64,000 bases of DNA from Desulfobacterales bacterium (GCA_963674755.2 CAXXVS010000001.1:960001-1024000), one strand, 5' to 3'. Positions 1-64,000 are shown, counted from the first letter of the stretch. Notes: generated by a model from the letters alone, not told the origin. Numbers and translations are program-made.

Positions 1-2
1 AG

Positions 3-863
3 GGCATCATCAGCGCCAAACATCGCAGCGGCGTTCTCAACCCCACTTCCTACCAGGACTATCTGCAAACCGATGCGGCCATCAACCCGGGCAACAGCGG
101 TGGACCGCTGCTCAACTTAGAAGGCCAGGTCATCGGTGTCAATGCCGCCATTGCGACGGAATCAGGCGGTTTCGAGGGAATCGGCTTCGCCATTCCGAGC
201 AATATGGCCGTGCATGTCGCCAAGGCGCTCATCGCGAACGGCAAAGTCTCCCGGGGCTGGCTGGGCGTCGCCATCGGCAACCCCACACCCGAGCAGATGA
301 ACGCCCTGAATCTCCAGAATAACAAGGGGGCCCTTATCACGGACGTGGTCCCGGGCGGTCCGGCCCAGAAAGCAGGCCTGGAGAAAAACGATCTGGTGGT
401 CAAGTACCAGGGGCAATCCATCGCGGATTCGGCTTCCCTGCAAAGCCGCGTGGCCGACACCGCCATTGGCACGGAAGCCAGCATGGAGGTGATGCGAAAT
501 GGCAAACCGGTGGATGTCACGGTCAAGATCGGCGACTTGAGTGATGCGATCCGCAAAATGGTCACATCCGTAGAGGATCGCCTGGGCGTGGTGGTCCGTC
601 CGCTGACCGCTCAGGAAACCCAGAAGTATGGCCTCCAACCCGGTCAGGGGGTGGCCTTGTCTTCCCTGAAAAAAGACAGTACCTTGGCCAAGGCCGGATT
701 TGAGAAGGATGACATCATTGTGGGCATCAACAACGTGCCCGTGGACGGGGTCGAAGGCTTTGTGGATATTGTCAACGCCCTGCCGCCCCATCAGAAAACC
801 CTGCTGAAGGCTGTGGATCACCGCACCGGACAAGGTGGACTTGTCCAGGTGCAAATCGGATAG
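3..863 (+). CDS. DegP/HtrA (Do family) serine protease, 5' part outside window; end of protease domain plus two PDZ domains
   Basis: Reading frame open from base 3 gives [16 protein letters not shown] (catalytic Ser motif), followed by RGWLGV and two PDZ-like segments. Confidence 0.92.
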
Positions 864-935
864 CAATGCGCCGGCCCCCTCCCCAGGGGGCCATCGCATT
901 AAATTGGATAACGGAAGATTCCGATGGAGGTTGGC

Positions 936-2933
936 ATGCAACAACGACATAAATTTTCCCTCAGCTATTACCTGTTCGTCTTCCTGACGATCATCATGCT
1001 GGAATCGCTCTTTTTCAGCGGTACGGCCGTCAAGGAGATTTCCTACAGCCACTTCCGCAATTTGCTTGCCGACAACCAGTTGCAAAGCGTCATCCTGGAA
1101 TCGGACCGTATCTACGGGCTCGAGAAAACACCCAAGGCGACGGAAGCTTCAACGGCCGCCAAAGGGGCTGTAAAAGAAGCTCCGAAGGGGACCGCGAAGC
1201 CCGCCGCGGATTTCCAGCCGGCACGCAAGAAGGCGCCCTGGCATTTAAATCTCAATCTGTTCGGCCAAAAGACCGCGTCTTCGGCCAAGCGGCAATTTGT
1301 CGTCATCCGCGTGAATGATCCCCAATTGATTAATGCCTTGCAGGCCCATGGGGTGAATTACCGCGGCAAGATCGAATCCCACTGGCTTTCCAATTTCCTG
1401 TCCGACTGGATCCTGCCGCTGATCTTCTTCGTCATCCTGTGGCGCTTCCTGATGGCCCGCATGGGCGGCAAGGGCGCCGGTTTTCTGGACGTGGGCAAAA
1501 ACAAGGCGCGCATCTATGCCGTGGAGGACTCGCAAAAGGTCTCCTTTGAAGATGTGGCCGGTGTGGACGAGGCGGTGGAGGAGATCAAAGAGGTGGTGTC
1601 TTTCCTGAAGGAGCCCGACCGCTATACCCGGCTGGGTGCCAAGCTGCCGAAAGGCATCCTGCTGGTGGGGCCCCCCGGAACCGGCAAGACGCTGTTGGCC
1701 CGGGCGGTGGCCGGCGAGGCCGGGGTTCCCTTTTTCAACCTGAGCGGTTCCGATTTCGTGGAGATGTTTGTAGGCGTCGGGGCTGCCCGGGTACGGGATC
1801 TCTTCAAAGATGCCAAAGGCAAGGCCCCCTGCATTATTTTCATCGATGAGCTGGACGCGGTGGGTAAGAACCGCTCCCAGGGGATCGCCCTGGGGGGGAA
1901 TGACGAGCGGGAAAACACGCTCAATCAGCTGCTTACGGAAATGGACGGTTTCGATCCCCAGGCCGGCATTATTATCATGGGGGCGACCAATCGGCCCGAA
2001 GTGCTCGATCCGGCCTTGCTCCGTCCGGGCCGGTTCGATCGCCAGATCCTGGTGGATCGCCCGGACCTGAAGGGCCGCGTGGATATTTTTGCCGTCCACA
2101 CCCGGGATCTCACCCTCGACGACCAGGTGGATTTCCAAAGCCTGGCTGCCGAGACGCCCGGTTTCGCCGGGGCCGAAATCGCCAATGTCTGCAATGAGGC
2201 GGCACTTCTGGCCTCGCGCAAGGAGGGCGCCGTCATCACCCAGGCCGATTTCCAGGATGCCATCGAGCGTGTCGTGGCCGGTCTGGAAAAGAAGAATAAA
2301 CTGATCAATCCCCACGAGCGTCAGGTGGTGGCCTACCACGAATCCGGCCATGCCATTGTGGGGCACCTCACGCCGGGGGCCGATCCGGTCCAGAAAGTCT
2401 CCATCATTCCCCGGGGTATCGGTGCCCTGGGCTACACCCTGCAAACGCCCCTGGAAGATCGGTTTCTCATGTCGCGCAGCGAATTGATGGGCAAGATCAA
2501 AGGGCTGCTGGGCGGCCGGGCCGCCGAAGATCTGGTTTTCGGCGAAGTTTCCACCGGGGCCTCCAACGATTTGGAAAAAGTGGCCGACATTGTGCGCAAC
2601 ATGCTGACCGTCTACGGAATGAGCACCCAGGTGCCCAACCGGTCGCTGGTCGAAAAGGGGCGCAATCCCTTTCTGGACCAGGGGCCGGCCACCCAGCGCC
2701 GCTCCGAGAAACTGGAAGCCATGCTCGACCGCGAGACCCAGGAGATCATCGATGGTGCTTATAAGGAGGCGCGCCAGGTGCTGACCGATCATCGCGCCGA
2801 ACTGGAAGCCATGGCCCGCCTGTTGCTGGAAAAGGAGAAGATCGACGCGGAGGACATCCAGAAGGTCCTGGGGCCGGCGGCCGCTTCCGGCAAAGCGTCC
2901 GAAAACGAATCCGCCGACCGCAATGTCGCCTGA
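936..2933 (+). CDS. ftsH: ATP-dependent zinc metalloprotease FtsH
   Basis: Two TM segments, Walker A GPPGTGKT, Walker [27 protein letters not shown] zinc motif; GGAGG 5 nt before ATG 936. Confidence 0.95.
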
Positions 2934-3050
2934 AAAAAGGCTTGGCCAATGTCCTCACCCCTTGCTCCAATGACAAGATCGACACCGCACTCCAACGGTC
3001 ACCGCTTTGGGGCGGGCGGGGCTCAGTCTCTCCAACGGATCGGATAGGAC

Positions 3051-4334
3051 ATGATTTCCAAAAAAATCGGATACTGGTCGGTGGTTTCCATCGGCATTGG
3101 CGGAATGGTGGGCGGCGGGATCTTTGCCGTGCTCGGGTTGTCGGTGGAGATGACCCATGGGGCGGCACCGGTCGCTTTTCTGCTGGCCGGTCTGGTGGCG
3201 CTCGTCACGGCTTATGCCTATGCCTGCCTGTCCGTGACCTTTCCCAGCCAGGGCGGCACGGTCACGTTTCTGGACAAGGCCTTCGGATCGGGGCTGCTGA
3301 CCGGTGCGATCAATATCCTGCTATGGATCAGCTACATCGTGATGCTCTCCCTCTATGCCTTTGCTTTCGGCAGCTACGCCGCCGCCCTGTTCCCCGAGGG
3401 ATCCCGCCTCATCTGGAAGCATGTCATGATCAGCGGAAGCATCATCGGTGTGACGGGCCTCAACTTTCTGGATGTCGAAGTCATCGGCATGGCCGAACAA
3501 TGGATCGTGGCCATCAAGGTGGCCATCCTGCTCTTCTTTGTGGCCGTGGGCGCCTGGAGCGTCGATGCCACCCGGCTGGCGGTGGACGGCTGGCCGGCCG
3601 CCTCTCCGATTCTGGCCGGCGCCATGATCATTTTCCTGGCCTACGAAGGTTTCGAACTGATCGCCAATACGGCCGGGGATGTACGCCAGCCCCGGCAGAC
3701 GTTGCCACGGGCCTATTATTCGGCCGTCGGCTTCGTCATCCTGCTGTACATCCTGGTGGCCGTCGTAACGGTGGGCAATCTGCCGGTAGGGCAGATCGTG
3801 GCGGCCAAGGATTATGCCCTGGCCGAGGCCGCACGTCCCTTTCTGGGCGCTTTCGGCTATCTGCTGATCACGGTGGCGGCGCTGCTCTCCACCCTGTCGG
3901 CCATCAATGCCACGCTATACGGTGCCGCCCGTTTGAGTTACACCATCGCCAAGGACGGGGAACTGCCAGCCCTTCTGGAGCGCAAGCTATGGAAGCGGCC
4001 CATCGAAGGGCTTCTGATCACCACCGGGGTGACGCTGCTGGTGGCCAACCTGTTTGATTTATCGAGCATTTCAACCATGGGCAGCGCCGGTTTTCTATTG
4101 ATTTTCGCGGCCGTGAACGTGGCCAATGTCGTCCTGGCGTCCCAGACCGGAAGCCGCCGCTGGCTCTCCGTGCTGGGCGCGCTGCTTTGCCTGGGGGCCC
4201 TGGCCAGCCTGATCCATTATACGGCCGGCCATGATCCGGCCCATATCGGTGTTCTGGCCGCCATGCTGGTGCTGGCCTTTGCCGTCGAGGGCCTCTATCG
4301 CCTCTGGCGCCGGGGCCATTCCGCCGTCTCCTGA
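3051..4334 (+). CDS. APC-family amino acid permease
   Basis: GGMVGGGIF in TM1, AYEGFE in TM6, about 12 hydrophobic segments. Confidence 0.88.
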   Translation: MISKKIGYWSVVSIGIGGMVGGGIFAVLGLSVEMTHGAAPVAFLLAGLVALVTAYAYACLSVTFPSQGGTVTFLDKAFGSGLLTGAINILLWISYIVMLSLYAFAFGSYAAALFPEGSRLIWKHVMISGSIIGVTGLNFLDVEVIGMAEQWIVAIKVAILLFFVAVGAWSVDATRLAVDGWPAASPILAGAMIIFLAYEGFELIANTAGDVRQPRQTLPRAYYSAVGFVILLYILVAVVTVGNLPVGQIVAAKDYALAEAARPFLGAFGYLLITVAALLSTLSAINATLYGAARLSYTIAKDGELPALLERKLWKRPIEGLLITTGVTLLVANLFDLSSISTMGSAGFLLIFAAVNVANVVLASQTGSRRWLSVLGALLCLGALASLIHYTAGHDPAHIGVLAAMLVLAFAVEGLYRLWRRGHSAVS

Positions 4335-4522
4335 TCAAACGCCCTCCTTTTTTTGACACCCTGCCGTTGCGCGGCGCTGTCATCTGGCACGCCCCCCGGT
4401 CCTAACGGGGTGCGATCATGATTCAGCTTCTTTTTGGCAATGGTTTCGGGTGGTGCGGCGGCGACCCTCCCGGGATGTCCCGACGGCCCCTTGGGACGTC
4501 GAGGGCGGGACCCGCGGTCTGT

Positions 4523-4909
4523 CTAATCCAGGAATTCGGACAGTTTGCTGTGGCAAACCTTCAAGCGATGGATCATGCGATCGTAGCGGAGGATATTCTT
4601 CAGGGACCGGACCACCAGGTAACTGCCCAGGGCGATCAGCGCCAGGAGGATAATGGCCAGGGGGATGATGAGCGGCAGTACGTGCAATACGTTGTAGTAG
4701 CGCGAAGTGGCGATCAGCAGGCCCATTACCGAGAGCGGTAGCACAAAGACCGCAATGCCGGTGCGCATGGCCGCCAGGGAGGTGCGTTTTTCAGCCAGGA
4801 TCAACTGCGCTTCATTGATGATGAGGGCATCATTACCCTGGGAAGACCCCGTACAGACAGAAGCCTCCTCTTCCAAGTCGCTTTTCATGAAGCGCGGCAA
4901 TCCGACCAT
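4523..4909 (-). CDS. Small membrane protein, DUF202/YidH-like
   Basis: LAEKRTSLAAMRTGIA motif followed by two TM helices; purine-rich RBS before ATG 4909. Confidence 0.7.
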   Translation of the reverse strand: MVGLPRFMKSDLEEEASVCTGSSQGNDALIINEAQLILAEKRTSLAAMRTGIAVFVLPLSVMGLLIATSRYYNVLHVLPLIIPLAIILLALIALGSYLVVRSLKNILRYDRMIHRLKVCHSKLSEFLD

Positions 4910-4925
4910 GGTCCCCCCTTCGTCA

Positions 4926-5117
4926 GTGTCCGTCCAGGAATGGTAGATTTTGGTTTCTGGCAAGGCCCGAGCGCGTTTTCCCGCTTTGCGGGACTTCCCG
5001 TCCGATCTATTCCGGCCGGTGAGTGTCAGCCGAAGGAGGAATAGTATGCTATTTCGAGGATTGAAAACAAGCGCGAACGCCACCCGGGGCCGAAAGATGC
5101 CATTTATGGATCGATAC
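4926..5117. repeat. MITE-like/REP-like intergenic element, copy 1 (degenerate ends, about 50 bp internal insertion)
   Basis: Aligns with 16575-16716 (ATGGTAGATTTTGGTT.CTGGCAAGGC ... GGAGGAATAG...CTATTTCGAGGATTGAAAAC ... GGGGCCGAAAGATGCCAT). Confidence 0.75.
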
Positions 5118-5554
5118 TATTTAACCAGCATCAGGGTCGCCGGCAGACGCCGGATGATGGTTTCGTTGGTCCGGCCGAACAGGAAGTGTTCCAGACGCCC
5201 TTCCTTATGGGCCAGCATCATGATCAAGTCCACGTGTTCGCCTTCAACGATGTTTTGAATCTCATCCACCGGATTGCCGTCCTTGATCCACTCGGTGATA
5301 ATCAGGCCTTCGGCTTTTTCGGCGCGCACCACGCTATCGATTTCCTCCCGCGCGGCAGCGGCCATCTTAGTAAACTCCTTTTCGAGGGAGGGAACCGGGA
5401 GATTCCATCCGTTGACACTGAAGGGGTCGTGGATAATGTGCAGAATGTGCAGTTTCGCTCCGTACTTGCGGGCCAGGGAAATGCCGCAGCGCAGCACCCG
5501 GATGCAATGTTCGGTGGAGCGGCTCACAACGAGTATATTTTCAAATGATTCCAT
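5117..5554 (-). CDS. Universal stress protein (UspA family)
   Basis: 145 aa; FENILV, LHILHII, GNPVDEI, DLIMM and FGRTNETIIRR pattern of USP domains. Confidence 0.88.
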   Translation of the reverse strand: MESFENILVVSRSTEHCIRVLRCGISLARKYGAKLHILHIIHDPFSVNGWNLPVPSLEKEFTKMAAAAREEIDSVVRAEKAEGLIITEWIKDGNPVDEIQNIVEGEHVDLIMMLAHKEGRLEHFLFGRTNETIIRRLPATLMLVK

Positions 5555-5596
5555 GAAAAATTCCTTTCACAGAAAGGACCTGCCCCGGCCGGCCGT

Positions 5597-5965
5597 TCAG
5601 TTGGCGGGACGTCCCGTGATGATGGTGCCGACGATTTTTTCAAACTCCAGCGTCTTGTTCAGGAAGTGGTCGGCACCCAACCGTCGGCACTGCCGCCGAT
5701 ACTGGGCATCATCGAAGTTGGTCAGCATGATGACCGTCATTTGCGGATAGTGTGCTTTGATTTTCTTGAGCAGCGCGGTCCCGGTGCTGCCAGGCATCCG
5801 AATATCGAGAATGACGGTGTCGGGATGAAGGCATTGCACCGCCTCCCATCCTTCCTGAACGTTGCCGGCCTGGCCCACGATTCGGATCTGCCCGGATTCG
5901 GTCAGCAAAGCGGCCAGCCGTTCACGGATGGGTTGAGAATCATCGACGATCAGCACCTGGTTCAT
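5597..5965 (-). CDS. Stand-alone response regulator receiver protein
   Basis: VLIVDDS, ILDIRMP, MLT and FLNK motifs; AAGGAG RBS before ATG 5965. Confidence 0.85.
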   Translation of the reverse strand: MNQVLIVDDSQPIRERLAALLTESGQIRIVGQAGNVQEGWEAVQCLHPDTVILDIRMPGSTGTALLKKIKAHYPQMTVIMLTNFDDAQYRRQCRRLGADHFLNKTLEFEKIVGTIITGRPAN

Positions 5966-6182
5966 GACAGACTCCTTTTCAGATGCTTCATAGTAAGGCG
6001 TGCCAACGGTTCCGGAAATCGGTGGCCGTCTGATCTTCGTGTAGGAGGGCTGCGGGAGATCGTGTCGGTGTTTGTCCGACGGCGGGGCGTGACCAAACAA
6101 CGGCGACCGCCTCAAAGGAAAGAAGACGGTGCGCGGTGTTCATGGGGCGATGTGGGGAAACAATGGCAGGCGGGGCGGCGGC

Positions 6183-6815
6183 CTACGTCACCAGATCGTT
6201 TTGAACGGCATAATGGATTAATTCGGCGTTGTTATCCATGTGCATTTTTTCCAGAATACGGGTGCGGTAGGTGCTCACCGTCTTGACGCTCAAGGCCAGG
6301 GATTCGGCAATCTGGGACACGGTCTTGCCCCCGCCGATCAGGCACAGGACCTGATATTCCCGGTCGGACAAGGCCTCGTGGGGCAGCTTGCTCGTATCCT
6401 CGTCCAGGGCAAAGGCGATTTTTTCCGCCAGGGACGGGCTGATGTATTTACCGCTGCGGTGCACCTTGCGGATGGCCTTGATCAATTCGTCGGCCGCGCT
6501 TTCTTTGGTGAGATAGCCCGATGCGCCGGCCTTCAGGATCCTCAGGGCATACTGGGCTTCCGGGTGGACGGTCAGAATGATGACCGGTAGCTGGGGCTTT
6601 TCGATCTTGAGTTGTTTGAGCACGTCCAGTCCGTCCATGCCCGGCATGGTCAGATCCAGCAAAATGACGTCGTAGGCCTGCTGACGCACACGGGTCAGCA
6701 GTTCGGCCCCGTTGGACGCCTCCTCCGCTACCGTAATACCGGGGTCCTCCATAATGATTTGTTTCAGGCCGGCGCGCACGATGGGGTGGTCGTCGGCGAT
6801 AATAACCTTGATCAT
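6183..6815 (-). CDS. NarL/UvrY-type response regulator (REC + LuxR HTH)
   Basis: IADDHPIVR, LLDLTMP; C-terminal LSDREYQVL...LSVKTVSTYRTRILEK. Confidence 0.93.
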   Translation of the reverse strand: MIKVIIADDHPIVRAGLKQIIMEDPGITVAEEASNGAELLTRVRQQAYDVILLDLTMPGMDGLDVLKQLKIEKPQLPVIILTVHPEAQYALRILKAGASGYLTKESAADELIKAIRKVHRSGKYISPSLAEKIAFALDEDTSKLPHEALSDREYQVLCLIGGGKTVSQIAESLALSVKTVSTYRTRILEKMHMDNNAELIHYAVQNDLVT

Positions 6816-8602
6816 GGGGTTGTTCCTTTCGCGGGAATGGGGAGGCGCACCGTCACACAGGTGCCCTGGCCGGGCCGGCCGTCAAAGGAAACGCTGCCGT
6901 TCCAGGGATAGAGCCGCTCGCGGATGCCGAGCAAGCCAAAGGCCTTAGGGTTGTCGATCTCCGCTTGCGTGATGCCGCGGCCGTTGTCCCGGATTTGCAG
7001 GACAAGGTCATCCGCCTGGGTTTCCAGGCGGACCACCACTTCGTCCGCCCGGGCATGGCGCAGAACGTTGGTCAGGGTTTCCTGAAAAATGCGGAAGAGC
7101 GCCGTGGTCTGATCCTTGGGAAGATCCGGTTCGAGGCCGTCGTGTTCCAGCCGGCAGGCGATACCGCTCCGGTTGCGGAATTCCTCCACCTGCCATTCGA
7201 CGGCCGCGACCAGCCCGAAATCGTCGAGAATCACCGGCCGCAGCTCGGTGGTTACGGTATGCAGATCGTCGAGAGCGCCTGCGATAACCTGGGACATGGC
7301 CGCCATTTTCGTATCGGCCGCCGGACGGTTATCGCCCAGATGCTTTTTGAGCCAGGAGAGGTCCATTTGCAGAATGGTCAGCGACTGCCCCAGTTGATCA
7401 TGAATTTCACGGGCGATGCGAATGCGTTCCTGTTCCAAGGCGTCATTCTGATAGGCCGCCAGACTGCGCAACTGCTCGCGCGAGTGCTCAAGGGAGGCCT
7501 TGGCCCGGGTTTCCTGTTCAATCCGTGTTTGCAGGGCAGCAGCCATTTCGTCAAAGACGCTGGCCAGATGGCTCAATTCGTCACGGCTGCCGATAGGGCC
7601 GATGCGCACGGCCAGATCCCCGGCCGCCAGCCGGCGCGTGGCTTTGACCATCGCCTGGATGCGGCGGAGAAAAAACCGTTCGCCGGCCCACCAGACGAAG
7701 ATGACGGTGATTAAGGCTGTGGTCAGCAGTAAGGCCACGTTGCGGTTGAAAGCGGCTTTTGATGTGGTCAGGGCCTGATCTTCGGGAATCTCCAGCACCA
7801 CGGCGATTTGACGTTCCCGGAAAGAGCTGGCCAGAGGGGCGAAAGCGTTGATGCGGGCGTTCCCGGCTTCGTCGACCGTGCTGAGCGTGCCGGCTTTGTG
7901 GATAGCGATGGCCTGTTGCAAGTCCGGGCTGATATCCTGGGGAATGGACCACTGTCGGGTGTTGACGTCGTAGCGGAGCATACCTTGTTGCTCATCCAGC
8001 ATGCTCAAGCGCGACCCCTCGGGCAGTTCGGCGATGCGGGCGAATATGGCACGGTTCATCCAGTTCAGGTTCAGGGTGGCAAACGCTACCGCCACGATGG
8101 ACTCCTGGGTATCCATGATGGGAAGGGCGACATAAATCACCGGCTGCCCATCGATGTGCTCCCCGTTGTAAGGCTCGATGGTCAACTCCCCGGTTTGCAG
8201 AGAGGTGAAAAGCCAGGCCTTTTGACGGAAATTCCGTCGGTTTGACAAGTCCGCGCTGCCGACCAGCAGGCGGCCGTCGGTCCCGAGCACGCCGCATTCG
8301 GCAATGGCGTTGGAGCGCTGGGCCATATGGTCCAGCAGATTTACCAGCCGTCCGCTGCGATCGTCCGCCAGCCGAAAGGCATCGGCCACCGCTGCCAGAA
8401 GTGTTTGGGTGTATTCTAACTGCTGATTTTCTTCATCGGCGACAGCCTGGGCAAGTGCCAAGGTTTTCTGATAGAGCGTGTCGATCTCGAGCGCTTTCTG
8501 TTCTTCCGCGATATAGAAGATCAGCAGGGCCACGGGAAGAAACGCGGCCAGCACCATCAGATACAACCTTATCTTGAGGCTCGTGCCTCGGAATGTCTGC
8601 AT
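6812..8602 (-). CDS. Membrane sensor histidine kinase (Cache-like periplasmic domain, HAMP, HisKA_3, HATPase)
   Basis: Two TMs, HAMP (DELSHLASVFDEMA), ERIRIAREIHDQLGQ, QETLTNVLRHA, DNGRG, FGLLGIRER; overlaps the regulator start by 4 bp. Confidence 0.92.
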   Translation of the reverse strand: MQTFRGTSLKIRLYLMVLAAFLPVALLIFYIAEEQKALEIDTLYQKTLALAQAVADEENQQLEYTQTLLAAVADAFRLADDRSGRLVNLLDHMAQRSNAIAECGVLGTDGRLLVGSADLSNRRNFRQKAWLFTSLQTGELTIEPYNGEHIDGQPVIYVALPIMDTQESIVAVAFATLNLNWMNRAIFARIAELPEGSRLSMLDEQQGMLRYDVNTRQWSIPQDISPDLQQAIAIHKAGTLSTVDEAGNARINAFAPLASSFRERQIAVVLEIPEDQALTTSKAAFNRNVALLLTTALITVIFVWWAGERFFLRRIQAMVKATRRLAAGDLAVRIGPIGSRDELSHLASVFDEMAAALQTRIEQETRAKASLEHSREQLRSLAAYQNDALEQERIRIAREIHDQLGQSLTILQMDLSWLKKHLGDNRPAADTKMAAMSQVIAGALDDLHTVTTELRPVILDDFGLVAAVEWQVEEFRNRSGIACRLEHDGLEPDLPKDQTTALFRIFQETLTNVLRHARADEVVVRLETQADDLVLQIRDNGRGITQAEIDNPKAFGLLGIRERLYPWNGSVSFDGRPGQGTCVTVRLPIPAKGTTP

Positions 8603-8807
8603 GTCGTCCCCCCCGCTGGCAGCGTGTCTTTGGGGCTTGATCCGGGCCGGGTACCGGCGAAAGGCTAAACGGCCGGGCTGACGCGCATCTGGGAAACCCA
8701 CTGCTCACAATGGGTGAAATGTATTACCCTAAATAACCGGTTTCTTTTCTCTTTTTCATGGTTGCCGACATCTCGAATGGAGGATTGAAATTAAATATGA
8801 AATGGAT

Positions 8808-8820
8808 AATCAAATAGTTA
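8808..8820 (+). promoter_or_regulatory. Putative IHF binding site
   Basis: AATCAAATAGTTA matches WATCAANNNNTTR exactly, in an AT-rich tract about 30 bp upstream of a sigma-54 motif. Confidence 0.55.
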
Positions 8821-8850
8821 CGGTTATAGTGGTTCCTTTGCCAAAATCAA

Positions 8851-8866
8851 TGGCATTGCTTTTGCT
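8851..8866 (+). promoter_or_regulatory. Sigma-54 (-24/-12) promoter
   Basis: TGGCATTGCTTTTGCT, GG-N10-GC with near-consensus flanks. Confidence 0.7.
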
Positions 8867-8905
8867 TTTTCGTTTGCATCATTGATGTATACAAGGAGAT
8901 GCATT

Positions 8906-9109
8906 GTGCGGTTGGTTTTGATTCTGCCCGTTTTACTGATCATGGTGCTGCCGAAGGCCGCCAGGGTTGCCATGGCGGCCGATGATGCCGTGTCGTTTAT
9001 ATTGTCAGGCCATGCTGCCGGGTTGCGCATTGAATCGCCGAAGCTCATTATGCTGGGGTGCGTTCTCGTTTTTCTTGCCATGTGGGCGCGCAGGATACTG
9101 AGCAAATAA
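8906..9109 (+). CDS. Tiny exported protein: signal peptide plus PEP-CTERM-like C-terminal anchor
   Basis: AAGGAG before GTG 8906; hydrophobic leader ending AMA|ADD; C-terminus IESPKLIMLGCVLVFLAMWARRILSK. Confidence 0.5.
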   Translation: MRLVLILPVLLIMVLPKAARVAMAADDAVSFILSGHAAGLRIESPKLIMLGCVLVFLAMWARRILSK

Positions 9110-9125
9110 TAGATTAAGGATCGAA

Positions 9126-9317
9126 ATGGTTCCGGACAAGCATGCCAGAGAAAAAGAACGCCGCTCGGGCATCGACCGCCGCCAGTTTTCCTATGCGCTT
9201 CACCTCCCCGAGCGAAGGGAAAACGCGGATCGTCGTCGTTCCGTCCGCAAACCGGACAAGCACCTCCAGGAAGCCCCGCCGCTGGCGGAATTCGCGCTCC
9301 CGGTTCACCCTTCGTGA
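9126..9317 (+). CDS. Small Arg-rich protein with two ERRxxxDRR motifs
   Basis: TAAGGA RBS; ERRSGIDRR and ERRENADRR. Confidence 0.55.
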   Translation: MVPDKHAREKERRSGIDRRQFSYALHLPERRENADRRRSVRKPDKHLQEAPPLAEFALPVHPS

Positions 9318-10990
9318 GGACCTGATGGTTTTCCCTCCCGTGAAGTACCGCCCTTAGCGTTCTGATCCCTATCCATTGCATCGCCCTTGTGTGGCAAATC
9401 CTTTCCAGATCCGGGTTCAGGACCCGCCGGAAGTTTTGCGGCTTGCTGGGCCGTTGGCTTTAGACGGATACGGATGATGTCTCCGGGATAGATCAAATCC
9501 GGATTGCGGATCTGGCTGAGGCGGGCCAGCTCCGGGTACTGGAACGGGTTTCCAAGATAATGGGCGGCAATTTCCCACAGGGTATCGCCGGCAACGACCC
9601 GGTGGGTTATTTCGCGGCCCGGTGTGGGCCCCAGCCGGTCGGGGGGGGCGACGGGGATGGTGTCCGGCGCGCCAGGGCGCTCCACCGTCAGGGTGAACCC
9701 CGCGGTGTCCAGGTGCAGGATTTCCCGGGGGGATTGCGATCCCGGCGATATCCCGCCGGAAACGCGGCCGGTCTTTGGGGCCGGTGACCCATCCGGGGGC
9801 CCTACGGCTGGGGGCAGCCCGGTGCCCGCCGAAGGGCGCGCTGGTGCCGGCGGGGTTTCCGCGATGACCGGGAAGCGTTCCCGGGTCTGACCATGAGGGG
9901 GGGCTTTCATCGGCATGACGGCTTTTGCCGCTCCCTGGGAGGCCGCCGGTTGTGGATGGGCAGGATGGGCGTTGAGCGCAATGGCGGAGGCGGTTGTTTC
10001 GTCTGGCCGGGAAGGATGCTCCCGTCGCATGAGGCGGTCCCTCCACAAGAAGGCCGGACCCAAACCGACAAAGAGGATCAGGACCAGCAGCGCCGTTATC
10101 GCTACGGCATAGCGTCGCGGTCGATGAGGGTTCTTCAAAGGCCTTGCGGTGGCAACCGGGTGTGCCTCCCGGATACGTGAGCCCCGGGCGGGCAATGGCG
10201 CTGTTCCTATCCCGGGGGAGGGCGACCTCATGGGCAAGCGTTGGGGGGGAACGGTGCGGGCGGTCTTGCCCGCCGGGACCGTGCCCTGTTTGGCGGGGGC
10301 ATGGCGCCGGCCCACGGACGCTCCGTTTCTTACGGGATCCTGCCCGGGCAGGGGGGCCGGTTCCGGGATGGGCGGGTTGCATGGCCCGGTGTCCGGAGCA
10401 GCCTTCGAACCGCTGGATGGCGGCCCGGAAGCGGCGACCGCAGCTACCGTTTTGTCCAGGCCCGGTTTGGGCAAAGGGATGTCCCGGGCCTGTTCCATCT
10501 TGGCAAAGGTGGTGTGCAACAGAATCTGCTCCCCCCGCAGGAGAAAAGTATCGAAAAAGTCCATGGGGCTGTGGGGGCTCAGGGGCTGGCGAATGAAGTC
10601 GGCCGACGGCAGGACATCCTCCACCTCGTCCACCAGAAAGGCGGTGAGACCGGCCGGCAACCGGGTCAGGATCAGTTGTCCCTTCAATAAGGCGGGCGGG
10701 TCGGCCGCCAGGCCGAGCTTGCGCCGCAGGGAAATGACGCGATAAATCTGACCGTGATGGGGCACAACGCCGATGATCGAGGGCGGCGCCTGGGGCAGTG
10801 GACGAATGCGCGGGGCGACGATGATGCGCTCCACCTCCGCCGCCGGGGCACCCAGGCGGTAGGCGGCAACATTGAAAACCACCAGGTGGCTATGATCCCG
10901 GGCGGTTGAGATGCCGCCCGTGGTGGGATGGGGGGGGGAGGCGGCCGGGGGATCGTCATATGGCGATTGCATATCCACAACCTGCATCAT
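9305..10990 (-). CDS. CheW-like domain / Pro-rich linker / TM / LysM fusion protein
   Basis: N-terminal LVVFNV..YRLGAP...VERII...LPQAPPSIIGVV...AFLVDEVEDVL (CheW-like); TM AVAITALLVLILFVGLG; HRVVAGDTLWEIAAHYLGNPFQYPELARLSQIRNPDLIYPGDIIRI (LysM). Start uncertain. Confidence 0.75.
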   Translation of the reverse strand: MMQVVDMQSPYDDPPAASPPHPTTGGISTARDHSHLVVFNVAAYRLGAPAAEVERIIVAPRIRPLPQAPPSIIGVVPHHGQIYRVISLRRKLGLAADPPALLKGQLILTRLPAGLTAFLVDEVEDVLPSADFIRQPLSPHSPMDFFDTFLLRGEQILLHTTFAKMEQARDIPLPKPGLDKTVAAVAASGPPSSGSKAAPDTGPCNPPIPEPAPLPGQDPVRNGASVGRRHAPAKQGTVPAGKTARTVPPQRLPMRSPSPGIGTAPLPARGSRIREAHPVATARPLKNPHRPRRYAVAITALLVLILFVGLGPAFLWRDRLMRREHPSRPDETTASAIALNAHPAHPQPAASQGAAKAVMPMKAPPHGQTRERFPVIAETPPAPARPSAGTGLPPAVGPPDGSPAPKTGRVSGGISPGSQSPREILHLDTAGFTLTVERPGAPDTIPVAPPDRLGPTPGREITHRVVAGDTLWEIAAHYLGNPFQYPELARLSQIRNPDLIYPGDIIRIRLKPTAQQAAKLPAGPEPGSGKDLPHKGDAMDRDQNAKGGTSREGKPSGPHEG

Positions 10991-11337
10991 AGAGGGGCGT
11001 TCGGGAACCTGTCAATGCATGCCTCCGGGCTGTCAGGCCAGGCCAAAGCGCTTCCGGCAGCCCCTGGCGGGCAGCGCCCCTTTCACCCCAGGTGGGGATG
11101 CCGCTTTCGCCTGCCCCGACGGTGAGCGGAGTGCGGTGGGTGCGGCTATCGGGCTGTGGATCACCAACAGGTCGAAAGGCAAGGCGCCGTCCGAAGCGAA
11201 ACGCGCAGCAACCATCAGGGTTGCAGCGGCGGTTTCGCGAGGGCGGGACTCACCTTAGCCCATAGGATCAGATGAGAACTCCCGCAGCGCGGGACAACGC
11301 CGCATTGCGGCCTGAGGCGCCGTTTATCCACGGACTG

Positions 11338-12345
11338 CTATGGCGAGATGCTGCCGCCGGCATCGCTCTTGGCTTCTTTTTCGTCCCCCTTCAGATCGGT
11401 CAGGAAATTTTTGATCGGATCGACATCGAAATCGGCCAGGGTGAAAGGATCCCGCCGCAGGGAGGAGCGGGCCGGAACTTCGCTGGCTTTTTCGTCGGAC
11501 GGCGCGAAAATCTCCAGGGTTGCGGCCGCCTCGGATTCGATACGGATGAGATAAGTGGGGTTCGAAAAATCGGCCTTGGGCCGATCGGTCAGATAGGCCC
11601 GGCATTTGAGGCCGGATAAGTCCGTGAGGAAGTCTGTCACTTTTTTATTGGCCACGGCCGGCCCGTTGACGAGCTGCCAGGTGGCCTCCGGGGCCGCCTG
11701 GCCCTTGGCTTCGGTTGCCGAGGAAGCAGACGAGTCTTCCGATGCCTTCGGCGCAGGCACCTTCTTGAGCGTGAAAGCCTGACCGGCGGTTTCGATGGTG
11801 AAAGCCGTAACCGCGTCGGGTTTGAAGGCCAGCACCGACTTGTCGCGCAGGCTTGCGACGGTTTGGTCGAAGTCGTTACGGAAGTTGCCCTGGGCGTGGT
11901 AGACATTGGGATTCCCGGCCAGCATGATATGGGTGTGCCGCATGGTGTCCGCGGCTTTGCCGATGTCAAAGGCCCTTACGACCTTGCCGTCCTGGTAGGC
12001 CGTCACCCGGATTTGATGTTTGTCATCCAAATCGTAGCGGGCATAATTCTGCGATTCCGATACCAGGGCGGTGACCGTGAGGTTCGCCAGGTCGTCGATC
12101 ATCCGGTTGACGAGACGGCCGTCGGCCGGATAATCGCCCGGAGAAACCCGCCAGCTGTCGTCCTGGCGGGTCAAGGTAACGGTATGCTCCCCATGGCGGA
12201 TCTCGATCTTGGTGAGGTCCGTTGCGTTCAGGTCGGGGATGTCCGGCAGATTGTAGGTGGTCCGGTCCGTGCTGCGGAAAGCCAAGTACAACCCCAGGGC
12301 CACAATGACGACCAACAGGATGGCATATTCTGTTTTCACCTTCAT
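11338..12345 (-). CDS. DUF4340-like periplasmic protein associated with a Gld-type ABC module
   Basis: N-terminal TM, W..LRDK-like SLRDKSVLAF segment, directly downstream of a gldG-like gene. Confidence 0.7.
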   Translation of the reverse strand: MKVKTEYAILLVVIVALGLYLAFRSTDRTTYNLPDIPDLNATDLTKIEIRHGEHTVTLTRQDDSWRVSPGDYPADGRLVNRMIDDLANLTVTALVSESQNYARYDLDDKHQIRVTAYQDGKVVRAFDIGKAADTMRHTHIMLAGNPNVYHAQGNFRNDFDQTVASLRDKSVLAFKPDAVTAFTIETAGQAFTLKKVPAPKASEDSSASSATEAKGQAAPEATWQLVNGPAVANKKVTDFLTDLSGLKCRAYLTDRPKADFSNPTYLIRIESEAAATLEIFAPSDEKASEVPARSSLRRDPFTLADFDVDPIKNFLTDLKGDEKEAKSDAGGSISP

Positions 12346-12364
12346 GGTGGGATCTTCACTCCTT

Positions 12365-14548
12365 TTAGGATTCCTGGAACATGGCCTGGATACGTTTCTT
12401 GCGGGCGATCCGGCGCAGCCAGACCGCAATACCGAAAAGCACCACCAGAATGGGCAGCCCGACGATATTGAAGGCCTTGGTCAGGGTGCGGGTGGCCGGT
12501 GTAGGATTTTCCAGGGGGTTGAAGCGCTGCTCTTTGCTGCGCATCAAAGCCACGTCGACACGGTTATTGAGATAGTCGATGACGTTCATCATGAACATGG
12601 CGTTCGGGCTGCGGCCATCGGCTTCCAGAACGCTGTCCTGGATGAGTTCCGACGATCCGATCAGCAGGATTTTGGCCGGGACGCTTTTATCCCGGCGCGG
12701 GGGCGTGTTCGCGAAGGCAGAGAGATCCTTGGCGGCCGGTGGGGTGGTTGCGCCATCCGTAGTGGCCGCTTGGGCGTCCTTTTCCGAAGGGCCCGCCGGT
12801 TTTTCCGGGATCGGCTTCCCGGCGAAGTAGCTGGGGAATTCGCCTTCCAGGACATAGGCCAGGGGATAGGCCGTGAGTTCTTCGGCCGGCGGCGGACCGC
12901 CGATTATCGTCGGGTCCAGCGTAATCTGGTCTTTAATCTCCCAGGATTTTTGCGAGGAGGAAAACAGCCGGATCGCCCGGAGGCCGTTTTGCTTCAGACG
13001 CTCCTGGTCCAGCGTCAAGGGGGCCATCCGAAGCGCGATCAACCCTTTGATGGTTTTCATGAAGGGCAGGTCCTGATTGATGTTGGTGCTCTTGATCAGG
13101 GGTGCGAAATAGATGGGCCGCTCCCCGCCGCCCATTTCCGCCGGCAGACGCTGTTTGTAGCAGTCTTCGTCGAGCACCATGGCCCGGTCGATTTTGATGC
13201 CATAGTTGGCCAGGAGTTTTTCCAGCCCCGAGTCGAAGGGTTTGAAGGACGGCCCCGACATGAAGGCGGGTTGCTGGCCCGGCGCACCTTCCACAAAGGC
13301 GTCCACCAGAAGGGCCAGGTTGGTGCCGCGCATCAGGGCCTGGTCGATCTGGTAGAGCTCGTAGTCCGAAAACGGCTCGGTGGGCCGGGCGATGATCAGG
13401 CTTGGCAGGCTTGCCGGAATGGAATCCTTGTTTAGATCGATGTTTTTGAGGGAGTAGCTGTCGGCCACCAGGGTCGTGAAACTGCGCATGCGGGTCTCGT
13501 TGGGGCGTCCGGGCATGGGCGAGGTCGATAGGGTGCCGTTGCTGGCCAGGTACCCCAGGTTTTCGTTGATGTCCACCAGCGCCTCCAGGTTGCCGTTGAT
13601 CAGCTCCTCCATTTGATCGATACCCACCAACTGATACTGGGTGCCGATGACCGGTAGCCGCAGCACATGGATCAACGGGGTCGTGATGACCTTGTCGCCG
13701 TATTCCATTACCAGACCGATAACGCCTGCCCCGGCGCTGAGTTTGGCGTCGGGGATATCCGGCCAGTTGATTTTCATGAGGTCGTATTGCTTAGAGAGCG
13801 CCTCCCCCGCAGGGTCTTGCGAGGGATCGATATAGCGGTAATCGATCTTGTCGTAGGCGTTTTTATTGACCCGTGCGATGATTTCCTCCAGACGCCCGGC
13901 AAAGGCGGGCAGTTCATCCAGCCCCATGTAGGGAGCCACCCTGTCGAGGGACGAAGACTGGAAGAGGGTCACCTTGATCTTGCCCTTCAGGTTCAGAAAG
14001 GCGCTGGTTTTATTGCTCAGCTTCTGGATGGCGGTGGTCAGCTTGTACTCCAGCCCGTCGATGGAGGTAATGGTGGGGATCTGTTCGACCATATCCCCGT
14101 GAATCAGGACCAGCCCCATATAGGCCCGCTTGAACTTGACCTCGTCTTCCTCGATGACCTGGATTTGAACGGGCGAAATGCCATAGTCGTTGGCCTGCTG
14201 CTGGTTCTCACTGGCCTGCTGGCCCACATCCCCTTCCTGAGGGCTGACATTGTAGAATTTGTAGTTGAAGTTGCGGTTGGCATGGAGGGCGTATTCCTCC
14301 AGCAGATCGTGCAGGTAGCGCTCGGTGTTGTTGTGGGGTGCGGGCAGGTTGCGGGTGAAAAAAACTTTGATGGTAAGCGGTTCTTTCAGGTTCGAGACGA
14401 CTTCCTTGCTGGTCTTGGAAAGGGAGTAGATGCGGTTGGCGGTGAGGTCCCAGCGAAAAAAGAGGGTCAGTCCCGCGATGTTGAGCAGGACCAGGACAAG
14501 CAGGTAAATGCCGAACTTGACGTATTTTGCATAGCGTTGTGTGGCCAT
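12365..14548 (-). CDS. GldG-like ABC transporter auxiliary component
   Basis: RWDLTANRIYSLS, LEYKLTTAI, YQIDQALMRG; N- and C-terminal TMs. Confidence 0.82.
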   Translation of the reverse strand: MATQRYAKYVKFGIYLLVLVLLNIAGLTLFFRWDLTANRIYSLSKTSKEVVSNLKEPLTIKVFFTRNLPAPHNNTERYLHDLLEEYALHANRNFNYKFYNVSPQEGDVGQQASENQQQANDYGISPVQIQVIEEDEVKFKRAYMGLVLIHGDMVEQIPTITSIDGLEYKLTTAIQKLSNKTSAFLNLKGKIKVTLFQSSSLDRVAPYMGLDELPAFAGRLEEIIARVNKNAYDKIDYRYIDPSQDPAGEALSKQYDLMKINWPDIPDAKLSAGAGVIGLVMEYGDKVITTPLIHVLRLPVIGTQYQLVGIDQMEELINGNLEALVDINENLGYLASNGTLSTSPMPGRPNETRMRSFTTLVADSYSLKNIDLNKDSIPASLPSLIIARPTEPFSDYELYQIDQALMRGTNLALLVDAFVEGAPGQQPAFMSGPSFKPFDSGLEKLLANYGIKIDRAMVLDEDCYKQRLPAEMGGGERPIYFAPLIKSTNINQDLPFMKTIKGLIALRMAPLTLDQERLKQNGLRAIRLFSSSQKSWEIKDQITLDPTIIGGPPPAEELTAYPLAYVLEGEFPSYFAGKPIPEKPAGPSEKDAQAATTDGATTPPAAKDLSAFANTPPRRDKSVPAKILLIGSSELIQDSVLEADGRSPNAMFMMNVIDYLNNRVDVALMRSKEQRFNPLENPTPATRTLTKAFNIVGLPILVVLFGIAVWLRRIARKKRIQAMFQES

Positions 14549-14567
14549 TGACCAACTCCTTATTTCT

Positions 14568-15272
14568 CTATTTCTTTTCCTGCATGGCGAGGTGGGCGGC
14601 ATAGAGCCCGAGAAAGACGAGACTCAGAAAATAGAGCACGTCCCGGGAATCGATGATCCCCTTGGCCACATTCTGGAAATGGGAACTGGCCCCGATATAA
14701 TTGACGACATTGAGGATGGGGCCGGGGAAGAAGAAGAGCATCCGGTCCATCGTGGTCAGGACAAAGCAGATTACGGCCCCTAATATGAAAGCGATGATCT
14801 GGTTGCGGGTGAGGGCCGAGGCAAACAGGCCGATGGCGGTGAAAGCGGCCCCCAGCATAAGGGCCCCGGCGTAGCCGCCCACGACCGGTCCCCAGTCCAG
14901 TTGGCCCATTCCGGCAATGAAGAGGGGGTAGGCAATGGTCGGTACGAGAATGGCGCCCACGAAAACGACGCCGGCCAGGAATTTTCCCAGAATGATGTCC
15001 CGGAAGGTCACCGGCAGGGTCAGGAGGGTTTCGTAGGAGCCCGTATTGAGCTCTTCGGCAAAGAGCCGCATGGTGATGGCCGGCACCACGAAGGCGAAGG
15101 TCATGGGAAGCAGGTTGAAAAAGTTGCGCAGGTCGGCCTGATCGAAGACAAAAAAGGTCGAGAAGAACAACCAGCCGGTCACCAGAAGGAAGACCGCGAT
15201 AACGATATAGGCGATGGGCGAGATGAAGAAATCCTTCAGCTCTTTGCCCATGATATGGAGCACCTGCTGCAT
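14568..15272 (-). CDS. GldF-like ABC-2 permease
   Basis: KELKDFFISPIAY, TMRLFAEE..GSYETLLTLP, SALTRNQIIAF. Confidence 0.85.
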   Translation of the reverse strand: MQQVLHIMGKELKDFFISPIAYIVIAVFLLVTGWLFFSTFFVFDQADLRNFFNLLPMTFAFVVPAITMRLFAEELNTGSYETLLTLPVTFRDIILGKFLAGVVFVGAILVPTIAYPLFIAGMGQLDWGPVVGGYAGALMLGAAFTAIGLFASALTRNQIIAFILGAVICFVLTTMDRMLFFFPGPILNVVNYIGASSHFQNVAKGIIDSRDVLYFLSLVFLGLYAAHLAMQEKK

Positions 15273-15273
15273 G

Positions 15274-16212
15274 TCAGTTCTCCTTGGTCAATTCTCGGAA
15301 GATGGTTTCCAGGTCCTTGGTTTGCTGGACGAATTCCACCAGGACCCATTCCGTGGCCTTGATGGCGGCATAAACGGCCGGTCGCGGATCCTGGTCGCCC
15401 TGGCAGGTCAGCACCAGGTTCAGTGTATCGGTCCCGTTGGAGGGGCCATCGGCGGCCGCGGTAATACCTTCGAGGGCATCCAGGGTTGCCAGGGCCTCCG
15501 CCCGGTCGGCATTTTGCAGCACCAGATGAAGACGCCGGGATCGGCTGCCGGACTGCTTCAGGGTCTCGGTGCGATCGTCCGCCACGATACGACCCTGGTG
15601 AATGATGACGATCCGGTCGCAGGTCGCTTCGGCTTCGCTCAGAATATGGGTGGACAGGATGACGGTTTTCTCGCGTCCGATTTGGCGGATGATGTCCCGG
15701 ATTTCAACAATCTGGTTGGGATCCAAGCCCGAAGTGGGTTCGTCCAGGATCAGGATTTCCGGGTCGCTCATCATGGCGTGGGCCAGACCGACGCGCTGTT
15801 TCAGCCCCTTGGACAATTCCCCGATGGTTTTGTGCATGATGCCCTGCAGGCCGCAGAGATCCACCAGACGGCGGATGCGCTGCTGCTTGGCGTCGTTTTT
15901 AAGCCCGCGCACACTGGCGATGTAGTCCAGATAGTCGAAGACGAGCATGCCGGGATAGAGCGGTGCGGATTCCGGCAGGTATCCGATCAGGTGTTTGATG
16001 GCCACCATATCGTCCTGGATGGTGAGGTCCTTTATGGTGACCTGTCCGGCCGTGGGTTTGAAATAGCCGGTCAGCATGCGCAGGGTGGTGGTCTTGCCGG
16101 CGCCGTTGGGCCCCAGCAGTCCGATGATTTCCCCCTTCTGGATGTCGAGGTCGATGTGATCCACGGCGCAGAAGTCGTCGTAGTACTTGGTCAACCCTTC
16201 GACTTGGATCAT
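15274..16212 (-). CDS. GldA-like ABC transporter ATP-binding protein
   Basis: GPNGAGKTT, LSKGLKQRVG, LILDEPTSGLD, STHILSE; AAGGAG RBS before ATG 16212. Confidence 0.92.
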   Translation of the reverse strand: MIQVEGLTKYYDDFCAVDHIDLDIQKGEIIGLLGPNGAGKTTTLRMLTGYFKPTAGQVTIKDLTIQDDMVAIKHLIGYLPESAPLYPGMLVFDYLDYIASVRGLKNDAKQQRIRRLVDLCGLQGIMHKTIGELSKGLKQRVGLAHAMMSDPEILILDEPTSGLDPNQIVEIRDIIRQIGREKTVILSTHILSEAEATCDRIVIIHQGRIVADDRTETLKQSGSRSRRLHLVLQNADRAEALATLDALEGITAAADGPSNGTDTLNLVLTCQGDQDPRPAVYAAIKATEWVLVEFVQQTKDLETIFRELTKEN

Positions 16213-16401
16213 ACCCGTTCTCCTTGCAGTTGAAGCACCCGAATGCGGTTCGTGCCGGTCCTTGTCCGGAGGCCGGCCGGGATGGGTGCATTTCGTTTGG
16301 TTGGCCATGGCGGATGCCATGCACGGCCCTTTGGGCCGCGTTGACGGTATTGCGCCAATGATGGCGGGCCTGCTCTATCACGGATCGCCGGAGTCTGCAA
16401 A

Positions 16402-16420
16402 TTGGCAATGATTATGCCTA
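16402..16420 (-). promoter_or_regulatory. Possible sigma-54 promoter upstream of the gldA-like operon
   Basis: Minus strand reads AGGCATAATCATTGCC (GG-N10-GC); the plus strand also gives a GG-N10-GC match. Confidence 0.3.
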
Positions 16421-16574
16421 AATTACAATTGGTTATAGATTTTAAGAAATGGTGGTACGTACCGTTCCGGATGGCGGGCCGAGCGGTACCGGCGATCGGA
16501 CGCCCCGCTTGCACCGGGTTTTCGGCAGGGTGATCCGGGCACTGGGATCGCGCGTGCCTGTTTGCCACTATATC

Positions 16575-16716
16575 GTGTCCATCCATCGATGGTAGATTTT
16601 GGTTACTGGCAAGGCTCAAATGAATTTTCAACCGGAGGAATAGCCCGCTATTTCGAGGATTGAAAACGAGCGAGAACGCCGCCAGGGGCCGAAAGATGCC
16701 ATCGATGGATGGACAC
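16575..16716. repeat. MITE-like element, copy 2 (142 bp, perfect 18-bp terminal inverted repeats)
   Basis: GTGTCCATCCATCGATGG (16575-16592) and CCATCGATGGATGGACAC (16699-16716); homologous to 4926-5117. Confidence 0.8.
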
Positions 16717-16956
16717 CTACGGATAGCGGATGGGGGTCGTTCGCCGTCGACCGACGAACAGGTGATCGCCAAGAAACGGATAAAGTTGCATGCTGTTCCC
16801 CAGGAACCGGTCGTTTTTTCAGGCTGAATGGTGTTTCGGTTGGTCTTTACATCGAGCTAAGCGCTTGGTAACGTTTGGGATACTAAGAACGATAACGAAA
16901 ATGTCAAGACGCCCGAAGGCGCCCGTGGGGGGGCGTCGCTGTCTCGGGGGAGGACC

Positions 16957-17631
16957 ATGGCTGCCAACGTTTTCCAAATGACACCGGAAGTGTTCCAGAT
17001 TGGCGGGGCCGGTTTCACCGCCGCGGAGGATGCGGCGGTCTATCTGGTGGTTGTCGAAGGTCAGGCCGCTATGATCGACGCCGGCTGCGGGGGCAGTGTC
17101 GATCAGCTTCTGGCGAACGCCTGGGCCTGCGGCGTCCGGCCGGACGATCTGCACGATCTGTTTCTGACCCATTGCCATTTCGACCACACCGGCGGGGCGT
17201 TCGAACTGCAGCGGCGGCTGGCGCTGCGGGTGGTGATGCATGCCCTGGATGCCCCTTTTGTGGAAACCGGCGATCCGGAGGTCACGGCCGCCGCCTGGTA
17301 TGGGGCCGCCCTGCAGCCGTTTCGGCCCGATCATGTCATCGCGGGGGCAAGTGAGCTGTTTCGGATCGGCGGGCGGGGGCTGGAGGCCCTGCACATGCCT
17401 GGGCATTCCCCGGGCTCGGTGGTTTACCTGCTCGAATCGGCCGGGCGCAAGATCTTATTCGGGCAGGATGTTCACGGACCGCTTCATCCCGCCTTGCGAT
17501 CCGACCGCCAGGCCTATCACCATTCCCTGCAGCAGCTGATCGCGCTGGAGGCCGATGTGCTGTGCGAGGGGCATTTCGGTGTTATCGAGGGCGCTGACCG
17601 GGTACGGCGCTTTATTCAGCAGTATCTCTGA
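16957..17631 (+). CDS. Metallo-beta-lactamase-fold hydrolase
   Basis: THCHFDHTGG, PGHSPGS, GQD and EGH motifs; GGAGG RBS. Confidence 0.9.
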   Translation: MAANVFQMTPEVFQIGGAGFTAAEDAAVYLVVVEGQAAMIDAGCGGSVDQLLANAWACGVRPDDLHDLFLTHCHFDHTGGAFELQRRLALRVVMHALDAPFVETGDPEVTAAAWYGAALQPFRPDHVIAGASELFRIGGRGLEALHMPGHSPGSVVYLLESAGRKILFGQDVHGPLHPALRSDRQAYHHSLQQLIALEADVLCEGHFGVIEGADRVRRFIQQYL

Positions 17632-17721
17632 AGCCGGCGCTCATAAGCACCAAGGCCGGGAAGCCCCGAAAGGATAAACGCGGGCGGTGGGAGGGCCGTG
17701 CCGGCAAGGGCAGGCGCAAGG

Positions 17722-18045
17722 TCAGCTGTCCGGATCCTGATCCAGCCGGTTTTGGATGGCCTTCAAACGGTAGTTGGTTTCCCGCAGGGCCACCCGCATT
17801 TCTTGCAGGACGGATAAAACGTTCGTTTCCGTGTCGGGGGGCGTGTCGTTTCGCCCCGGTCCGATCTGCCGCACGATGTCGTCCAGACGGATGCTGAGGG
17901 TAACGATGAAATACAGCAGCAGCATGAACATGTAGTCGTCCTTGAGCCAGTTCAGGTAGAAAAACCCGAAAGCGATCAGGGCGATAAAAAGGGCACTGGT
18001 AATCGTATAGGGATGGCGTGCCACCCATTTATTCAGCGTCTTCAT
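17722..18045 (-). CDS. Hypothetical small membrane protein (2 TM plus coiled-coil tail)
   Basis: Two hydrophobic helices followed by heptad-like LQEMRVALRETNYRLKAIQNRL. Confidence 0.6.
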   Translation of the reverse strand: MKTLNKWVARHPYTITSALFIALIAFGFFYLNWLKDDYMFMLLLYFIVTLSIRLDDIVRQIGPGRNDTPPDTETNVLSVLQEMRVALRETNYRLKAIQNRLDQDPDS

Positions 18046-18375
18046 GCAGGTTCCTAAGCGTCATCGTGATGGGTTGGCCCACCATAGGAGATACCGCGCC
18101 AAAAATCAATCCAGGGGCTTCAGGCCGGCGGCGTACCTGCCCGGCGCCGGGGCGGTGCCCCTTCCGTGGGATCCGCCGCTGGCGATCCGAATCCTGAGGC
18201 GTATCCGGCGGGGGGGTCGGAATCAGTTTGTCAGGTTTTGGGATTTGATGCGACGAATTGACAACCCGATTGCCGGTGGGCACTTTGGTGCAACGCCTGT
18301 CATTTGAGTCCATGCCGTGCATTCCCTGGGAAATAGGCGCAAGCGAGGGGGCGCGGCTCTTGAGGAGAGATTGCC

Positions 18376-19140
18376 GTGCGATGCCGATGGTCCATCGCCG
18401 CTATGATGCTGCTGGCCGTGTTCGGGCTTTGCGTCTTCCGTATCGAGCCGGCCGCGGCCGATCCGCCGACGGTGGACAACGCCCTGTATGCCGGACTGCT
18501 GGCGCGCCATGTCCACCACGGGCTGGTGGATTACCGGGGGTTGCAACAGGAAGAAACCCAGCTGGATCGCTATCTCGACGTTCTGGCAGCCGTTGTGCCC
18601 GACCTTCTGTCGGTCGACGAGCGCTTTGCCTTTTACGTCAATGCTTACAACGCCTGGACCTGGAAGTTGATTCTCAATCACTACCCCGGCATCCGATCCA
18701 TCAAGGACGCGGGCAGCTTCTGGCAGAGCCCCTGGAAGAAAAAACTGGCCCGCATCGACGGCCGTCTGCTCACCCTGGACGAGATCGAGAACGATATCCT
18801 GCGGCCCCAGTTCAAGGATCCGCGCGTTCATTTTGCCATCAATTGCGCTTCCAAGGGCTGTCCGCCCCTTTACAACGTCCCTTTCAACGGTCGTGATCTG
18901 GACCGCCAGCTCGATCATGTCACGCGGGCCTTTATCAACGATCCCACGCGCTATCGGCTGGCGGGTGACGTTCTTTTAGTGAGCCGGATCTTCAAATGGT
19001 TTCGCGAGGATTTCCATGACGATATCATCGGCTTTTTCCAACTCTATGCCGAGGGCGATCTGAGGGCCGTCCTGCAAGCCAAGGCCCGGGACCTCGACGT
19101 GGAATTCCTGGCCTACGACTGGTCCCTCAACGGCGCATGA
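18376..19140 (+). CDS. DUF547 domain exported protein
   Basis: Signal peptide; AFYVNAYNA, TLDEIENDILR, PRVHFAINCASKGCPPL, YDWSLN. Confidence 0.88.
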   Translation: MRCRWSIAAMMLLAVFGLCVFRIEPAAADPPTVDNALYAGLLARHVHHGLVDYRGLQQEETQLDRYLDVLAAVVPDLLSVDERFAFYVNAYNAWTWKLILNHYPGIRSIKDAGSFWQSPWKKKLARIDGRLLTLDEIENDILRPQFKDPRVHFAINCASKGCPPLYNVPFNGRDLDRQLDHVTRAFINDPTRYRLAGDVLLVSRIFKWFREDFHDDIIGFFQLYAEGDLRAVLQAKARDLDVEFLAYDWSLNGA

Positions 19141-19202
19141 GACAATGTCTCGGCCCACATGTAAGGAAACACCAGCGGGCGGGCCGCAAAAGGGGAGAGG
19201 GC

Positions 19203-20699
19203 ATGACATCCTATGATTATGACATCGCCATCATCGGCGGGGGGGCCGCGGGCCTGACCGTGGCCTCCGGGGCCGCCCAACTGGGTGCCCGCACCCTGCT
19301 CATCGAAAAGGACGCGGCCCTGGGTGGCGATTGTCTGCATTACGGCTGCGTGCCCAGCAAAACCCTGATCAAATCGGCGCAGGTGTATTACGCCATCAAG
19401 AATGCCCGGGCATACGGCTTGCCGGACATCGAGGTGCCCCCCATCGATTTCCGCCGGGTGGCCGATCGCATCCGTTCCGTGGTGGCGGTGATCCAAAAAC
19501 ATGATTCCGTGGAACGGTTCTGCGGTTTGGGAGCCCAAGTGGCGTTCGGCGCGGCACGCTTCACGGACGACCACACCGTCGCGCTCGAGGGGCGGTCTTA
19601 CACCGCCCAAAAATGGGTTGTGGCCACCGGGTCCTCGCCCGTTGTCCCCCCCATCGAAGGACTGGCGGAGGCCGGCTACCTGACCAACCGGGAGATCTTT
19701 TATATGGAGCGCCTGCCGGCCTCCATGACCATCCTGGGCGGAGGCCCCATCGGCATCGAAATGGCCCAGGCCTTCAATCGCTTCGGTTGCCGGGTGAGCG
19801 TGGTGGATAGGGGCCGCCAAATTCTCGCCAAGGAAGACAAGGACATGGCCGATGAGGTGATGGCGGTGCTGGAAGAGGAGGGCGTCACCTTCCATCTCAA
19901 TGCCAAAGTCATCCGCGTCCGCAGAGAGGGCGCGGCGCATAAGGCGGTTGTGGTCCAGACCGCGGACGGGGAGCAGACGCTCGTTTCCGAGGCGCTGTTG
20001 GTGGCCAGCGGCCGGTCGGCCAACGTCGGGGGGTTGAATCTGGAGGCCATCGGGGTGGCGTTCGACCGCGGCGGCATCAAGGTGGACGAGCGCCTGCGAA
20101 CCTCCCGGAAGCATATCTTCGCGGCCGGCGACGTCAACGGCGGCTACCAGTTTACCCACGCCGCCGGCTACGAAGGGGGCCTCGTGGTGGCCAATGCCGT
20201 TTTCCGTCTGCCCCGCAAGGCGGATTACACCTATCTGCCCTGGTGCACCTACACCGATCCGGAGCTGGCCAGCATCGGCCTGAACGAGAAAGCCGCCCAG
20301 GCCCGCGGCGAGGCATACAGCGTGTTCGCCGAAGCCTTTGCGGACAACGATCGCAGCCTGGCCGAGGGGCAGCGCCGGGGACGCATCAAATTGCTGCTCG
20401 ACCGCAAGGAAAAGCCCCTCGGTGTCCAGATTCTCGGTCCGCGGGCCGGCGATCTGGTGAGCGAATGGGTGGCCGCCTTGAACGGCCAGGTCAAGCTGGC
20501 CACCCTGGCCGCGGCGGTGCATCCCTATCCCACCCTGGGGGAGATCAACAAGCGGGTGGCCGGCAGCTATCTGGCCCCCAAGATTTTTTCCGAAAAGGTC
20601 AAAAAGGGGCTCAAGTTGATCTTCAGCCTGAAGGGGCGGGCCTGCGGCGGCCCCCGGGACCAATGCCGGCAGGATTGTGAGCGGGGGGAGGACGCATGA
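19203..20699 (+). CDS. FAD-dependent pyridine nucleotide-disulfide oxidoreductase (LPD/MerA-like)
   Basis: GGGAAG, redox-active GGDCLHYGCVPSK, GGGPIGIE, AAGDV, HPYPTLGE. Confidence 0.9.
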   Translation: MTSYDYDIAIIGGGAAGLTVASGAAQLGARTLLIEKDAALGGDCLHYGCVPSKTLIKSAQVYYAIKNARAYGLPDIEVPPIDFRRVADRIRSVVAVIQKHDSVERFCGLGAQVAFGAARFTDDHTVALEGRSYTAQKWVVATGSSPVVPPIEGLAEAGYLTNREIFYMERLPASMTILGGGPIGIEMAQAFNRFGCRVSVVDRGRQILAKEDKDMADEVMAVLEEEGVTFHLNAKVIRVRREGAAHKAVVVQTADGEQTLVSEALLVASGRSANVGGLNLEAIGVAFDRGGIKVDERLRTSRKHIFAAGDVNGGYQFTHAAGYEGGLVVANAVFRLPRKADYTYLPWCTYTDPELASIGLNEKAAQARGEAYSVFAEAFADNDRSLAEGQRRGRIKLLLDRKEKPLGVQILGPRAGDLVSEWVAALNGQVKLATLAAAVHPYPTLGEINKRVAGSYLAPKIFSEKVKKGLKLIFSLKGRACGGPRDQCRQDCERGEDA

Positions 20700-20791
20700 C
20701 GGGGAATGCGCCATCGTCTAACCCATCGGCATGGCGCAGAGCGTGCCCCGCGCCAGTTCCCATTGGGGTGCGTACAGAGGAGAAGACAGAC

Positions 20792-21487
20792 ATGGATGCC
20801 AACAGCGGGGAGAATGACGGCCGCCGCAAGGCCATATGGAAGGCGGCCCTTTTTCTCCTGTTCATCGTCGGAGCCATAGGTCTGGTGCGCTACTCGCCGC
20901 TGAAGGCCTACCTCACGACCGGAGCGCTGCAGCAATTCCTCGATGCCGCCGGTTTCTGGGCGCCGGTGGTCTTCATGCTCGTGTATGCCGCCGGGGTGTG
21001 CCTGTTCATCCCGGGCACCCTTCTGACAGGCTTGGGGGCGGCCATCTTCGGGGCCTATTGGGGCTTTGTGGTTGTCTGGGTGGGGGCCATGCTGGGGGCC
21101 GCTCTGGCTTTCCTGATCGGAAGGACCCTGGGCCGGGACTTCGCCGCGTCCCTCATCGGCGACCGGCTGCGCAAATATGACGATGCCATCCGGCGCAACG
21201 GGTTTGCCACGGTGTTATACCTGCGGCTGGTCTATTTTCCCTTCACGCCGCTGAATTTCGGCATGGGCTTAACGAGCGTCCGCTTCCGGGACTATATCTT
21301 CGGGACCGGTTTGGGGATTATGGTGGGGACCTTTGTTTTTACCTTTTTCGTCGGAACTCTGAAAGAGATCTGGGCTTCCGGGGATTGGGGACGGCTGCTG
21401 TCCGTCAAAGTCTTTTTCGCCATTGTCTTGTTTGTTTTCTCCTTTTTTATTCCGAAGGTGATCAAACGGTTGCAGGGCGAGGCTTGA
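20792..21487 (+). CDS. TVP38/TMEM64 (DedA/SNARE-associated) membrane protein
   Basis: PGTLLTGLGAAIFG, FLIGRTLGR, LRLVYFPF...NFGMGLT; GAGGAG before ATG 20792. Confidence 0.88.
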   Translation: MDANSGENDGRRKAIWKAALFLLFIVGAIGLVRYSPLKAYLTTGALQQFLDAAGFWAPVVFMLVYAAGVCLFIPGTLLTGLGAAIFGAYWGFVVVWVGAMLGAALAFLIGRTLGRDFAASLIGDRLRKYDDAIRRNGFATVLYLRLVYFPFTPLNFGMGLTSVRFRDYIFGTGLGIMVGTFVFTFFVGTLKEIWASGDWGRLLSVKVFFAIVLFVFSFFIPKVIKRLQGEA

Positions 21488-21535
21488 ATCGGTTGGGGCC
21501 ATCGTTGCCATACTGGAAATGGAAAACCGGCTGTG

Positions 21536-21565
21536 TTGACAAGATAAAGCAGGGCACGCTATCAC
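21536..21565 (+). promoter_or_regulatory. Possible sigma-70 promoter for the ABC operon
   Basis: TTGACA (21536-21541), 18 nt, TATCAC. Confidence 0.4.
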
Positions 21566-21575
21566 ATAGCGCCTC

Positions 21576-21693
21576 GTCCTCCCGAACTGCCCGCCAAGGA
21601 TGCCGCAGAGAATGATACGGCAGTAGACAACCCATAGGCTGATGCGGGAATCGTCGATATCTTCCTCGTCCTGGCATGGGCATCGGGAGGGAC
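21576..21693 (+). other. Predicted structured leader RNA (long closing stem with internal hairpin)
   Basis: GTCCTCCCGA-ACTGCCC-GCCA-AGGATG can pair with CGTCCT-GGCA-TGGGCA-TCGGGAGGGAC; inner TGCCG/CGGCA hairpin. Confidence 0.4.
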
Positions 21694-21717
21694 AAATCCT
21701 TTGAGGAGCAAACGCTG

Positions 21718-22953
21718 ATGATTACATATGCTGCTATCCCCAAAAGCGTCCTTATGATGATGGTGTCTATCGCCGTGCTGACCTTGGCGATGGGTGAAGC
21801 TGTTGCGGATGAGCGGTCCTGGGAAGAGATCGTATCGGCCGCGCGCGGCCAGACGGTGGATTGGTTCATGTGGGGGGGCTCGCCCGCGGTGAACGCTTAT
21901 GTCAATGGGTATGTGGCCGAGCAGCTCAAGACACGGTACGCAATTACCCTGCGCCAGGCACCGGTCAAGGACATCGCTGAAGTGGTGGGCAAACTGGTGA
22001 TCGAAAAGCAGGCCGGCAAAGAGCGCGACGGGGGTGTGGATCTCATGTGGATCAACGGCGAGAATTTCCGGACTTGCAAAAAAAACGGCCTGCTCTACGG
22101 CCCCTTTGCGGACCGGCTGCCCAACCAGAAGCTGGTCAACCGGGAGAACCCTTCCGTCTCCAACGACTTCGGGGAGCCGGTGGAGGGCCTGGAGTCCCCC
22201 TGGGGCAGTGCCCAGGTGGTCATGATTTATGATACGGCGCGCGTGTCCCAACCGCCCCGCACGATTGGCGCCTTGCTGGAGTGGATCAAAGCCCATCCCG
22301 GCCGCTTTGCCTATCCGGCGCCGCCGGACTTTACCGGCTCGGTTTTCGTGCGCCACATCTTCTACCACGTGTCCGGTGATGCTCAACGCTGGCAGGGGCC
22401 CTTCGATCAGGCGGCCTTTGACCGGGCGGCCGCGGAAACCTACCGGGTCTTGAAGGAACTGGCGCCCTATCTCTGGCGGCAGGGGCAGACCTATCCCGAA
22501 TCGCCGGTGCGCCTGAATACGCTCTTTGCCGACGGTGAAGTGGACTTCTCCGTTTCCTACCACCAGGCCGAGGCCTCCCGCAATATCATCGACGGGCTGT
22601 TCCCGGATACGGTGCGCACCTTTGTTTTCGACGAGGGCACCATCGCCAACACCCATTTTGTGGCCATTCCCTTCAATGCCGCGGACAAAGCCGGGGCTAT
22701 GGTGGCGGCCAACTTTTTATTGTCGCCCGAAGCCCAGCTTACCAAGGCCGATCCCGACGTATGGGGGGATTTCCCGGCCATCGACCCGACGCGTCTTCCG
22801 GCGGAATGGCAGACACGCTTCCGGCAGCAGGCCCGGGGCATCGCTACCCTGAGCGATGCCCAACTCCAGGCCCATCAACTCCCGGAGCCCCCCTCGCAGA
22901 TTTTGATTCAGTTGGAGAAGGGTTGGCAGGAGCATGTCCTGAAAGGACGCTGA
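21718..22953 (+). CDS. ABC transporter substrate-binding protein, YnjB-like
   Basis: ARGQTV.WFMWGG, VDLMWINGENF, NDFGEPVEGLESPWG, YPAPPDFTG, GTIANTHFVAIPFNA, ANFLLSPEAQ. Confidence 0.82.
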   Translation: MITYAAIPKSVLMMMVSIAVLTLAMGEAVADERSWEEIVSAARGQTVDWFMWGGSPAVNAYVNGYVAEQLKTRYAITLRQAPVKDIAEVVGKLVIEKQAGKERDGGVDLMWINGENFRTCKKNGLLYGPFADRLPNQKLVNRENPSVSNDFGEPVEGLESPWGSAQVVMIYDTARVSQPPRTIGALLEWIKAHPGRFAYPAPPDFTGSVFVRHIFYHVSGDAQRWQGPFDQAAFDRAAAETYRVLKELAPYLWRQGQTYPESPVRLNTLFADGEVDFSVSYHQAEASRNIIDGLFPDTVRTFVFDEGTIANTHFVAIPFNAADKAGAMVAANFLLSPEAQLTKADPDVWGDFPAIDPTRLPAEWQTRFRQQARGIATLSDAQLQAHQLPEPPSQILIQLEKGWQEHVLKGR

Positions 22954-23861
22954 TGATATCGCGCGCCCGCCAAGACCTCGACGCCCGCACGCGGCCGGGG
23001 CCCGGATTCAAAGGATTGACGGTCCTGTTGGCCCCTGCCCTGGCGATCGTGCTGGTTCTATTCGGGGGCGGTCTCGCGCTGGGAGTGATGCAGGCCATGG
23101 GCTATCTGCCCGGCGCCGGTTTGGGGCGTCTGGGATTCCAGCATTTTGCACAGGTGCTGACCGATCCGGATTTCGCCACCAGTTTTGCGCTGACCTTCTA
23201 TGTCGCGGGCGTCTCCACGGCCATTGCCGCCGGGCTCAGTATCCTGGCGGCCCTCGGCCTGGCATCGCTGCGATCGCGATGGGTTCACTTTATTTTCCAA
23301 ATTCCCCTGACCGTGCCGCATCTGGTGGTGGCCGTGGCCATGCTGTTCCTGCTGGCGCCGGCCGGCCTGTTGTCCCGGGGGGCGGTGGCGCTCGGCTTGA
23401 TCGCGGGCCCGGCGGATTTCCCTTTGCTGATCAACGACAATTGGGGCATCGGGATCATCCTGGTCTATGTCTGGAAGGAGATTCCGTTTATCACCCTGAT
23501 GATTCTGGCCGTGCTGCGCAATTCCGGCCGGGAGCTGCTGGATGTGGGCCGCACCCTCAAGGCCGGGCCCTGGCAGCGGTTTCGCCATATCACCCTGCCG
23601 ATAATCTTCCCGGCCCTGGCGGCCGCCAGTCTGATCGTGTTCGCCTTCACCTTCGGCGCCTTCGAAGTCCCCTACCTGCTGGGTCGCACCTACCCCATGA
23701 CCCTGCCGGTGTGGGCCTACAAACATTATAGTGACATCGACCTGCTGGCACGCCCGGAGGGCATTGCCGCCGGGATCGTCATTGCCCTGGTGGTCGCGAC
23801 GGCGGTGGTGCTGGCCCAGATGCTGACCAGGGCCGCCCGCAAGAAGGGAATGGTCCTGTGA
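22953..23861 (+). CDS. ABC transporter permease (YnjC N-half/PotB-like)
   Basis: VPHLVVAVA, WKEIPF, EAA-like GRTLKAGPWQRFRHITLP; ATG overlaps the upstream TGA. Confidence 0.85.
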   Translation: MISRARQDLDARTRPGPGFKGLTVLLAPALAIVLVLFGGGLALGVMQAMGYLPGAGLGRLGFQHFAQVLTDPDFATSFALTFYVAGVSTAIAAGLSILAALGLASLRSRWVHFIFQIPLTVPHLVVAVAMLFLLAPAGLLSRGAVALGLIAGPADFPLLINDNWGIGIILVYVWKEIPFITLMILAVLRNSGRELLDVGRTLKAGPWQRFRHITLPIIFPALAAASLIVFAFTFGAFEVPYLLGRTYPMTLPVWAYKHYSDIDLLARPEGIAAGIVIALVVATAVVLAQMLTRAARKKGMVL

Positions 23862-24652
23862 AGGCTTGCCGGTACCGTTTGACAGGTTTGGCCGTGGTCC
23901 TGGCTGTGGGGCTGCCCTTTGTGCCGCTGGTTCTCTGGGCATTGGCGGACCGCTGGTTTTTCCCGGCGCTGTGGCCCCAATCCTTCGGTCTGCGGGCCTG
24001 GACCTATATCACCTCCACGGCCGGGGTCCAGGTCCTGGCCGCGGTTGGCCAGAGCATGGCGGTGGCGGCCATCACCGCCGTCATTGCCGTGGCGATGGCC
24101 GTCCCGGCCGGCCGGGCCCTGGGACTTTACGAATTCAAAGGCAAGGATCTGGTATCCATTCTGCTGACCCTGCCGGTGATCGTGCCGCCCCTTTGTGTGG
24201 CCATGGGGCTGCACCTCTGGTTTATCCGGCTGGGACTGGCCGAAACCTTGGGGGGCGTCATCGGCGTACACCTGACCTTTAGCCTGCCCTATGCCATTTT
24301 TGTGTTATGGGGCGTTTTCGCCAATTACAATCCCGATTTTGAAGACCAGGCGCGCTCGCTGGGGGCGTCACGGTTCAGGGTGATCACCCGGGTGATGCTG
24401 CCGATGATTCTGCCGGGCATCAGCGTGGCGGCCCTTTTTGCCTTTCTGTTGTCCTGGAGCCAATATTTGAGTACCTTGATCATCGGCGGCGGGCGTGTGA
24501 TGACCCTGCCTGTTTTGCTGTTCGCCCTCATGGGAAGCGGCGATCGACCGGTGGCCGCCGCGGTCAGCCTGGTGTTTGTGACGCCGGCCCTGGTGGCGCT
24601 TTTTTTCAGCGCCCGTTATCTGGGCGCCCGCAGCCTTGCCGGAGTGCGCTGA
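23858..24652 (+). CDS. ABC transporter permease (YnjC C-half/PotC-like)
   Basis: RWFFPALWP, EDQARSLGAS EAA loop, SWSQYLSTLIIGGG. Confidence 0.85.
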   Translation: MKACRYRLTGLAVVLAVGLPFVPLVLWALADRWFFPALWPQSFGLRAWTYITSTAGVQVLAAVGQSMAVAAITAVIAVAMAVPAGRALGLYEFKGKDLVSILLTLPVIVPPLCVAMGLHLWFIRLGLAETLGGVIGVHLTFSLPYAIFVLWGVFANYNPDFEDQARSLGASRFRVITRVMLPMILPGISVAALFAFLLSWSQYLSTLIIGGGRVMTLPVLLFALMGSGDRPVAAAVSLVFVTPALVALFFSARYLGARSLAGVR

Positions 24653-25689
24653 TGGGGAATCTGAGCTTGCACAATCTGACCGTCGGCTACGGGCGCCGGA
24701 ACATCATCCAGGGCTTCCAGCTCGATGTGCGTGACGGCGAGTTGGTTTCCCTGCTGGGCCCCAGCGGGGCCGGCAAAACCACGATCCTGAAAGTCGTGGC
24801 CGGCCTGCTGCCGCCCACCGGGGGCGATATCCTGATCGACGGGCGGTCGGTGATCGGCCTGGCCCCTGAGCAGCGCGACGCCGTGATGGTATTCCAGAAG
24901 CCGTTGCTGTTTCCGTTTATGAATGTGGAACAAAACATCGCTTTCGGTCTCCGCATGCAGAAGCGACACCCGGCCGAAGCCCGCCAAAACGTCGCAGAAA
25001 TTCTCTCCCTGACCCGCCTCGCAGGCCTGGAAGGGCGCAAGGTGCATGCCTTATCCGGCGGTCAGCAGCAGAGGGTGGCCCTGGCAAGGGCCCTGGTTCT
25101 GAAACCCTCGGTGCTGCTGCTGGACGAACCCCTCAGCAATCTGGATGCCAACCTGCGTCAGCGGATGCGGGACCTCATTCAGACCATTCAAGCGGAAACC
25201 GGCATGACCATGCTTTTTGTCACCCACGACCAGTCCGAGGCGCTTACGATATCCCATCGGGTGGCCCTGCTGCTGGACGGCCGGCTACGACAGGTGGGCA
25301 CGCCCCGTGAACTGTTCCATCAGCCGGCCGATCCGGAGGTGGCGCGCTTTTTCGGGGGGAAGAATTTTTTCCAGGGACGGGTGCAGGACGAACTTTTTAT
25401 CGCGGACTTCGGTCAATTTCTCGTGGGCCGCCAGGCGGGCAACGGCCATTTGCGGACGGCTACGGTCCGCCCCGAAGACATCATCATTGCACCGCGCCGC
25501 AAGGATTCCACGGCAGCGCTGACCGGGCGGATCGTCAAGGTGAACTTTGAAGGCAGTGCCACCCGGATCGTGGTGGCCTGCGCGGCCGGTGAGTTCATGG
25601 TGTTGACCGCCCAGGATCGGTTTACCCCCGGTGATGAGGTGGAACTGACGCTGCCGCCGGAGAAAATCAGGCTATTTCCCCTGCCCTAG
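24652..25689 (+). CDS. ABC transporter ATP-binding protein with C-terminal TOBE domain
   Basis: GPSGAGKTT, LSGGQQQRVALAR, LLLDEPLSNLD, FVTHDQ. Confidence 0.93.
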   Translation: MGNLSLHNLTVGYGRRNIIQGFQLDVRDGELVSLLGPSGAGKTTILKVVAGLLPPTGGDILIDGRSVIGLAPEQRDAVMVFQKPLLFPFMNVEQNIAFGLRMQKRHPAEARQNVAEILSLTRLAGLEGRKVHALSGGQQQRVALARALVLKPSVLLLDEPLSNLDANLRQRMRDLIQTIQAETGMTMLFVTHDQSEALTISHRVALLLDGRLRQVGTPRELFHQPADPEVARFFGGKNFFQGRVQDELFIADFGQFLVGRQAGNGHLRTATVRPEDIIIAPRRKDSTAALTGRIVKVNFEGSATRIVVACAAGEFMVLTAQDRFTPGDEVELTLPPEKIRLFPLP

Positions 25690-25758
25690 CCGTCGCTAAT
25701 GCGGCCTGGCAAGAGGACCGGGAGTCCGGAGCGTATTCCAGGTTAGGAGAATTCTTCA

Positions 25759-26793
25759 GTGTCCGATCGGATTGCCGCCCTGCCGGCCCGGATTGAGGCC
25801 TATCTGCGCCAGGGGGACTGGTCCCATTTGCCGATGCTGGCCGGCCGCCCCTTATCGGTCAGCCTGCTGGCCCGGGGAGAATACAACCTGAATTACCGGG
25901 TTCGGGCCGGCGAAGAAACCCTCGTTTTCCGGGTGAACATGGGCACCCAGATCGAGCGGGACGATCAGATTCAGTATGAATTCGCGGCGCTCAAGCTTCT
26001 GGAGGGCAGCGGCGTCACCCCCCATCCCTATTTCGTGGACGACTCCCGCACCTTTTTCGATCAGGGCATCGGGATCATGGAATTTCTGCCCGGCCGCCCT
26101 TTGGACTACACCACCGATCTCGATGCGGCGGCCGCCCTGCTGGCGCGGGTTCACCAGACGGCGGTTCCGGACGATCATCATCTCATCCGGGAGGAAGCCC
26201 CCCTGGATCTGATCTACCGGGAATGCGCCGGCCTGCTCGATACCTATTTTGAATCCGATCTGGCCGACCGGGCCATTGCCGCTTTTTTGCGCGAGGTTTT
26301 GGACTGGGCCGCACAAGCCCGCCGGCAGGAACGCTTCTACCAGGAAGACCCCTGGCCCTGCATTGTCAATACCGAGGTCAACTCGGGCAATTTCATCGTC
26401 AACCCCGATCGGCAGACCATTCACCTGGTGGATTGGGAAATGCCCCGCTGGGGGGATCCTTCCCAGGACCTCAGCCATTTCTGCTCGCCGTTGACCACTC
26501 TCTGGAAGACTGATTTCCGGATGACGCCAGGGGTAAAAATGCATTTTCTTAAAACCTATACCCGCCACCTTCACGACCCGCACCTGCGCGACACCCTGTT
26601 CGAGCGGGTGCGATTACGCGACCCCTTTGTCTATCTGCGGGGCATATCATGGTCGGCCATGGGGTGGGTGGCTTACCAGACGCAGTTTGCCGGAATGAAA
26701 AATCCTGACACCTGGGAGACGCTGCAGCGCTATCTGGATCTGGCGTTTATGCGCTCCCTTTTCGAACCTTTCATGCGGACGGCGGCATGCTGA
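25759..26793 (+). CDS. APH/choline-kinase-like phosphotransferase
   Basis: GEYNLNY, LVFR, Brenner-like IVNTEVNSGNF, LVDWE...GDPSQDL. Confidence 0.75.
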   Translation: MSDRIAALPARIEAYLRQGDWSHLPMLAGRPLSVSLLARGEYNLNYRVRAGEETLVFRVNMGTQIERDDQIQYEFAALKLLEGSGVTPHPYFVDDSRTFFDQGIGIMEFLPGRPLDYTTDLDAAAALLARVHQTAVPDDHHLIREEAPLDLIYRECAGLLDTYFESDLADRAIAAFLREVLDWAAQARRQERFYQEDPWPCIVNTEVNSGNFIVNPDRQTIHLVDWEMPRWGDPSQDLSHFCSPLTTLWKTDFRMTPGVKMHFLKTYTRHLHDPHLRDTLFERVRLRDPFVYLRGISWSAMGWVAYQTQFAGMKNPDTWETLQRYLDLAFMRSLFEPFMRTAAC

Positions 26794-26863
26794 AGATACC
26801 GCCGTCTGCCTTGCCTCTTGGCAGGGACCGGATACCGAAAGGGGACAGGTTTCAGCCGACAAC

Positions 26864-27499
26864 ATGAACCCGCGCGAGCGCCTTATTATTTTTACCCGCT
26901 ATCCGGAACCGGGAACCACCAAAACCCGGCTGATTGCGTGCCTCGGTGCTGAGGGGGCGGCCGATTTGCAACGGCAGATGACCGCCCGTGTCCTGTCCCA
27001 GGCCAGAGCCTTGAGGGATAGGCGAAGCCTGGATCTGGAGGTGCGCCATCAAGGCGGCAGCGGTCGGTTGATGCGGATCTGGCTGGGGGACGGGGTGAAC
27101 TACGTCGACCAGGGGGAAGGGGATCTCGGGCAGCGTATGGACCGGACCTTGCGTGATGCCGTGCAGCAGGGAGCTCTTGTAGCGGTCCTCATCGGCAGCG
27201 ACATTCCCGGCATCACTACGGCCCTGCTGGCGAAGGCGTTTGCGGAGATCGAAGCGGGGAAGGTGGTTTTGGGGCCGGCCACGGACGGCGGCTATTACCT
27301 TATCGGATTGACGGCGCTTGATATGAGCGCGGCGTCGTCGGCGATTTTCGCGGATATGCCCTGGGGGACGGCCGTGGTGCTCCAAGAGACCTGCCGCCGG
27401 CTGGCGCGTGTGGGACTTTGCTATACACTTCTTGATTCGTTAACGGATATTGACCGTCCGGAAGATCTCAGCGCCTGGGAGCCCTATCGGCACAAATGA
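26864..27499 (+). CDS. TIGR04282/DUF2064-like transferase (CofC-like NTP-transferase fold)
   Basis: IIFTRYPEPGTTKTRL, QGEGDLGQRM, LIGSDIP, VLGPATDGGYYLIG, DIDRPEDL. Confidence 0.88.
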   Translation: MNPRERLIIFTRYPEPGTTKTRLIACLGAEGAADLQRQMTARVLSQARALRDRRSLDLEVRHQGGSGRLMRIWLGDGVNYVDQGEGDLGQRMDRTLRDAVQQGALVAVLIGSDIPGITTALLAKAFAEIEAGKVVLGPATDGGYYLIGLTALDMSAASSAIFADMPWGTAVVLQETCRRLARVGLCYTLLDSLTDIDRPEDLSAWEPYRHK

Positions 27500-28200
27500 G
27501 CACCTTGCCCTGCAAACCTGTTATTTCCGTGGTCATTCCCACCCTGAATGAAGCGGCGCATATCGATCGCGTTCTTACAGCGGTTCTCCGGGGAAAAGCG
27601 GTGGAGGTCATTGTCGCGGACGGGGGCAGTGGGGATACCACCACGGACAAGGCGATGACCCATGGGGTGCATGTTTGTCGATGCACGGCCGGCCGGGCGC
27701 GCCAGATGAACCGGGGGGCGGCCCTGGCCCAGGGTGAGGTTCTCTTTTTTTTGCATGCCGACAGCCGCCTGCCGGCGAGCTATGACGACATCATCCGTCA
27801 CGCCCTTGCCGGCGAGGGGGTGGCGGCCGGAGCCTTTTCCCTCGGCATCGATGCCGCTTCCGCCGGGTTGCGCTTCATCGCAGGCTGCGCCAACTTGCGC
27901 TCCCGCGGCCTCGGCCTGCCTTACGGCGACCAGGGCTTGTTCCTCCGGGCGGACTGTTTTCAGGCCTGCGGGGGTTTCCCCGACCTGCCCATCATGGAAG
28001 ACGTTGTCATGGTCCGCCGCCTGCGGAAAACGGGCCGTATCGTCACGGTCCCGGAGCAGATCCGGACCTCGTCCCGCCGTTGGGAAAGGCTGGGCATACT
28101 GCGGACGACCCTGATCAATCAGGCGATTGTGGCGGGTTTCCTGCTGGGGGTTCCGGCCGCGCGTCTGACCCGCTGGTATCGGCATGCCCCGCCTAAATAG
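27496..28200 (+). CDS. TIGR04283-like GT2 glycosyltransferase
   Basis: SVVIPTLNE, DGGSGD, GRARQMNRGA, FLHADS, PYGDQGLF, PIMEDV, TSSRRW. Confidence 0.9.
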   Translation: MSTLPCKPVISVVIPTLNEAAHIDRVLTAVLRGKAVEVIVADGGSGDTTTDKAMTHGVHVCRCTAGRARQMNRGAALAQGEVLFFLHADSRLPASYDDIIRHALAGEGVAAGAFSLGIDAASAGLRFIAGCANLRSRGLGLPYGDQGLFLRADCFQACGGFPDLPIMEDVVMVRRLRKTGRIVTVPEQIRTSSRRWERLGILRTTLINQAIVAGFLLGVPAARLTRWYRHAPPK

Positions 28201-28217
28201 GGCCCACCGACGCATCA

Positions 28218-29612
28218 TCATGACACATTACCGTTGTTCGGGCCCTGACGCGGGTAGACCCGTTGTCGTGCCTGGGCGGCTTTGACCAGGGTGTCCACAT
28301 GGATATCCACATAGTCGAAGACCCGCGCACTGCGCTTGCCCGGGGCCGGTCGCAGGACACGCCCCAGATATTGGAGCAGGCGTCCGCTGAAGCGAATCGG
28401 TGTCACCAGAAAGAGGGTTTCCAGACGGGGGCAGTCAAACCCTTCGCCGATGAGCTGGCCGGTGGCAATCAAAACCTTGACTTCGCCGGCCTGGAGCCTT
28501 TCCGTTACGGCCTGGCGCTGTTTCATGGGCACATCGCCGGTGAGCACCTCGGCCGTGATCCCGTGGCGGTATTTCAAGAGCGCCCGCAGGTTCTCGCAGT
28601 GCGCCTTGCGGTCCGACAGCACCAGGCAGACTCCTGAATCGGCCTGGTGGGCCGCGGCCACATCGGCCACGATGAGCAGGTTGCGTTCCTTGTCCTCGGT
28701 CAACTCGGAAAGCATGCGGGAATAGTCGCTGACCGGGTCGAAATAGGGCCTGAACTCGGTTTCCCGGAGGATCACCTCGGCGCAGAGCACGTCGCCGCTT
28801 TCCACCAGGGTCTGGGAGGCGATTTCCCACTGCACATTGCCAAGATGCCAGAAAATCAGTTTGGACAGGCGGTCCCGCCGCCAGGGGGTTGCCGACAGGC
28901 CCAGCATGTAGCGCGTATCAAAGGCCCGCACCGCCTCGGTGAAGGTTCGGCTGGGAGTGCGGTGGCATTCGTCCACCACCAGGTGGCCCACCCGGGGGGC
29001 TATTTCGGCGGTGCATTTGTAAAGGCTCTGGACCAGGGCCACCGTGATCTGGTTGCCGAACCGGCGGCGCCCCCCGCCGATAAACCCGATGTCCTTTTCC
29101 GGCAGCCCCAGGAACTGCTCGATGCGGGCCAGCCATTGGTGCGCCAGATCTTTGGTGTGGACGACAACGATCGTGGGCTGGCGCCGACGGGCAATCAGGT
29201 AAAGCCCCATAACGGTCTTGCCGCTGCCCGTGGGCGCACTCAGGGTGCCGAAATCCTTGGCCCCCATCTTGGCCACGGCCTCGCGCTGAAACGGTTTCAA
29301 GCGTCCCTGGAACGTAAAGGTTGTGTCGGCCAGCTTACGGCGCCGGTCTTCGAGCGCGTAGGCGATGTCCATGCGGCGGCACTGGCGCAGGAGGGTCCCT
29401 GTAAAGCCCCGCGGAATGCGAAGACCGCCGCCCTTCACCTTACGGTAAAATTTGAGCTCTTTGGGCGTCTTCCGGTTCCACCGGCCCATTCGTTCGTTTT
29501 CAATCCATTTCGGGTTGGGCAGGGTCAACGTGGCGATGAGCCACTCGGAGAGTGTTTCCGGCGAAGCGGGGATGCTCAGCACATTGGTCAGGCGCATTTT
29601 CAGGGGTGGCAT
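28218..29612 (-). CDS. SF2 DEAD/DEAH-box helicase (ResIII/SSL2-like)
   Basis: PTGSGKT, VVDECH, GLSAT, GEGFDCP, QYLGRVLR. Confidence 0.9.
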   Translation of the reverse strand: MPPLKMRLTNVLSIPASPETLSEWLIATLTLPNPKWIENERMGRWNRKTPKELKFYRKVKGGGLRIPRGFTGTLLRQCRRMDIAYALEDRRRKLADTTFTFQGRLKPFQREAVAKMGAKDFGTLSAPTGSGKTVMGLYLIARRRQPTIVVVHTKDLAHQWLARIEQFLGLPEKDIGFIGGGRRRFGNQITVALVQSLYKCTAEIAPRVGHLVVDECHRTPSRTFTEAVRAFDTRYMLGLSATPWRRDRLSKLIFWHLGNVQWEIASQTLVESGDVLCAEVILRETEFRPYFDPVSDYSRMLSELTEDKERNLLIVADVAAAHQADSGVCLVLSDRKAHCENLRALLKYRHGITAEVLTGDVPMKQRQAVTERLQAGEVKVLIATGQLIGEGFDCPRLETLFLVTPIRFSGRLLQYLGRVLRPAPGKRSARVFDYVDIHVDTLVKAAQARQRVYPRQGPNNGNVS

Positions 29613-29681
29613 GGCATCGGCTCCCGGCCGCTCCCGATGGATTTGCCGGCTAGAACGGGCTGGTTCATTGGGCCGGGACGG

Positions 29682-29972
29682 CTATTCATTCTCCGCCAGC
29701 AGGGCTTCCGCCACCCGGATGTCATAGGCTTGGTTCGGATCGAAGGACCCCTTGCGGGCATACATGGCCGACGCCTTGCGAATCGCCCCCCAGGGAACCC
29801 AGTCGTGCTTTTCCCACAGCTGGGGATCCTTGGCATTCCAGAGCCGGAAGTAGATATCGTCCGAACCCCGGCGGACATACATGCGGGTCTGGGGGTTCTG
29901 GGGGTAGGGCATATAGTAGAGGCCGCGTTCATCTTTCATGGTGGTAGGCAACCTTCCTTCATCGGGTTTCAT
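29682..29972 (-). CDS. Hypothetical protein
   Basis: 96-aa ORF rich in aromatic residues (GLYYMPYP, FRLWN, HDWVPW), co-oriented with its neighbours. Confidence 0.65.
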   Translation of the reverse strand: MKPDEGRLPTTMKDERGLYYMPYPQNPQTRMYVRRGSDDIYFRLWNAKDPQLWEKHDWVPWGAIRKASAMYARKGSFDPNQAYDIRVAEALLAENE

Positions 29973-30053
29973 TCATGGCCGTTGCGGTTTTACGCACACG
30001 GCCCACTTTCCGTCAATTGCAAAGCGGAAGCCTTTTCCGGCGCCCTTCGTTTA

Positions 30054-31439
30054 TCATTTGTCATCTTGCTCCATCCCATAGGCCCGTAGTTTGCGGCGCA
30101 GGGTATTCAATCCGATGCCCAGAATCTTGGCCGACTGGGTTTTATTGTTCCCGGTCTGGGCATAGACTTTCAGGATATGGCATTGTTCCGCCTCGGCGAG
30201 GGTGGCCGTCACGTCGGGGTCATTAGAGCGGCATTCCCGGGGGAGGGGTTTGTGCATCGGATGCAAATGCTTTTGGAGGCATTTCATCGTGATGGGCTGT
30301 CCCTGGGCCAGGTTGAGGGCCGAGTGCAGGATGGATTCCAGTTCCCGGATATTCCCGGGGTAGCCATATTGCATCAGCGCCGCGAGGGCTTCTTCGTCGA
30401 TGGCATGGCGCCCCTGGGTATCGCCGGTGCGCTTGATCAGCTCGTTGATGAGCAGCGGGATGTCATTGCGGCGTTCCCGCAGGGGCGGCAGGTGCAGCCA
30501 GGCGCCGCGGATGCGGTAATACAAATCCTTGCGGAACATCCGTTTATCGATGAGCTGATCCAGATCCTCGTTCGTGGCAGCGATGATGCGTACATCGGTG
30601 CGGCGCGGCAGACTGGTGCCCAGCTTCATATACTCACCATTTTGCAGCACCCGCAGGAGTTTGCCCTGCAATTCCAGGGGCAGGATGCCGATTTCATCCA
30701 GAAACAGGGTGCCCTTGTTGGTCATTTCGAGATAGCCGGTGCGGTCATGATCCGCCCCCGTAAAGGCGCCTTTGGTATGCCCGAAGAACTCGGCGTCGAA
30801 CAGATTGCTGTTCAGGGCAGCCATGTTGACCGGCGTGAACGGCGCTTTGGAACGGGGGCTGGCGGCGTGAATGGCCCGGGCCAGCAATTCTTTGCCGGTC
30901 CCGCTTTCGCCGGTGATCAGAACGGGAAAGGGGCTGGCGGCGTGCAACTCCGCTTCCTTGAGGATACGGATCATCTTGCGCGACTGGGTGATAATGTCCT
31001 GGAAGGCGGCTTTGTTCTGGACCTCTGGAAGCGTATCCCGCTTGTCCATGTCCAGGATATCCAGCAGGCGTTTGCGCTCCAGGGCCCGGTTGACGGTCAT
31101 GGACAGATCTTCTTCACGAACCGGTTTGACGAGGTAGTCATAAGCCCCTTTTTTGAGGCATTTGACCGACACGCGGGCCTCGTTCAAGGCCGTTATCATG
31201 ACGCATTCGGTATTGGGGCTGGTGTTTTTGATAATTTCGAGCAGTTCCATGCCATCCATCTCCGGCATGGTCACATCAATCAGGGCCACGTCGAAGGTCT
31301 CACCGGCATCGAAGCGGTTGGCCGCTTCCAGGGGATCGTCAATGCAGATAATATCCTGAAAACCGATGCTTTTCAGCTTCAACAGAACGATTTCCAGATA
31401 ATCGCGGTCATCGTCAATGACAAGAATGCGGTTGGACAT
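30054..31439 (-). CDS. Sigma-54-dependent response regulator (NtrC family)
   Basis: REC domain, GESGTGKE, GAFTGA, LFLDEIG, YPGNIRELE, Fis-type HTH. Confidence 0.94.
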   Translation of the reverse strand: MSNRILVIDDDRDYLEIVLLKLKSIGFQDIICIDDPLEAANRFDAGETFDVALIDVTMPEMDGMELLEIIKNTSPNTECVMITALNEARVSVKCLKKGAYDYLVKPVREEDLSMTVNRALERKRLLDILDMDKRDTLPEVQNKAAFQDIITQSRKMIRILKEAELHAASPFPVLITGESGTGKELLARAIHAASPRSKAPFTPVNMAALNSNLFDAEFFGHTKGAFTGADHDRTGYLEMTNKGTLFLDEIGILPLELQGKLLRVLQNGEYMKLGTSLPRRTDVRIIAATNEDLDQLIDKRMFRKDLYYRIRGAWLHLPPLRERRNDIPLLINELIKRTGDTQGRHAIDEEALAALMQYGYPGNIRELESILHSALNLAQGQPITMKCLQKHLHPMHKPLPRECRSNDPDVTATLAEAEQCHILKVYAQTGNNKTQSAKILGIGLNTLRRKLRAYGMEQDDK

Positions 31440-31586
31440 GGCAGCGACCTCGACAGAAAGCGGATCCACGTCATACGAAAACGTGCTCGATTCCCGGGCG
31501 ATTCGTTTCAGGCCTGGTACCACAATGCCGCGGGGGGAGGCATCGACTAGTATCCCGGGCCCTTGTCCCCCGAACGGCCATACAGA

Positions 31587-31674
31587 ATGCCAAAATGGAC
31601 TATGCCAAAATGGAACTGGCGGAATAAATATCTGAATTTAAATGGAATGTAAAGAGAAGTGTTCCAAAATGGTA
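31587..31674. promoter_or_regulatory. Putative enhancer (UAS) repeats for the sigma-54 activator
   Basis: ATGCCAAAATGGA at 31587 and 31602, TTCCAAAATGGTA at 31662; each is a CCA-AAA-TGG pseudo-palindrome. Confidence 0.55.
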
Positions 31675-31782
31675 GGCGTTTTAATGCCTTGGCAGGGGCT
31701 GAAATTGTTCCGCAGCATGCCTATTAATTCATAACGAGCTGAAAAAAGGGGGATAAATCCATTCTATTCATTTCGACGGCCC

Positions 31783-31798
31783 TGGCCTGGACTTTGCT
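31783..31798 (+). promoter_or_regulatory. Sigma-54 promoter of the metF-like gene
   Basis: TGGCCTGGACTTTGCT, GG-N10-GC, divergent from an NtrC-type activator gene. Confidence 0.6.
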
Positions 31799-31909
31799 TT
31801 AGACCCTCACCATGAGACAGTTGTGGAACAGCAAATTGGCAGGGCGTGCGCCTGGATGTCTAAAGCGGTACCCCTTTTCCCCTCGGCCAAGTCGGATGGA
31901 GGAGCGGTA

Positions 31910-32887
31910 ATGCACTTGAAATGCAAATTCGACAACGGTGAATTTGCGCTTCTGGCCGAATTGCAGCCGCCCAAAGGAGCGGACATCTCCCGCATGATGG
32001 CCAACATTCAACCGGTTCGTGACAGTGTAGATGCCTTCGTGGTTACGGATATGTACAACGGCATCATGCACATGAGCGCCCTTTCGAGTGCCATGCTTTT
32101 ACAGGCCCGCGGCGTCGAGACCGTGATGCAGGTATGCGTGCGCGACCGCAATCGCCTGGCCTTGCAGGCGGACCTGCTGGGGGCCAACGCCTGTGGGATC
32201 ATGAATCTTTTGGCGGTCACCGGGGAAGATCCGACCTTTGGTGATCATCAGCAAGCCATCGCCGTCCACGACCTCGATCATCTCGATTTGCTCTATGCCA
32301 TCAGCAGCCTGCAAAGGGGCAAGGACCTGGCGGGCCGAGACCTTGACGGCGTGCCGCAATTTCTGATCGGATCGACGGTCAATTCGAATTTGAAAGGCCA
32401 GGCGCTGGAATTGGAAATCGAGAAGATGAATCGGCGCTGGGAGGCCGGCGCGCGTTTTTTTGTGACACCGCCGGTATTCGATCTGGCCAGTATGGCGTCT
32501 TTTTTCGAACGGGTCGATCCCCACAAGTTCAAAATCATTCCTTCGGTGCTGCTTCTCAAATCGTTGGGGATGGCGCGCTATATTGAGCGCAATCTCAAGC
32601 ATATCTACATCCCACCCACCCTGATCCAGCGCCTTCAGACCGCCAGGGACAAAAGCCGGGAATGTCTCCGCATCACGCAGGAGCTGGTCGCCGCCCTGAA
32701 GGATGAGGGGTTTAGTGGGGTCCAGATTACAACCCTTGGTCGCGAGGATCGGCTTGCGGCATTGCTGGAAAAAGCGGGAGATGAGGATCGCCCGACCCTG
32801 CAATACGCCGGCGTGGTCGAGGAAAATACAAAGGAGGTTACCGATGGCCGAAAAAAAACGCATCCTGGTAGTGGACGACGAACCTGA
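31910..32887 (+). CDS. Methylenetetrahydrofolate reductase (MetF)-like protein, divergent
   Basis: ELQPPKG, RDRNRLALQADLLGA, TGEDP..GDH, AGARFFVT; GGAGG RBS; 3' end overlaps the next gene by 44 bp. Confidence 0.82.
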   Translation: MHLKCKFDNGEFALLAELQPPKGADISRMMANIQPVRDSVDAFVVTDMYNGIMHMSALSSAMLLQARGVETVMQVCVRDRNRLALQADLLGANACGIMNLLAVTGEDPTFGDHQQAIAVHDLDHLDLLYAISSLQRGKDLAGRDLDGVPQFLIGSTVNSNLKGQALELEIEKMNRRWEAGARFFVTPPVFDLASMASFFERVDPHKFKIIPSVLLLKSLGMARYIERNLKHIYIPPTLIQRLQTARDKSRECLRITQELVAALKDEGFSGVQITTLGREDRLAALLEKAGDEDRPTLQYAGVVEENTKEVTDGRKKTHPGSGRRT

Positions 32888-33236
32888 TTTCGCTCTGTTG
32901 GTACAGGGTAATCTGCAAAAGGAAGGCTTCGACGTCGATGTGGCTTACAATGGTGTCGAAGGGTTGGAGAAAATAAAACAAAATCCACCGGATGCCATTG
33001 TGCTCGATGTCATGATGCCGGAGAAGGACGGCTACGAGGTTTGTGCCGAACTCAAAAAAGATGATCGTTTTGCCGAGATCGCCATTCTCATGCTGACGGC
33101 CGTAGCGGATCACGTCACTTCCACGCGCTACTCGCATTTTGACGGGATGAGCATGGAAGCGGATGATTATTTGCCCAAACCGGCTTCGGCCGAAGAAATT
33201 ACCGAGAGTATCAAAAGTCTCCTGAATATGTCCTGA
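32844..33236 (+). CDS. Stand-alone response regulator receiver protein
   Basis: AAGGAGG RBS; ILVVDDEPD, LDVMMP, MLTA, YLPKP. Confidence 0.9.
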   Translation: MAEKKRILVVDDEPDFALLVQGNLQKEGFDVDVAYNGVEGLEKIKQNPPDAIVLDVMMPEKDGYEVCAELKKDDRFAEIAILMLTAVADHVTSTRYSHFDGMSMEADDYLPKPASAEEITESIKSLLNMS

Positions 33237-33519
33237 GAATGCCGATTCGGTTATCTGGTCGGAGAGGGTTTCTGCAGGCAGGGGCTGCCGGCGAAACAGG
33301 ACCGACAAGGCCCGCTTTCGGGATACTTTAATGATTCGTGGCGGCCATTGTCGAGCCGTTGTGAGGGGGGGGCGTGATCCAGGGCATAATGGCGGACTTG
33401 CGGAATAGCCCCAGAAAAGATATGAGACATACAGGGTTCCTGCTCGCGGCAGCGCGGTCTTCCCCGGACGGTAAGTGTTGCTACATTGAAACCTCCCCGT
33501 TCTTGCGAATGCGAGGGTC

Positions 33520-34401
33520 TTGATGGCCATTGATGCCAAGTCCTTCCGAAACCCCAAATCCGCTTTCGAGATTCAGTGCAAGGTTTATTGCATCCTGGGC
33601 GATGAGCGGGTATTCAACTCCAAATCCCCCGAAATATTTTCCGCCGTATTTCAGCGGGTGGGGCTCAGGGGCGCCTACGTTCCTTTTATGACGACACTGG
33701 AGCGTGTGGGCGAAGCCCTCAACAGCATTCGCGTGTTGAACATCGCGGGCGCCAACGTTACCGTGCCTTACAAGGAGTGTGTGATCCCTTTCCTGGATGT
33801 GCTTTCCGAGGGGGCTAAAATTATCGGCGCCATCAACACCATTGCCTGGGAAGGTGATGTCCTCAAGGGATACAACACCAACGCCATCGGGTTCATGGAC
33901 ACTTTGGAAGAAATCGATTATGCGGTGCCCGGCAAACGGGCCCTGGTGTTCGGTTCCGGCGGAGCGGCCAAGGCGGTGGTGTTCATCCTGAACTGGTTGC
34001 GGGCGGAAAGCGTTTATATTTCAGCCCGCAATGAGCCGCGCTCCCGCGAAATGGCCGAACGGCTGGGTGGAGAAGCGATTTCGCTGGAAGATGCCGTCGC
34101 CTCCCCCCTGGAGGTGGATCTGGTGATCAATGCCACCTCGGTATCGAGTGCAGATGAATCACCGGAATTTGCGGCCCTGGTGGACCGGCTTGACCTCAGC
34201 GGCTGCCAGTTGCTGATGGATCTCAATTATGGTCGAGAGCAGAATATATGGGAACGCAAAGCGGCCGCATCGGGGGTGGCATTTATGGACGGTCTGCGGG
34301 CGTTGGCCTACCAGGCCCGCCGCACGTTTGCCCTCTGGACCGGCATCCAGGTCGAACCCAATGAATTCCTTTCCGAGCTGCATGTGCGGTCGAAGCGCTA
34401 G
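33520..34401 (+). CDS. Shikimate dehydrogenase (AroE)-like protein
   Basis: SKSP, ANVTVPYK, GAINT, GYNTN, GSGGAAKA, INATS, DLNY, DGL...YQA. Confidence 0.82.
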   Translation: MMAIDAKSFRNPKSAFEIQCKVYCILGDERVFNSKSPEIFSAVFQRVGLRGAYVPFMTTLERVGEALNSIRVLNIAGANVTVPYKECVIPFLDVLSEGAKIIGAINTIAWEGDVLKGYNTNAIGFMDTLEEIDYAVPGKRALVFGSGGAAKAVVFILNWLRAESVYISARNEPRSREMAERLGGEAISLEDAVASPLEVDLVINATSVSSADESPEFAALVDRLDLSGCQLLMDLNYGREQNIWERKAAASGVAFMDGLRALAYQARRTFALWTGIQVEPNEFLSELHVRSKR

Positions 34402-34477
34402 TCGCGTTTCGTGCAGCCATGATGTGGAAAGGTCTTCGCTGCTTTTCAGCGGAAGGAGGATGTCAACAACGTTATCC

Positions 34478-35968
34478 TTAGCGTTGAATGGGTATCAGCA
34501 CCGTGAAGGTAGATCCCCTTCCAGGCTCGCTTTCAACTGAAATAGACCCGCCAAGAGAATCCACCAGCCCTTTGACAATCGGCAAGCCCAAACCGGTTCC
34601 CGTGATAAAACGGGTTTTTTCATTTTTTACCCGATAGAAGCGATCGAAAATTTTCCCCAGGTATTTGCCCTCGATGCCGAACCCATTGTCTTGGACGGCC
34701 AGACGGACATTGTCCCCCACCCGATCTACTTTGACGGATATTGCGCCGCCCTCCTGGGTGTAATTGACGGCATTGGTGATCAAGTTGCCGACGATGCTCT
34801 CTAAGGCGAGCGGGTCGGATTTGAATGTCGGCAGGGGATCTTCCGGCACCTGAAGGATAAGCGACTGGTGTTTGGCTTTGGCCTGGGTCTCAAGGAAGTC
34901 CACCACGCTGCCCAACAGCTCCTCGATACGGAATTCGCGGGTTTCACTGCAGATATTGCCGGTTTCAATGCGCGAAAGATCAAGCAGGTCGCCGATGGTG
35001 GAAATCAGGCCCCTGGTCTTCTCTTTGGCACGGCTGATGAGATGCTGGTCCGTGGCATCTTCTTCTTCGGTCATGGCCTTCATCACCATGGCCAGTTGCT
35101 CGTGGATCGTGGACAGGGGCGAGCGCAGCTCATGGGATACTTTGGCGACGAACTCGGTTTTCAGTCGATCCAGCACTTTCATGGCGGTGATATCCTGGAA
35201 CGAGATCACCGCTCCTAAGCATTGCATGCGTTCCCCCATCACGGGGCGGCCCTTGACCTGAAAGAACTGGTCTTCCGATAAAACGAGCTCGTAAGTGGGG
35301 ATCTCCTCAAAATCCACATAACGCCCCCGGGAAATATCCTGAACCAGCTTGCACAACCCCTCATCCTTGATAAAGTCGGTAAACGGCGCGCCGGTGCAGC
35401 TTCCGGGCGCATTGCCGATCAACTGGCAGAAGGTCGGATTGGTCAGGACAATTTGGCCTTCCGTATTGGTGACCACCAGCCCATTGGGCAGCGATTCGAT
35501 AATCGTGCGGGTACGGCTTTTTTCCATGCCCAGATCCGCCAGCGTGCGACGCCGGTCCCGTTCGAGCTTTTCCGTCTCCTTTCGCAACAAGATTCGTTCT
35601 TTGGCCCGGTTGACCACAATACGCAGAGGATCGGGCTCGAAGGGTTTGGGGATGAAATCATAAGCACCCTGTTTCATGGCTTCGATGGCGGTTTCGACGG
35701 TGGCGAAACCAGTGATGATGATCACGAGAAGATTCGGGTCGATTTCATGCATGCGGCGCATGACTTCCATCCCGTCCATACCCGGCATCTTGAGATCGAG
35801 AAGGACGATATCAGGTTTTTTGCTGTTAAGGATTTCGAGTCCCTCCTCGCCGCGCGACGCACCGTAAACATCGCATCCCATACGGCTTAGAATACGTTCA
35901 GAGCCTTCCCGGATACCGTCTTCGTCGTCAACCACCAGAACCTTGATGTCCTCACGGTCGTTTTTCAA
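34478..35968 (-). CDS. Hybrid REC-PAS-histidine kinase
   Basis: VLVVDDE/LLDLKMP, PAS region, VSHELRSPL, NLITNAVNY, DNGFGI, GTGLGL; probable TTG start at 35968 after GGAGAG. Confidence 0.88.
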   Translation of the reverse strand: MKNDREDIKVLVVDDEDGIREGSERILSRMGCDVYGASRGEEGLEILNSKKPDIVLLDLKMPGMDGMEVMRRMHEIDPNLLVIIITGFATVETAIEAMKQGAYDFIPKPFEPDPLRIVVNRAKERILLRKETEKLERDRRRTLADLGMEKSRTRTIIESLPNGLVVTNTEGQIVLTNPTFCQLIGNAPGSCTGAPFTDFIKDEGLCKLVQDISRGRYVDFEEIPTYELVLSEDQFFQVKGRPVMGERMQCLGAVISFQDITAMKVLDRLKTEFVAKVSHELRSPLSTIHEQLAMVMKAMTEEEDATDQHLISRAKEKTRGLISTIGDLLDLSRIETGNICSETREFRIEELLGSVVDFLETQAKAKHQSLILQVPEDPLPTFKSDPLALESIVGNLITNAVNYTQEGGAISVKVDRVGDNVRLAVQDNGFGIEGKYLGKIFDRFYRVKNEKTRFITGTGLGLPIVKGLVDSLGGSISVESEPGRGSTFTVLIPIQR

Positions 35969-37127
35969 TGGGCGTCTCTCCGTTTTCAGAGGTGCTGATC
36001 GGTAATTCAATGATGAAACGTGTTCCGCAGGGCGTGTTGTTGAGAGCGCGAATCTTGCCCTCATGACTTTCAACGATGCCGTAGACGAGACTCAATCCAA
36101 TGCCGGTGCCCTCGCCTTCCTCCTTGGTGGTAAAAAACGGTTCGAAAATATGGGGCCGAATATCTTCCGGGATACCGGGTCCGGTATCGGCAATTTCGAT
36201 CACGACCCGTTCACCGTCATCCGACAGGCGTGTGCCCACGGTCAGTGTCCCCCGGCCCTGCATCGCCTGGGCGGCATTGAGAATGATATTCATGAACATG
36301 TGATTGACCTGCTGGGTATCGCCGCGAACGTTGGGGATATCGCCAGTGAGGTTGCGGATGACGGTGATGTTTTGAAAAAGGGTCTGGTTTTCTAACAGAA
36401 AAAGGGTGCGGGTAATCGCACGGTTGATATCCAGGGGGCGCATTTCGTGCCGCGTCTGTCGGGCAAATTCCAGCAATTCCTTGACGGTATCCCGGCATCG
36501 TTCGGCATCTTTGAGGATGCGGTTGAGGTCTTTGCGGGCGCCTTCTTCAAGATCGTATTCTTCCAGCATCAGGCGGGCAAAAAGGGTGATGCCGCCCAAG
36601 GGATTGTTGAGTTGGTGGGCTACCCCAGCGGCCAACTTGCCCAATGAGGCCATCTTTTCCGACTGCAACAGCTGGATCTGGGTCTGCTCCAGTTCCTTTT
36701 TTATCCGCAACGACTCCCGCAGATCGTGAAAAAAGCCCATGGTCGCGGTTTCGAGGCCGTTTTCATAAATAATAGCCGCATTGAGACTGATCGGAATCAG
36801 CGTACCATCCTTGTGCCGCACATCGATCTGGTAGGATTTTAGTTTGCCGGTTCCGCCATGCTGCTCATTGCGCAGCTTTGCCATAATTTGGTAGGCCCCA
36901 TCATCCGGGTAGACGTCGCGAATATTGAGCGATGTTAGGGCTTCTTCCTCGGTGTAACCGCTTATCTCCGAGGCGGCATCGTTGAAGATGAGGATTTTCC
37001 CTGTTTTATCCGCAGCGATAACCCCGTCGACGGAACTGTGAAGAAGGTTTTTGAGAAAGGCGTTGGATCGCCGGAGGCGTTCTTCAAAATTTTCTAAGGA
37101 GGCATCCTGGCTGTCGATGATGACCAT
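35952..37127 (-). CDS. Cytoplasmic PAS-domain histidine kinase (NtrB-like)
   Basis: [53 protein letters not shown]. Confidence 0.92.
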
Positions 37128-37682
37128 AGTTCAGCGCATTTCCTTGTTCAATGGGGGATCGGCAAGACCTCAATTGAAAGTTGTCGGCAGCGCAGTTAGA
37201 TTGGTCAATCCCCTATTTATGTACATCCCTTTTTGATTGGAGGGGGCGGGCGGATAGGGCAACGGCTTGAACAAACACCGCAGGCTGATGGCGCGACGTA
37301 TTAGGGAGCTCACGGGCGAAACAGCGCTTGATCGACAAAGGCGTTTGGGGAGCACGTTCCCATTTAAAATCATAGTCGCAAAATTTGGTTTGAATTGCAA
37401 CTCCGTTTCAGGCGCCTTTTCGAAAGTATGACCGGGATTAGACCTACTCCTTGACACCGGAAGACGTGGGGCCATCCGATAGATCTCCAAAACCCATGCA
37501 AAACGCGCTTGATATGAATATCAATTCATTTTCATAGCGACCACGAAAAAATGGCAAATTTCCGGCATAATTTTCATCGCAGTTGAAGTAAATTTTGGAA
37601 TAACATCCCATTTTTAAGACAATAATTGCATATGGTCGGCACGATTGATTTGCGCTTGACAGGGACCGGGAGCTCCTGGTAA

Positions 37683-37702
37683 ATGAATGAATATTCATTC
37701 AT
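37683..37702. promoter_or_regulatory. FadR(YsiA)-type operator 1, overlapping the TetR gene promoter
   Basis: Perfect 20-bp palindrome ATGAATGAATATTCATTCAT, directly after TTGACA(37656)-N17-GTAAAT. Confidence 0.75.
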
Positions 37703-38342
37703 GATTGGGCGGACAACGCTGCCCGAGGGGGACGTCATTACTGCCAAAGTCAAAAACGATAAATACCATCGCATTCTGGAAGCGGCCGTCACGGTGTTTG
37801 CCAAGGCGGGTTTCCACGAATCGACCATATCCCAGATCGCCAAGGCGGCGGGGGTGGCCGATGGGACTATATACCTTTACTTTAAAAATAAAGACGACAT
37901 TCTGGTTCATTTTTTCAATTTCAAAACCCGCCAGGTTTTTGCGTGTTTTCATGAAGAAGTCGACCACGCCCACAAGGCTGTGGACAAACTCCGCAATCTT
38001 ATAAAGCGCCATCTGGAAGAATTCCAGAAGGACCGCCATATGGCGGTCTTGTATCAGGCCGAAACCCATCGCATCAATCGATTGGCGGAGGAGCAGATCC
38101 GTGAAATGCACAAAATGTATCTGGACCTCATTGCTGAAATTGTGGAGCAGGGTCAGGTGGAAGGTGCGATCCGGCGGGATATTTATGTCGGCTTGGTCAA
38201 GCGCTATATCCTCGGCGGAGTCGATGAAGTGATCAACACCTGGCTGCATTCCGAACGGAAGTACGATTTAACCTCCATGGCGGATCCCCTGGTGGATCTT
38301 TTTATCCGGGGAATCGGGACTCAGCCGGCGGCGCATTCTTAG
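37701..38342 (+). CDS. TetR-family regulator, FadR/YsiA-like (fatty acid degradation)
   Basis: KYHRILEAAVTVFA..GF, IAKAAGVADGTIYLYFKNKDDIL; adjacent to fad genes; start codon uncertain. Confidence 0.88.
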   Translation: MIGRTTLPEGDVITAKVKNDKYHRILEAAVTVFAKAGFHESTISQIAKAAGVADGTIYLYFKNKDDILVHFFNFKTRQVFACFHEEVDHAHKAVDKLRNLIKRHLEEFQKDRHMAVLYQAETHRINRLAEEQIREMHKMYLDLIAEIVEQGQVEGAIRRDIYVGLVKRYILGGVDEVINTWLHSERKYDLTSMADPLVDLFIRGIGTQPAAHS

Positions 38343-38393
38343 AAACCGTTTTTGTGATGTCGAAAGACCACATATTAAAAGGAGATAGGACCG

Positions 38394-40208
38394 ATGGCAC
38401 AGTTTATCGCAGACCGCAGGGATGTGGATTTTGTACTCCACGAGCAATTGAACGTCGACCAATTCAGCAAACATGAACGATTTGCCGAGTTCAACAAAAA
38501 AACCGTGGATTTAATTATTAGTGAGGCACGCAACCTCGCCATAAAAGAAATTATGCCGACCCAAACGGTTGGGGACTCGGAAGGCGCCCGGTATGAGAAC
38601 GGAACCGTGGTGACGCCCAAGGAATTCAAGCGCGCTTATGAGCTTTTTGTCGAAGGCGAGTGGTTGGCCATGTCCGAAGACCCCGAATGGGGCGGGCAGG
38701 GCATGCCGACGACCCTGGCCCTGTCGGCCAGCGACTATTTTAACGGCGCTAATTTTGCGCTTATGATGTACCCCGGCTTAACCCACGGGGCGGGCAAGCT
38801 TGTGGAAGCCTTCGGCACAGATCTGCAGAAAAAATTGTATCTCAAAAAAATGTTTACGGGCGAGTGGGGTGGCACCATGCTGCTGACCGAGCCGGAGGCT
38901 GGTTCGGATGTTGGCGCCCTGACGACGACGGCCGTAAAAAACGACGACGGTACCTATTCGATCACCGGGAACAAGATTTTTATTTCCGGCGGCGACCACG
39001 ATCTGGTTGAAAACATCATCCATCCGGTCCTGGCGCGTATCGAAGGCGCACCGGAGGGTACCAAAGGCATTTCGCTTTTCCTGGTACCCAAGATCTGGGT
39101 GAACGAGGACGGCAGTCTGGGAGAACCCAACGATATCATCTGCACCGGGATCGAAGAGAAGATGGGGATCCATGGCAACGCCACCTGCTCGATGGCCATG
39201 GGCAGCAAGGGGCAGTGCCGGGGCACCCTTCTGGGTGAAGAGAACAAAGGTATGCGCGCCATGTTCCTGATGATGAATGCCGCCCGGTTGCTGGTGGGCA
39301 TGCAGGGCTTTTGCTGTGCCAGCGCCTCTTATATGAATGCCGTCAACTATGCCCGCGAGCGGGTGCAGGGCAAGAACCTGCTGCAGATGTTCGATAAGTC
39401 GGCGCCGGGGGTTCCCATCATCCAGCACCCGGATGTGCGGCGCATGCTGCTGGGTATGAAAGCCTATGTGGAGGGCATGCGCAGCCTGCTTTATTATGCC
39501 GGCTACTGCGAAGATCAGAAGCTGCTCGCGGAAGATGAAAATGAAAAGGCCCGCCTGCAGGGCATCATCGACGTTCTGATTCCCATATGCAAGGGGTACA
39601 TTACCGACAAATCCTTTGAAGTTTGCAGTCAGGGAATGCAGGTTTACGGCGGATACGGCTATATCAAGGAATACCCCCAGGAGCAGCTGCTGCGGGACTG
39701 CCGCATTACGCTGATCTACGAGGGCACCAACGGCATCCAGGCCATGGACCTTCTGGGCCGCAAGCTGGGCCTGAACAAAGGCAAGGCCGTCATGGATCTT
39801 TTTGGCGAAATCCAGAAGACCATCAACAGTGCCAAGGAAATCGAGGCCACGGCTGATCTGGCGGCCAGCACCGAAAAGGTGGCCAACAAGCTCGGAGAGG
39901 TGGCCATGCACATGGGCGCCACGGCCATGTCGGAAAAAGTCCTCAATGCCTTTGCCTTCGCCCACCCCTTTATGGAAGCATGCGGCGATGTCACCATGGC
40001 CTGGCAGCTGCTGTGGCGGGCCCAGATTGCCGCTCAAAAACTGGCCAAGGCCAAAAAGAAAGATGCGGCCTTTTACGAGGGGCAGTTGAAGTCGGCGGAA
40101 TTTTTTATCAACTCGGTTCTTCCCATTACCCTCGGCAAAATGAACGCCATCCTCAATAACAATGGTGCGGCGGTCGAGATATCTGAGGATGCTTTCGGAG
40201 CAAAGTAA
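38394..40208 (+). CDS. Acyl-CoA dehydrogenase (about 600-aa class)
   Basis: GTMLLTEPEAGSDVG, GNKIFISGG, EEKMGIHGNATC, QVYGGYGY, IYEGTNGIQAMDL. Confidence 0.95.
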   Translation: MAQFIADRRDVDFVLHEQLNVDQFSKHERFAEFNKKTVDLIISEARNLAIKEIMPTQTVGDSEGARYENGTVVTPKEFKRAYELFVEGEWLAMSEDPEWGGQGMPTTLALSASDYFNGANFALMMYPGLTHGAGKLVEAFGTDLQKKLYLKKMFTGEWGGTMLLTEPEAGSDVGALTTTAVKNDDGTYSITGNKIFISGGDHDLVENIIHPVLARIEGAPEGTKGISLFLVPKIWVNEDGSLGEPNDIICTGIEEKMGIHGNATCSMAMGSKGQCRGTLLGEENKGMRAMFLMMNAARLLVGMQGFCCASASYMNAVNYARERVQGKNLLQMFDKSAPGVPIIQHPDVRRMLLGMKAYVEGMRSLLYYAGYCEDQKLLAEDENEKARLQGIIDVLIPICKGYITDKSFEVCSQGMQVYGGYGYIKEYPQEQLLRDCRITLIYEGTNGIQAMDLLGRKLGLNKGKAVMDLFGEIQKTINSAKEIEATADLAASTEKVANKLGEVAMHMGATAMSEKVLNAFAFAHPFMEACGDVTMAWQLLWRAQIAAQKLAKAKKKDAAFYEGQLKSAEFFINSVLPITLGKMNAILNNNGAAVEISEDAFGAK

Positions 40209-40247
40209 CCGGGCGTATCGAAACGCTTGAGGCACACAATGGGAGGA

Positions 40248-40279
40248 GGGCTGTGGGGATTTCCCCGCAGCCTTTTTTT
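40248..40279 (+). terminator. Intrinsic terminator
   Basis: GGCTGTGGGGA/TCCCCGCAGCC stem followed by T7. Confidence 0.75.
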
Positions 40280-40526
40280 ATGCGCACCTTTGCCGGTAAG
40301 CTTGCAACGAGTGGCGGCAGAGGCGCTGTGAATTTAAATGGAGACGCCAGAAGGAATATACGCTCAAATCGTGCAGGAGGGTGCCCATCGAAAGGTGTTG
40401 CCGCAACGCAGCGACTAACAATAGGTGCTACGGGAAGAACCGATGCTGCATCCTACCCCGGGCAGGCATACGGTTGCCGACGTTGTCATTCATCCCACCC
40501 GGTTATGGGGGGGCTTACAATCGATC

Positions 40527-40559
40527 AAAAAAAACGGCCGGCATCCGAAGTGCCGGCCG
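40527..40559 (-). terminator. Intrinsic terminator downstream of fadD
   Basis: CGGCCGGCA/TGCCGGCCG stem with A8 on the plus strand (U-tract on minus). Confidence 0.75.
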
Positions 40560-40590
40560 CAGGAAATGGGGTGGATTGTGGGTAACGGGT

Positions 40591-42288
40591 TTAGGCCTGG
40601 CCGCGTTTGGCCAGCTCTTCGGCCCGTAGATCTTTCTTAAGGACTTTGCCCACATTCGTTTTCGGCAGGGCGTTGATAAAATCGACTTCCGTAGGCAGTT
40701 TATAGGTCGCCAGCTTGCCCTTGCAGTATTCGATGATTTCTTCGACGGTCGCCTGTTCCCCCTCCTTCAGCACAATGAAGACCTTGACCTGCTCACCACG
40801 GCGGGGATGGGGTACGCCGATGGCGGTGGCTTCGGCGATTTTGGGATGTTCGAAAAGGACTTCTTCGATATCGCGGGGGTAAACATTGTAGCCGCCGGAA
40901 ATGATCATGTCCTTTTTGCGGTCCACAATGTAGAAATAGCCGTCTTCATCCATCTTGGCGATGTCGCCGGTGTGCAGCCAGCCGTCCACCAGTGTTTCGG
41001 CGGTGGCCTCCGGCCGCTGCCAGTACCCTTGCATGACTTGGGGGCCGCGCACGACCAGTTCGCCCGATTCACCCACCGGCATTTCCTGGGAACCGTCGCT
41101 AAGATCCACAATACGGGCCTCGGTATCTGAAATGGGAAGGCCGATGCTGCCGACTTTGCGCTCGCCGCCGAAAGGATTGATGTGGGTCACCGGGGATGAT
41201 TCCGTCATGCCGAATCCTTCTACGATGACCGCCCCGGTTTTATGTTCGAAATCCCGGATGACTTCGAGGGGCAAGGGGGCGCTGCCTGAGAAGCAGCCCT
41301 TGATAGAAGTCAAATCGGTCCGCTCGATCAGGGGATGGTTGAGCATGCCGATATACATGGTCGGCACAAGCGGGGCGAAGGTCGGTCGAAATTTGCCGAT
41401 GGTTTCCAGCAAAGGTTCAGGTTGCGGTTTGGGCACCAAAACATCGCCCCACCCCATGAAGATGGCAAAATTCATGGCGACCGAAAGACCGAAGACATGA
41501 AAGAAAGGCAGGGCGCCCAGCATCGTTTCTTCGCCCGGGTTGAAGCCGGGAAACCAGGCCCTTATTTCTTGCACCTGTCGGCTGAGGTTGCCGTGGGTCA
41601 GCATGACACCTTTGGATACACCGGTCGTGCCACCGGTATATTGCAACATGGCGATATCGTCGAAGGAGAGGGACACCGGCGATGGGCTCGGGGTATAACG
41701 GGACAAAATCTCTTTCCATTTATACAGGTCGGCAGCCGGGGATACGTCTGCGGCAAGCCCTTTTTTCTTTCCCACCAGAGGAAAGAGCAAATTTTTTGGA
41801 AAAGGCAGGTAATCCCCGATCGATGTGTAAATGATGGTTTTAATGGTCGTTCGGGGCCGCAACGCTACCATGCGGTTCGCCAACAAGTCCAGCGTAATAA
41901 GTAGTTTGGAGCCCGAATCGTTGAACTGGTGTTCGAGTTCACGATCGGAATAAAGAGGGTTGTTCATAACGGCCCGGGCGCCTATTTTCAAAATGGCATA
42001 ATAAGCAACGACGCAAGGGATGATATTGGGCAGCAGGATGGAAACACTGTCTCCCTGGTGAATGCCCATATTTTGAAAGGCATTGGCCATTCGGTTGACC
42101 ATAGTCTGCAATTGCCGGTAGGTGACTTTATAGCCCTGAAAAAGCAATGCCATGCGGTCCGGAAACTCGGCGGCCGAACGGTCGAGGAATTCGGGCAGAC
42201 AAACGGTTTCGTATTGAACTGTTGCCGGAACCCCTTCCTCGTATTGTTTGAGCCAAGGTTTATCAGCGTAACCCATTGAATTCGTCAC
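40591..42288 (-). CDS. fadD: Long-chain-fatty-acid--CoA ligase
   Basis: YTGGTTGVSKG, EGFGMTE, GWLHTGDIA, DRKKDMI, PKTNVGK. Confidence 0.92.
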   Translation of the reverse strand: MTNSMGYADKPWLKQYEEGVPATVQYETVCLPEFLDRSAAEFPDRMALLFQGYKVTYRQLQTMVNRMANAFQNMGIHQGDSVSILLPNIIPCVVAYYAILKIGARAVMNNPLYSDRELEHQFNDSGSKLLITLDLLANRMVALRPRTTIKTIIYTSIGDYLPFPKNLLFPLVGKKKGLAADVSPAADLYKWKEILSRYTPSPSPVSLSFDDIAMLQYTGGTTGVSKGVMLTHGNLSRQVQEIRAWFPGFNPGEETMLGALPFFHVFGLSVAMNFAIFMGWGDVLVPKPQPEPLLETIGKFRPTFAPLVPTMYIGMLNHPLIERTDLTSIKGCFSGSAPLPLEVIRDFEHKTGAVIVEGFGMTESSPVTHINPFGGERKVGSIGLPISDTEARIVDLSDGSQEMPVGESGELVVRGPQVMQGYWQRPEATAETLVDGWLHTGDIAKMDEDGYFYIVDRKKDMIISGGYNVYPRDIEEVLFEHPKIAEATAIGVPHPRRGEQVKVFIVLKEGEQATVEEIIEYCKGKLATYKLPTEVDFINALPKTNVGKVLKKDLRAEELAKRGQA

Positions 42289-42451
42289 CTGAGCCTCCTT
42301 AATGTTTTGACGGTTTGATAAAAAGCCCTATCGACGCTTCCCGCTTTTCTCCGTCTACGGCGTTGAAGTGTAAACGGTCCAACGCGGTTGTCATGATGCC
42401 GTTCCGTGTTTCCTTTCGGAACGAATTTTTGCTCACAGCACGCGTCGCAAG

Positions 42452-42469
42452 TGAATGAATAGCCATTCA
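42452..42469. promoter_or_regulatory. FadR-type operator 2 (fadD side)
   Basis: TGAATGAATAGCCATTCA, 2 mismatches to the operator 1 core. Confidence 0.65.
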
Positions 42470-42667
42470 GTCATTAGGTGAATCGAACAGAATTGTCAAG
42501 AAACCAATTTAATGGTATGGGGTGATTCGACAAGTTGCCAGACGCGTTGGCCCTAATGCAGGCGAAACCAAAACCAACCGTCATATAGCGGCCTTGACGG
42601 AAATCAATGATGGGTTGGCACTGGCTGGCGGTTTTTCCCTTGACGCATGATAATTTGTTTACTAAAC

Positions 42668-42685
42668 TGAATGAGTATTCATTCA
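42668..42685. promoter_or_regulatory. FadR-type operator 3 (Fe-S oxidoreductase/etf operon)
   Basis: TGAATGAGTATTCATTCA, 1 mismatch; downstream of TTGACG at 42640. Confidence 0.72.
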
Positions 42686-42725
42686 TTACGCTTTTTTATC
42701 ACTCTCCAAAGGAGGCTAAATCCCT

Positions 42726-44798
42726 ATGGAACCTGCTTTGTTATCGCCAGCGGCCTTTAAGTTTTTCCATATACCGACAGCCCTGTTCGCATTGCTGATT
42801 CCCTTGGTCGGTACGGGCGTTTTTGTTTTTATCATGAAGCGCCGTCTTGCGCCGTTGTTGAAGGCCGCTCCTGATAATCGGTTCAATCGTCCGCTGGCGC
42901 GCCTCTGGAGAGTGCTCAAGATCTGGCTGGCCCAGTGGCGCCAGCCCCGCTACAGAATGGCGGGTGTCATCCATATTTTCATCTTCGCCGGCTTCCTCGT
43001 GCTCAGCATCCGTTCCACTACGCTGGTATTTCTCGGTTTCTGGCCGGGGTTCACCATCCCCGGATTCGGAGGGGCGCTGGGCCATGCCTACAACATTTTC
43101 AAGGATTATGCGGCAACCTGGGTTTTGATCGCCTGCGTGATCGCCGCCGTACGGCGGGGTATTTTCAAACCCGAGCGCTACGCCGTGCCTAAACACTATG
43201 GCAAGGATCACACCGGTGAGGCCGTGTTTGTCCTGGCGCTGATATCCACCCTCATGATTTCCGAAAGCCTTTTCGAAGCTACCCTGGCGGCGGCGCAGAT
43301 TCAGGAATTGCAACCCGCCGAGTTCGTGGCGCCGGGCACCTTGGCCTGGATGTTTCGCAACATGCTGGTGGACACCCCCATCGTCCAATTGCAGAGCATG
43401 CACATCACGGCCTATTTCATCCATGACCTGACCTTTTTCTTTTTCCTCTGCTTCCTGCCGCTGGGCAAACATTTCCACGTCATTACCTCCATTTTCAACG
43501 TCTATTTCATGCGGCTGGCGCGGGGCAATATCAAGCCGGTCAAATATGGCGTGAGCGAGGCCCAGCTGGATGATCTGGAATCTTTCGGCGTCAAGAAGTT
43601 CGAGGATTTCACCTGGAAGCACATGCTGGATTTTTATTCCTGCGCCGATTGCGGCCGCTGTTCGGACAACTGCCCGGCCAACGCGGTCAAACGCCCGCTT
43701 TCGCCCCGTTTTATTTCCATCAAGGGGCGTGACTACGCCTTTGCCAACTATCCCCTCAGCGGTGCGGATGTCGTCAAGGCGGAGGACTATCAGCTGATCG
43801 GCGACATTTACAGCGAGGACGAGATCTGGTCCTGCACCACCTGCGGAGCCTGCGAGCAGGAATGCCCGCTGGGTATCGAATATATCGACAAGATCGTGGA
43901 CCTGCGCCGTGGTATGGTGGACGAGGGCAATGTTCCCCAGTCGCTTCAAAAGCCGTTACGTGCCCTTGAGAAGCGCGGCAACCCCTGGGGGAAAATGGAG
44001 AAAAAGCGCGGAGACTGGGTCAAAGAAATCGCCGATGACGTGCCGGTGAAGCGCTTTGAAAAGGGTGAAAGCGCCGAGGTGCTTTATTTCGTTGACAGCA
44101 TCTCCTCCTTTGACGACCGCATGCAGAGTATTGCCCAGGCCACGGCGCGCATCCTGGCCAAAGCCGGCATCGATTTCGGCATCCTGGGAAAACTGGAAAA
44201 AGACAGCGGCAACGAAGTGCGGCGCTTTGGGGAAGAAATGCTTTTTCAGGATCTCAAAAGCCAGAATACGGAAGCCATCCTGGAGGCGGGCATCAAGAAA
44301 ATCGTGACGGCCGATCCCCATGCCTTCAATGCCCTGCGCAAGGACTACGACAATCTGCCTCCGGTGGAGCACATCAGCCAGGTGATCTGTAAACAGATTA
44401 AAGCCGGCCGCCTGTCCCTGACAGGCACCAACGGCGATGGCAAGGTTTATACCTATCATGACCCCTGCTATCTGGGGCGGCACAACCAACTCTACGATGA
44501 TCCGCGGCGTGTTCTGGACGCCATTCCCGGGCTGACGCGGGTGGAGATGCTGCGCAGCGGCGACCGGTCGTTCTGCTGCGGGGGCGGCGGCCTGATGCTC
44601 TTCTACGAGCCCGAGGAAGAACAGCGCATGGGGGTTTTGCGGGTGGAGATGGCAGCCAGGGCCGGGGCCAATGTCATTGTGACGGCCTGTCCCTTCTGCC
44701 TGGTCAATATGGAGGATGCCATCAAGGTGGCCGGGCTGGAAGGCAAGATGGAAGCGGTGGACTTGTGTGAACTGGTGGCCAGCCATCTGGCCGACTGA
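42726..44798 (+). CDS. Membrane-bound Fe-S oxidoreductase, FadF/HdrD-like (probable ETF:quinone oxidoreductase)
   Basis: N-terminal TMs with His residues, CADCGRCSDNCP and CTTCGACEQECP, CCG domain (YHDPCYLGR, CCGGGG, TACPFC); precedes etfBA. Confidence 0.88.
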   Translation: MEPALLSPAAFKFFHIPTALFALLIPLVGTGVFVFIMKRRLAPLLKAAPDNRFNRPLARLWRVLKIWLAQWRQPRYRMAGVIHIFIFAGFLVLSIRSTTLVFLGFWPGFTIPGFGGALGHAYNIFKDYAATWVLIACVIAAVRRGIFKPERYAVPKHYGKDHTGEAVFVLALISTLMISESLFEATLAAAQIQELQPAEFVAPGTLAWMFRNMLVDTPIVQLQSMHITAYFIHDLTFFFFLCFLPLGKHFHVITSIFNVYFMRLARGNIKPVKYGVSEAQLDDLESFGVKKFEDFTWKHMLDFYSCADCGRCSDNCPANAVKRPLSPRFISIKGRDYAFANYPLSGADVVKAEDYQLIGDIYSEDEIWSCTTCGACEQECPLGIEYIDKIVDLRRGMVDEGNVPQSLQKPLRALEKRGNPWGKMEKKRGDWVKEIADDVPVKRFEKGESAEVLYFVDSISSFDDRMQSIAQATARILAKAGIDFGILGKLEKDSGNEVRRFGEEMLFQDLKSQNTEAILEAGIKKIVTADPHAFNALRKDYDNLPPVEHISQVICKQIKAGRLSLTGTNGDGKVYTYHDPCYLGRHNQLYDDPRRVLDAIPGLTRVEMLRSGDRSFCCGGGGLMLFYEPEEEQRMGVLRVEMAARAGANVIVTACPFCLVNMEDAIKVAGLEGKMEAVDLCELVASHLAD

Positions 44799-44871
44799 TT
44801 TAAGGTTTGTCTTCCGGAGGATAGCGGAAGCGTGAAAGTTTAGGGTCAATACCAACATCGGGAGGAAAAAC

Positions 44872-45645
44872 ATGGAAATTTTGGTGTGTGTCAAGAGAGT
44901 GCCGGACACTTCCGAAAATGAGATCGAGCTGAACAGCGCCGGCAACGACATCGACCGCGACGATCTGGTCTACTCGGTCAACGAGTGGGACAATTACGCG
45001 GTGGAGGAAGCGCTGCAGATCGTGGACAAGGTGGGCGGCAGTGTGACGGTGGTCTCGGTGGGCGATGAGGAGACCGAGGAAGTGTTGCGGCGGGAGATGG
45101 CCATGGGGGCTGAAAAGGGACTTTTGCTGAGCGACGATGCCTTCGAGGAAGCCGACGGCCGTGGGATTGCAACGGCGCTTAAGGCCGCCGTGGACAAAGG
45201 CAATTATGATTTGATTCTCACCGGGGCCCAGGCCGATGACGGGGCAGGCCAGGTGGGCGGCATGCTGGCGGCCATGCTGGATGTACCCTTTGCCTCGCTG
45301 GTGAACACCATCGAGGTGGACGGCGACAAGCTCAAGGTCGGCCGGGAGATCGAGGGCGGCAACCAGGAGATGCACGAGGTCAGCCTGCCGTGCGTGCTGT
45401 CGATTCAAACCGGCATCAACGAGCCGCGCTATGTGGGGATCCGCGGCATCCGCAAGGTGGCCTCGGTGGAGATTCCCACCATGGGCGCCGGTGACCTGGG
45501 GCTGGATGTGCCTGCCGCCAAAGTCAAGCGCCTGGATTACTTCCTGCCCGATATGGGCGAGGGGGCCGAGATGCTGGAAGGCAGCACGGAGGAGATCATC
45601 GACAAGCTGGTGGAACTCTTAAAGGCTAAAGGAGGGCTGAAATAA
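44872..45645 (+). CDS. etfB: Electron transfer flavoprotein beta subunit
   Basis: ILVCVKRVPD, NEWDNYAVEEAL, GAQADD..GQVG, NEPRY. Confidence 0.93.
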   Translation: MEILVCVKRVPDTSENEIELNSAGNDIDRDDLVYSVNEWDNYAVEEALQIVDKVGGSVTVVSVGDEETEEVLRREMAMGAEKGLLLSDDAFEEADGRGIATALKAAVDKGNYDLILTGAQADDGAGQVGGMLAAMLDVPFASLVNTIEVDGDKLKVGREIEGGNQEMHEVSLPCVLSIQTGINEPRYVGIRGIRKVASVEIPTMGAGDLGLDVPAAKVKRLDYFLPDMGEGAEMLEGSTEEIIDKLVELLKAKGGLK

Positions 45646-46613
45646 TGGCTCAGATTTTTTCCTATATCTTGCACAAGGACGGGGCCCTTGACGATACGGC
45701 CCTTGAACTGGCCGCGGCTGCCAAGAAAATCGATGCTTCCGCCAACCCGACCGCGATTGTGGTCGGTTCCGGAGACGGCCTGGATGCGGTCTGCACCAAG
45801 GTTGCCGCCAGTTACGGCGAAGTCTGGAAGGTGGCCAACGAGGCCATCACCTATCCGGATGCGGAAATGATCCGCAAGGTGTTGGTGAATATCCTGCCGG
45901 CGGAGAGCATCGTGCTGATCGCCCATGAGCATTTTGGCATGGACCTGGCGCCGGGGCTGTCCATCAAACTGGATTCGGCGCTGGCGACCGATGTGGTGGC
46001 TATCGAAGGTGCGGATGGTGCCACGCTGAAGCTTGTGCGGCAGGAATTCGGCGGAGCGGTGAGCGCCCATGTGACCTGCGATGCGGCCCAGGGGGCGGTG
46101 CTGACCCTGCGTCCGGGCTCCTTTGGGGCCGACGAATCCCAGAGCGCCGGCGGAACGGTGGTGGATAAATCCTCTGAAGCCGGGGATCTCACCGCCCAGC
46201 GGAAGTATCTGGAGGTCGTGGAGGCCGAAGCGGGGGATGTGGACATCACCAAGTCGGAAGTGCTGGTGTCCTGCGGCCGGGGCATCGAGGATGAAGAGAA
46301 CCTGGAGATTGCCTTCGATCTGGCCAAGGCCATGGGGGCGGATGTGTCCTGCTCGCGCCCCATCGTGGATGCCAAATGGCTGCCCAAGGCCCGCCAGGTG
46401 GGCACTTCGGGTCAGACGGTCAAGCCCAAGGTGTATATGGCCTGCGGGATCAGCGGCAGCTTCCAGCACATGGGGGGCATCAAGGGCAATCCCTTCATCA
46501 TCGCCATCAACAAAAACCCCAAGGCCCCCATCTTCCAGGTGGCCGACGTGGGTATCGTGGCCGACATCCTCGAGTTCCTGCCCGAACTGACCGAAAAAAT
46601 CGAGGAACTCTAA
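45645..46613 (+). CDS. etfA: Electron transfer flavoprotein alpha subunit
   Basis: VSCGRG, SRPIVD, QVGTSGQTVKP, GISGSFQH, AINKNPKAPIF. Confidence 0.94.
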   Translation: MAQIFSYILHKDGALDDTALELAAAAKKIDASANPTAIVVGSGDGLDAVCTKVAASYGEVWKVANEAITYPDAEMIRKVLVNILPAESIVLIAHEHFGMDLAPGLSIKLDSALATDVVAIEGADGATLKLVRQEFGGAVSAHVTCDAAQGAVLTLRPGSFGADESQSAGGTVVDKSSEAGDLTAQRKYLEVVEAEAGDVDITKSEVLVSCGRGIEDEENLEIAFDLAKAMGADVSCSRPIVDAKWLPKARQVGTSGQTVKPKVYMACGISGSFQHMGGIKGNPFIIAINKNPKAPIFQVADVGIVADILEFLPELTEKIEEL

Positions 46614-46644
46614 GCGAATCGTACAACCTAATTGAAGTTGCCAG

Positions 46645-46680
46645 ACCGGCTGTTCTCTGATGGGAACAGCCGGTTTTTTT
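46645..46680 (+). terminator. Intrinsic terminator after etfA
   Basis: ACCGGCTGTTC/GAACAGCCGGT stem followed by a T-run. Confidence 0.8.
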
Positions 46681-46687
46681 CTGAGAA

Positions 46688-47284
46688 TTGCTCGCAGGGC
46701 AAAAATACGCTACGGTTTCCGGACGCGCTGGCGAGCATAAAAGGAGCCATATAGTGGGGCCCGGACCTTATCGATTACCGAAAACCATTGCATCGGATAC
46801 CCGCGCAGAGCCGTTGTTAAAGATTCTGGGCGCGGCCTCGCACCGCCTTTGGCCGGGAAGCACGCTATGCATCCCCGAGGCCGAGTTGAGTGACGCCCTG
46901 TTGGAGGCATTGCGGGCAGCCCATCGGATGGGACGGGTGGTGCGCAGTCTGGAGAAAGCCCAAACCGTATTGACCGCAGAAGCGCATGGCCAGCGATTGG
47001 CAGACCGAAAAAGTGGAACCGTGCGTGGCGTCCGTATATCCCGTCTGCTGGTATTGACCAATGATGGCGCCGAGCGTTTCTACCGGCAGGTGGCATCGCT
47101 CCTGGAGAGTCATGGGTCAAGGGTCGTCGCCGTCCGTCTAAAGGTAGCTGCGGAAATCCTCGGTAACGCTCTGTATGGAAAGGGGGGGGCGGCACGCCTT
47201 TTGATGATCGAACACAAGGCCGCGGTCGGTGCGGTTCTGTTGGCGCTGGCGGACCAGTGGATCGATTCAATCGACGTCTCCTGA
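46688..47284 (+). CDS. Hypothetical protein, C-terminal part L7Ae/L30e-like
   Basis: ALRAAHRMGRVV ... LLVLTNDG ... EILGNALYGK...LLMIEH resembles the L7Ae/YlxQ pattern; start uncertain. Confidence 0.55.
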   Translation: MLAGQKYATVSGRAGEHKRSHIVGPGPYRLPKTIASDTRAEPLLKILGAASHRLWPGSTLCIPEAELSDALLEALRAAHRMGRVVRSLEKAQTVLTAEAHGQRLADRKSGTVRGVRISRLLVLTNDGAERFYRQVASLLESHGSRVVAVRLKVAAEILGNALYGKGGAARLLMIEHKAAVGAVLLALADQWIDSIDVS

Positions 47285-47353
47285 AGACCATTCAGCGTTA
47301 CCATCGGCTCCGGCCGAAGGATGCAAAGAGATGCGTTGTTTAAGGAGCCACCT

Positions 47354-48118
47354 ATGGCCGATACCATGACCAACAGTTTGGGAATGGAAATGCTGCTTCT
47401 GCCGAGCGGGGCTTTCACCATGGGAGGGGATTGGGATGCCGAGCAGGCCGACGAAAACGAACTCCCCCAACATGTGGTGCTGTTTGACCGGCCCTTCTAC
47501 ATAGGGAAATATACGGTCACCCAATCCCAGTGGCAGGCCTTGATGGACAACAACCCCAGCGAATTCAAGGGGGCGGACCGTCCGGTCGAGACGATCTCCC
47601 ATGGGGAGGCGTGCGCCTTTATCACGTGTTTGAATGCGCAGGAAAACACCCGCACCTACCGACTGCCCACCGAAGCCGAGTGGGAATATGCGGCCCGGGC
47701 CGGTTCCCAGAGCGTCTATTGCTATGGGGACGAGATCAACCGTTTGACGGAATTTGCCTGGTTCCAGGACAATAGTGCCGGCACAACCCATCCCGTGGGG
47801 CAGCTGTCCCCCAATGATTGGGGACTCCACGACATGCACGGCAATGTGCATGAATGGTGCGGCGATTGGTACCGCCGCGGCTACTATGCGGAAAGTCCGC
47901 CCCAGCATCCCGCCGGTGCCCCCAAGGGCGTCGCCCGGGTACTGCGCGGCGGCGATTGGGGCTCCGAAGCCTGGTATTGCCGCTGCGCCATCCGGAGCTT
48001 GAGCTCTCCCCAGCGCCGTAGCCCGAGGGTTGGTTTCCGGATGGTCAGAGACCTGGCGGAACCCTCGGTCGGCCGGGCATCCAGGGGGATTGTCGGCAGG
48101 CTGCTCGGGAAACGGTGA
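47354..48118 (+). CDS. Formylglycine-generating enzyme (FGE/SUMF1)-domain protein
   Basis: FTMG, VTQSQW, YRLPTEAEWEYAARAG, NDWGLHDMHGNVHEWC, RGGDW, VGFR. Confidence 0.9.
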   Translation: MADTMTNSLGMEMLLLPSGAFTMGGDWDAEQADENELPQHVVLFDRPFYIGKYTVTQSQWQALMDNNPSEFKGADRPVETISHGEACAFITCLNAQENTRTYRLPTEAEWEYAARAGSQSVYCYGDEINRLTEFAWFQDNSAGTTHPVGQLSPNDWGLHDMHGNVHEWCGDWYRRGYYAESPPQHPAGAPKGVARVLRGGDWGSEAWYCRCAIRSLSSPQRRSPRVGFRMVRDLAEPSVGRASRGIVGRLLGKR

Positions 48119-48214
48119 ATTCTGTAGGCGATTTCGCTTCGGGCATTCCGCTTCGCCAGGTATTTTAAGAATCCGGACCTACGACCGGTTTATTATCGGG
48201 GGACTGCCATACGT

Positions 48215-48325
48215 GTGATTTTTAAGCAGCATACCATCGCCTTGGTTTACGATTTCGGCCATTATGCGTCGCCAGACTATCGTGCGGATAAGACGCTTGA
48301 GCGACGCGTCAGGCTGATCCTGATT
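48215..48325 (+). pseudogene. Relic of a HAD-like hydrolase gene with nearly the whole core deleted
   Basis: FKQHTIALVYDF (HAD motif I start) runs straight into YASPDYRADKTLERRVRLIL (C-terminal-like segment). Confidence 0.4.
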
Positions 48326-48462
48326 TTATGGTCGCCCGCATCGTGTTCCACAGGGAGCAGTTTTCATCTCGACGGGAGATGGCCAGGGTTTAATGGCCGG
48401 ACTTTGCCAATCCATCAGACCGCCGATTCCGTTGACCTTCTGTGAGAGAATGGATGAAAGCC

Positions 48463-49497
48463 ATGCCGACAAGCAAATTAAACATAGCCGTCATCGGCGC
48501 CGGTGCCATCGGCGGGACAACGGCCGCCTTCATGAAGAAGGCCGGTTGGGATCCGATTCTGGTATGCAAGCATGCTGATACCCTGGCGCAGATTGAACGA
48601 CCGGGGCTTCAGATTTTTGGACTGAAAGGGACGCATACCGTGCCCCTGCGTGCTGTGCGGACGGTTGCCGAGCTTCCCGATGATCTGGATGTGGTTTTCC
48701 ATGCGACCAAAGCCAATGATTGCAAAGCGGCGGCAAGGGATCTGGCGCCGCATCTCAAACCGGACTCACAGGTGGTCTCCCTGCAAAACGGCATCTGCGA
48801 AGACGCCCTGGGGGAGATCCTGGGGCGCCCGCGGATCATCGGCTGCGTCGTGGGTTGGGGCGCCACCCATGCCGGGCCCGGCCGGATCGAAGTCACTTCC
48901 CCGGGAGAGTTCGTTGTGGGCTCTATCGACCGGCCGCCTGGTACGCATCTGGAAACCGTTCGTTCGATGCTGGATGCGGTCCAGCCGACCCGGGTTTCCG
49001 ATAACATCATGGGAGAACTCTATTCCAAGCTGATGATCAACGCCTGTATCAACTCCCTGGGTGTTATCACCGGCGTACCCCTGGGGGAGTTGTTGGCCGT
49101 TCGCAAAATCCGCCGCATTTTTATCGGCATTATGCAGGAGGCCCTGACAACGGCCAATGCCATGGGCCTCCGGGTGACACCTTCTACGGGGGGCAAATTG
49201 GACTACTACCGGTTTCTGGAAGGCAACGGATTGTTGAAACGCTTCCAGCAGCATCTCGTATTGCGCATCATTGGCTTCAAGTACCGACGGATCAGATCGT
49301 CCAGCCTGCAGTCCCTGGAGCGGGGGCGCTTGACGGAAATCGACTACCTCAACGGCTACATCTGCGACCGGGCAAATGAACACAGCGTGCCGGTGCCGTT
49401 GAACCTGGCGGTGGTGGCCATGATCAAAGCCATCGAGGCCGGCCAGCGTCCCATCGCGATGGACAATATTCAGGATGCGGTATTCGCTGGCGTTTGA
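48463..49497 (+). CDS. Ketopantoate reductase family protein (PanE/ApbA)
   Basis: IGAGAIGG, ATKA, SLQNG, YSKLMINACIN, SSLQSL..GRLTEIDYLNG. Confidence 0.88.
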   Translation: MPTSKLNIAVIGAGAIGGTTAAFMKKAGWDPILVCKHADTLAQIERPGLQIFGLKGTHTVPLRAVRTVAELPDDLDVVFHATKANDCKAAARDLAPHLKPDSQVVSLQNGICEDALGEILGRPRIIGCVVGWGATHAGPGRIEVTSPGEFVVGSIDRPPGTHLETVRSMLDAVQPTRVSDNIMGELYSKLMINACINSLGVITGVPLGELLAVRKIRRIFIGIMQEALTTANAMGLRVTPSTGGKLDYYRFLEGNGLLKRFQQHLVLRIIGFKYRRIRSSSLQSLERGRLTEIDYLNGYICDRANEHSVPVPLNLAVVAMIKAIEAGQRPIAMDNIQDAVFAGV

Positions 49498-49604
49498 GCC
49501 GTTGCCCCAGGCATATCTTCCGGGGAAGTCTGCTGAAAGGGATCGATTGGAGGCGGTTGGATCTAAGGAACGGACGGATGTGAAGTGATGGAAAGGATCT
49601 TGTC

Positions 49605-50225
49605 ATGAGTTTGGAAATGTGGCTCGCGTTTGTCATTGCGGCGGAAATTATCTTGGTCATTCCCGGCCCCACGATCATTTTGGTGGTGAGTCAGGCCATT
49701 GCCCACGGCCGCAGATCGGTCATTCCGTTGGTGGCCGGGGTGCTGGGCGGGGATTTTACCGCCATGACGCTTTCATTGTTGGGCCTGGGCGCGGTGTTGT
49801 CTGCTTCCGCCACCTTGTTTGTCACCCTCAAATGGATCGGGGCCTTTTACCTGATCTACCTCGGGATCAAGCTATGGCGCACCGTTCCGGACGGCGCGGC
49901 GGCTGCTGTGGCTGCCCGGGAAGCCTCGGCCGGATCGCTTTTCAAGGGGGCCTACATCGTCACGGCGCTCAACCCCAAGAGCATTGCCTTTTTCGTGGCC
50001 TTCCTGCCCCAGTTCATCAACCACCAGGCGGCCACCTTGCCCCAGTTATCGATTATGGGCATCACCTTTTTAACCATGGCCACCGTCAATGCCGCCCTAT
50101 ATGCGATCTTTGCCGGGCACTTGCGCGACACCATGCGCCAAGCCCGGGTCCGGAAGATCATGGATCGCTGCGGCGGCAGCGCCCTCATCGGTGCCGGGGT
50201 GCTGACGGCCGCCATGGAGCGCTAA
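49605..50225 (+). CDS. LysE/RhtB family translocator
   Basis: IPGPT, LKWIGAFYLIYLG, ALNPKSIAFF. Confidence 0.92.
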   Translation: MSLEMWLAFVIAAEIILVIPGPTIILVVSQAIAHGRRSVIPLVAGVLGGDFTAMTLSLLGLGAVLSASATLFVTLKWIGAFYLIYLGIKLWRTVPDGAAAAVAAREASAGSLFKGAYIVTALNPKSIAFFVAFLPQFINHQAATLPQLSIMGITFLTMATVNAALYAIFAGHLRDTMRQARVRKIMDRCGGSALIGAGVLTAAMER

Positions 50226-50398
50226 AGAGGAAGTCGTCTACGTGCCCGGAATTGACAGGGCGACCCTAAGGAGCCTACCGGCCCCTATGCAGCGCCCACC
50301 ATTGAATGACGCAAAGCCTTTCACTGATGCCGGTACCTTAGTAGAGCCTATTCCAACAGGCGTGCGCTTATGTATTGAAAAGAGGCTGTCCGGACAAT

Positions 50399-51236
50399 TT
50401 AGGGCCGTTTTGCCGTTGCTTCCCCAAGATCCGCCATGTGGTTGAAATAGTCGCAAAACTGCTCCCGGAAAACCCTTCGGCCATCGAAGGGTTCCATGTG
50501 CGGGCCGGCGGTCGGCAGCAAAATTTTTGGCTCCGGGGCTGCATTGAAAAGACGCTGGCCTTGATCGAAGGGAATATAGCCGTCTTCAGGGCTGTGAACA
50601 ACGATTACAGGCGAGCCGACCTCGGAAATCTTTTCACCGTTGTAAAAATGGTATTTCAGAAGATAGCGGGTCGGCAGCCAGCGGTAGTGGAGACGAGCCA
50701 TTTCTTCCAGATCGAAAAAGGTCGATTCAAGCACCAGGAGCCCCGCCCATCGATCGCCCCCACAGGATTATGTCTCTGGAGGGAATCCCACGGTTCTTGT
50801 GCAGGAAATCCCAAGCCGCCTGGCCATCCAGGTAGATGTCTGATTCCTGGTGAATGTATCCCTCGGACTGACCAAAGCCCCGGTAGTCGAAAAATAGGAC
50901 CTTGACCCCCAACTCGGCCAGAGTTCTCAGACGCAGGGTATAATCGGCCGGCCGCCGTCGATTCCCATGAAAAAAGAGCACTGTGCGTTTGGCACCGGGG
51001 GTATCCATCCACCAACCATTCAGGCGCACGTTGTCTGCTGTATAGATGGAAACGGTTTTGATACCAAAACGGGAGGGGGGCTCGGCAGATAGACCCCCTG
51101 TCCCGAAGATGATCGCGGATTGGGTGTGATAGGCAGCAAAGACCACGATGACGTATACAGCCATGCCGAATACGAGACAGATCAGAAGGGAATGAAATCC
51201 AGACCGGTTCGGGGTATCATGAAAGACGGACGGCAT
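50399..51236 (-). pseudogene. Alpha/beta hydrolase (ABHD/BEM46-like), frameshifted by a short deletion
   Basis: Frame 1: FFHGN, DYRGFGQSEG, WGRSMGGA then stop at 50727; frame 2 resumes VLESTF...VHSPEDGYIP...GPH. Confidence 0.8.
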
Positions 51237-51536
51237 GGCTCCTGGCCTTTTGCGGTATTTGGTTTGTGCATATGTTTTTTGCGGCAAATGATCAACCTTA
51301 GATGTGATATGCTGTTTCTCTGTTTGCGCCACGTATTCTTGGCACTTGCAAGGAGGTAGGGGACAATCCGGAGCGTCCCGCCAATTTGCCAACCATAGAA
51401 GAATCCCCAAAGGACGGCCTGTGCGGACTTTTTTTCTGGTTGATCTATTGTCGGGCTGGATTGTCCATGGCCACCATCGCCATCGACAGTTCGGCCTTAG
51501 GTACCGATAGTCAAAAAGCGAAGGAGAAAGACCCCT

Positions 51537-52016
51537 ATGAATGATTTCCCGGATGATGTGCTCGACCTGATCAACGGACATTTGGGCGGGTACAACAACG
51601 CCCTGGGACTGCGGTTTATCGAAGCGACAGAAGATCGATTCGTGGCCGAACTCGAAATAGACGATCGTCACCGGCAGCCCTATGGACTGGTCCACGGCGG
51701 CGTATATGCCGGCATGATCGAAACCCTGTGCAGCACCGGAGCCGCCCTGAGCGTTTGGAACAAGGGCCAAAGTGCGGTCGGACTGGAGAACAACACCGCA
51801 TTTCTGAGGGCGGTCCGAACGGGCACGTTGCGCGGTACGGCCCGGCCGCTGCTAAGCGGCCGGCGGTCCCAGGTCTGGGAGGCCGAGATCAAAGACGCGC
51901 GCGGCCGCCTGGTGGCCTCCGGGCGGGTGCGCCTGATGGTGCTCGATGCGGGGGCCGAAGCCGATGGGGAAACCGTCGCTCTGGAAAATGTTGCCGACCA
52001 GAGGCTGCGTTCCTAA
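51537..52016 (+). CDS. PaaI-family thioesterase
   Basis: HRQPYGLVHGGVYAGMIE, VGLENNTAFLR, GRRSQVWE; AAGGAG RBS. Confidence 0.92.
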   Translation: MNDFPDDVLDLINGHLGGYNNALGLRFIEATEDRFVAELEIDDRHRQPYGLVHGGVYAGMIETLCSTGAALSVWNKGQSAVGLENNTAFLRAVRTGTLRGTARPLLSGRRSQVWEAEIKDARGRLVASGRVRLMVLDAGAEADGETVALENVADQRLRS

Positions 52017-52050
52017 TGTAAGCGCCTACCGCGGGAGCGCTTTGCCAGCC

Positions 52051-52635
52051 ATGACCAGCAATAGATTCATCGTGCTCCTCAAATGGATGCACGCCATCGT
52101 TTTAGTGGCGATTTTGTCGAGCTGTACCGCCCTAGATCGTCCTAAAGCCATACCGGGGGCCGGGAGCCTGTCCGACGAGGACGCGCGGCTCGTTCGCTTG
52201 GAGGCGGATTTGAGCCTGCTCCTGGGATATCAGAATCAGGAAACACTCCGGCTGGCACAGACCATCGTGGCGACAACGGACGAACTGGCCCGGACCTATC
52301 GGGTGCAGCCGCCGGCCCTGTGGCACAACTTTCTGGTCAACGTGGGAATTCGCGAGCGGGGGCTGTGCTGCCATTGGACCCAGGATCTGCTTCAGGAAAT
52401 TCGAACGCTGCAATTGACAAACTATCGTGCCGCCTGGGGGGTCAGCCGTTACGGCACCTGGCGGGAGCACAACAGTGTGGTCATCACGGCCACCGGCAAG
52501 GCTTTCGAGACCGGGATCGTGGTGGACCCCTGGCGTGAGGCCGGGGACTTATTCTGGACTCCTGTTGCGGCGGATACCTACCGGTGGCAACCTCACCCCG
52601 GCGACACACCGACCACCCGGGTCCGATGCCGTTGA
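52051..52635 (+). CDS. Hypothetical lipoprotein with a Cys/His/Asp triad-like pattern
   Basis: Lipobox ILSSC; GLCCHW, EHNSVVI, VVDPWR. Confidence 0.65.
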   Translation: MTSNRFIVLLKWMHAIVLVAILSSCTALDRPKAIPGAGSLSDEDARLVRLEADLSLLLGYQNQETLRLAQTIVATTDELARTYRVQPPALWHNFLVNVGIRERGLCCHWTQDLLQEIRTLQLTNYRAAWGVSRYGTWREHNSVVITATGKAFETGIVVDPWREAGDLFWTPVAADTYRWQPHPGDTPTTRVRCR

Positions 52636-52844
52636 ATTCTAAAAAACTATTATAAAAGAAATGTAAAACCCATATCCTTGCCGCAATCGTAACCGGCAAT
52701 ACACGAACAATGGTTGCCGCGAGCGAATCCGCCTGCCGCGCAAACGCCTTTCCACAGCACATGCTGCCTTATCCAACCTGATGCCGTATCGGCTTTCGGC
52801 CGTTTTCCATCCGCATGCGGTTTCCAGCGCCACAGGACACTGAT

Positions 52845-52960
52845 ATGGATCAACACCCACCAACTGTTTTAGGCATCGATATGGGGTCGGTGTCCCTGGG
52901 AGTGGTGCACCTGACAACGAACCGAAAAGTCCGCAGGACGGCCTATGCCGTTCCCGGCAG
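52845..52960 (+). pseudogene. 5' fragment of an acyl-CoA dehydratase activase (BcrAD/BadFG ASKHA ATPase)
   Basis: MDQHPPTVLGIDMGSVSLGVV...RTAY then loses similarity; ORF closes at 53057. Confidence 0.45.
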
Positions 52961-53092
52961 GCGATTTCCCGGTCCTGCATGGATCGCGTGGGCTAGGTCC
53001 CACCTGCAAGGGCCACCGTTTTTTGGATTGACATCCGAGAGGGTGTCTTATAAATAAACAAATAAACAAAAAATTTATTTAAAATATTTATC

Positions 53093-53692
53093 ATGAAGCC
53101 CAAGGAAGACATCGCCACCATCTATGACGCCGCCCTGGGGGTTTTTGCCGAATTCGGGTTCAAGAAGGCCACCCTGGACGACATCGCCGCCCAGCTCGGT
53201 ATGACCAAGGGCAACCTCTACCGCTACGCCCGCAACAAGCAGGATCTTTACCGGAATACGGTCCGCCATGCCCTGTTGCGCTGGCAAGGGCGTGTGCGGG
53301 ACGCCATCGCGGCCGAGCCGGACGTGGTGCAGCAGTTCCATATCATGTGCCGCAAGGCCGTGGCCTACCTGGCCGAGGATGACGCCCTGCGGCGGCTGCT
53401 GGTCCGGGATCCGGACATTTTCCCCATGTTTCCCCAAAACGATCCCTACGCGGATATCAATGCCAATTCGGTGGCCATGATCCGGTCGATCCTGGCGCGG
53501 GGCATCGCGGCCAATCGTTTCCGTCCGGTGGACCTGGATACCGTCCCGGAGATTTTCTTTTCCGTCTACAAGATGTTCATCATCCGCATGTACATCATAT
53601 CCCGGGACTGCGCCCAGGAGGAGATGTTCACCCAGACGGTCGCCTTGATCACCCAGGGGTTGTTCCCAGCCGAAAACGACGGCAAACACTAA
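53093..53692 (+). CDS. TetR-family transcriptional regulator
   Basis: FAEFGFKKATLDDIAAQLGMTKGNLYRY. Confidence 0.92.
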   Translation: MKPKEDIATIYDAALGVFAEFGFKKATLDDIAAQLGMTKGNLYRYARNKQDLYRNTVRHALLRWQGRVRDAIAAEPDVVQQFHIMCRKAVAYLAEDDALRRLLVRDPDIFPMFPQNDPYADINANSVAMIRSILARGIAANRFRPVDLDTVPEIFFSVYKMFIIRMYIISRDCAQEEMFTQTVALITQGLFPAENDGKH

Positions 53693-53701
53693 AAGAAGGA
53701 G

Positions 53702-54109
53702 ATGCCCATGACCGAACCGATTCAATACCTGACCCGCGCCTGGCGGGATGAAGCCGAAAAACGTCTCAAGGCCGAATTGAGCCCGGAGCGGATGAATTTC
53801 ATTACGTCATCCATGTCCAACATTTACTTCGATTGCCCGGACGGCGGCACCCGGTATCTTTTTTTTCGTTTTGACAAGGGGGAATTCGCCGAACTGCTGC
53901 TGGGGGAGGGGGAGCCGCCGGCTGCTGAATTCAAAGTTAGCGGTAAATATGAAACGTTTGCCAAAATTTCCCGGGCCGAACTGGGCTCCCAGAAGGCGCT
54001 GATGACCGGCAAACTCAAACTCAAGGGCAATATGGTCAAGGCGCTTAAACTGGCGTCCATCGCGGATCGCCTCAACAAGGTCCTGTCCACCATTCCTGCG
54101 GCCTACTAA
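53702..54109 (+). CDS. SCP2 sterol/lipid-binding domain protein
   Basis: C-terminal KALMTGKLKLKGNMVKALKL typical of SCP2 domains; AAGGAG RBS. Confidence 0.85.
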   Translation: MPMTEPIQYLTRAWRDEAEKRLKAELSPERMNFITSSMSNIYFDCPDGGTRYLFFRFDKGEFAELLLGEGEPPAAEFKVSGKYETFAKISRAELGSQKALMTGKLKLKGNMVKALKLASIADRLNKVLSTIPAAY

Positions 54110-54126
54110 TAAAGGAGCGTGATCCC

Positions 54127-55344
54127 ATGACACCCCCCAACGATCCCTATTTCATCGACTTCCCGGCGCGCATCCGCGCCATCCAGGCGGCGATGGCCAA
54201 AGAAAAGATCGACGTCTACCTGGGCTCCCGGCTGCGCACCCTGTCCTGGACCCTGGACGCCTTCTGCCCCTGGCGCAGCTTCGTGGTCATTCCGGCCGAG
54301 GGCCTGCCCACAGCCTTTACCTTTGTCATCGATGCGGCCCGGGTGGCCGACGATTCCTGGCTGGACGAAGACCATGTGATGGGCTTCGCCCCCATGGGCG
54401 GCCAGGACCAGATCGAGCTGATCGCCGACTTCATCAAGGATCAGCTCCCGGGAGGCAAGGGCTGCGTGGGCATCGAAAGCGGCATGTCCAACTACCTGCC
54501 GGAGGGCAATCTCACCCACTATGAATACGAACGCTATCGCGAGGCCCTGGAGGGCTGCGAGCTGGTCAACGCCCATACCATCATCGACCGGCTGGCCATG
54601 ATCAAGGACGAGGGTACGGTCAACCGTTTCCGGGAAGCCTCCCGCATCGTGGACATCGGCCACCAGGCCGTGTTCGAGGCCCTCAACGATGGCGGCTGGA
54701 AGGGCATGACGGAGACCGAAATCGCCGGGCTGGCCGCGCTGGCCATGCGCAAGGCCGGCAGCGAATGGGAATGGTCCTTTACCGGCGGCAACGAAATCGC
54801 CAGCGGCTATCGCACCGGTCTGGCGGGCGGCGCCTGCACGCCGGCTTCGCGCCGGGCGCTGCAGGCCGGCGAGCCGTTGATGGTCGACATCCACGCCATG
54901 TTCAAGCTGGGGCTGGGGGACCATTCCCACAACTACCTGATTGCCCCGGTCACCGACCGGCAGTGGTGGCACGCCACCAATTTCGTGGACATCGTCAAGC
55001 TGACCCTTGAAACCTACCGGGCCGGCATTACGCCTTCGGACCTGGCCGAGCAGATGATCGCCTTTGCCGACGAGCGGGGATTCTCGGACTATATGGTGCC
55101 GGGCTTCGAACACGGCATCGGCATGATGGGGGATGAATGGCGCATCGGACTCAACGATGGCCCCTTCCCGTATTGGACCAATCCCGAGCATGTTTACCAG
55201 CCCGGCGAACTGCTGATCTGCGCCATGCAGTACGCCTGTCCCGAGGAAAACATCGGGTTCCGCTACGAAAACCCGATCGTGCTCTACGAAGATCGCTGTG
55301 AACCGCTGTCCCTGTTTCCCCTGGGCATCGACGAAATCCGATAA
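54127..55344 (+). CDS. M24 (Xaa-Pro peptidase/creatinase)-fold protein, divergent
   Basis: Creatinase-like N-domain, IKDEG, GMTETEIA, MVDIH...GD, HGIG, GFRYEN. Confidence 0.8.
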   Translation: MTPPNDPYFIDFPARIRAIQAAMAKEKIDVYLGSRLRTLSWTLDAFCPWRSFVVIPAEGLPTAFTFVIDAARVADDSWLDEDHVMGFAPMGGQDQIELIADFIKDQLPGGKGCVGIESGMSNYLPEGNLTHYEYERYREALEGCELVNAHTIIDRLAMIKDEGTVNRFREASRIVDIGHQAVFEALNDGGWKGMTETEIAGLAALAMRKAGSEWEWSFTGGNEIASGYRTGLAGGACTPASRRALQAGEPLMVDIHAMFKLGLGDHSHNYLIAPVTDRQWWHATNFVDIVKLTLETYRAGITPSDLAEQMIAFADERGFSDYMVPGFEHGIGMMGDEWRIGLNDGPFPYWTNPEHVYQPGELLICAMQYACPEENIGFRYENPIVLYEDRCEPLSLFPLGIDEIR

Positions 55345-55364
55345 CTTTTTCTTTTGTCATCTTT

Positions 55365-55397
55365 AAAGGCCGGCGGCATCCACACCGTCGGCCTTTT
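55365..55397 (+). terminator. Probable intrinsic terminator
   Basis: AAAGGCCGGCGG/CCGTCGGCCTTT stem with a short T-run. Confidence 0.55.
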
Positions 55398-55523
55398 CCG
55401 TTGGTTCGACCGGCACCACGATCGTCCTGTTCCGCAAATGACAGGACTATGCTAAGGTGACCCTTTCAAAACGGATTATCTTCTGTTGGGCCATAAGCAG
55501 GTCAATAGACAGGATCGATCGGC

Positions 55524-56744
55524 ATGACGGAAACCCTCACAGTGACCCGGGCCCGGCGGCTGGCCCTGGCCCGGTCTGGATTGCTCAAGCCGGAATGGTC
55601 CGGAATGCCCCGGCGGGCGGCGGGGCGGGGGGCACGGGCACGCCAGGCGGCCCACCGCATCATCCGGCGCTTCGGCTACCTGCAATTGGACACGGTGGCC
55701 GTGGCCGGGGCCCGCAGCCACGCCATCGTCCTGCTCTCCCGCCTGGAAGGGTTTGCGCCGGAGTTGGCCGAAGCGCTATTGCAGCCCGGCGAACCCCTCT
55801 TTGAATACTGGGGGCACGAGGCCAGCTGGCTGCCCATCGAACTCTATCCCGCCATGGCCTTTCGCCGCGCCGCCTTTCAGACCCATCCCTGGTGGGGCGA
55901 TCTGATCGGCGAGCATCCTGATCTGGCCGAGGCGCTGATGCGCCGCATCCGCGATGAGGGTCCGCTGCGCTCCCTGGACCTGGAAGGCCGTGGCAGCCGG
56001 GGATGGTGGGACTTGAAACGGACCAAGCGCATGGCCACCGCCCTCTGGTCGGCCGGTGTCCTGGCCATCCGGGAGCGGGCCAATTTTCAGCGGGTGTACG
56101 ACCTTGCCGAACGGGTGATACCGGCGCGCTGGCGCGCCAACCAGATGCCCAAGGAGGAGGCTTTCGAAAATCTTCTTCTGCGTGCCCTCAAGGGTCACGG
56201 TTGGGCGGCCAGCGGCACGTTATCCCAGACCTGGCGCTTCCGCAACGCGGCCGAAGAGGTCAGAGACGCGCTGGCGCGCTTGCAGGAAGCAGGGAAAGTG
56301 GTGGCCTGCGCGCTGGTGGAAGACAATGGCCGGCGCCGGATCGGCTGGGTCCGTCCCCAGGATCTCGATCTGACCGACCGTCTGGCGCGCGTACGCCCCC
56401 GCAAAGGCAAAGGCGTTCTGCTCTCGCCCTTTGATCCGCTTCTATGGGATCGTCCGCGGGTGAAGCAATTGTTCGACTTCGACCAGCGGTTGGAGATCTT
56501 CAAACCGGCCGGCCAGCGGATTTACGGCTATTACTGCCTGCCGGTCCTGGCCGGCGAAAACCTGGTGGCCCGGGTCGATCTCAAGGCGGATCGCAAGGGG
56601 GGAAAGCTGCACGTCCTCTCCACCCGCTTTGAGGCCGAGGACATCAGAGGACAGATCCCGCCGGCCGACCGCGAGGCCGTGCGCACCGCTTTGGTGCGCT
56701 ATGCCGATGCCTTGGGCCTGGAACCATTGGGCGGGCCGGTATAG
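55524..56744 (+). CDS. YcaQ/AlkZ-family (HTH_42) DNA glycosylase for crosslink repair
   Basis: LQLDTV (QxD), FEYWGHEAS, LLSPFDPLLWDR, RIYGYYCLPVL, RVDLKADR. Confidence 0.88.
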   Translation: MTETLTVTRARRLALARSGLLKPEWSGMPRRAAGRGARARQAAHRIIRRFGYLQLDTVAVAGARSHAIVLLSRLEGFAPELAEALLQPGEPLFEYWGHEASWLPIELYPAMAFRRAAFQTHPWWGDLIGEHPDLAEALMRRIRDEGPLRSLDLEGRGSRGWWDLKRTKRMATALWSAGVLAIRERANFQRVYDLAERVIPARWRANQMPKEEAFENLLLRALKGHGWAASGTLSQTWRFRNAAEEVRDALARLQEAGKVVACALVEDNGRRRIGWVRPQDLDLTDRLARVRPRKGKGVLLSPFDPLLWDRPRVKQLFDFDQRLEIFKPAGQRIYGYYCLPVLAGENLVARVDLKADRKGGKLHVLSTRFEAEDIRGQIPPADREAVRTALVRYADALGLEPLGGPV

Positions 56745-56842
56745 GGCAACCCTCGAGGACCATCGGGCCTTCGCCGATTCTACCACGGCCCACGTTGCGG
56801 ATTACTCTGGCTTGACCAAACCAAGGAAAGGCGCCTTCTGTT

Positions 56843-57835
56843 ATGCCGCGGCTCTACATCGACGAATACACGCGCATCCTGGCCGGCAAGCAGGTCCATA
56901 TCGCATGTCGGGAAGGGATTCTGCGGGATCATTTCGGCGATATCGTCGATGACGTCAAATTCCTGAACCGCCAGGGGATCGTGACCACCCTCTTTCACAA
57001 CATGGCCAACCGGTTCGCCAACCAGAAGCATTTCCGGACGCTGGAAGATCGTCTGCCCGAGACCCGCATCGTGCGCGTGGATTCCGAAAAGGATTTTTAC
57101 GCGGACGTATTGACCCAGAAGCCGGTCTATAAATTGATCTTTCTGGAGCGCAAGTATCTCACCGACATCCGGGGGCGCCGCATCAACGCCCTGGACACGC
57201 GCCGCATCAGGGACGACTGGCAGCGCTATGGCGACCTGATCGCCAACGCCAGCTTTCGGTCCACCATGGAGAAGATCTGCCAGCGTATCGACGAAGGACA
57301 TCTAAAGCGGGTCCATATCCTGCCGGCACGCAAGCATACCATCAAACACGAGCTTTTCACCGTGGAGGGCAGCGGCACCCTGATTGCCAACGATTTCCAG
57401 GAGGCCTTCCTGCCCATTCTCAGCGAGGAAGACGAACAGCTGGTGGCCGGCATCCTGCAACTTTATAAGAGCAAGGGGTTTCTGAAGCCGCGGGACCGGG
57501 CCTATATCGCCGCCCATCGGGATAATTTCTACATGACGCGGATCGACGGGATCGTGGTGGGCTGCGTCGAATTGCTGCCCGTGGACGACCAGACCGTCGA
57601 GCTGGGCGCCCTGGCCATCTCCACCCGTTTCCGGGGCCAGCGCGTGGGGGTTTTCACGGTGAACGCCTTTGTCGAAGAGGCGCGGCGCCGGGGGTATCGC
57701 CGCATTATTTCCCTGACCAAGAATCCGCGCCTGCAATCGCTTTATCTGAGCCTCGGTTTCGCTCGGCAGTCGCCCCCGCGATATGCGCAACGCCAGGCCC
57801 GTTCAGCGGGGACGCCCATGTTCGTTTTTTCTTGA
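56843..57835 (+). CDS. ArgA-like N-acetyltransferase (reduced kinase-like domain plus GNAT)
   Basis: RVHIL...ELFTVEGSGTLI linker as in ArgA; GNAT ELGALAISTRFRGQRVG. Confidence 0.72.
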   Translation: MPRLYIDEYTRILAGKQVHIACREGILRDHFGDIVDDVKFLNRQGIVTTLFHNMANRFANQKHFRTLEDRLPETRIVRVDSEKDFYADVLTQKPVYKLIFLERKYLTDIRGRRINALDTRRIRDDWQRYGDLIANASFRSTMEKICQRIDEGHLKRVHILPARKHTIKHELFTVEGSGTLIANDFQEAFLPILSEEDEQLVAGILQLYKSKGFLKPRDRAYIAAHRDNFYMTRIDGIVVGCVELLPVDDQTVELGALAISTRFRGQRVGVFTVNAFVEEARRRGYRRIISLTKNPRLQSLYLSLGFARQSPPRYAQRQARSAGTPMFVFS

Positions 57836-57859
57836 CACAAAAATTGGCTTAGCATAATA

Positions 57860-57877
57860 ACTGATTAGTCAGTCAGT
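57860..57877. promoter_or_regulatory. Putative TetR operator
   Basis: Imperfect palindrome ACTGATTAGTCAGTCAGT just upstream of a TetR gene. Confidence 0.5.
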
Positions 57878-57900
57878 TTTTTGTGAGAGGCCAACCCATC

Positions 57901-58512
57901 ATGACCCGCAAAGAACAGATCCTCAAAGCGGCCACCGTTCTTTTCGCCAACAAAGGCTATGCGGAAACGACCACCCTTGAGCTTTCCGAGACCATCGGGG
58001 TGGCATCGGGAACCATTTTTTACCACTTCGGTTCCAAAGAAGGCCTTTTCCTGGCCATCCTCGAAGATATCCACCACACCATCGAGCTGGAATTCGATTC
58101 CTATTTCAAAGAATTGGCGTTTCCCTCCGGTCTGAAGATGCTGGAGGAAGTCATCGCCTTCTATCTTTATCTGGCCTCCAAGCACGAATCACAATTCATG
58201 CTGCTGCAACAACCGCATACCAGCAAACTGGCCCTGGACAACAGCGAATGCCACGCGCACCTCGAAGCGATATACAATCGTCTGGTCGAGATATTTGAAA
58301 AGACCATCGTGGCGGGCCAAAAGGATGCATCCATTGAGGAACTGCCTGTTCGCAAAACCGCCCTGATCGCTTTTTCGATGGTGGACGGATTTGTGAGGCT
58401 TAAAAACAACAATATCTACGACGCGGGAGCCCTGTTTAATGAACTGGTCAAGCTCTGCCAACGAATGCTCGAAAGTCGGACGACCGAACGTGAGTCTTGC
58501 CATGCTACTTAA
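57901..58512 (+). CDS. TetR-family transcriptional regulator
   Basis: RKEQILKAATVLFANKGY, GVASGTIFYHFGSKEGL. Confidence 0.92.
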   Translation: MTRKEQILKAATVLFANKGYAETTTLELSETIGVASGTIFYHFGSKEGLFLAILEDIHHTIELEFDSYFKELAFPSGLKMLEEVIAFYLYLASKHESQFMLLQQPHTSKLALDNSECHAHLEAIYNRLVEIFEKTIVAGQKDASIEELPVRKTALIAFSMVDGFVRLKNNNIYDAGALFNELVKLCQRMLESRTTERESCHAT

Positions 58513-60628
58513 ATTTCTGCCGTTTCTGGAATGGTTCAAAGGGTATCGTTTGGATAGCTTCCAACGGGATGCCTTATCGGGCCTGACGGTGGCCCTGGTC
58601 CTGATCCCCCAGTCCATGGCGTATGCGCAGCTGGCCGGCATGCCGGCTTACTACGGCCTGTATGCCTCGTTTCTGCCGCCCATGATCGCCGCCTTGTTCG
58701 GCTCCAGCCGGCAGCTGGCCACCGGGCCGGTGGCCGTGGTTTCCCTCATGACTTCGGCTTCCCTGGAACCCTTGGCCACGGCGGGCAGTGAAGGCTTTAT
58801 CGCCTACGCGATTCTGCTGGCCCTGATGGTCGGGGTCTTCCAGCTGGCCCTCGGCATTCTGCGGCTGGGGTTGGTGGTGAATTTTCTCTCCCATCCCGTG
58901 GTGAACGGCTTTACCAATGCTGCGGCCATCATCATCGCCTCATCCCAGCTTTCCAAGCTGTTCGGGGTCTACGTTGACAAAGCCACGCACCACTATGAAA
59001 CCATCATTCACGTCTGTCAGGCCGCCATCCACTATACCCACTGGCCCACGCTCTTCATGGGGGCGCTGGCCTTCGGCATCATGTACGGTCTGAAGAAGAT
59101 CAACCCCCGGATCCCCAATGTCCTTGTGGCGGTGGCCTTGACCACCCTGCTCTCCTGGGCCCTGGGTTTCCAGCATGACACCACGGCCACCATCGATGCC
59201 ATCGCCGCCCCGGAAGTCCGCAGCCAGATCGACAAGTTCAATGCGGCGACACGCGAAATCCCCCTCCTGGCCCAGGCGCGCACAGACGCCATGGCCAAGC
59301 TGGAAGCCGCGAAAGCGGAAAACAATACCATGGCGGTGCTGGACGCCGATCACACCGTCAAAATCATCACGGCTCAAATGGATTTTCTCAAACACGAGGC
59401 CCACCTTTTCAGGGCGGAAATCCGCAGCGCGCTCTTTGCAGGCGTTCCGGGACCGGACAGAGAATTGACCTTCTATCCTGAAGGGACCCTGCCCGAGGGC
59501 GCCCAAACCGACGGGCGGGTGTGGCGCATCAAGGTGGGCAATACCCCCCTGGATCCGGACCGGCTATCCATGAACGGGGGTGGGGCCGTGGTGGGCGTCG
59601 TGCCCAAGGGGCTGCCGGCCCTGTCGGTGCCGAAAATCGACTTCAAGATCATGATGGGGCTGTTCCCCTATGCGGCCATCATTTCCCTCCTGGGATTCAT
59701 GGAAGCCATTTCCATCGCCAAGGCCATGGCCGCCAAGACCGGCCAACGCCTGGATCCCAACCAGGAACTGATCGGTCAGGGGTTGGCCAACATGCTGGGC
59801 GCCGTGGGTAAGAGCTATCCTACTTCAGGATCCTTTTCGCGCTCCGCCGTCAATCTGCAGGCCGGCGCCGTGACCGGCCTGTCGAGCGTCTTTACCAGTC
59901 TGGCGGTGGTGATCGTGCTGCTCTTTTTTACGCCGCTGCTCTATCATTTGCCCCAGGCCGTCCTGGCCGCGGTCATCATGATGGCCGTGATCGGGCTGAT
60001 CAACGTATCCGGCTTCATTCATGCCTGGAAAGCCCAATGGTACGACGGGGCGATCTCCATCATCACCTTTATCTGTACGTTGCTTTTTGCACCCCATCTG
60101 GACAAGGGGATCATGGTGGGGGTCTTGCTGTCCCTGGGGGTTTTCCTCTATAAGAGTATGCGGCCCAAAGTGGTCTCCCTGGCCCGGTCCGAGGACGAAG
60201 CCCTGCGGTGCGTGGAAGAGCACAGTCTCCGGGAGTGCGAACATATCGCTGTCATCCGCTTCGACGGCCCCCTGTTTTTTGCCAATTCGAGCTACCTGGA
60301 AGACCAGATCACCGACCGGATGCAGGCCAAGCCCAATTTGAAGCATATTGTGATCGTGGCCAACGGCATCAACGACATGGACGCCTCCGGGGAAGAAATT
60401 CTATCCCTGCTCGTGGATCGGGTCCGCAGCGCGGGAGTCGATTTGTCCCTGAGCGGTGTCAATGAATCGGTCATGAAAGTGTTGAAGCGCACCTATCTGA
60501 TCGCCAAGATCGGTGAAGACCATCTCTTTCCGACCATGGAGAAGGCGATCGGCACCATCCACGCCGGGGCTCACCTGGACAGCCGGGAAGCGGCCTGCCC
60601 GTTGACAACGGTGTGCCATCTGGCCTGA
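58502..60628 (+). CDS. SulP/SLC26 anion transporter with STAS domain
   Basis: DALSGLTVALVLIPQSMAYAQLAG, GSSRQLATGP, NQELIGQGLAN, GSFSRSA, STAS RFDGPLFFAN. Confidence 0.94.
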   Translation: MLLKFLPFLEWFKGYRLDSFQRDALSGLTVALVLIPQSMAYAQLAGMPAYYGLYASFLPPMIAALFGSSRQLATGPVAVVSLMTSASLEPLATAGSEGFIAYAILLALMVGVFQLALGILRLGLVVNFLSHPVVNGFTNAAAIIIASSQLSKLFGVYVDKATHHYETIIHVCQAAIHYTHWPTLFMGALAFGIMYGLKKINPRIPNVLVAVALTTLLSWALGFQHDTTATIDAIAAPEVRSQIDKFNAATREIPLLAQARTDAMAKLEAAKAENNTMAVLDADHTVKIITAQMDFLKHEAHLFRAEIRSALFAGVPGPDRELTFYPEGTLPEGAQTDGRVWRIKVGNTPLDPDRLSMNGGGAVVGVVPKGLPALSVPKIDFKIMMGLFPYAAIISLLGFMEAISIAKAMAAKTGQRLDPNQELIGQGLANMLGAVGKSYPTSGSFSRSAVNLQAGAVTGLSSVFTSLAVVIVLLFFTPLLYHLPQAVLAAVIMMAVIGLINVSGFIHAWKAQWYDGAISIITFICTLLFAPHLDKGIMVGVLLSLGVFLYKSMRPKVVSLARSEDEALRCVEEHSLRECEHIAVIRFDGPLFFANSSYLEDQITDRMQAKPNLKHIVIVANGINDMDASGEEILSLLVDRVRSAGVDLSLSGVNESVMKVLKRTYLIAKIGEDHLFPTMEKAIGTIHAGAHLDSREAACPLTTVCHLA

Positions 60629-60655
60629 TCGCAACTTTTAAAGGAGAACCATTAT

Positions 60656-61888
60656 ATGTCTAGCATCAGCATTTTCAGCGGGTCTTTCTGCAGCGTGGAT
60701 GCCGTGGTCGATGGCCTGATGGCCCGCACCGGTTATCGACTGGTTACGGACGACGATGTGGTCCAGGAGGCGAGCACGCTTTCCGGCATGGATGCCGGCA
60801 AAATCAGTCGCGCCTTTTCCGCCAAGGTGTCGGTGTTCAACAAGTTCACCCACGAAAGGGAGCGGGCGATCGCCTTCATGAAGCTGGCCCTGGCCAAGAC
60901 CTATCTGGCCGACGGCTGCCTGTACAAAGGGTTTTGCGGACTGCTTATCCCCAAGTCCATCGAGCATGTGCTGCGGGTGTGTTTGATCGCGGACGTGAAA
61001 TCCCGGGTGGCCGCGGCCCGGCAGGAGGGCCTTGCCAAAGGGGAAGCCCAGCGCCGCATCCTGGCCGATGATGAACGCTTTGCGGCCTGGGTGGAACTGC
61101 TCGAAGGCAGCAAGGATCCCTGGAGCAGCGGCCTCTACGATATCACCATCCCCATGGACAAGGACAGTGTGGCGGAGGCTGTCGAACTGGTCGCCAACTA
61201 CGCCGGCTCCGGGGCGGTCAACTACACGCCCCTGACCCAGCGCGCCGCGGATAATTTTCGCTTCGCCGCGGAAGTGGAAGTGGCCCTGGCCAAGGAAGGC
61301 CATCATGTGGGCGTCGAAGTTCACGAGGGTACCGTCATCCTCACCATCAACAAGCAGGTGCTCATGCTGAGCCGCCTGGAGGAAGAACTCAAGGGCATCG
61401 TCCAGAAGACAACGGGGGTGGATCAAGTGGAAATTAAAATCGGCGAGGGCTTTCACCAGACCGACATCTACCGTAAATTCGATTTCGAAATGCCGTCCAA
61501 AGTGCTGTTGGTGGATGATGAACGGGAATTTGTGCAGACCCTTTCCGAGCGGCTCCTGATGCGCGACATGGGCTCCACGGTGGCCTATGACGGCGAGTCG
61601 GCTCTGGCCATGGTACAGGAAGAGGAGCCCGAAGTCATGATTCTGGATCTCAAGATGCCCGGCATCGACGGCATCGAGGTGTTGCGCCGGGTGAAGGCCA
61701 GCCGTCCGGATATCGAAGTCATCATTCTGACCGGTCATGGATCCGAAGCGGATCGGAAGGTCTGTATGGATCTGGGGGCCTTCGCCTATCTGCATAAACC
61801 CGTGAACATCGAGCAGTTGAGCGATACCCTCAAGCAAGCCAACGAAAAAATCCTGGCACGCAAAAAGGCCGCTGACAGCGCGTCCTGA
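60656..61888 (+). CDS. Cytidylate-kinase-like domain plus C-terminal receiver domain protein
   Basis: CMK-like N-part (LRVCLIAD..SRV, DERFAAW, YDITI); REC VLLVDDERE, LDLKMP, LTGHG, LHKP. Confidence 0.8.
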   Translation: MSSISIFSGSFCSVDAVVDGLMARTGYRLVTDDDVVQEASTLSGMDAGKISRAFSAKVSVFNKFTHERERAIAFMKLALAKTYLADGCLYKGFCGLLIPKSIEHVLRVCLIADVKSRVAAARQEGLAKGEAQRRILADDERFAAWVELLEGSKDPWSSGLYDITIPMDKDSVAEAVELVANYAGSGAVNYTPLTQRAADNFRFAAEVEVALAKEGHHVGVEVHEGTVILTINKQVLMLSRLEEELKGIVQKTTGVDQVEIKIGEGFHQTDIYRKFDFEMPSKVLLVDDEREFVQTLSERLLMRDMGSTVAYDGESALAMVQEEEPEVMILDLKMPGIDGIEVLRRVKASRPDIEVIILTGHGSEADRKVCMDLGAFAYLHKPVNIEQLSDTLKQANEKILARKKAADSAS

Positions 61889-61920
61889 ATCCGGCGGAGT
61901 CATCTTGACAGGGCATCCAA

Positions 61921-63669
61921 ATGGCCATTTTCCAACTGCTTGAAAACCTCAGGCCGCAGTTCCTGAAGGGCGAAAGAATCGAAGCCGATCACTTTCGCTA
62001 CCTGTTCAACTATCCCCGCTTGTGGCAGGTGGCCATCGCCCTGATGGCGACCGTCGCCGTGGTGCCCCTGGTCTGCGTCACTGTTTTCGATTACCGCGTC
62101 ACCCAGCATGCCCTGAAGTCCGAGATCCTGCTGCGCACCTCGCGGCTGGCCTCCAACAGCAAACGCTCCATCGCCTTTTTTCTGGAAGCCCGCAAGTCGG
62201 CCCTGGATTTCATCGTCCATGACAATGATCCGGAGGCCCTCCAGAATACGACCCGCCTGCAGAGGATTCTGGAGGATCTGGACAGCGGCTTCGGCGGGTT
62301 CGTGGATCTGGGGGTGATCGACGATCAGGGGCGGCAGGTCACTTATGTGGGGCCCTACCGGTTCGAAGGCAAGGACTACAGCCCCCAGGCCTGGTTCCAG
62401 GAAGTCGTGGAACAGGGAATCCACATCAGCGATGTCTTCCTGGGGTACCGAAAAGTACCCCACTTGGTCATCGCGGTAAAATATCCCTTGGCCAAGGGCT
62501 CGTTTTACGTACTGCGGGCCACCATCGATACCGGACCCTACAACCGCATTCTGAGCGAACTGGAGGTCAGCGGCTCCGGCGATGCCTTTCTGATCAATCA
62601 GGCCGGCATCATCCAGACGCCCACACGCAGTTCGGGCGAAGTGTTCGAAAAGGCGCCCCTGCCGGTGCCGCCCTATTCGGAGCATACCGAGGTCTACGAA
62701 ACAACAGCGGCCAACGGGGTCCCGCTGATTGTCGGCTACGCCTACATCCCTTCCACCCAGTTTATTCTGATGATCGTCAAAAAGACCGATCAGGTGATGC
62801 AGGCCTGGTACGCCACAAGGATCGACTTCATCAGCTTTCTGGTGGTCAGTGTGGCCGTCATTCTGACCGTCATCCTGGCCGTGGCCACCTACCTGGTCAA
62901 CAGCGTCTATCTCACCGACCGCAAGCGGCTGATGACCCTGCATGCCCAGGAGTACGCCTCCAAACTGGCCTCCATCGGCCGTCTGGCCGCGGGTGTAGCC
63001 CATGAAATCAACAACCCCCTGGCGATCATCAATGAAAAAGCCGGTCTCATGAGGGATCTCATGCTGATCAAAAAGAAGGACGCCCTGGAAGACGGCCGCC
63101 TGCTCAGGGAGACCGATGCCATCATCTCTTCGGTGGAGCGCTGCGGCACCATTACCAAGCGCCTGCTGAGTTTCGCCCGGCACATGGACACCCGCCGCAA
63201 GACCATTTTGCTGCCGGAACTCATGGAAGAGGTGCTCGGATTTTTAGGCAAGGAGGCGGAGTATCGCAGTATCGAGGTTACGGTGGACATCCCGGATGAT
63301 ATCCCGACGCTTTACACGGACCGGGGCAAACTCCAGCAGATCTTTCTCAACATCATCAACAATGCCTTTGCCGCCATGGAGGACGGTGGCCAGCTGACCA
63401 TCAGGGCTTCCCGGGTCGATCCGGACCATGTGGCGGTATCCGTCCGGGACACGGGTTGCGGCATTTCACCGAACGATTTAAAACAAATCTACGACCCGTT
63501 CTTCTCGACCAAGACGGGCAAGGGCGGCACGGGTCTGGGGTTGTCCATCACTTACGGGCTCATCGGCGAGATCGGCGGTCAAATCGATGTTGAGAGCCAG
63601 GTCGGCGAGGGCACGTGTTTTACGGTCAAATTGCCCCTCCGAATCGAGGAGAAGGGAGAAGCGAAGTAA
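61921..63669 (+). CDS. Membrane sensor histidine kinase (Cache-like periplasmic domain)
   Basis: Two TMs, KLASIGRLAAGVAHEINNPL, QIFLNIINNA, DTGCGI, GTGLGL. Confidence 0.93.
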   Translation: MAIFQLLENLRPQFLKGERIEADHFRYLFNYPRLWQVAIALMATVAVVPLVCVTVFDYRVTQHALKSEILLRTSRLASNSKRSIAFFLEARKSALDFIVHDNDPEALQNTTRLQRILEDLDSGFGGFVDLGVIDDQGRQVTYVGPYRFEGKDYSPQAWFQEVVEQGIHISDVFLGYRKVPHLVIAVKYPLAKGSFYVLRATIDTGPYNRILSELEVSGSGDAFLINQAGIIQTPTRSSGEVFEKAPLPVPPYSEHTEVYETTAANGVPLIVGYAYIPSTQFILMIVKKTDQVMQAWYATRIDFISFLVVSVAVILTVILAVATYLVNSVYLTDRKRLMTLHAQEYASKLASIGRLAAGVAHEINNPLAIINEKAGLMRDLMLIKKKDALEDGRLLRETDAIISSVERCGTITKRLLSFARHMDTRRKTILLPELMEEVLGFLGKEAEYRSIEVTVDIPDDIPTLYTDRGKLQQIFLNIINNAFAAMEDGGQLTIRASRVDPDHVAVSVRDTGCGISPNDLKQIYDPFFSTKTGKGGTGLGLSITYGLIGEIGGQIDVESQVGEGTCFTVKLPLRIEEKGEAK

Positions 63670-64000
63670 TGCGCGTATTGCTCGTAGACGACGAAGAAGA
63701 ATTCGTGGCGACGCTGGCCGAGCGGCTTCGGATCAGAGGCATCGAGGCGGACTGGGCCACAACGGCCGATGAGGGCCTGCAGCGGGTCGTGGAAACGCAA
63801 TACGACATTGCGGTCCTGGACGTGAAGATGCCCAAGATCAGCGGCATCGACCTCAAGGCCAAAATCCAGGCCCTCTCGCCCGCCACCAAATTTATTTTCC
63901 TGACCGGTCACGGGTCGGAAAAGGATTTTATCGCCGGTACGTCCATCTCCGAATTTTACCTTATCAAACCGGTCCAGATCGACGACCTGATGGAAAAACT
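63669..64000 (+). CDS. Response regulator receiver protein (runs off the window end)
   Basis: ATG overlaps the kinase TAA; MRVLLVDDEEEF, LDVKMP, LTGHG, LIKP. Confidence 0.88.
   Translation, partial: MRVLLVDDEEEFVATLAERLRIRGIEADWATTADEGLQRVVETQYDIAVLDVKMPKISGIDLKAKIQALSPATKFIFLTGHGSEKDFIAGTSISEFYLIKPVQIDDLMEK

Follow-up and report, generated by a model that had tools for sequence, protein, structure and literature searches.

Gene content of the operon

The window analyzed here is a 64,000-nucleotide stretch of a Desulfobacterales genome, in which ORF calling and profile searches identified ten ORFs, all on the plus strand, between positions 18376 and 28200 (Table 1). The original prediction of ten co-oriented genes of these families proved correct, and three of the proteins exceed curated cut-offs: the YnjB-family binding protein (NF008633, 532 bits versus 203), which is followed by permeases and an ATPase, the TIGR04282 protein (202 bits versus 134) and the TIGR04283 protein (253 bits versus 182). 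The reductase, however, belongs to the class I flavin disulfide reductases but scores below the cut-offs of its best model, NF004991/PRK06370 (472 bits versus 620), of mercuric reductase MerA (TIGR02053; 360.6 versus 454.45) and of lipoamide dehydrogenase. The genes had also been described as often overlapping. Tight overlaps are present at four junctions (YnjB/permease 1, with a likely start at 22953, permease 1/permease 2, permease 2/ATPase and TIGR04282/TIGR04283), whereas the DUF547/reductase and reductase/TVP38 overlaps concern the longest ORFs, with better ribosome-binding sites at 19203 and 20792. Gaps of 188 nt (TVP38 to YnjB), 69 nt and 70 nt separate other genes. The layout suggests co-transcription of the ten genes as an operon; promoter and terminator counts equaled those of shuffled sequences, and no Rfam match was found in 16000-30000. 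The DUF547, YnjB, kinase, TIGR04282 and TIGR04283 proteins each gave one tblastn match in the genome.

Table 1. Genes of the operon, with positions counted from the first letter of the window.
Feature	Coordinates	Strand	Evidence and remarks
DUF547 protein	18376..19140	+	PF04784 86.8 bits, hydropathy
Flavin disulfide reductase, PRK06370-like	19137..20699	+	profiles; likely start 19203
TVP38/VTT (DedA superfamily) membrane protein	20696..21487	+	PF09335; likely start 20792
YnjB-family periplasmic binding protein, cassette gene 1	21676..22953	+	NF008633; likely start 21718 or later
ABC permease 1	22953..23861	+	PF00528 (BPD_transp_1); longest ORF from 22761
ABC permease 2	23858..24652	+	PF00528 (BPD_transp_1)
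ABC ATPase, YnjD-like, with TOBE domain	24652..25689	+	PF00005, PF08402 (TOBE_2)
APH/choline-kinase-fold protein, cassette last gene	25759..26793	+	PF01636 71.4
TIGR04282/DUF2064 CofC-like protein, predicted nucleotidyltransferase	26864..27499	+	TIGR04282
TIGR04283 GT2 glycosyltransferase	27496..28200	+	TIGR04283

The DUF547 protein starts with a hydrophobic segment in the hydropathy profile and is likely exported, judging from its sequence. The C-x4-C pattern of its C157-A-S-K-G-C162 motif is kept in all 15 listed homologues, and DUF547 genes also occur in ArsS-type clusters. The reductase carries a C66-x4-C71 redox pair and a C-terminal cysteine. A lipid flippase role is known from other DedA proteins, and by analogy TVP38 is a candidate lipid flippase. 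The TIGR04282 protein showed weak similarity to CofC (TIGR03552, E 3e-6) and matched PDB entry 3cgx (E 6e-24), and the TIGR04283 protein weakly resembles GpgS and dolichol-phosphate mannose synthase. GT2 enzymes use sugar-nucleotide donors.

ArsS was not found in the source genome (97% complete), where the best match reached 46 bits against the TIGR04167 cut-off of 300, and DUF3641 (PF12345) had no match there. The operon holds neither the AhpD-like partner TIGR04169 nor a YnjF-like gene, and tblastn searches of the genome at 1e-15, with one query for each, returned none. An ArsM above cut-off is encoded in a separate cluster on another contig (C3), adjoining a transporter that we take, from its sequence rather than an HMM, to be Acr3-like. 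As originally noted, no genome match of radical SAM or methyltransferase type falls within the window.

Almost complete mutual exclusion of the importer-kinase cassette and ArsS

In order to examine the cassette in other genomes, 16 loci were fetched, and the importer ATPase lies upstream of the kinase in all 14 with room upstream, so the arrangement is not a product of chance. The refuting outcome originally named, a lack of conserved linkage between ABC/kinase genes and the transferase pair in other genomes, was not observed. Metagenome loci gave the same order in 63 of 68 with room, and ArsS in 0 of 80, many of these loci being short. Outside Desulfobacterales, the kinase-TIGR04282-TIGR04283 order is kept in genome G148. 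The kinase had no match in the plasmid collection.

Among 201 Desulfobacterales genomes, 20 were kinase-positive (E<1e-100). All 20 carry YnjB and TIGR04283, the latter being present in 127 of the 181 other genomes, whereas ArsS occurs in 1 of the 20 and in 62 of the 181 (Fisher p 0.005, with kin not independent). The complementary distribution that had been anticipated therefore holds for ArsS; for ArsM it was rejected, as 13 of the 20 carry it. In a search that scored only about 11 ArsM candidates per genome, ArsM was found in 29 of 63 ArsS-positive and 66 of 138 ArsS-negative genomes, indicating that ArsS does not track ArsM. Furthermore, no methyltransferase was recognized beside ArsS and TIGR04169 in the cassette-swapping clade. 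It follows that the local ArsS may act on a substrate other than dimethylarsenite.

The exclusion extends to single genera. Genus g184 (23 genomes) has ArsS in nine, the kinase in 13, both in one and neither in two, leaving 20 genomes with exactly one module (p 0.0007; p 0.013 on the 18 genomes outside the order sample); the genome with both (G453) has 8% contamination, and those with neither are 77% and 85% complete. In genus g200 (27 genomes), five carry ArsS, ten the kinase, none both and 12 neither (p 0.12), and exclusion is also seen where an ArsS of a different lineage sits at another locus. One further genome, G253, carries both modules.

The two modules also occupy the same site. Directly after icd, TIGR04169 and ArsS are found in eight genomes and YnjB in two; the five mapped members of g184 are of the ArsS type (G258, G321 and G364) or the YnjB type (G398 and G427) at this position. 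In ArsS-positive G405, 55 residues of a kinase survive between aconitase and TIGR04282. A quick TIGR04282 tree of 84 rows, built without bootstrap, contains a 28-row clade (SH-aLRT 90) in which 14 kinase-type, 12 ArsS-type and two rows with neither are interleaved, with none carrying both. The ArsS exclusion and the shared site in mapped members support the original view of the locus as an uptake and salvage variant of the TIGR04282/TIGR04283 system.

Related clusters vary in how the transferase pair is accompanied. A cluster on an Acinetobacter plasmid shares the DUF547, TVP38/reductase and transferase genes, but instead of importer and kinase it has ArsS, an ArsM-like methyltransferase, a phosphate transporter and methylthioadenosine phosphorylase; G308 has the phosphorylase between ArsS and fused transferases. 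A radical SAM protein fused to an ArsM-like domain is encoded in 20 genomes, all of them negative for both ArsS and the kinase; in five, it neighbors TIGR04283. These fusions of about 1040 residues were considered as DUF3641-type ArsS proteins missed by the HMM and rejected, since PF12345 matches were confined to ArsS-positive genomes.

Kinase and binding protein

The kinase model (pLDDT 80.8) adopts the APH/choline-kinase fold, with Z up to 21.7 (rmsd 3.3, 304 aligned residues), and an ESM Atlas search returned APH clusters only. Anomeric kinases scored Z 16.6-16.8 (MtnK), 16.8 (NahK) and 17.4 (maltokinase), below several other APH-fold entries, and Foldseek ranked choline/ethanolamine kinases first with LicA among the top; all these scores are near-ties at 13-19% identity. 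APH kinases canonically carry an H-x-D catalytic motif. Here, the loop reads N-T-E-V-N-x-G-N in 30 of 30 aligned sequences, with Glu at the position usual for the catalytic Asp, whereas H-T-D is kept in relatives of 28-31% identity; the other kinase motifs are invariant in the same 30 sequences. By analogy, the protein is predicted to be an anomeric (carbon 1) kinase.

The YnjB model has the fold of sugar/polyamine-type binding proteins, with Z of 23.5 to the thiamine-binding TbpA, 25.4 to PotD and 27.3 to MalE3, all at 13-16% identity. A PDB sequence search with YnjB alone gave no match, and one with a YnjB profile gave weak polyamine-binding matches only. Neither the kinase fold nor the YnjB fold identified a substrate.

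Elsewhere, YnjBCD is mostly accompanied by a YnjF-like CDP-alcohol phosphatidyltransferase rather than the transferase pair; the pathway context first proposed for YnjBCD is therefore too narrow, being one among at least two. TIGR04282 and TIGR04283 were found near YnjB in none of 12 loci from outside Desulfobacterota (12 of 77 records, 15-25 kb read per locus, by annotation or, for six loci, by tblastn). The GAPDH-like neighbors of YnjB in G148 and Aliiroseovarius were considered as an arsenic link and rejected because they scored 328 and 264 against the ArsJ-associated GAPDH cut-off of 450 and fit better as E4PD or GAPDH-I.

Proposed salvage pathway and alternatives

On the basis of the exclusion, the importer and kinase probably substitute for ArsS. 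As the cassette replaces ArsS within single genera, the importer likely delivers the ArsS product or a close derivative. That product is DDMAA (PMC13598754), and free arsenoribose and arsenosugar phospholipids have been described in Mono Lake biota (PMC7345539). Because cassette and ArsS almost never occur together, the ribose brought in by the pump is likely to be modified already and may bear arsenic. We favor a 5'-modified ribose as cargo with some confidence, and give an arsenical one slightly less than even odds.

The importer would take up a ribose with a carbon 5 modification, 5-dimethylarsinoyl-ribose or its riboside being the likeliest, and the kinase would phosphorylate it at carbon 1. 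The phosphorylase of the de novo route and the kinase of the salvage route would then converge on the alpha-1-phosphate, from which TIGR04282 may make an NDP-sugar. The inverting GT2 TIGR04283 would form a beta-riboside, and natural arsenosugars have this linkage. A membrane lipid is the probable acceptor, with phosphatidylglycerol expected to give an arsenosugar phospholipid that TVP38 might move, and the reductase and DUF547 protein may control the redox state of thiols or arsenic. Taken as a whole, the reading in which salvage feeds the "arsenosugar" transferase pathway in place of ArsS is one we hold at slightly below even chances. Several observations weigh against it: ArsS does not track ArsM in the order; 26 of 78 genomes with a fetched transferase pair have none of the three recognized supply modules, and 12 of the 27 g200 genomes have neither ArsS nor kinase; the kinase has N-T-E and a fold no closer to anomeric kinases than to others; the operon lacks a hydrolase able to release ribose from a riboside; and G253 and G453 hold both modules.

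The same salvage logic could serve a non-arsenical cargo, with ArsS adenosylating an S, Se or P acceptor and the importer taking the matching 5'-modified ribose or nucleoside. All swap evidence fits this equally well, and ArsS is independent of ArsM in the order; many Desulfobacterales ArsS genes have an in-frame TGA in the C-terminal Cys motif (ArsS here is often a selenoprotein), other radical SAM families occur in the same operons (G312 and G323), and YnjB neighbors elsewhere include rhodaneses and a nucleoside hydrolase. However, ArsM-like domains recur in these operons, and dimethylarsenic can be obtained from the environment without ArsM. The sole characterized member of the ArsS family also makes DDMAA (PMC13598754), and we regard a non-arsenical cargo as somewhat unlikely. 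A small choline-like alcohol such as arsenocholine or dimethylarsinoylethanol might instead be imported, phosphorylated, nucleotide-activated and transferred in the manner of LicABC. The Foldseek ranking points this way, as do the best scores of the permeases and ATPase, which are against polyamine and aminoethylphosphonate importers, and the YnjF-like CDP-alcohol phosphotransferase found together with YnjBCD in G148 as well as in other taxa. We nevertheless consider such a head-group route very improbable, given that TIGR04283 is a GT2 expected to use a sugar-nucleotide donor, the replaced ArsS yields a ribose-containing product, and the fold scores are near-ties.

It is also conceivable that the genes share a stress-regulated operon and no pathway, an importer and a kinase-like protein, possibly catalytically dead, having displaced ArsS at a permissive site. 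In relatives, the same operon includes genes of the pentose-phosphate pathway and those for aconitase, isocitrate dehydrogenase and thiol peroxidase, which shows that it can carry unrelated passengers. The canonical Asp is missing from the kinase, G398, G427 and G280 have the cassette at a great distance from the transferases, and weak induction of E. coli ynjABCD via BaeR has been described (PMC2731931). Against this, exclusion is genome-wide, including g200 with its other-lineage ArsS at another locus, TIGR04283 is present in every kinase-positive genome, the gene order persists in G148, and the remaining kinase motifs are invariant, making this explanation quite unlikely.

A broader extension of the salvage reading, which we think unlikely, is that YnjB-family ABC systems import arsenoribose or arsenoribosides and that many bacteria salvage arsenosugars into arsenic phospholipids by two routes: kinase, TIGR04282 and TIGR04283 in Desulfobacterales, or direct phosphatidyl transfer by YnjF in E. 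coli, Aeromonas, the Roseobacter group, Bacillota and enterobacterial plasmids. If true, this would amount to an uptake pathway dedicated to organoarsenic sugars, give E. coli ynjBCD and ynjF a function, and mean that bacteria seek such sugars rather than only detoxify arsenic. Replacement of ArsS itself leaves a short list of candidate ligands for the orphan YnjBCD transporters, a family that E. coli also has, and puts the reactions of TIGR04282 and TIGR04283 into an ordered scheme that can be assayed. An arsenical cargo would imply that these anaerobes recycle algal arsenosugars into their own molecules, with bearing on the arsenic cycle; a non-arsenical one would make the NCBIfam "arsenosugar" label too narrow for these widespread families.

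Comparison with known systems

Our literature search, for which most subscription papers were outside reach, returned nothing on an importer-kinase cassette replacing ArsS, and no assignment of the arsenosugar steps after DDMAA or of the YnjBCD substrate. The closest relative is the ArsM/ArsS set that NCBIfam names "arsenosugar biosynthesis" (TIGR04167, TIGR04169, TIGR04282 and TIGR04283), which shares the transferase pair and the DUF547, TVP38 and PRK06370-like reductase companions. The present operon differs in having the importer and kinase instead of ArsS, TIGR04169 and the phosphorylase, and its ArsM is unlinked.

The E. coli ydjXYZ-ynjABCD-ynjE-ynjF region, of unknown function and with one fused permease, likewise places a TVP38 gene upstream of a YnjB-family protein with ABC partners (ynjABCD gene names as in PMC2731931). 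In contrast, the operon has two separate permeases, the kinase with TIGR04282 and TIGR04283 instead of a CDP-alcohol phosphatidyltransferase, and no rhodanese or AhpD-like gene.

MtnK, the methylthioribose kinase, is an APH-fold analogue of the kinase described here. AmgK-MurU offers an analogy in working, an APH-fold kinase followed by a nucleotidyltransferase forming a peptidoglycan salvage shortcut through an alpha-1-phosphate that bypasses de novo synthesis (PMC5371407). No specific closeness of the kinase to either was apparent in sequence or fold scores, and it has Glu in place of the catalytic Asp; compared with AmgK-MurU, the operon also has a different transferase family and its own importer and GT2. 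Finally, the phosphocholine pathway LicABC proceeds through uptake, kinase, nucleotidyltransferase and transferase, the same step order as proposed here, and LicA is among the top Foldseek matches of the kinase, whereas the operon uses an ABC importer rather than LicB, a CofC-like protein rather than LicC and a GT2 rather than LicD.

Conserved importer–kinase–transferase operon

The ten co-oriented plus-strand genes of the original prediction were found as described, and each family it had named was matched in an HMM check (DUF547, VTT/TVP38, YnjB, two permeases, ATPase, APH-family kinase, TIGR04282 and TIGR04283). In the HMM scan, the YnjB binding protein (NF008633) scored 532 bits against a cut-off of 203, TIGR04282 scored 202 against 134 and TIGR04283 253 against 182; the flavin disulfide reductase is PRK06370-like and fell under every curated cut-off, MerA included. 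Four gene junctions are tight overlaps, two overlap only under longest-ORF starts and three are gaps of 69-188 nt. Closest relatives were MAGs labelled Desulfobacterales, Desulfobacteraceae or delta proteobacterium. The operon is real and conserved, and because no ArsS, the radical SAM DDMAA synthase, was found in the source genome (97% complete), it stands outside the ArsS biosynthetic cluster class. The single ArsM of this genome lies in a separate cluster, adjoining an Acr3-like gene.

The flanks encode an ABC-2-type system with DUF7088/ABC_transp_aux, a DEAD/ResIII helicase, a sigma-54 regulator, an MTHFR-like gene and a metallo-beta-lactamase-fold protein scoring far under beta-lactamase cut-offs; across these two stretches, synteny was seen within the genus only, with no link to the operon.

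Coordinates of the operon and of related features (L, fetched locus; C2 and C3, contigs of the source genome)
Feature	Location	Strand	Basis
Ten-gene co-oriented run	window 18376-28200	+	ORF reading
Flanking genes	window 12365-17631, 28218-33236
337-353-aa protein	L024:11387-12400
57% homologue of 337-353-aa protein	C3:2291726
Kinase remnant (G405)	L085:10495-10659
Second YnjB type (G274)	L106:11264-12307
DEP-domain reductase paralogue	L032:12185-14176		Pfam match
Gene resembling this paralogue	C3 (L321:6391-8376)
Complete arsS cluster	L240:3429-12486
Radical SAM–ArsM-like fusion (G300)	L118:14001-17141
Another radical SAM family (G312)	L121:5235-6323
Another radical SAM family (G323)	L122:11912-12907
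Gate homologue	C2:2380671-2381573

Among 16 genome loci fetched around the kinase, some from the same genomes as the order sample below and so not independent of it, the importer ATPase lay upstream in 14/14 with room and TIGR04282 was present at 12. In metagenomes, the best 80 of 313 kinase loci included 68 with upstream room, where the ATPase was directly upstream in 62, one gene off in 1 and absent in 5; TIGR04282 was directly 3' of the kinase at 32 of the 60 with room, and ArsS was found at none of the 80, many of them short. Outside the order, genome G148 carries YnjBCD-kinase-TIGR04282-TIGR04283 and then a CDP-alcohol phosphatidyltransferase-like gene; YnjB exceeded its cut-off in only 2 of 251 genomes sampled across the phylum. 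The cassette was unlinked from the transferases in some genomes (G398, G427, G280). A few assemblies (L017, L022, L104, G477) have a frameshifted kinase, ATPase, permease or TIGR04282, which may reflect either sequencing error or decay. One subclade (L024, L025, L028, L029, L030, L032) has a conserved protein without a Pfam match between kinase and TIGR04282.

All 30 kinase sequences in the alignment read N-T-E at the position of the H-x-D motif, while H-T-D is retained in distant relatives. The kinase model (pLDDT 80.8) adopts the APH/choline-kinase fold and is no closer to anomeric kinases than to other proteins of that fold.

The cassette as a probable alternative to ArsS

Six families were sought in a single set of 201 genomes from the order. 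YnjB was present in 26, ArsS in 63, TIGR04283 in 147, DUF3641 in 62, ArsM over cut-off in 95 and the kinase in 20 at E<1e-100, a count leaving out seven weaker matches, namely one remnant and six sequences with 29-33% identity. All 20 kinase-positive genomes had YnjB and TIGR04283. The proposal that genomes with importer and kinase lack arsS was borne out, ArsS occurring in 1/20 kinase-positive versus 62/181 other genomes (p 0.005) and, among TIGR04283-positive genomes, in 1/20 with the kinase versus 56/127 without (p 0.0004), kin being non-independent in both comparisons. Exclusion was therefore tested within genera, and it was seen in genus g184 as well (23 genomes: ArsS 9, kinase 13, both 1, neither 2; p 0.0007, or 0.013 when restricted to the 18 new genomes), where the both-module genome is 8% contaminated and the neither-module genomes are 77% and 85% complete. 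Of the 27 genomes of genus g200, 5 had ArsS and 10 had the kinase (a frameshifted and a partial copy included), none had both and 12 lacked both (p 0.12).

The gene order DUF547-reductase-TVP38-(pentose phosphate genes, aconitase, icd)-X-TIGR04282/04283 recurs in many relatives. Where position X comes immediately after icd, it is occupied by TIGR04169+ArsS in 8 genomes and by YnjB in 2, and g184 shows both states (G258, G321, G364 versus G398, G427). Where it comes after aconitase, YnjB occupies it in G372, G387 and G433, and it is empty in G274 and G332. In ArsS-positive G405, a 55-residue kinase remnant from the C-terminal part follows aconitase and adjoins TIGR04282; it is a trace of cassette loss, with ArsS elsewhere in that genome. 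A TIGR04282 tree of 84 rows, built by a quick IQ-TREE search with SH-aLRT as the sole support measure and with short or unfetched copies excluded, contained a 28-row clade (support 90) in which 14 kinase-type, 12 ArsS-type, 2 neither-type and 0 both-type rows were interleaved. Given the shared site and this interleaving, importer+kinase behaves like an interchangeable counterpart of ArsS+TIGR04169. We consider it quite probable that it substitutes for ArsS, and the operon most likely feeds the same transferases as the ArsS cluster, by uptake.

In many relatives (L072, L073, L089, L096, L097, L100) the operon encloses or adjoins genes of the pentose-phosphate pathway (zwf, tal, tkt, rpiA) and genes for aconitase, isocitrate dehydrogenase, a molybdopterin oxidoreductase and a thiol peroxidase, which suggests NADPH supply or a redox-stress regulon. 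In many Desulfobacterales ArsS genes (L074, L075, L089, L090, L091, others), especially in the cassette-swapping clade, the C-terminal Cys-rich motif includes an in-frame TGA, likely selenocysteine.

Other supply modules and YnjBCD contexts

An Acinetobacter plasmid cluster contains arsS, a TVP38/reductase fusion, DUF547, TIGR04283, TIGR04282, a phosphate transporter, mtnP, a sterol desaturase and an ArsM-like methyltransferase under cut-off (177 bits). A complete arsS cluster (L240) lies on a plasmid of Acinetobacter portensis that has NDM-1 as part of its name. In genome G308, a methylthioadenosine phosphorylase-like gene sits between ArsS and fused transferases.

A ~1040-aa radical SAM-SPASM-ArsM-like-DUF5714 fusion, its domains scanned in one protein and the other copies recognised from frame length and a match to the ArsM domain, was present in 20/201 genomes, none ArsS-positive or kinase-positive, and adjoins TIGR04283 in 5. 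It looks like a third supply module and is a candidate one-protein arsenic methylase-adenosylase. The fusion occurs inside TIGR04282/DUF3047/TIGR04283 operons (L118, L165, L171, L180, L181). Of 126 genomes fetched, 78 had a fetched TIGR04282/04283 pair and 26 of these had no recognised supply module; in 2 of the 26, the operon includes a different radical SAM gene. Another radical SAM family occurs in TVP38-reductase-TIGR04282/04283 operons of ArsS-negative genomes (G312, G323), and the G323 copy adjoins a TIGR04169-like gene. One subfamily of solo TIGR04283 genes is paired with a gene for a membrane protein of the Gate (nucleoside recognition) type (L113, L116, L117, L143, L150, L158, others), a pairing that adjoins arsS in Thiodictyon (L239); the Gate homologue of the source genome stands without TIGR04283.

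Elsewhere a CDP-alcohol phosphatidyltransferase accompanies YnjBCD, often joined by TVP38 and a reductase of this same family, which fits a putative second, direct route to lipid; in another context YnjBCD lies behind a nucleoside hydrolase. A Klebsiella plasmid module (L236) reads TVP38/reductase - TIGR03169-like oxidoreductase - YnjBCD - YnjF (ydjX, ydjZ, ynjE and ynjF being E. coli gene names), and near-identical YnjB matches occur in 24 enterobacterial plasmid records (H27-H50), module context being read in L236. A second YnjB type, ~42% identical, lies behind a radical SAM/SPASM-like gene and ATPase in G274 and G332 (L107). A reductase paralogue carries an N-terminal DEP domain, and the source genome has a similar gene behind a second TVP38.

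Cargo and proposed pathway

An arsenical cargo is a tentative reading, to which we give slightly less than an even chance. ArsS was not enriched with ArsM (29/63 versus 66/138 genomes, in a search scoring about 11 ArsM candidates per genome), and this counts against the arsenic reading, although an external source of dimethylarsenic is possible. Against the YnjB model (pLDDT 84.4), sugar, polyamine, thiamine and iron binding proteins matched at near-tied scores, so its ligand may be thiamine or a polyamine, an outcome that the original prediction had named as refuting. Titles and abstract starts yielded no paper assigning YnjBCD a substrate, no TIGR04282/04283 reaction and no arsenosugar uptake route, and the primary ArsS papers may hold a downstream proposal.

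Gene identity, linkage, exclusion and site were observed, and from them we infer all reaction steps. YnjBCD would import a 5'-modified ribose or riboside, of which the kinase would form the 1-phosphate. ArsS adenosylates dimethylarsenite to DDMAA (PMC13598754, excerpt); in the de novo branch, established phosphorylase chemistry on DDMAA would yield 5-dimethylarsinoyl-ribose 1-phosphate, which is also what an MtnK-like kinase would form from the free sugar. The NDP-sugar would be made by TIGR04282, which shows weak similarity to CofC and is related to PDB 3cgx. GT2 enzymes invert, and TIGR04283 would transfer the sugar with inversion, producing the beta-ribofuranoside that natural arsenosugars contain. 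By analogy with arsenosugar phospholipids, phosphatidylglycerol is the probable acceptor. Other DedA proteins are known for flippase activity, and TVP38 may move the lipid product; the reductase and DUF547 may maintain the proper redox state of arsenic or thiols. The beta-ribofuranoside linkage is listed for natural arsenosugars (excerpt of PMC10456119), and free arsenoribose, arsenoribosides and arsenosugar phospholipids are present in Mono Lake biota (PMC7345539, in part). No hydrolase was found in the ten-gene operon; several relatives have a PHP-family hydrolase 3' of TIGR04283, with a 58% homologue elsewhere in the source genome. The chemistry of MtnK and LicABC is background to this scheme. 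In its logic, the proposed scheme parallels AmgK-MurU (PMC5371407, excerpt).
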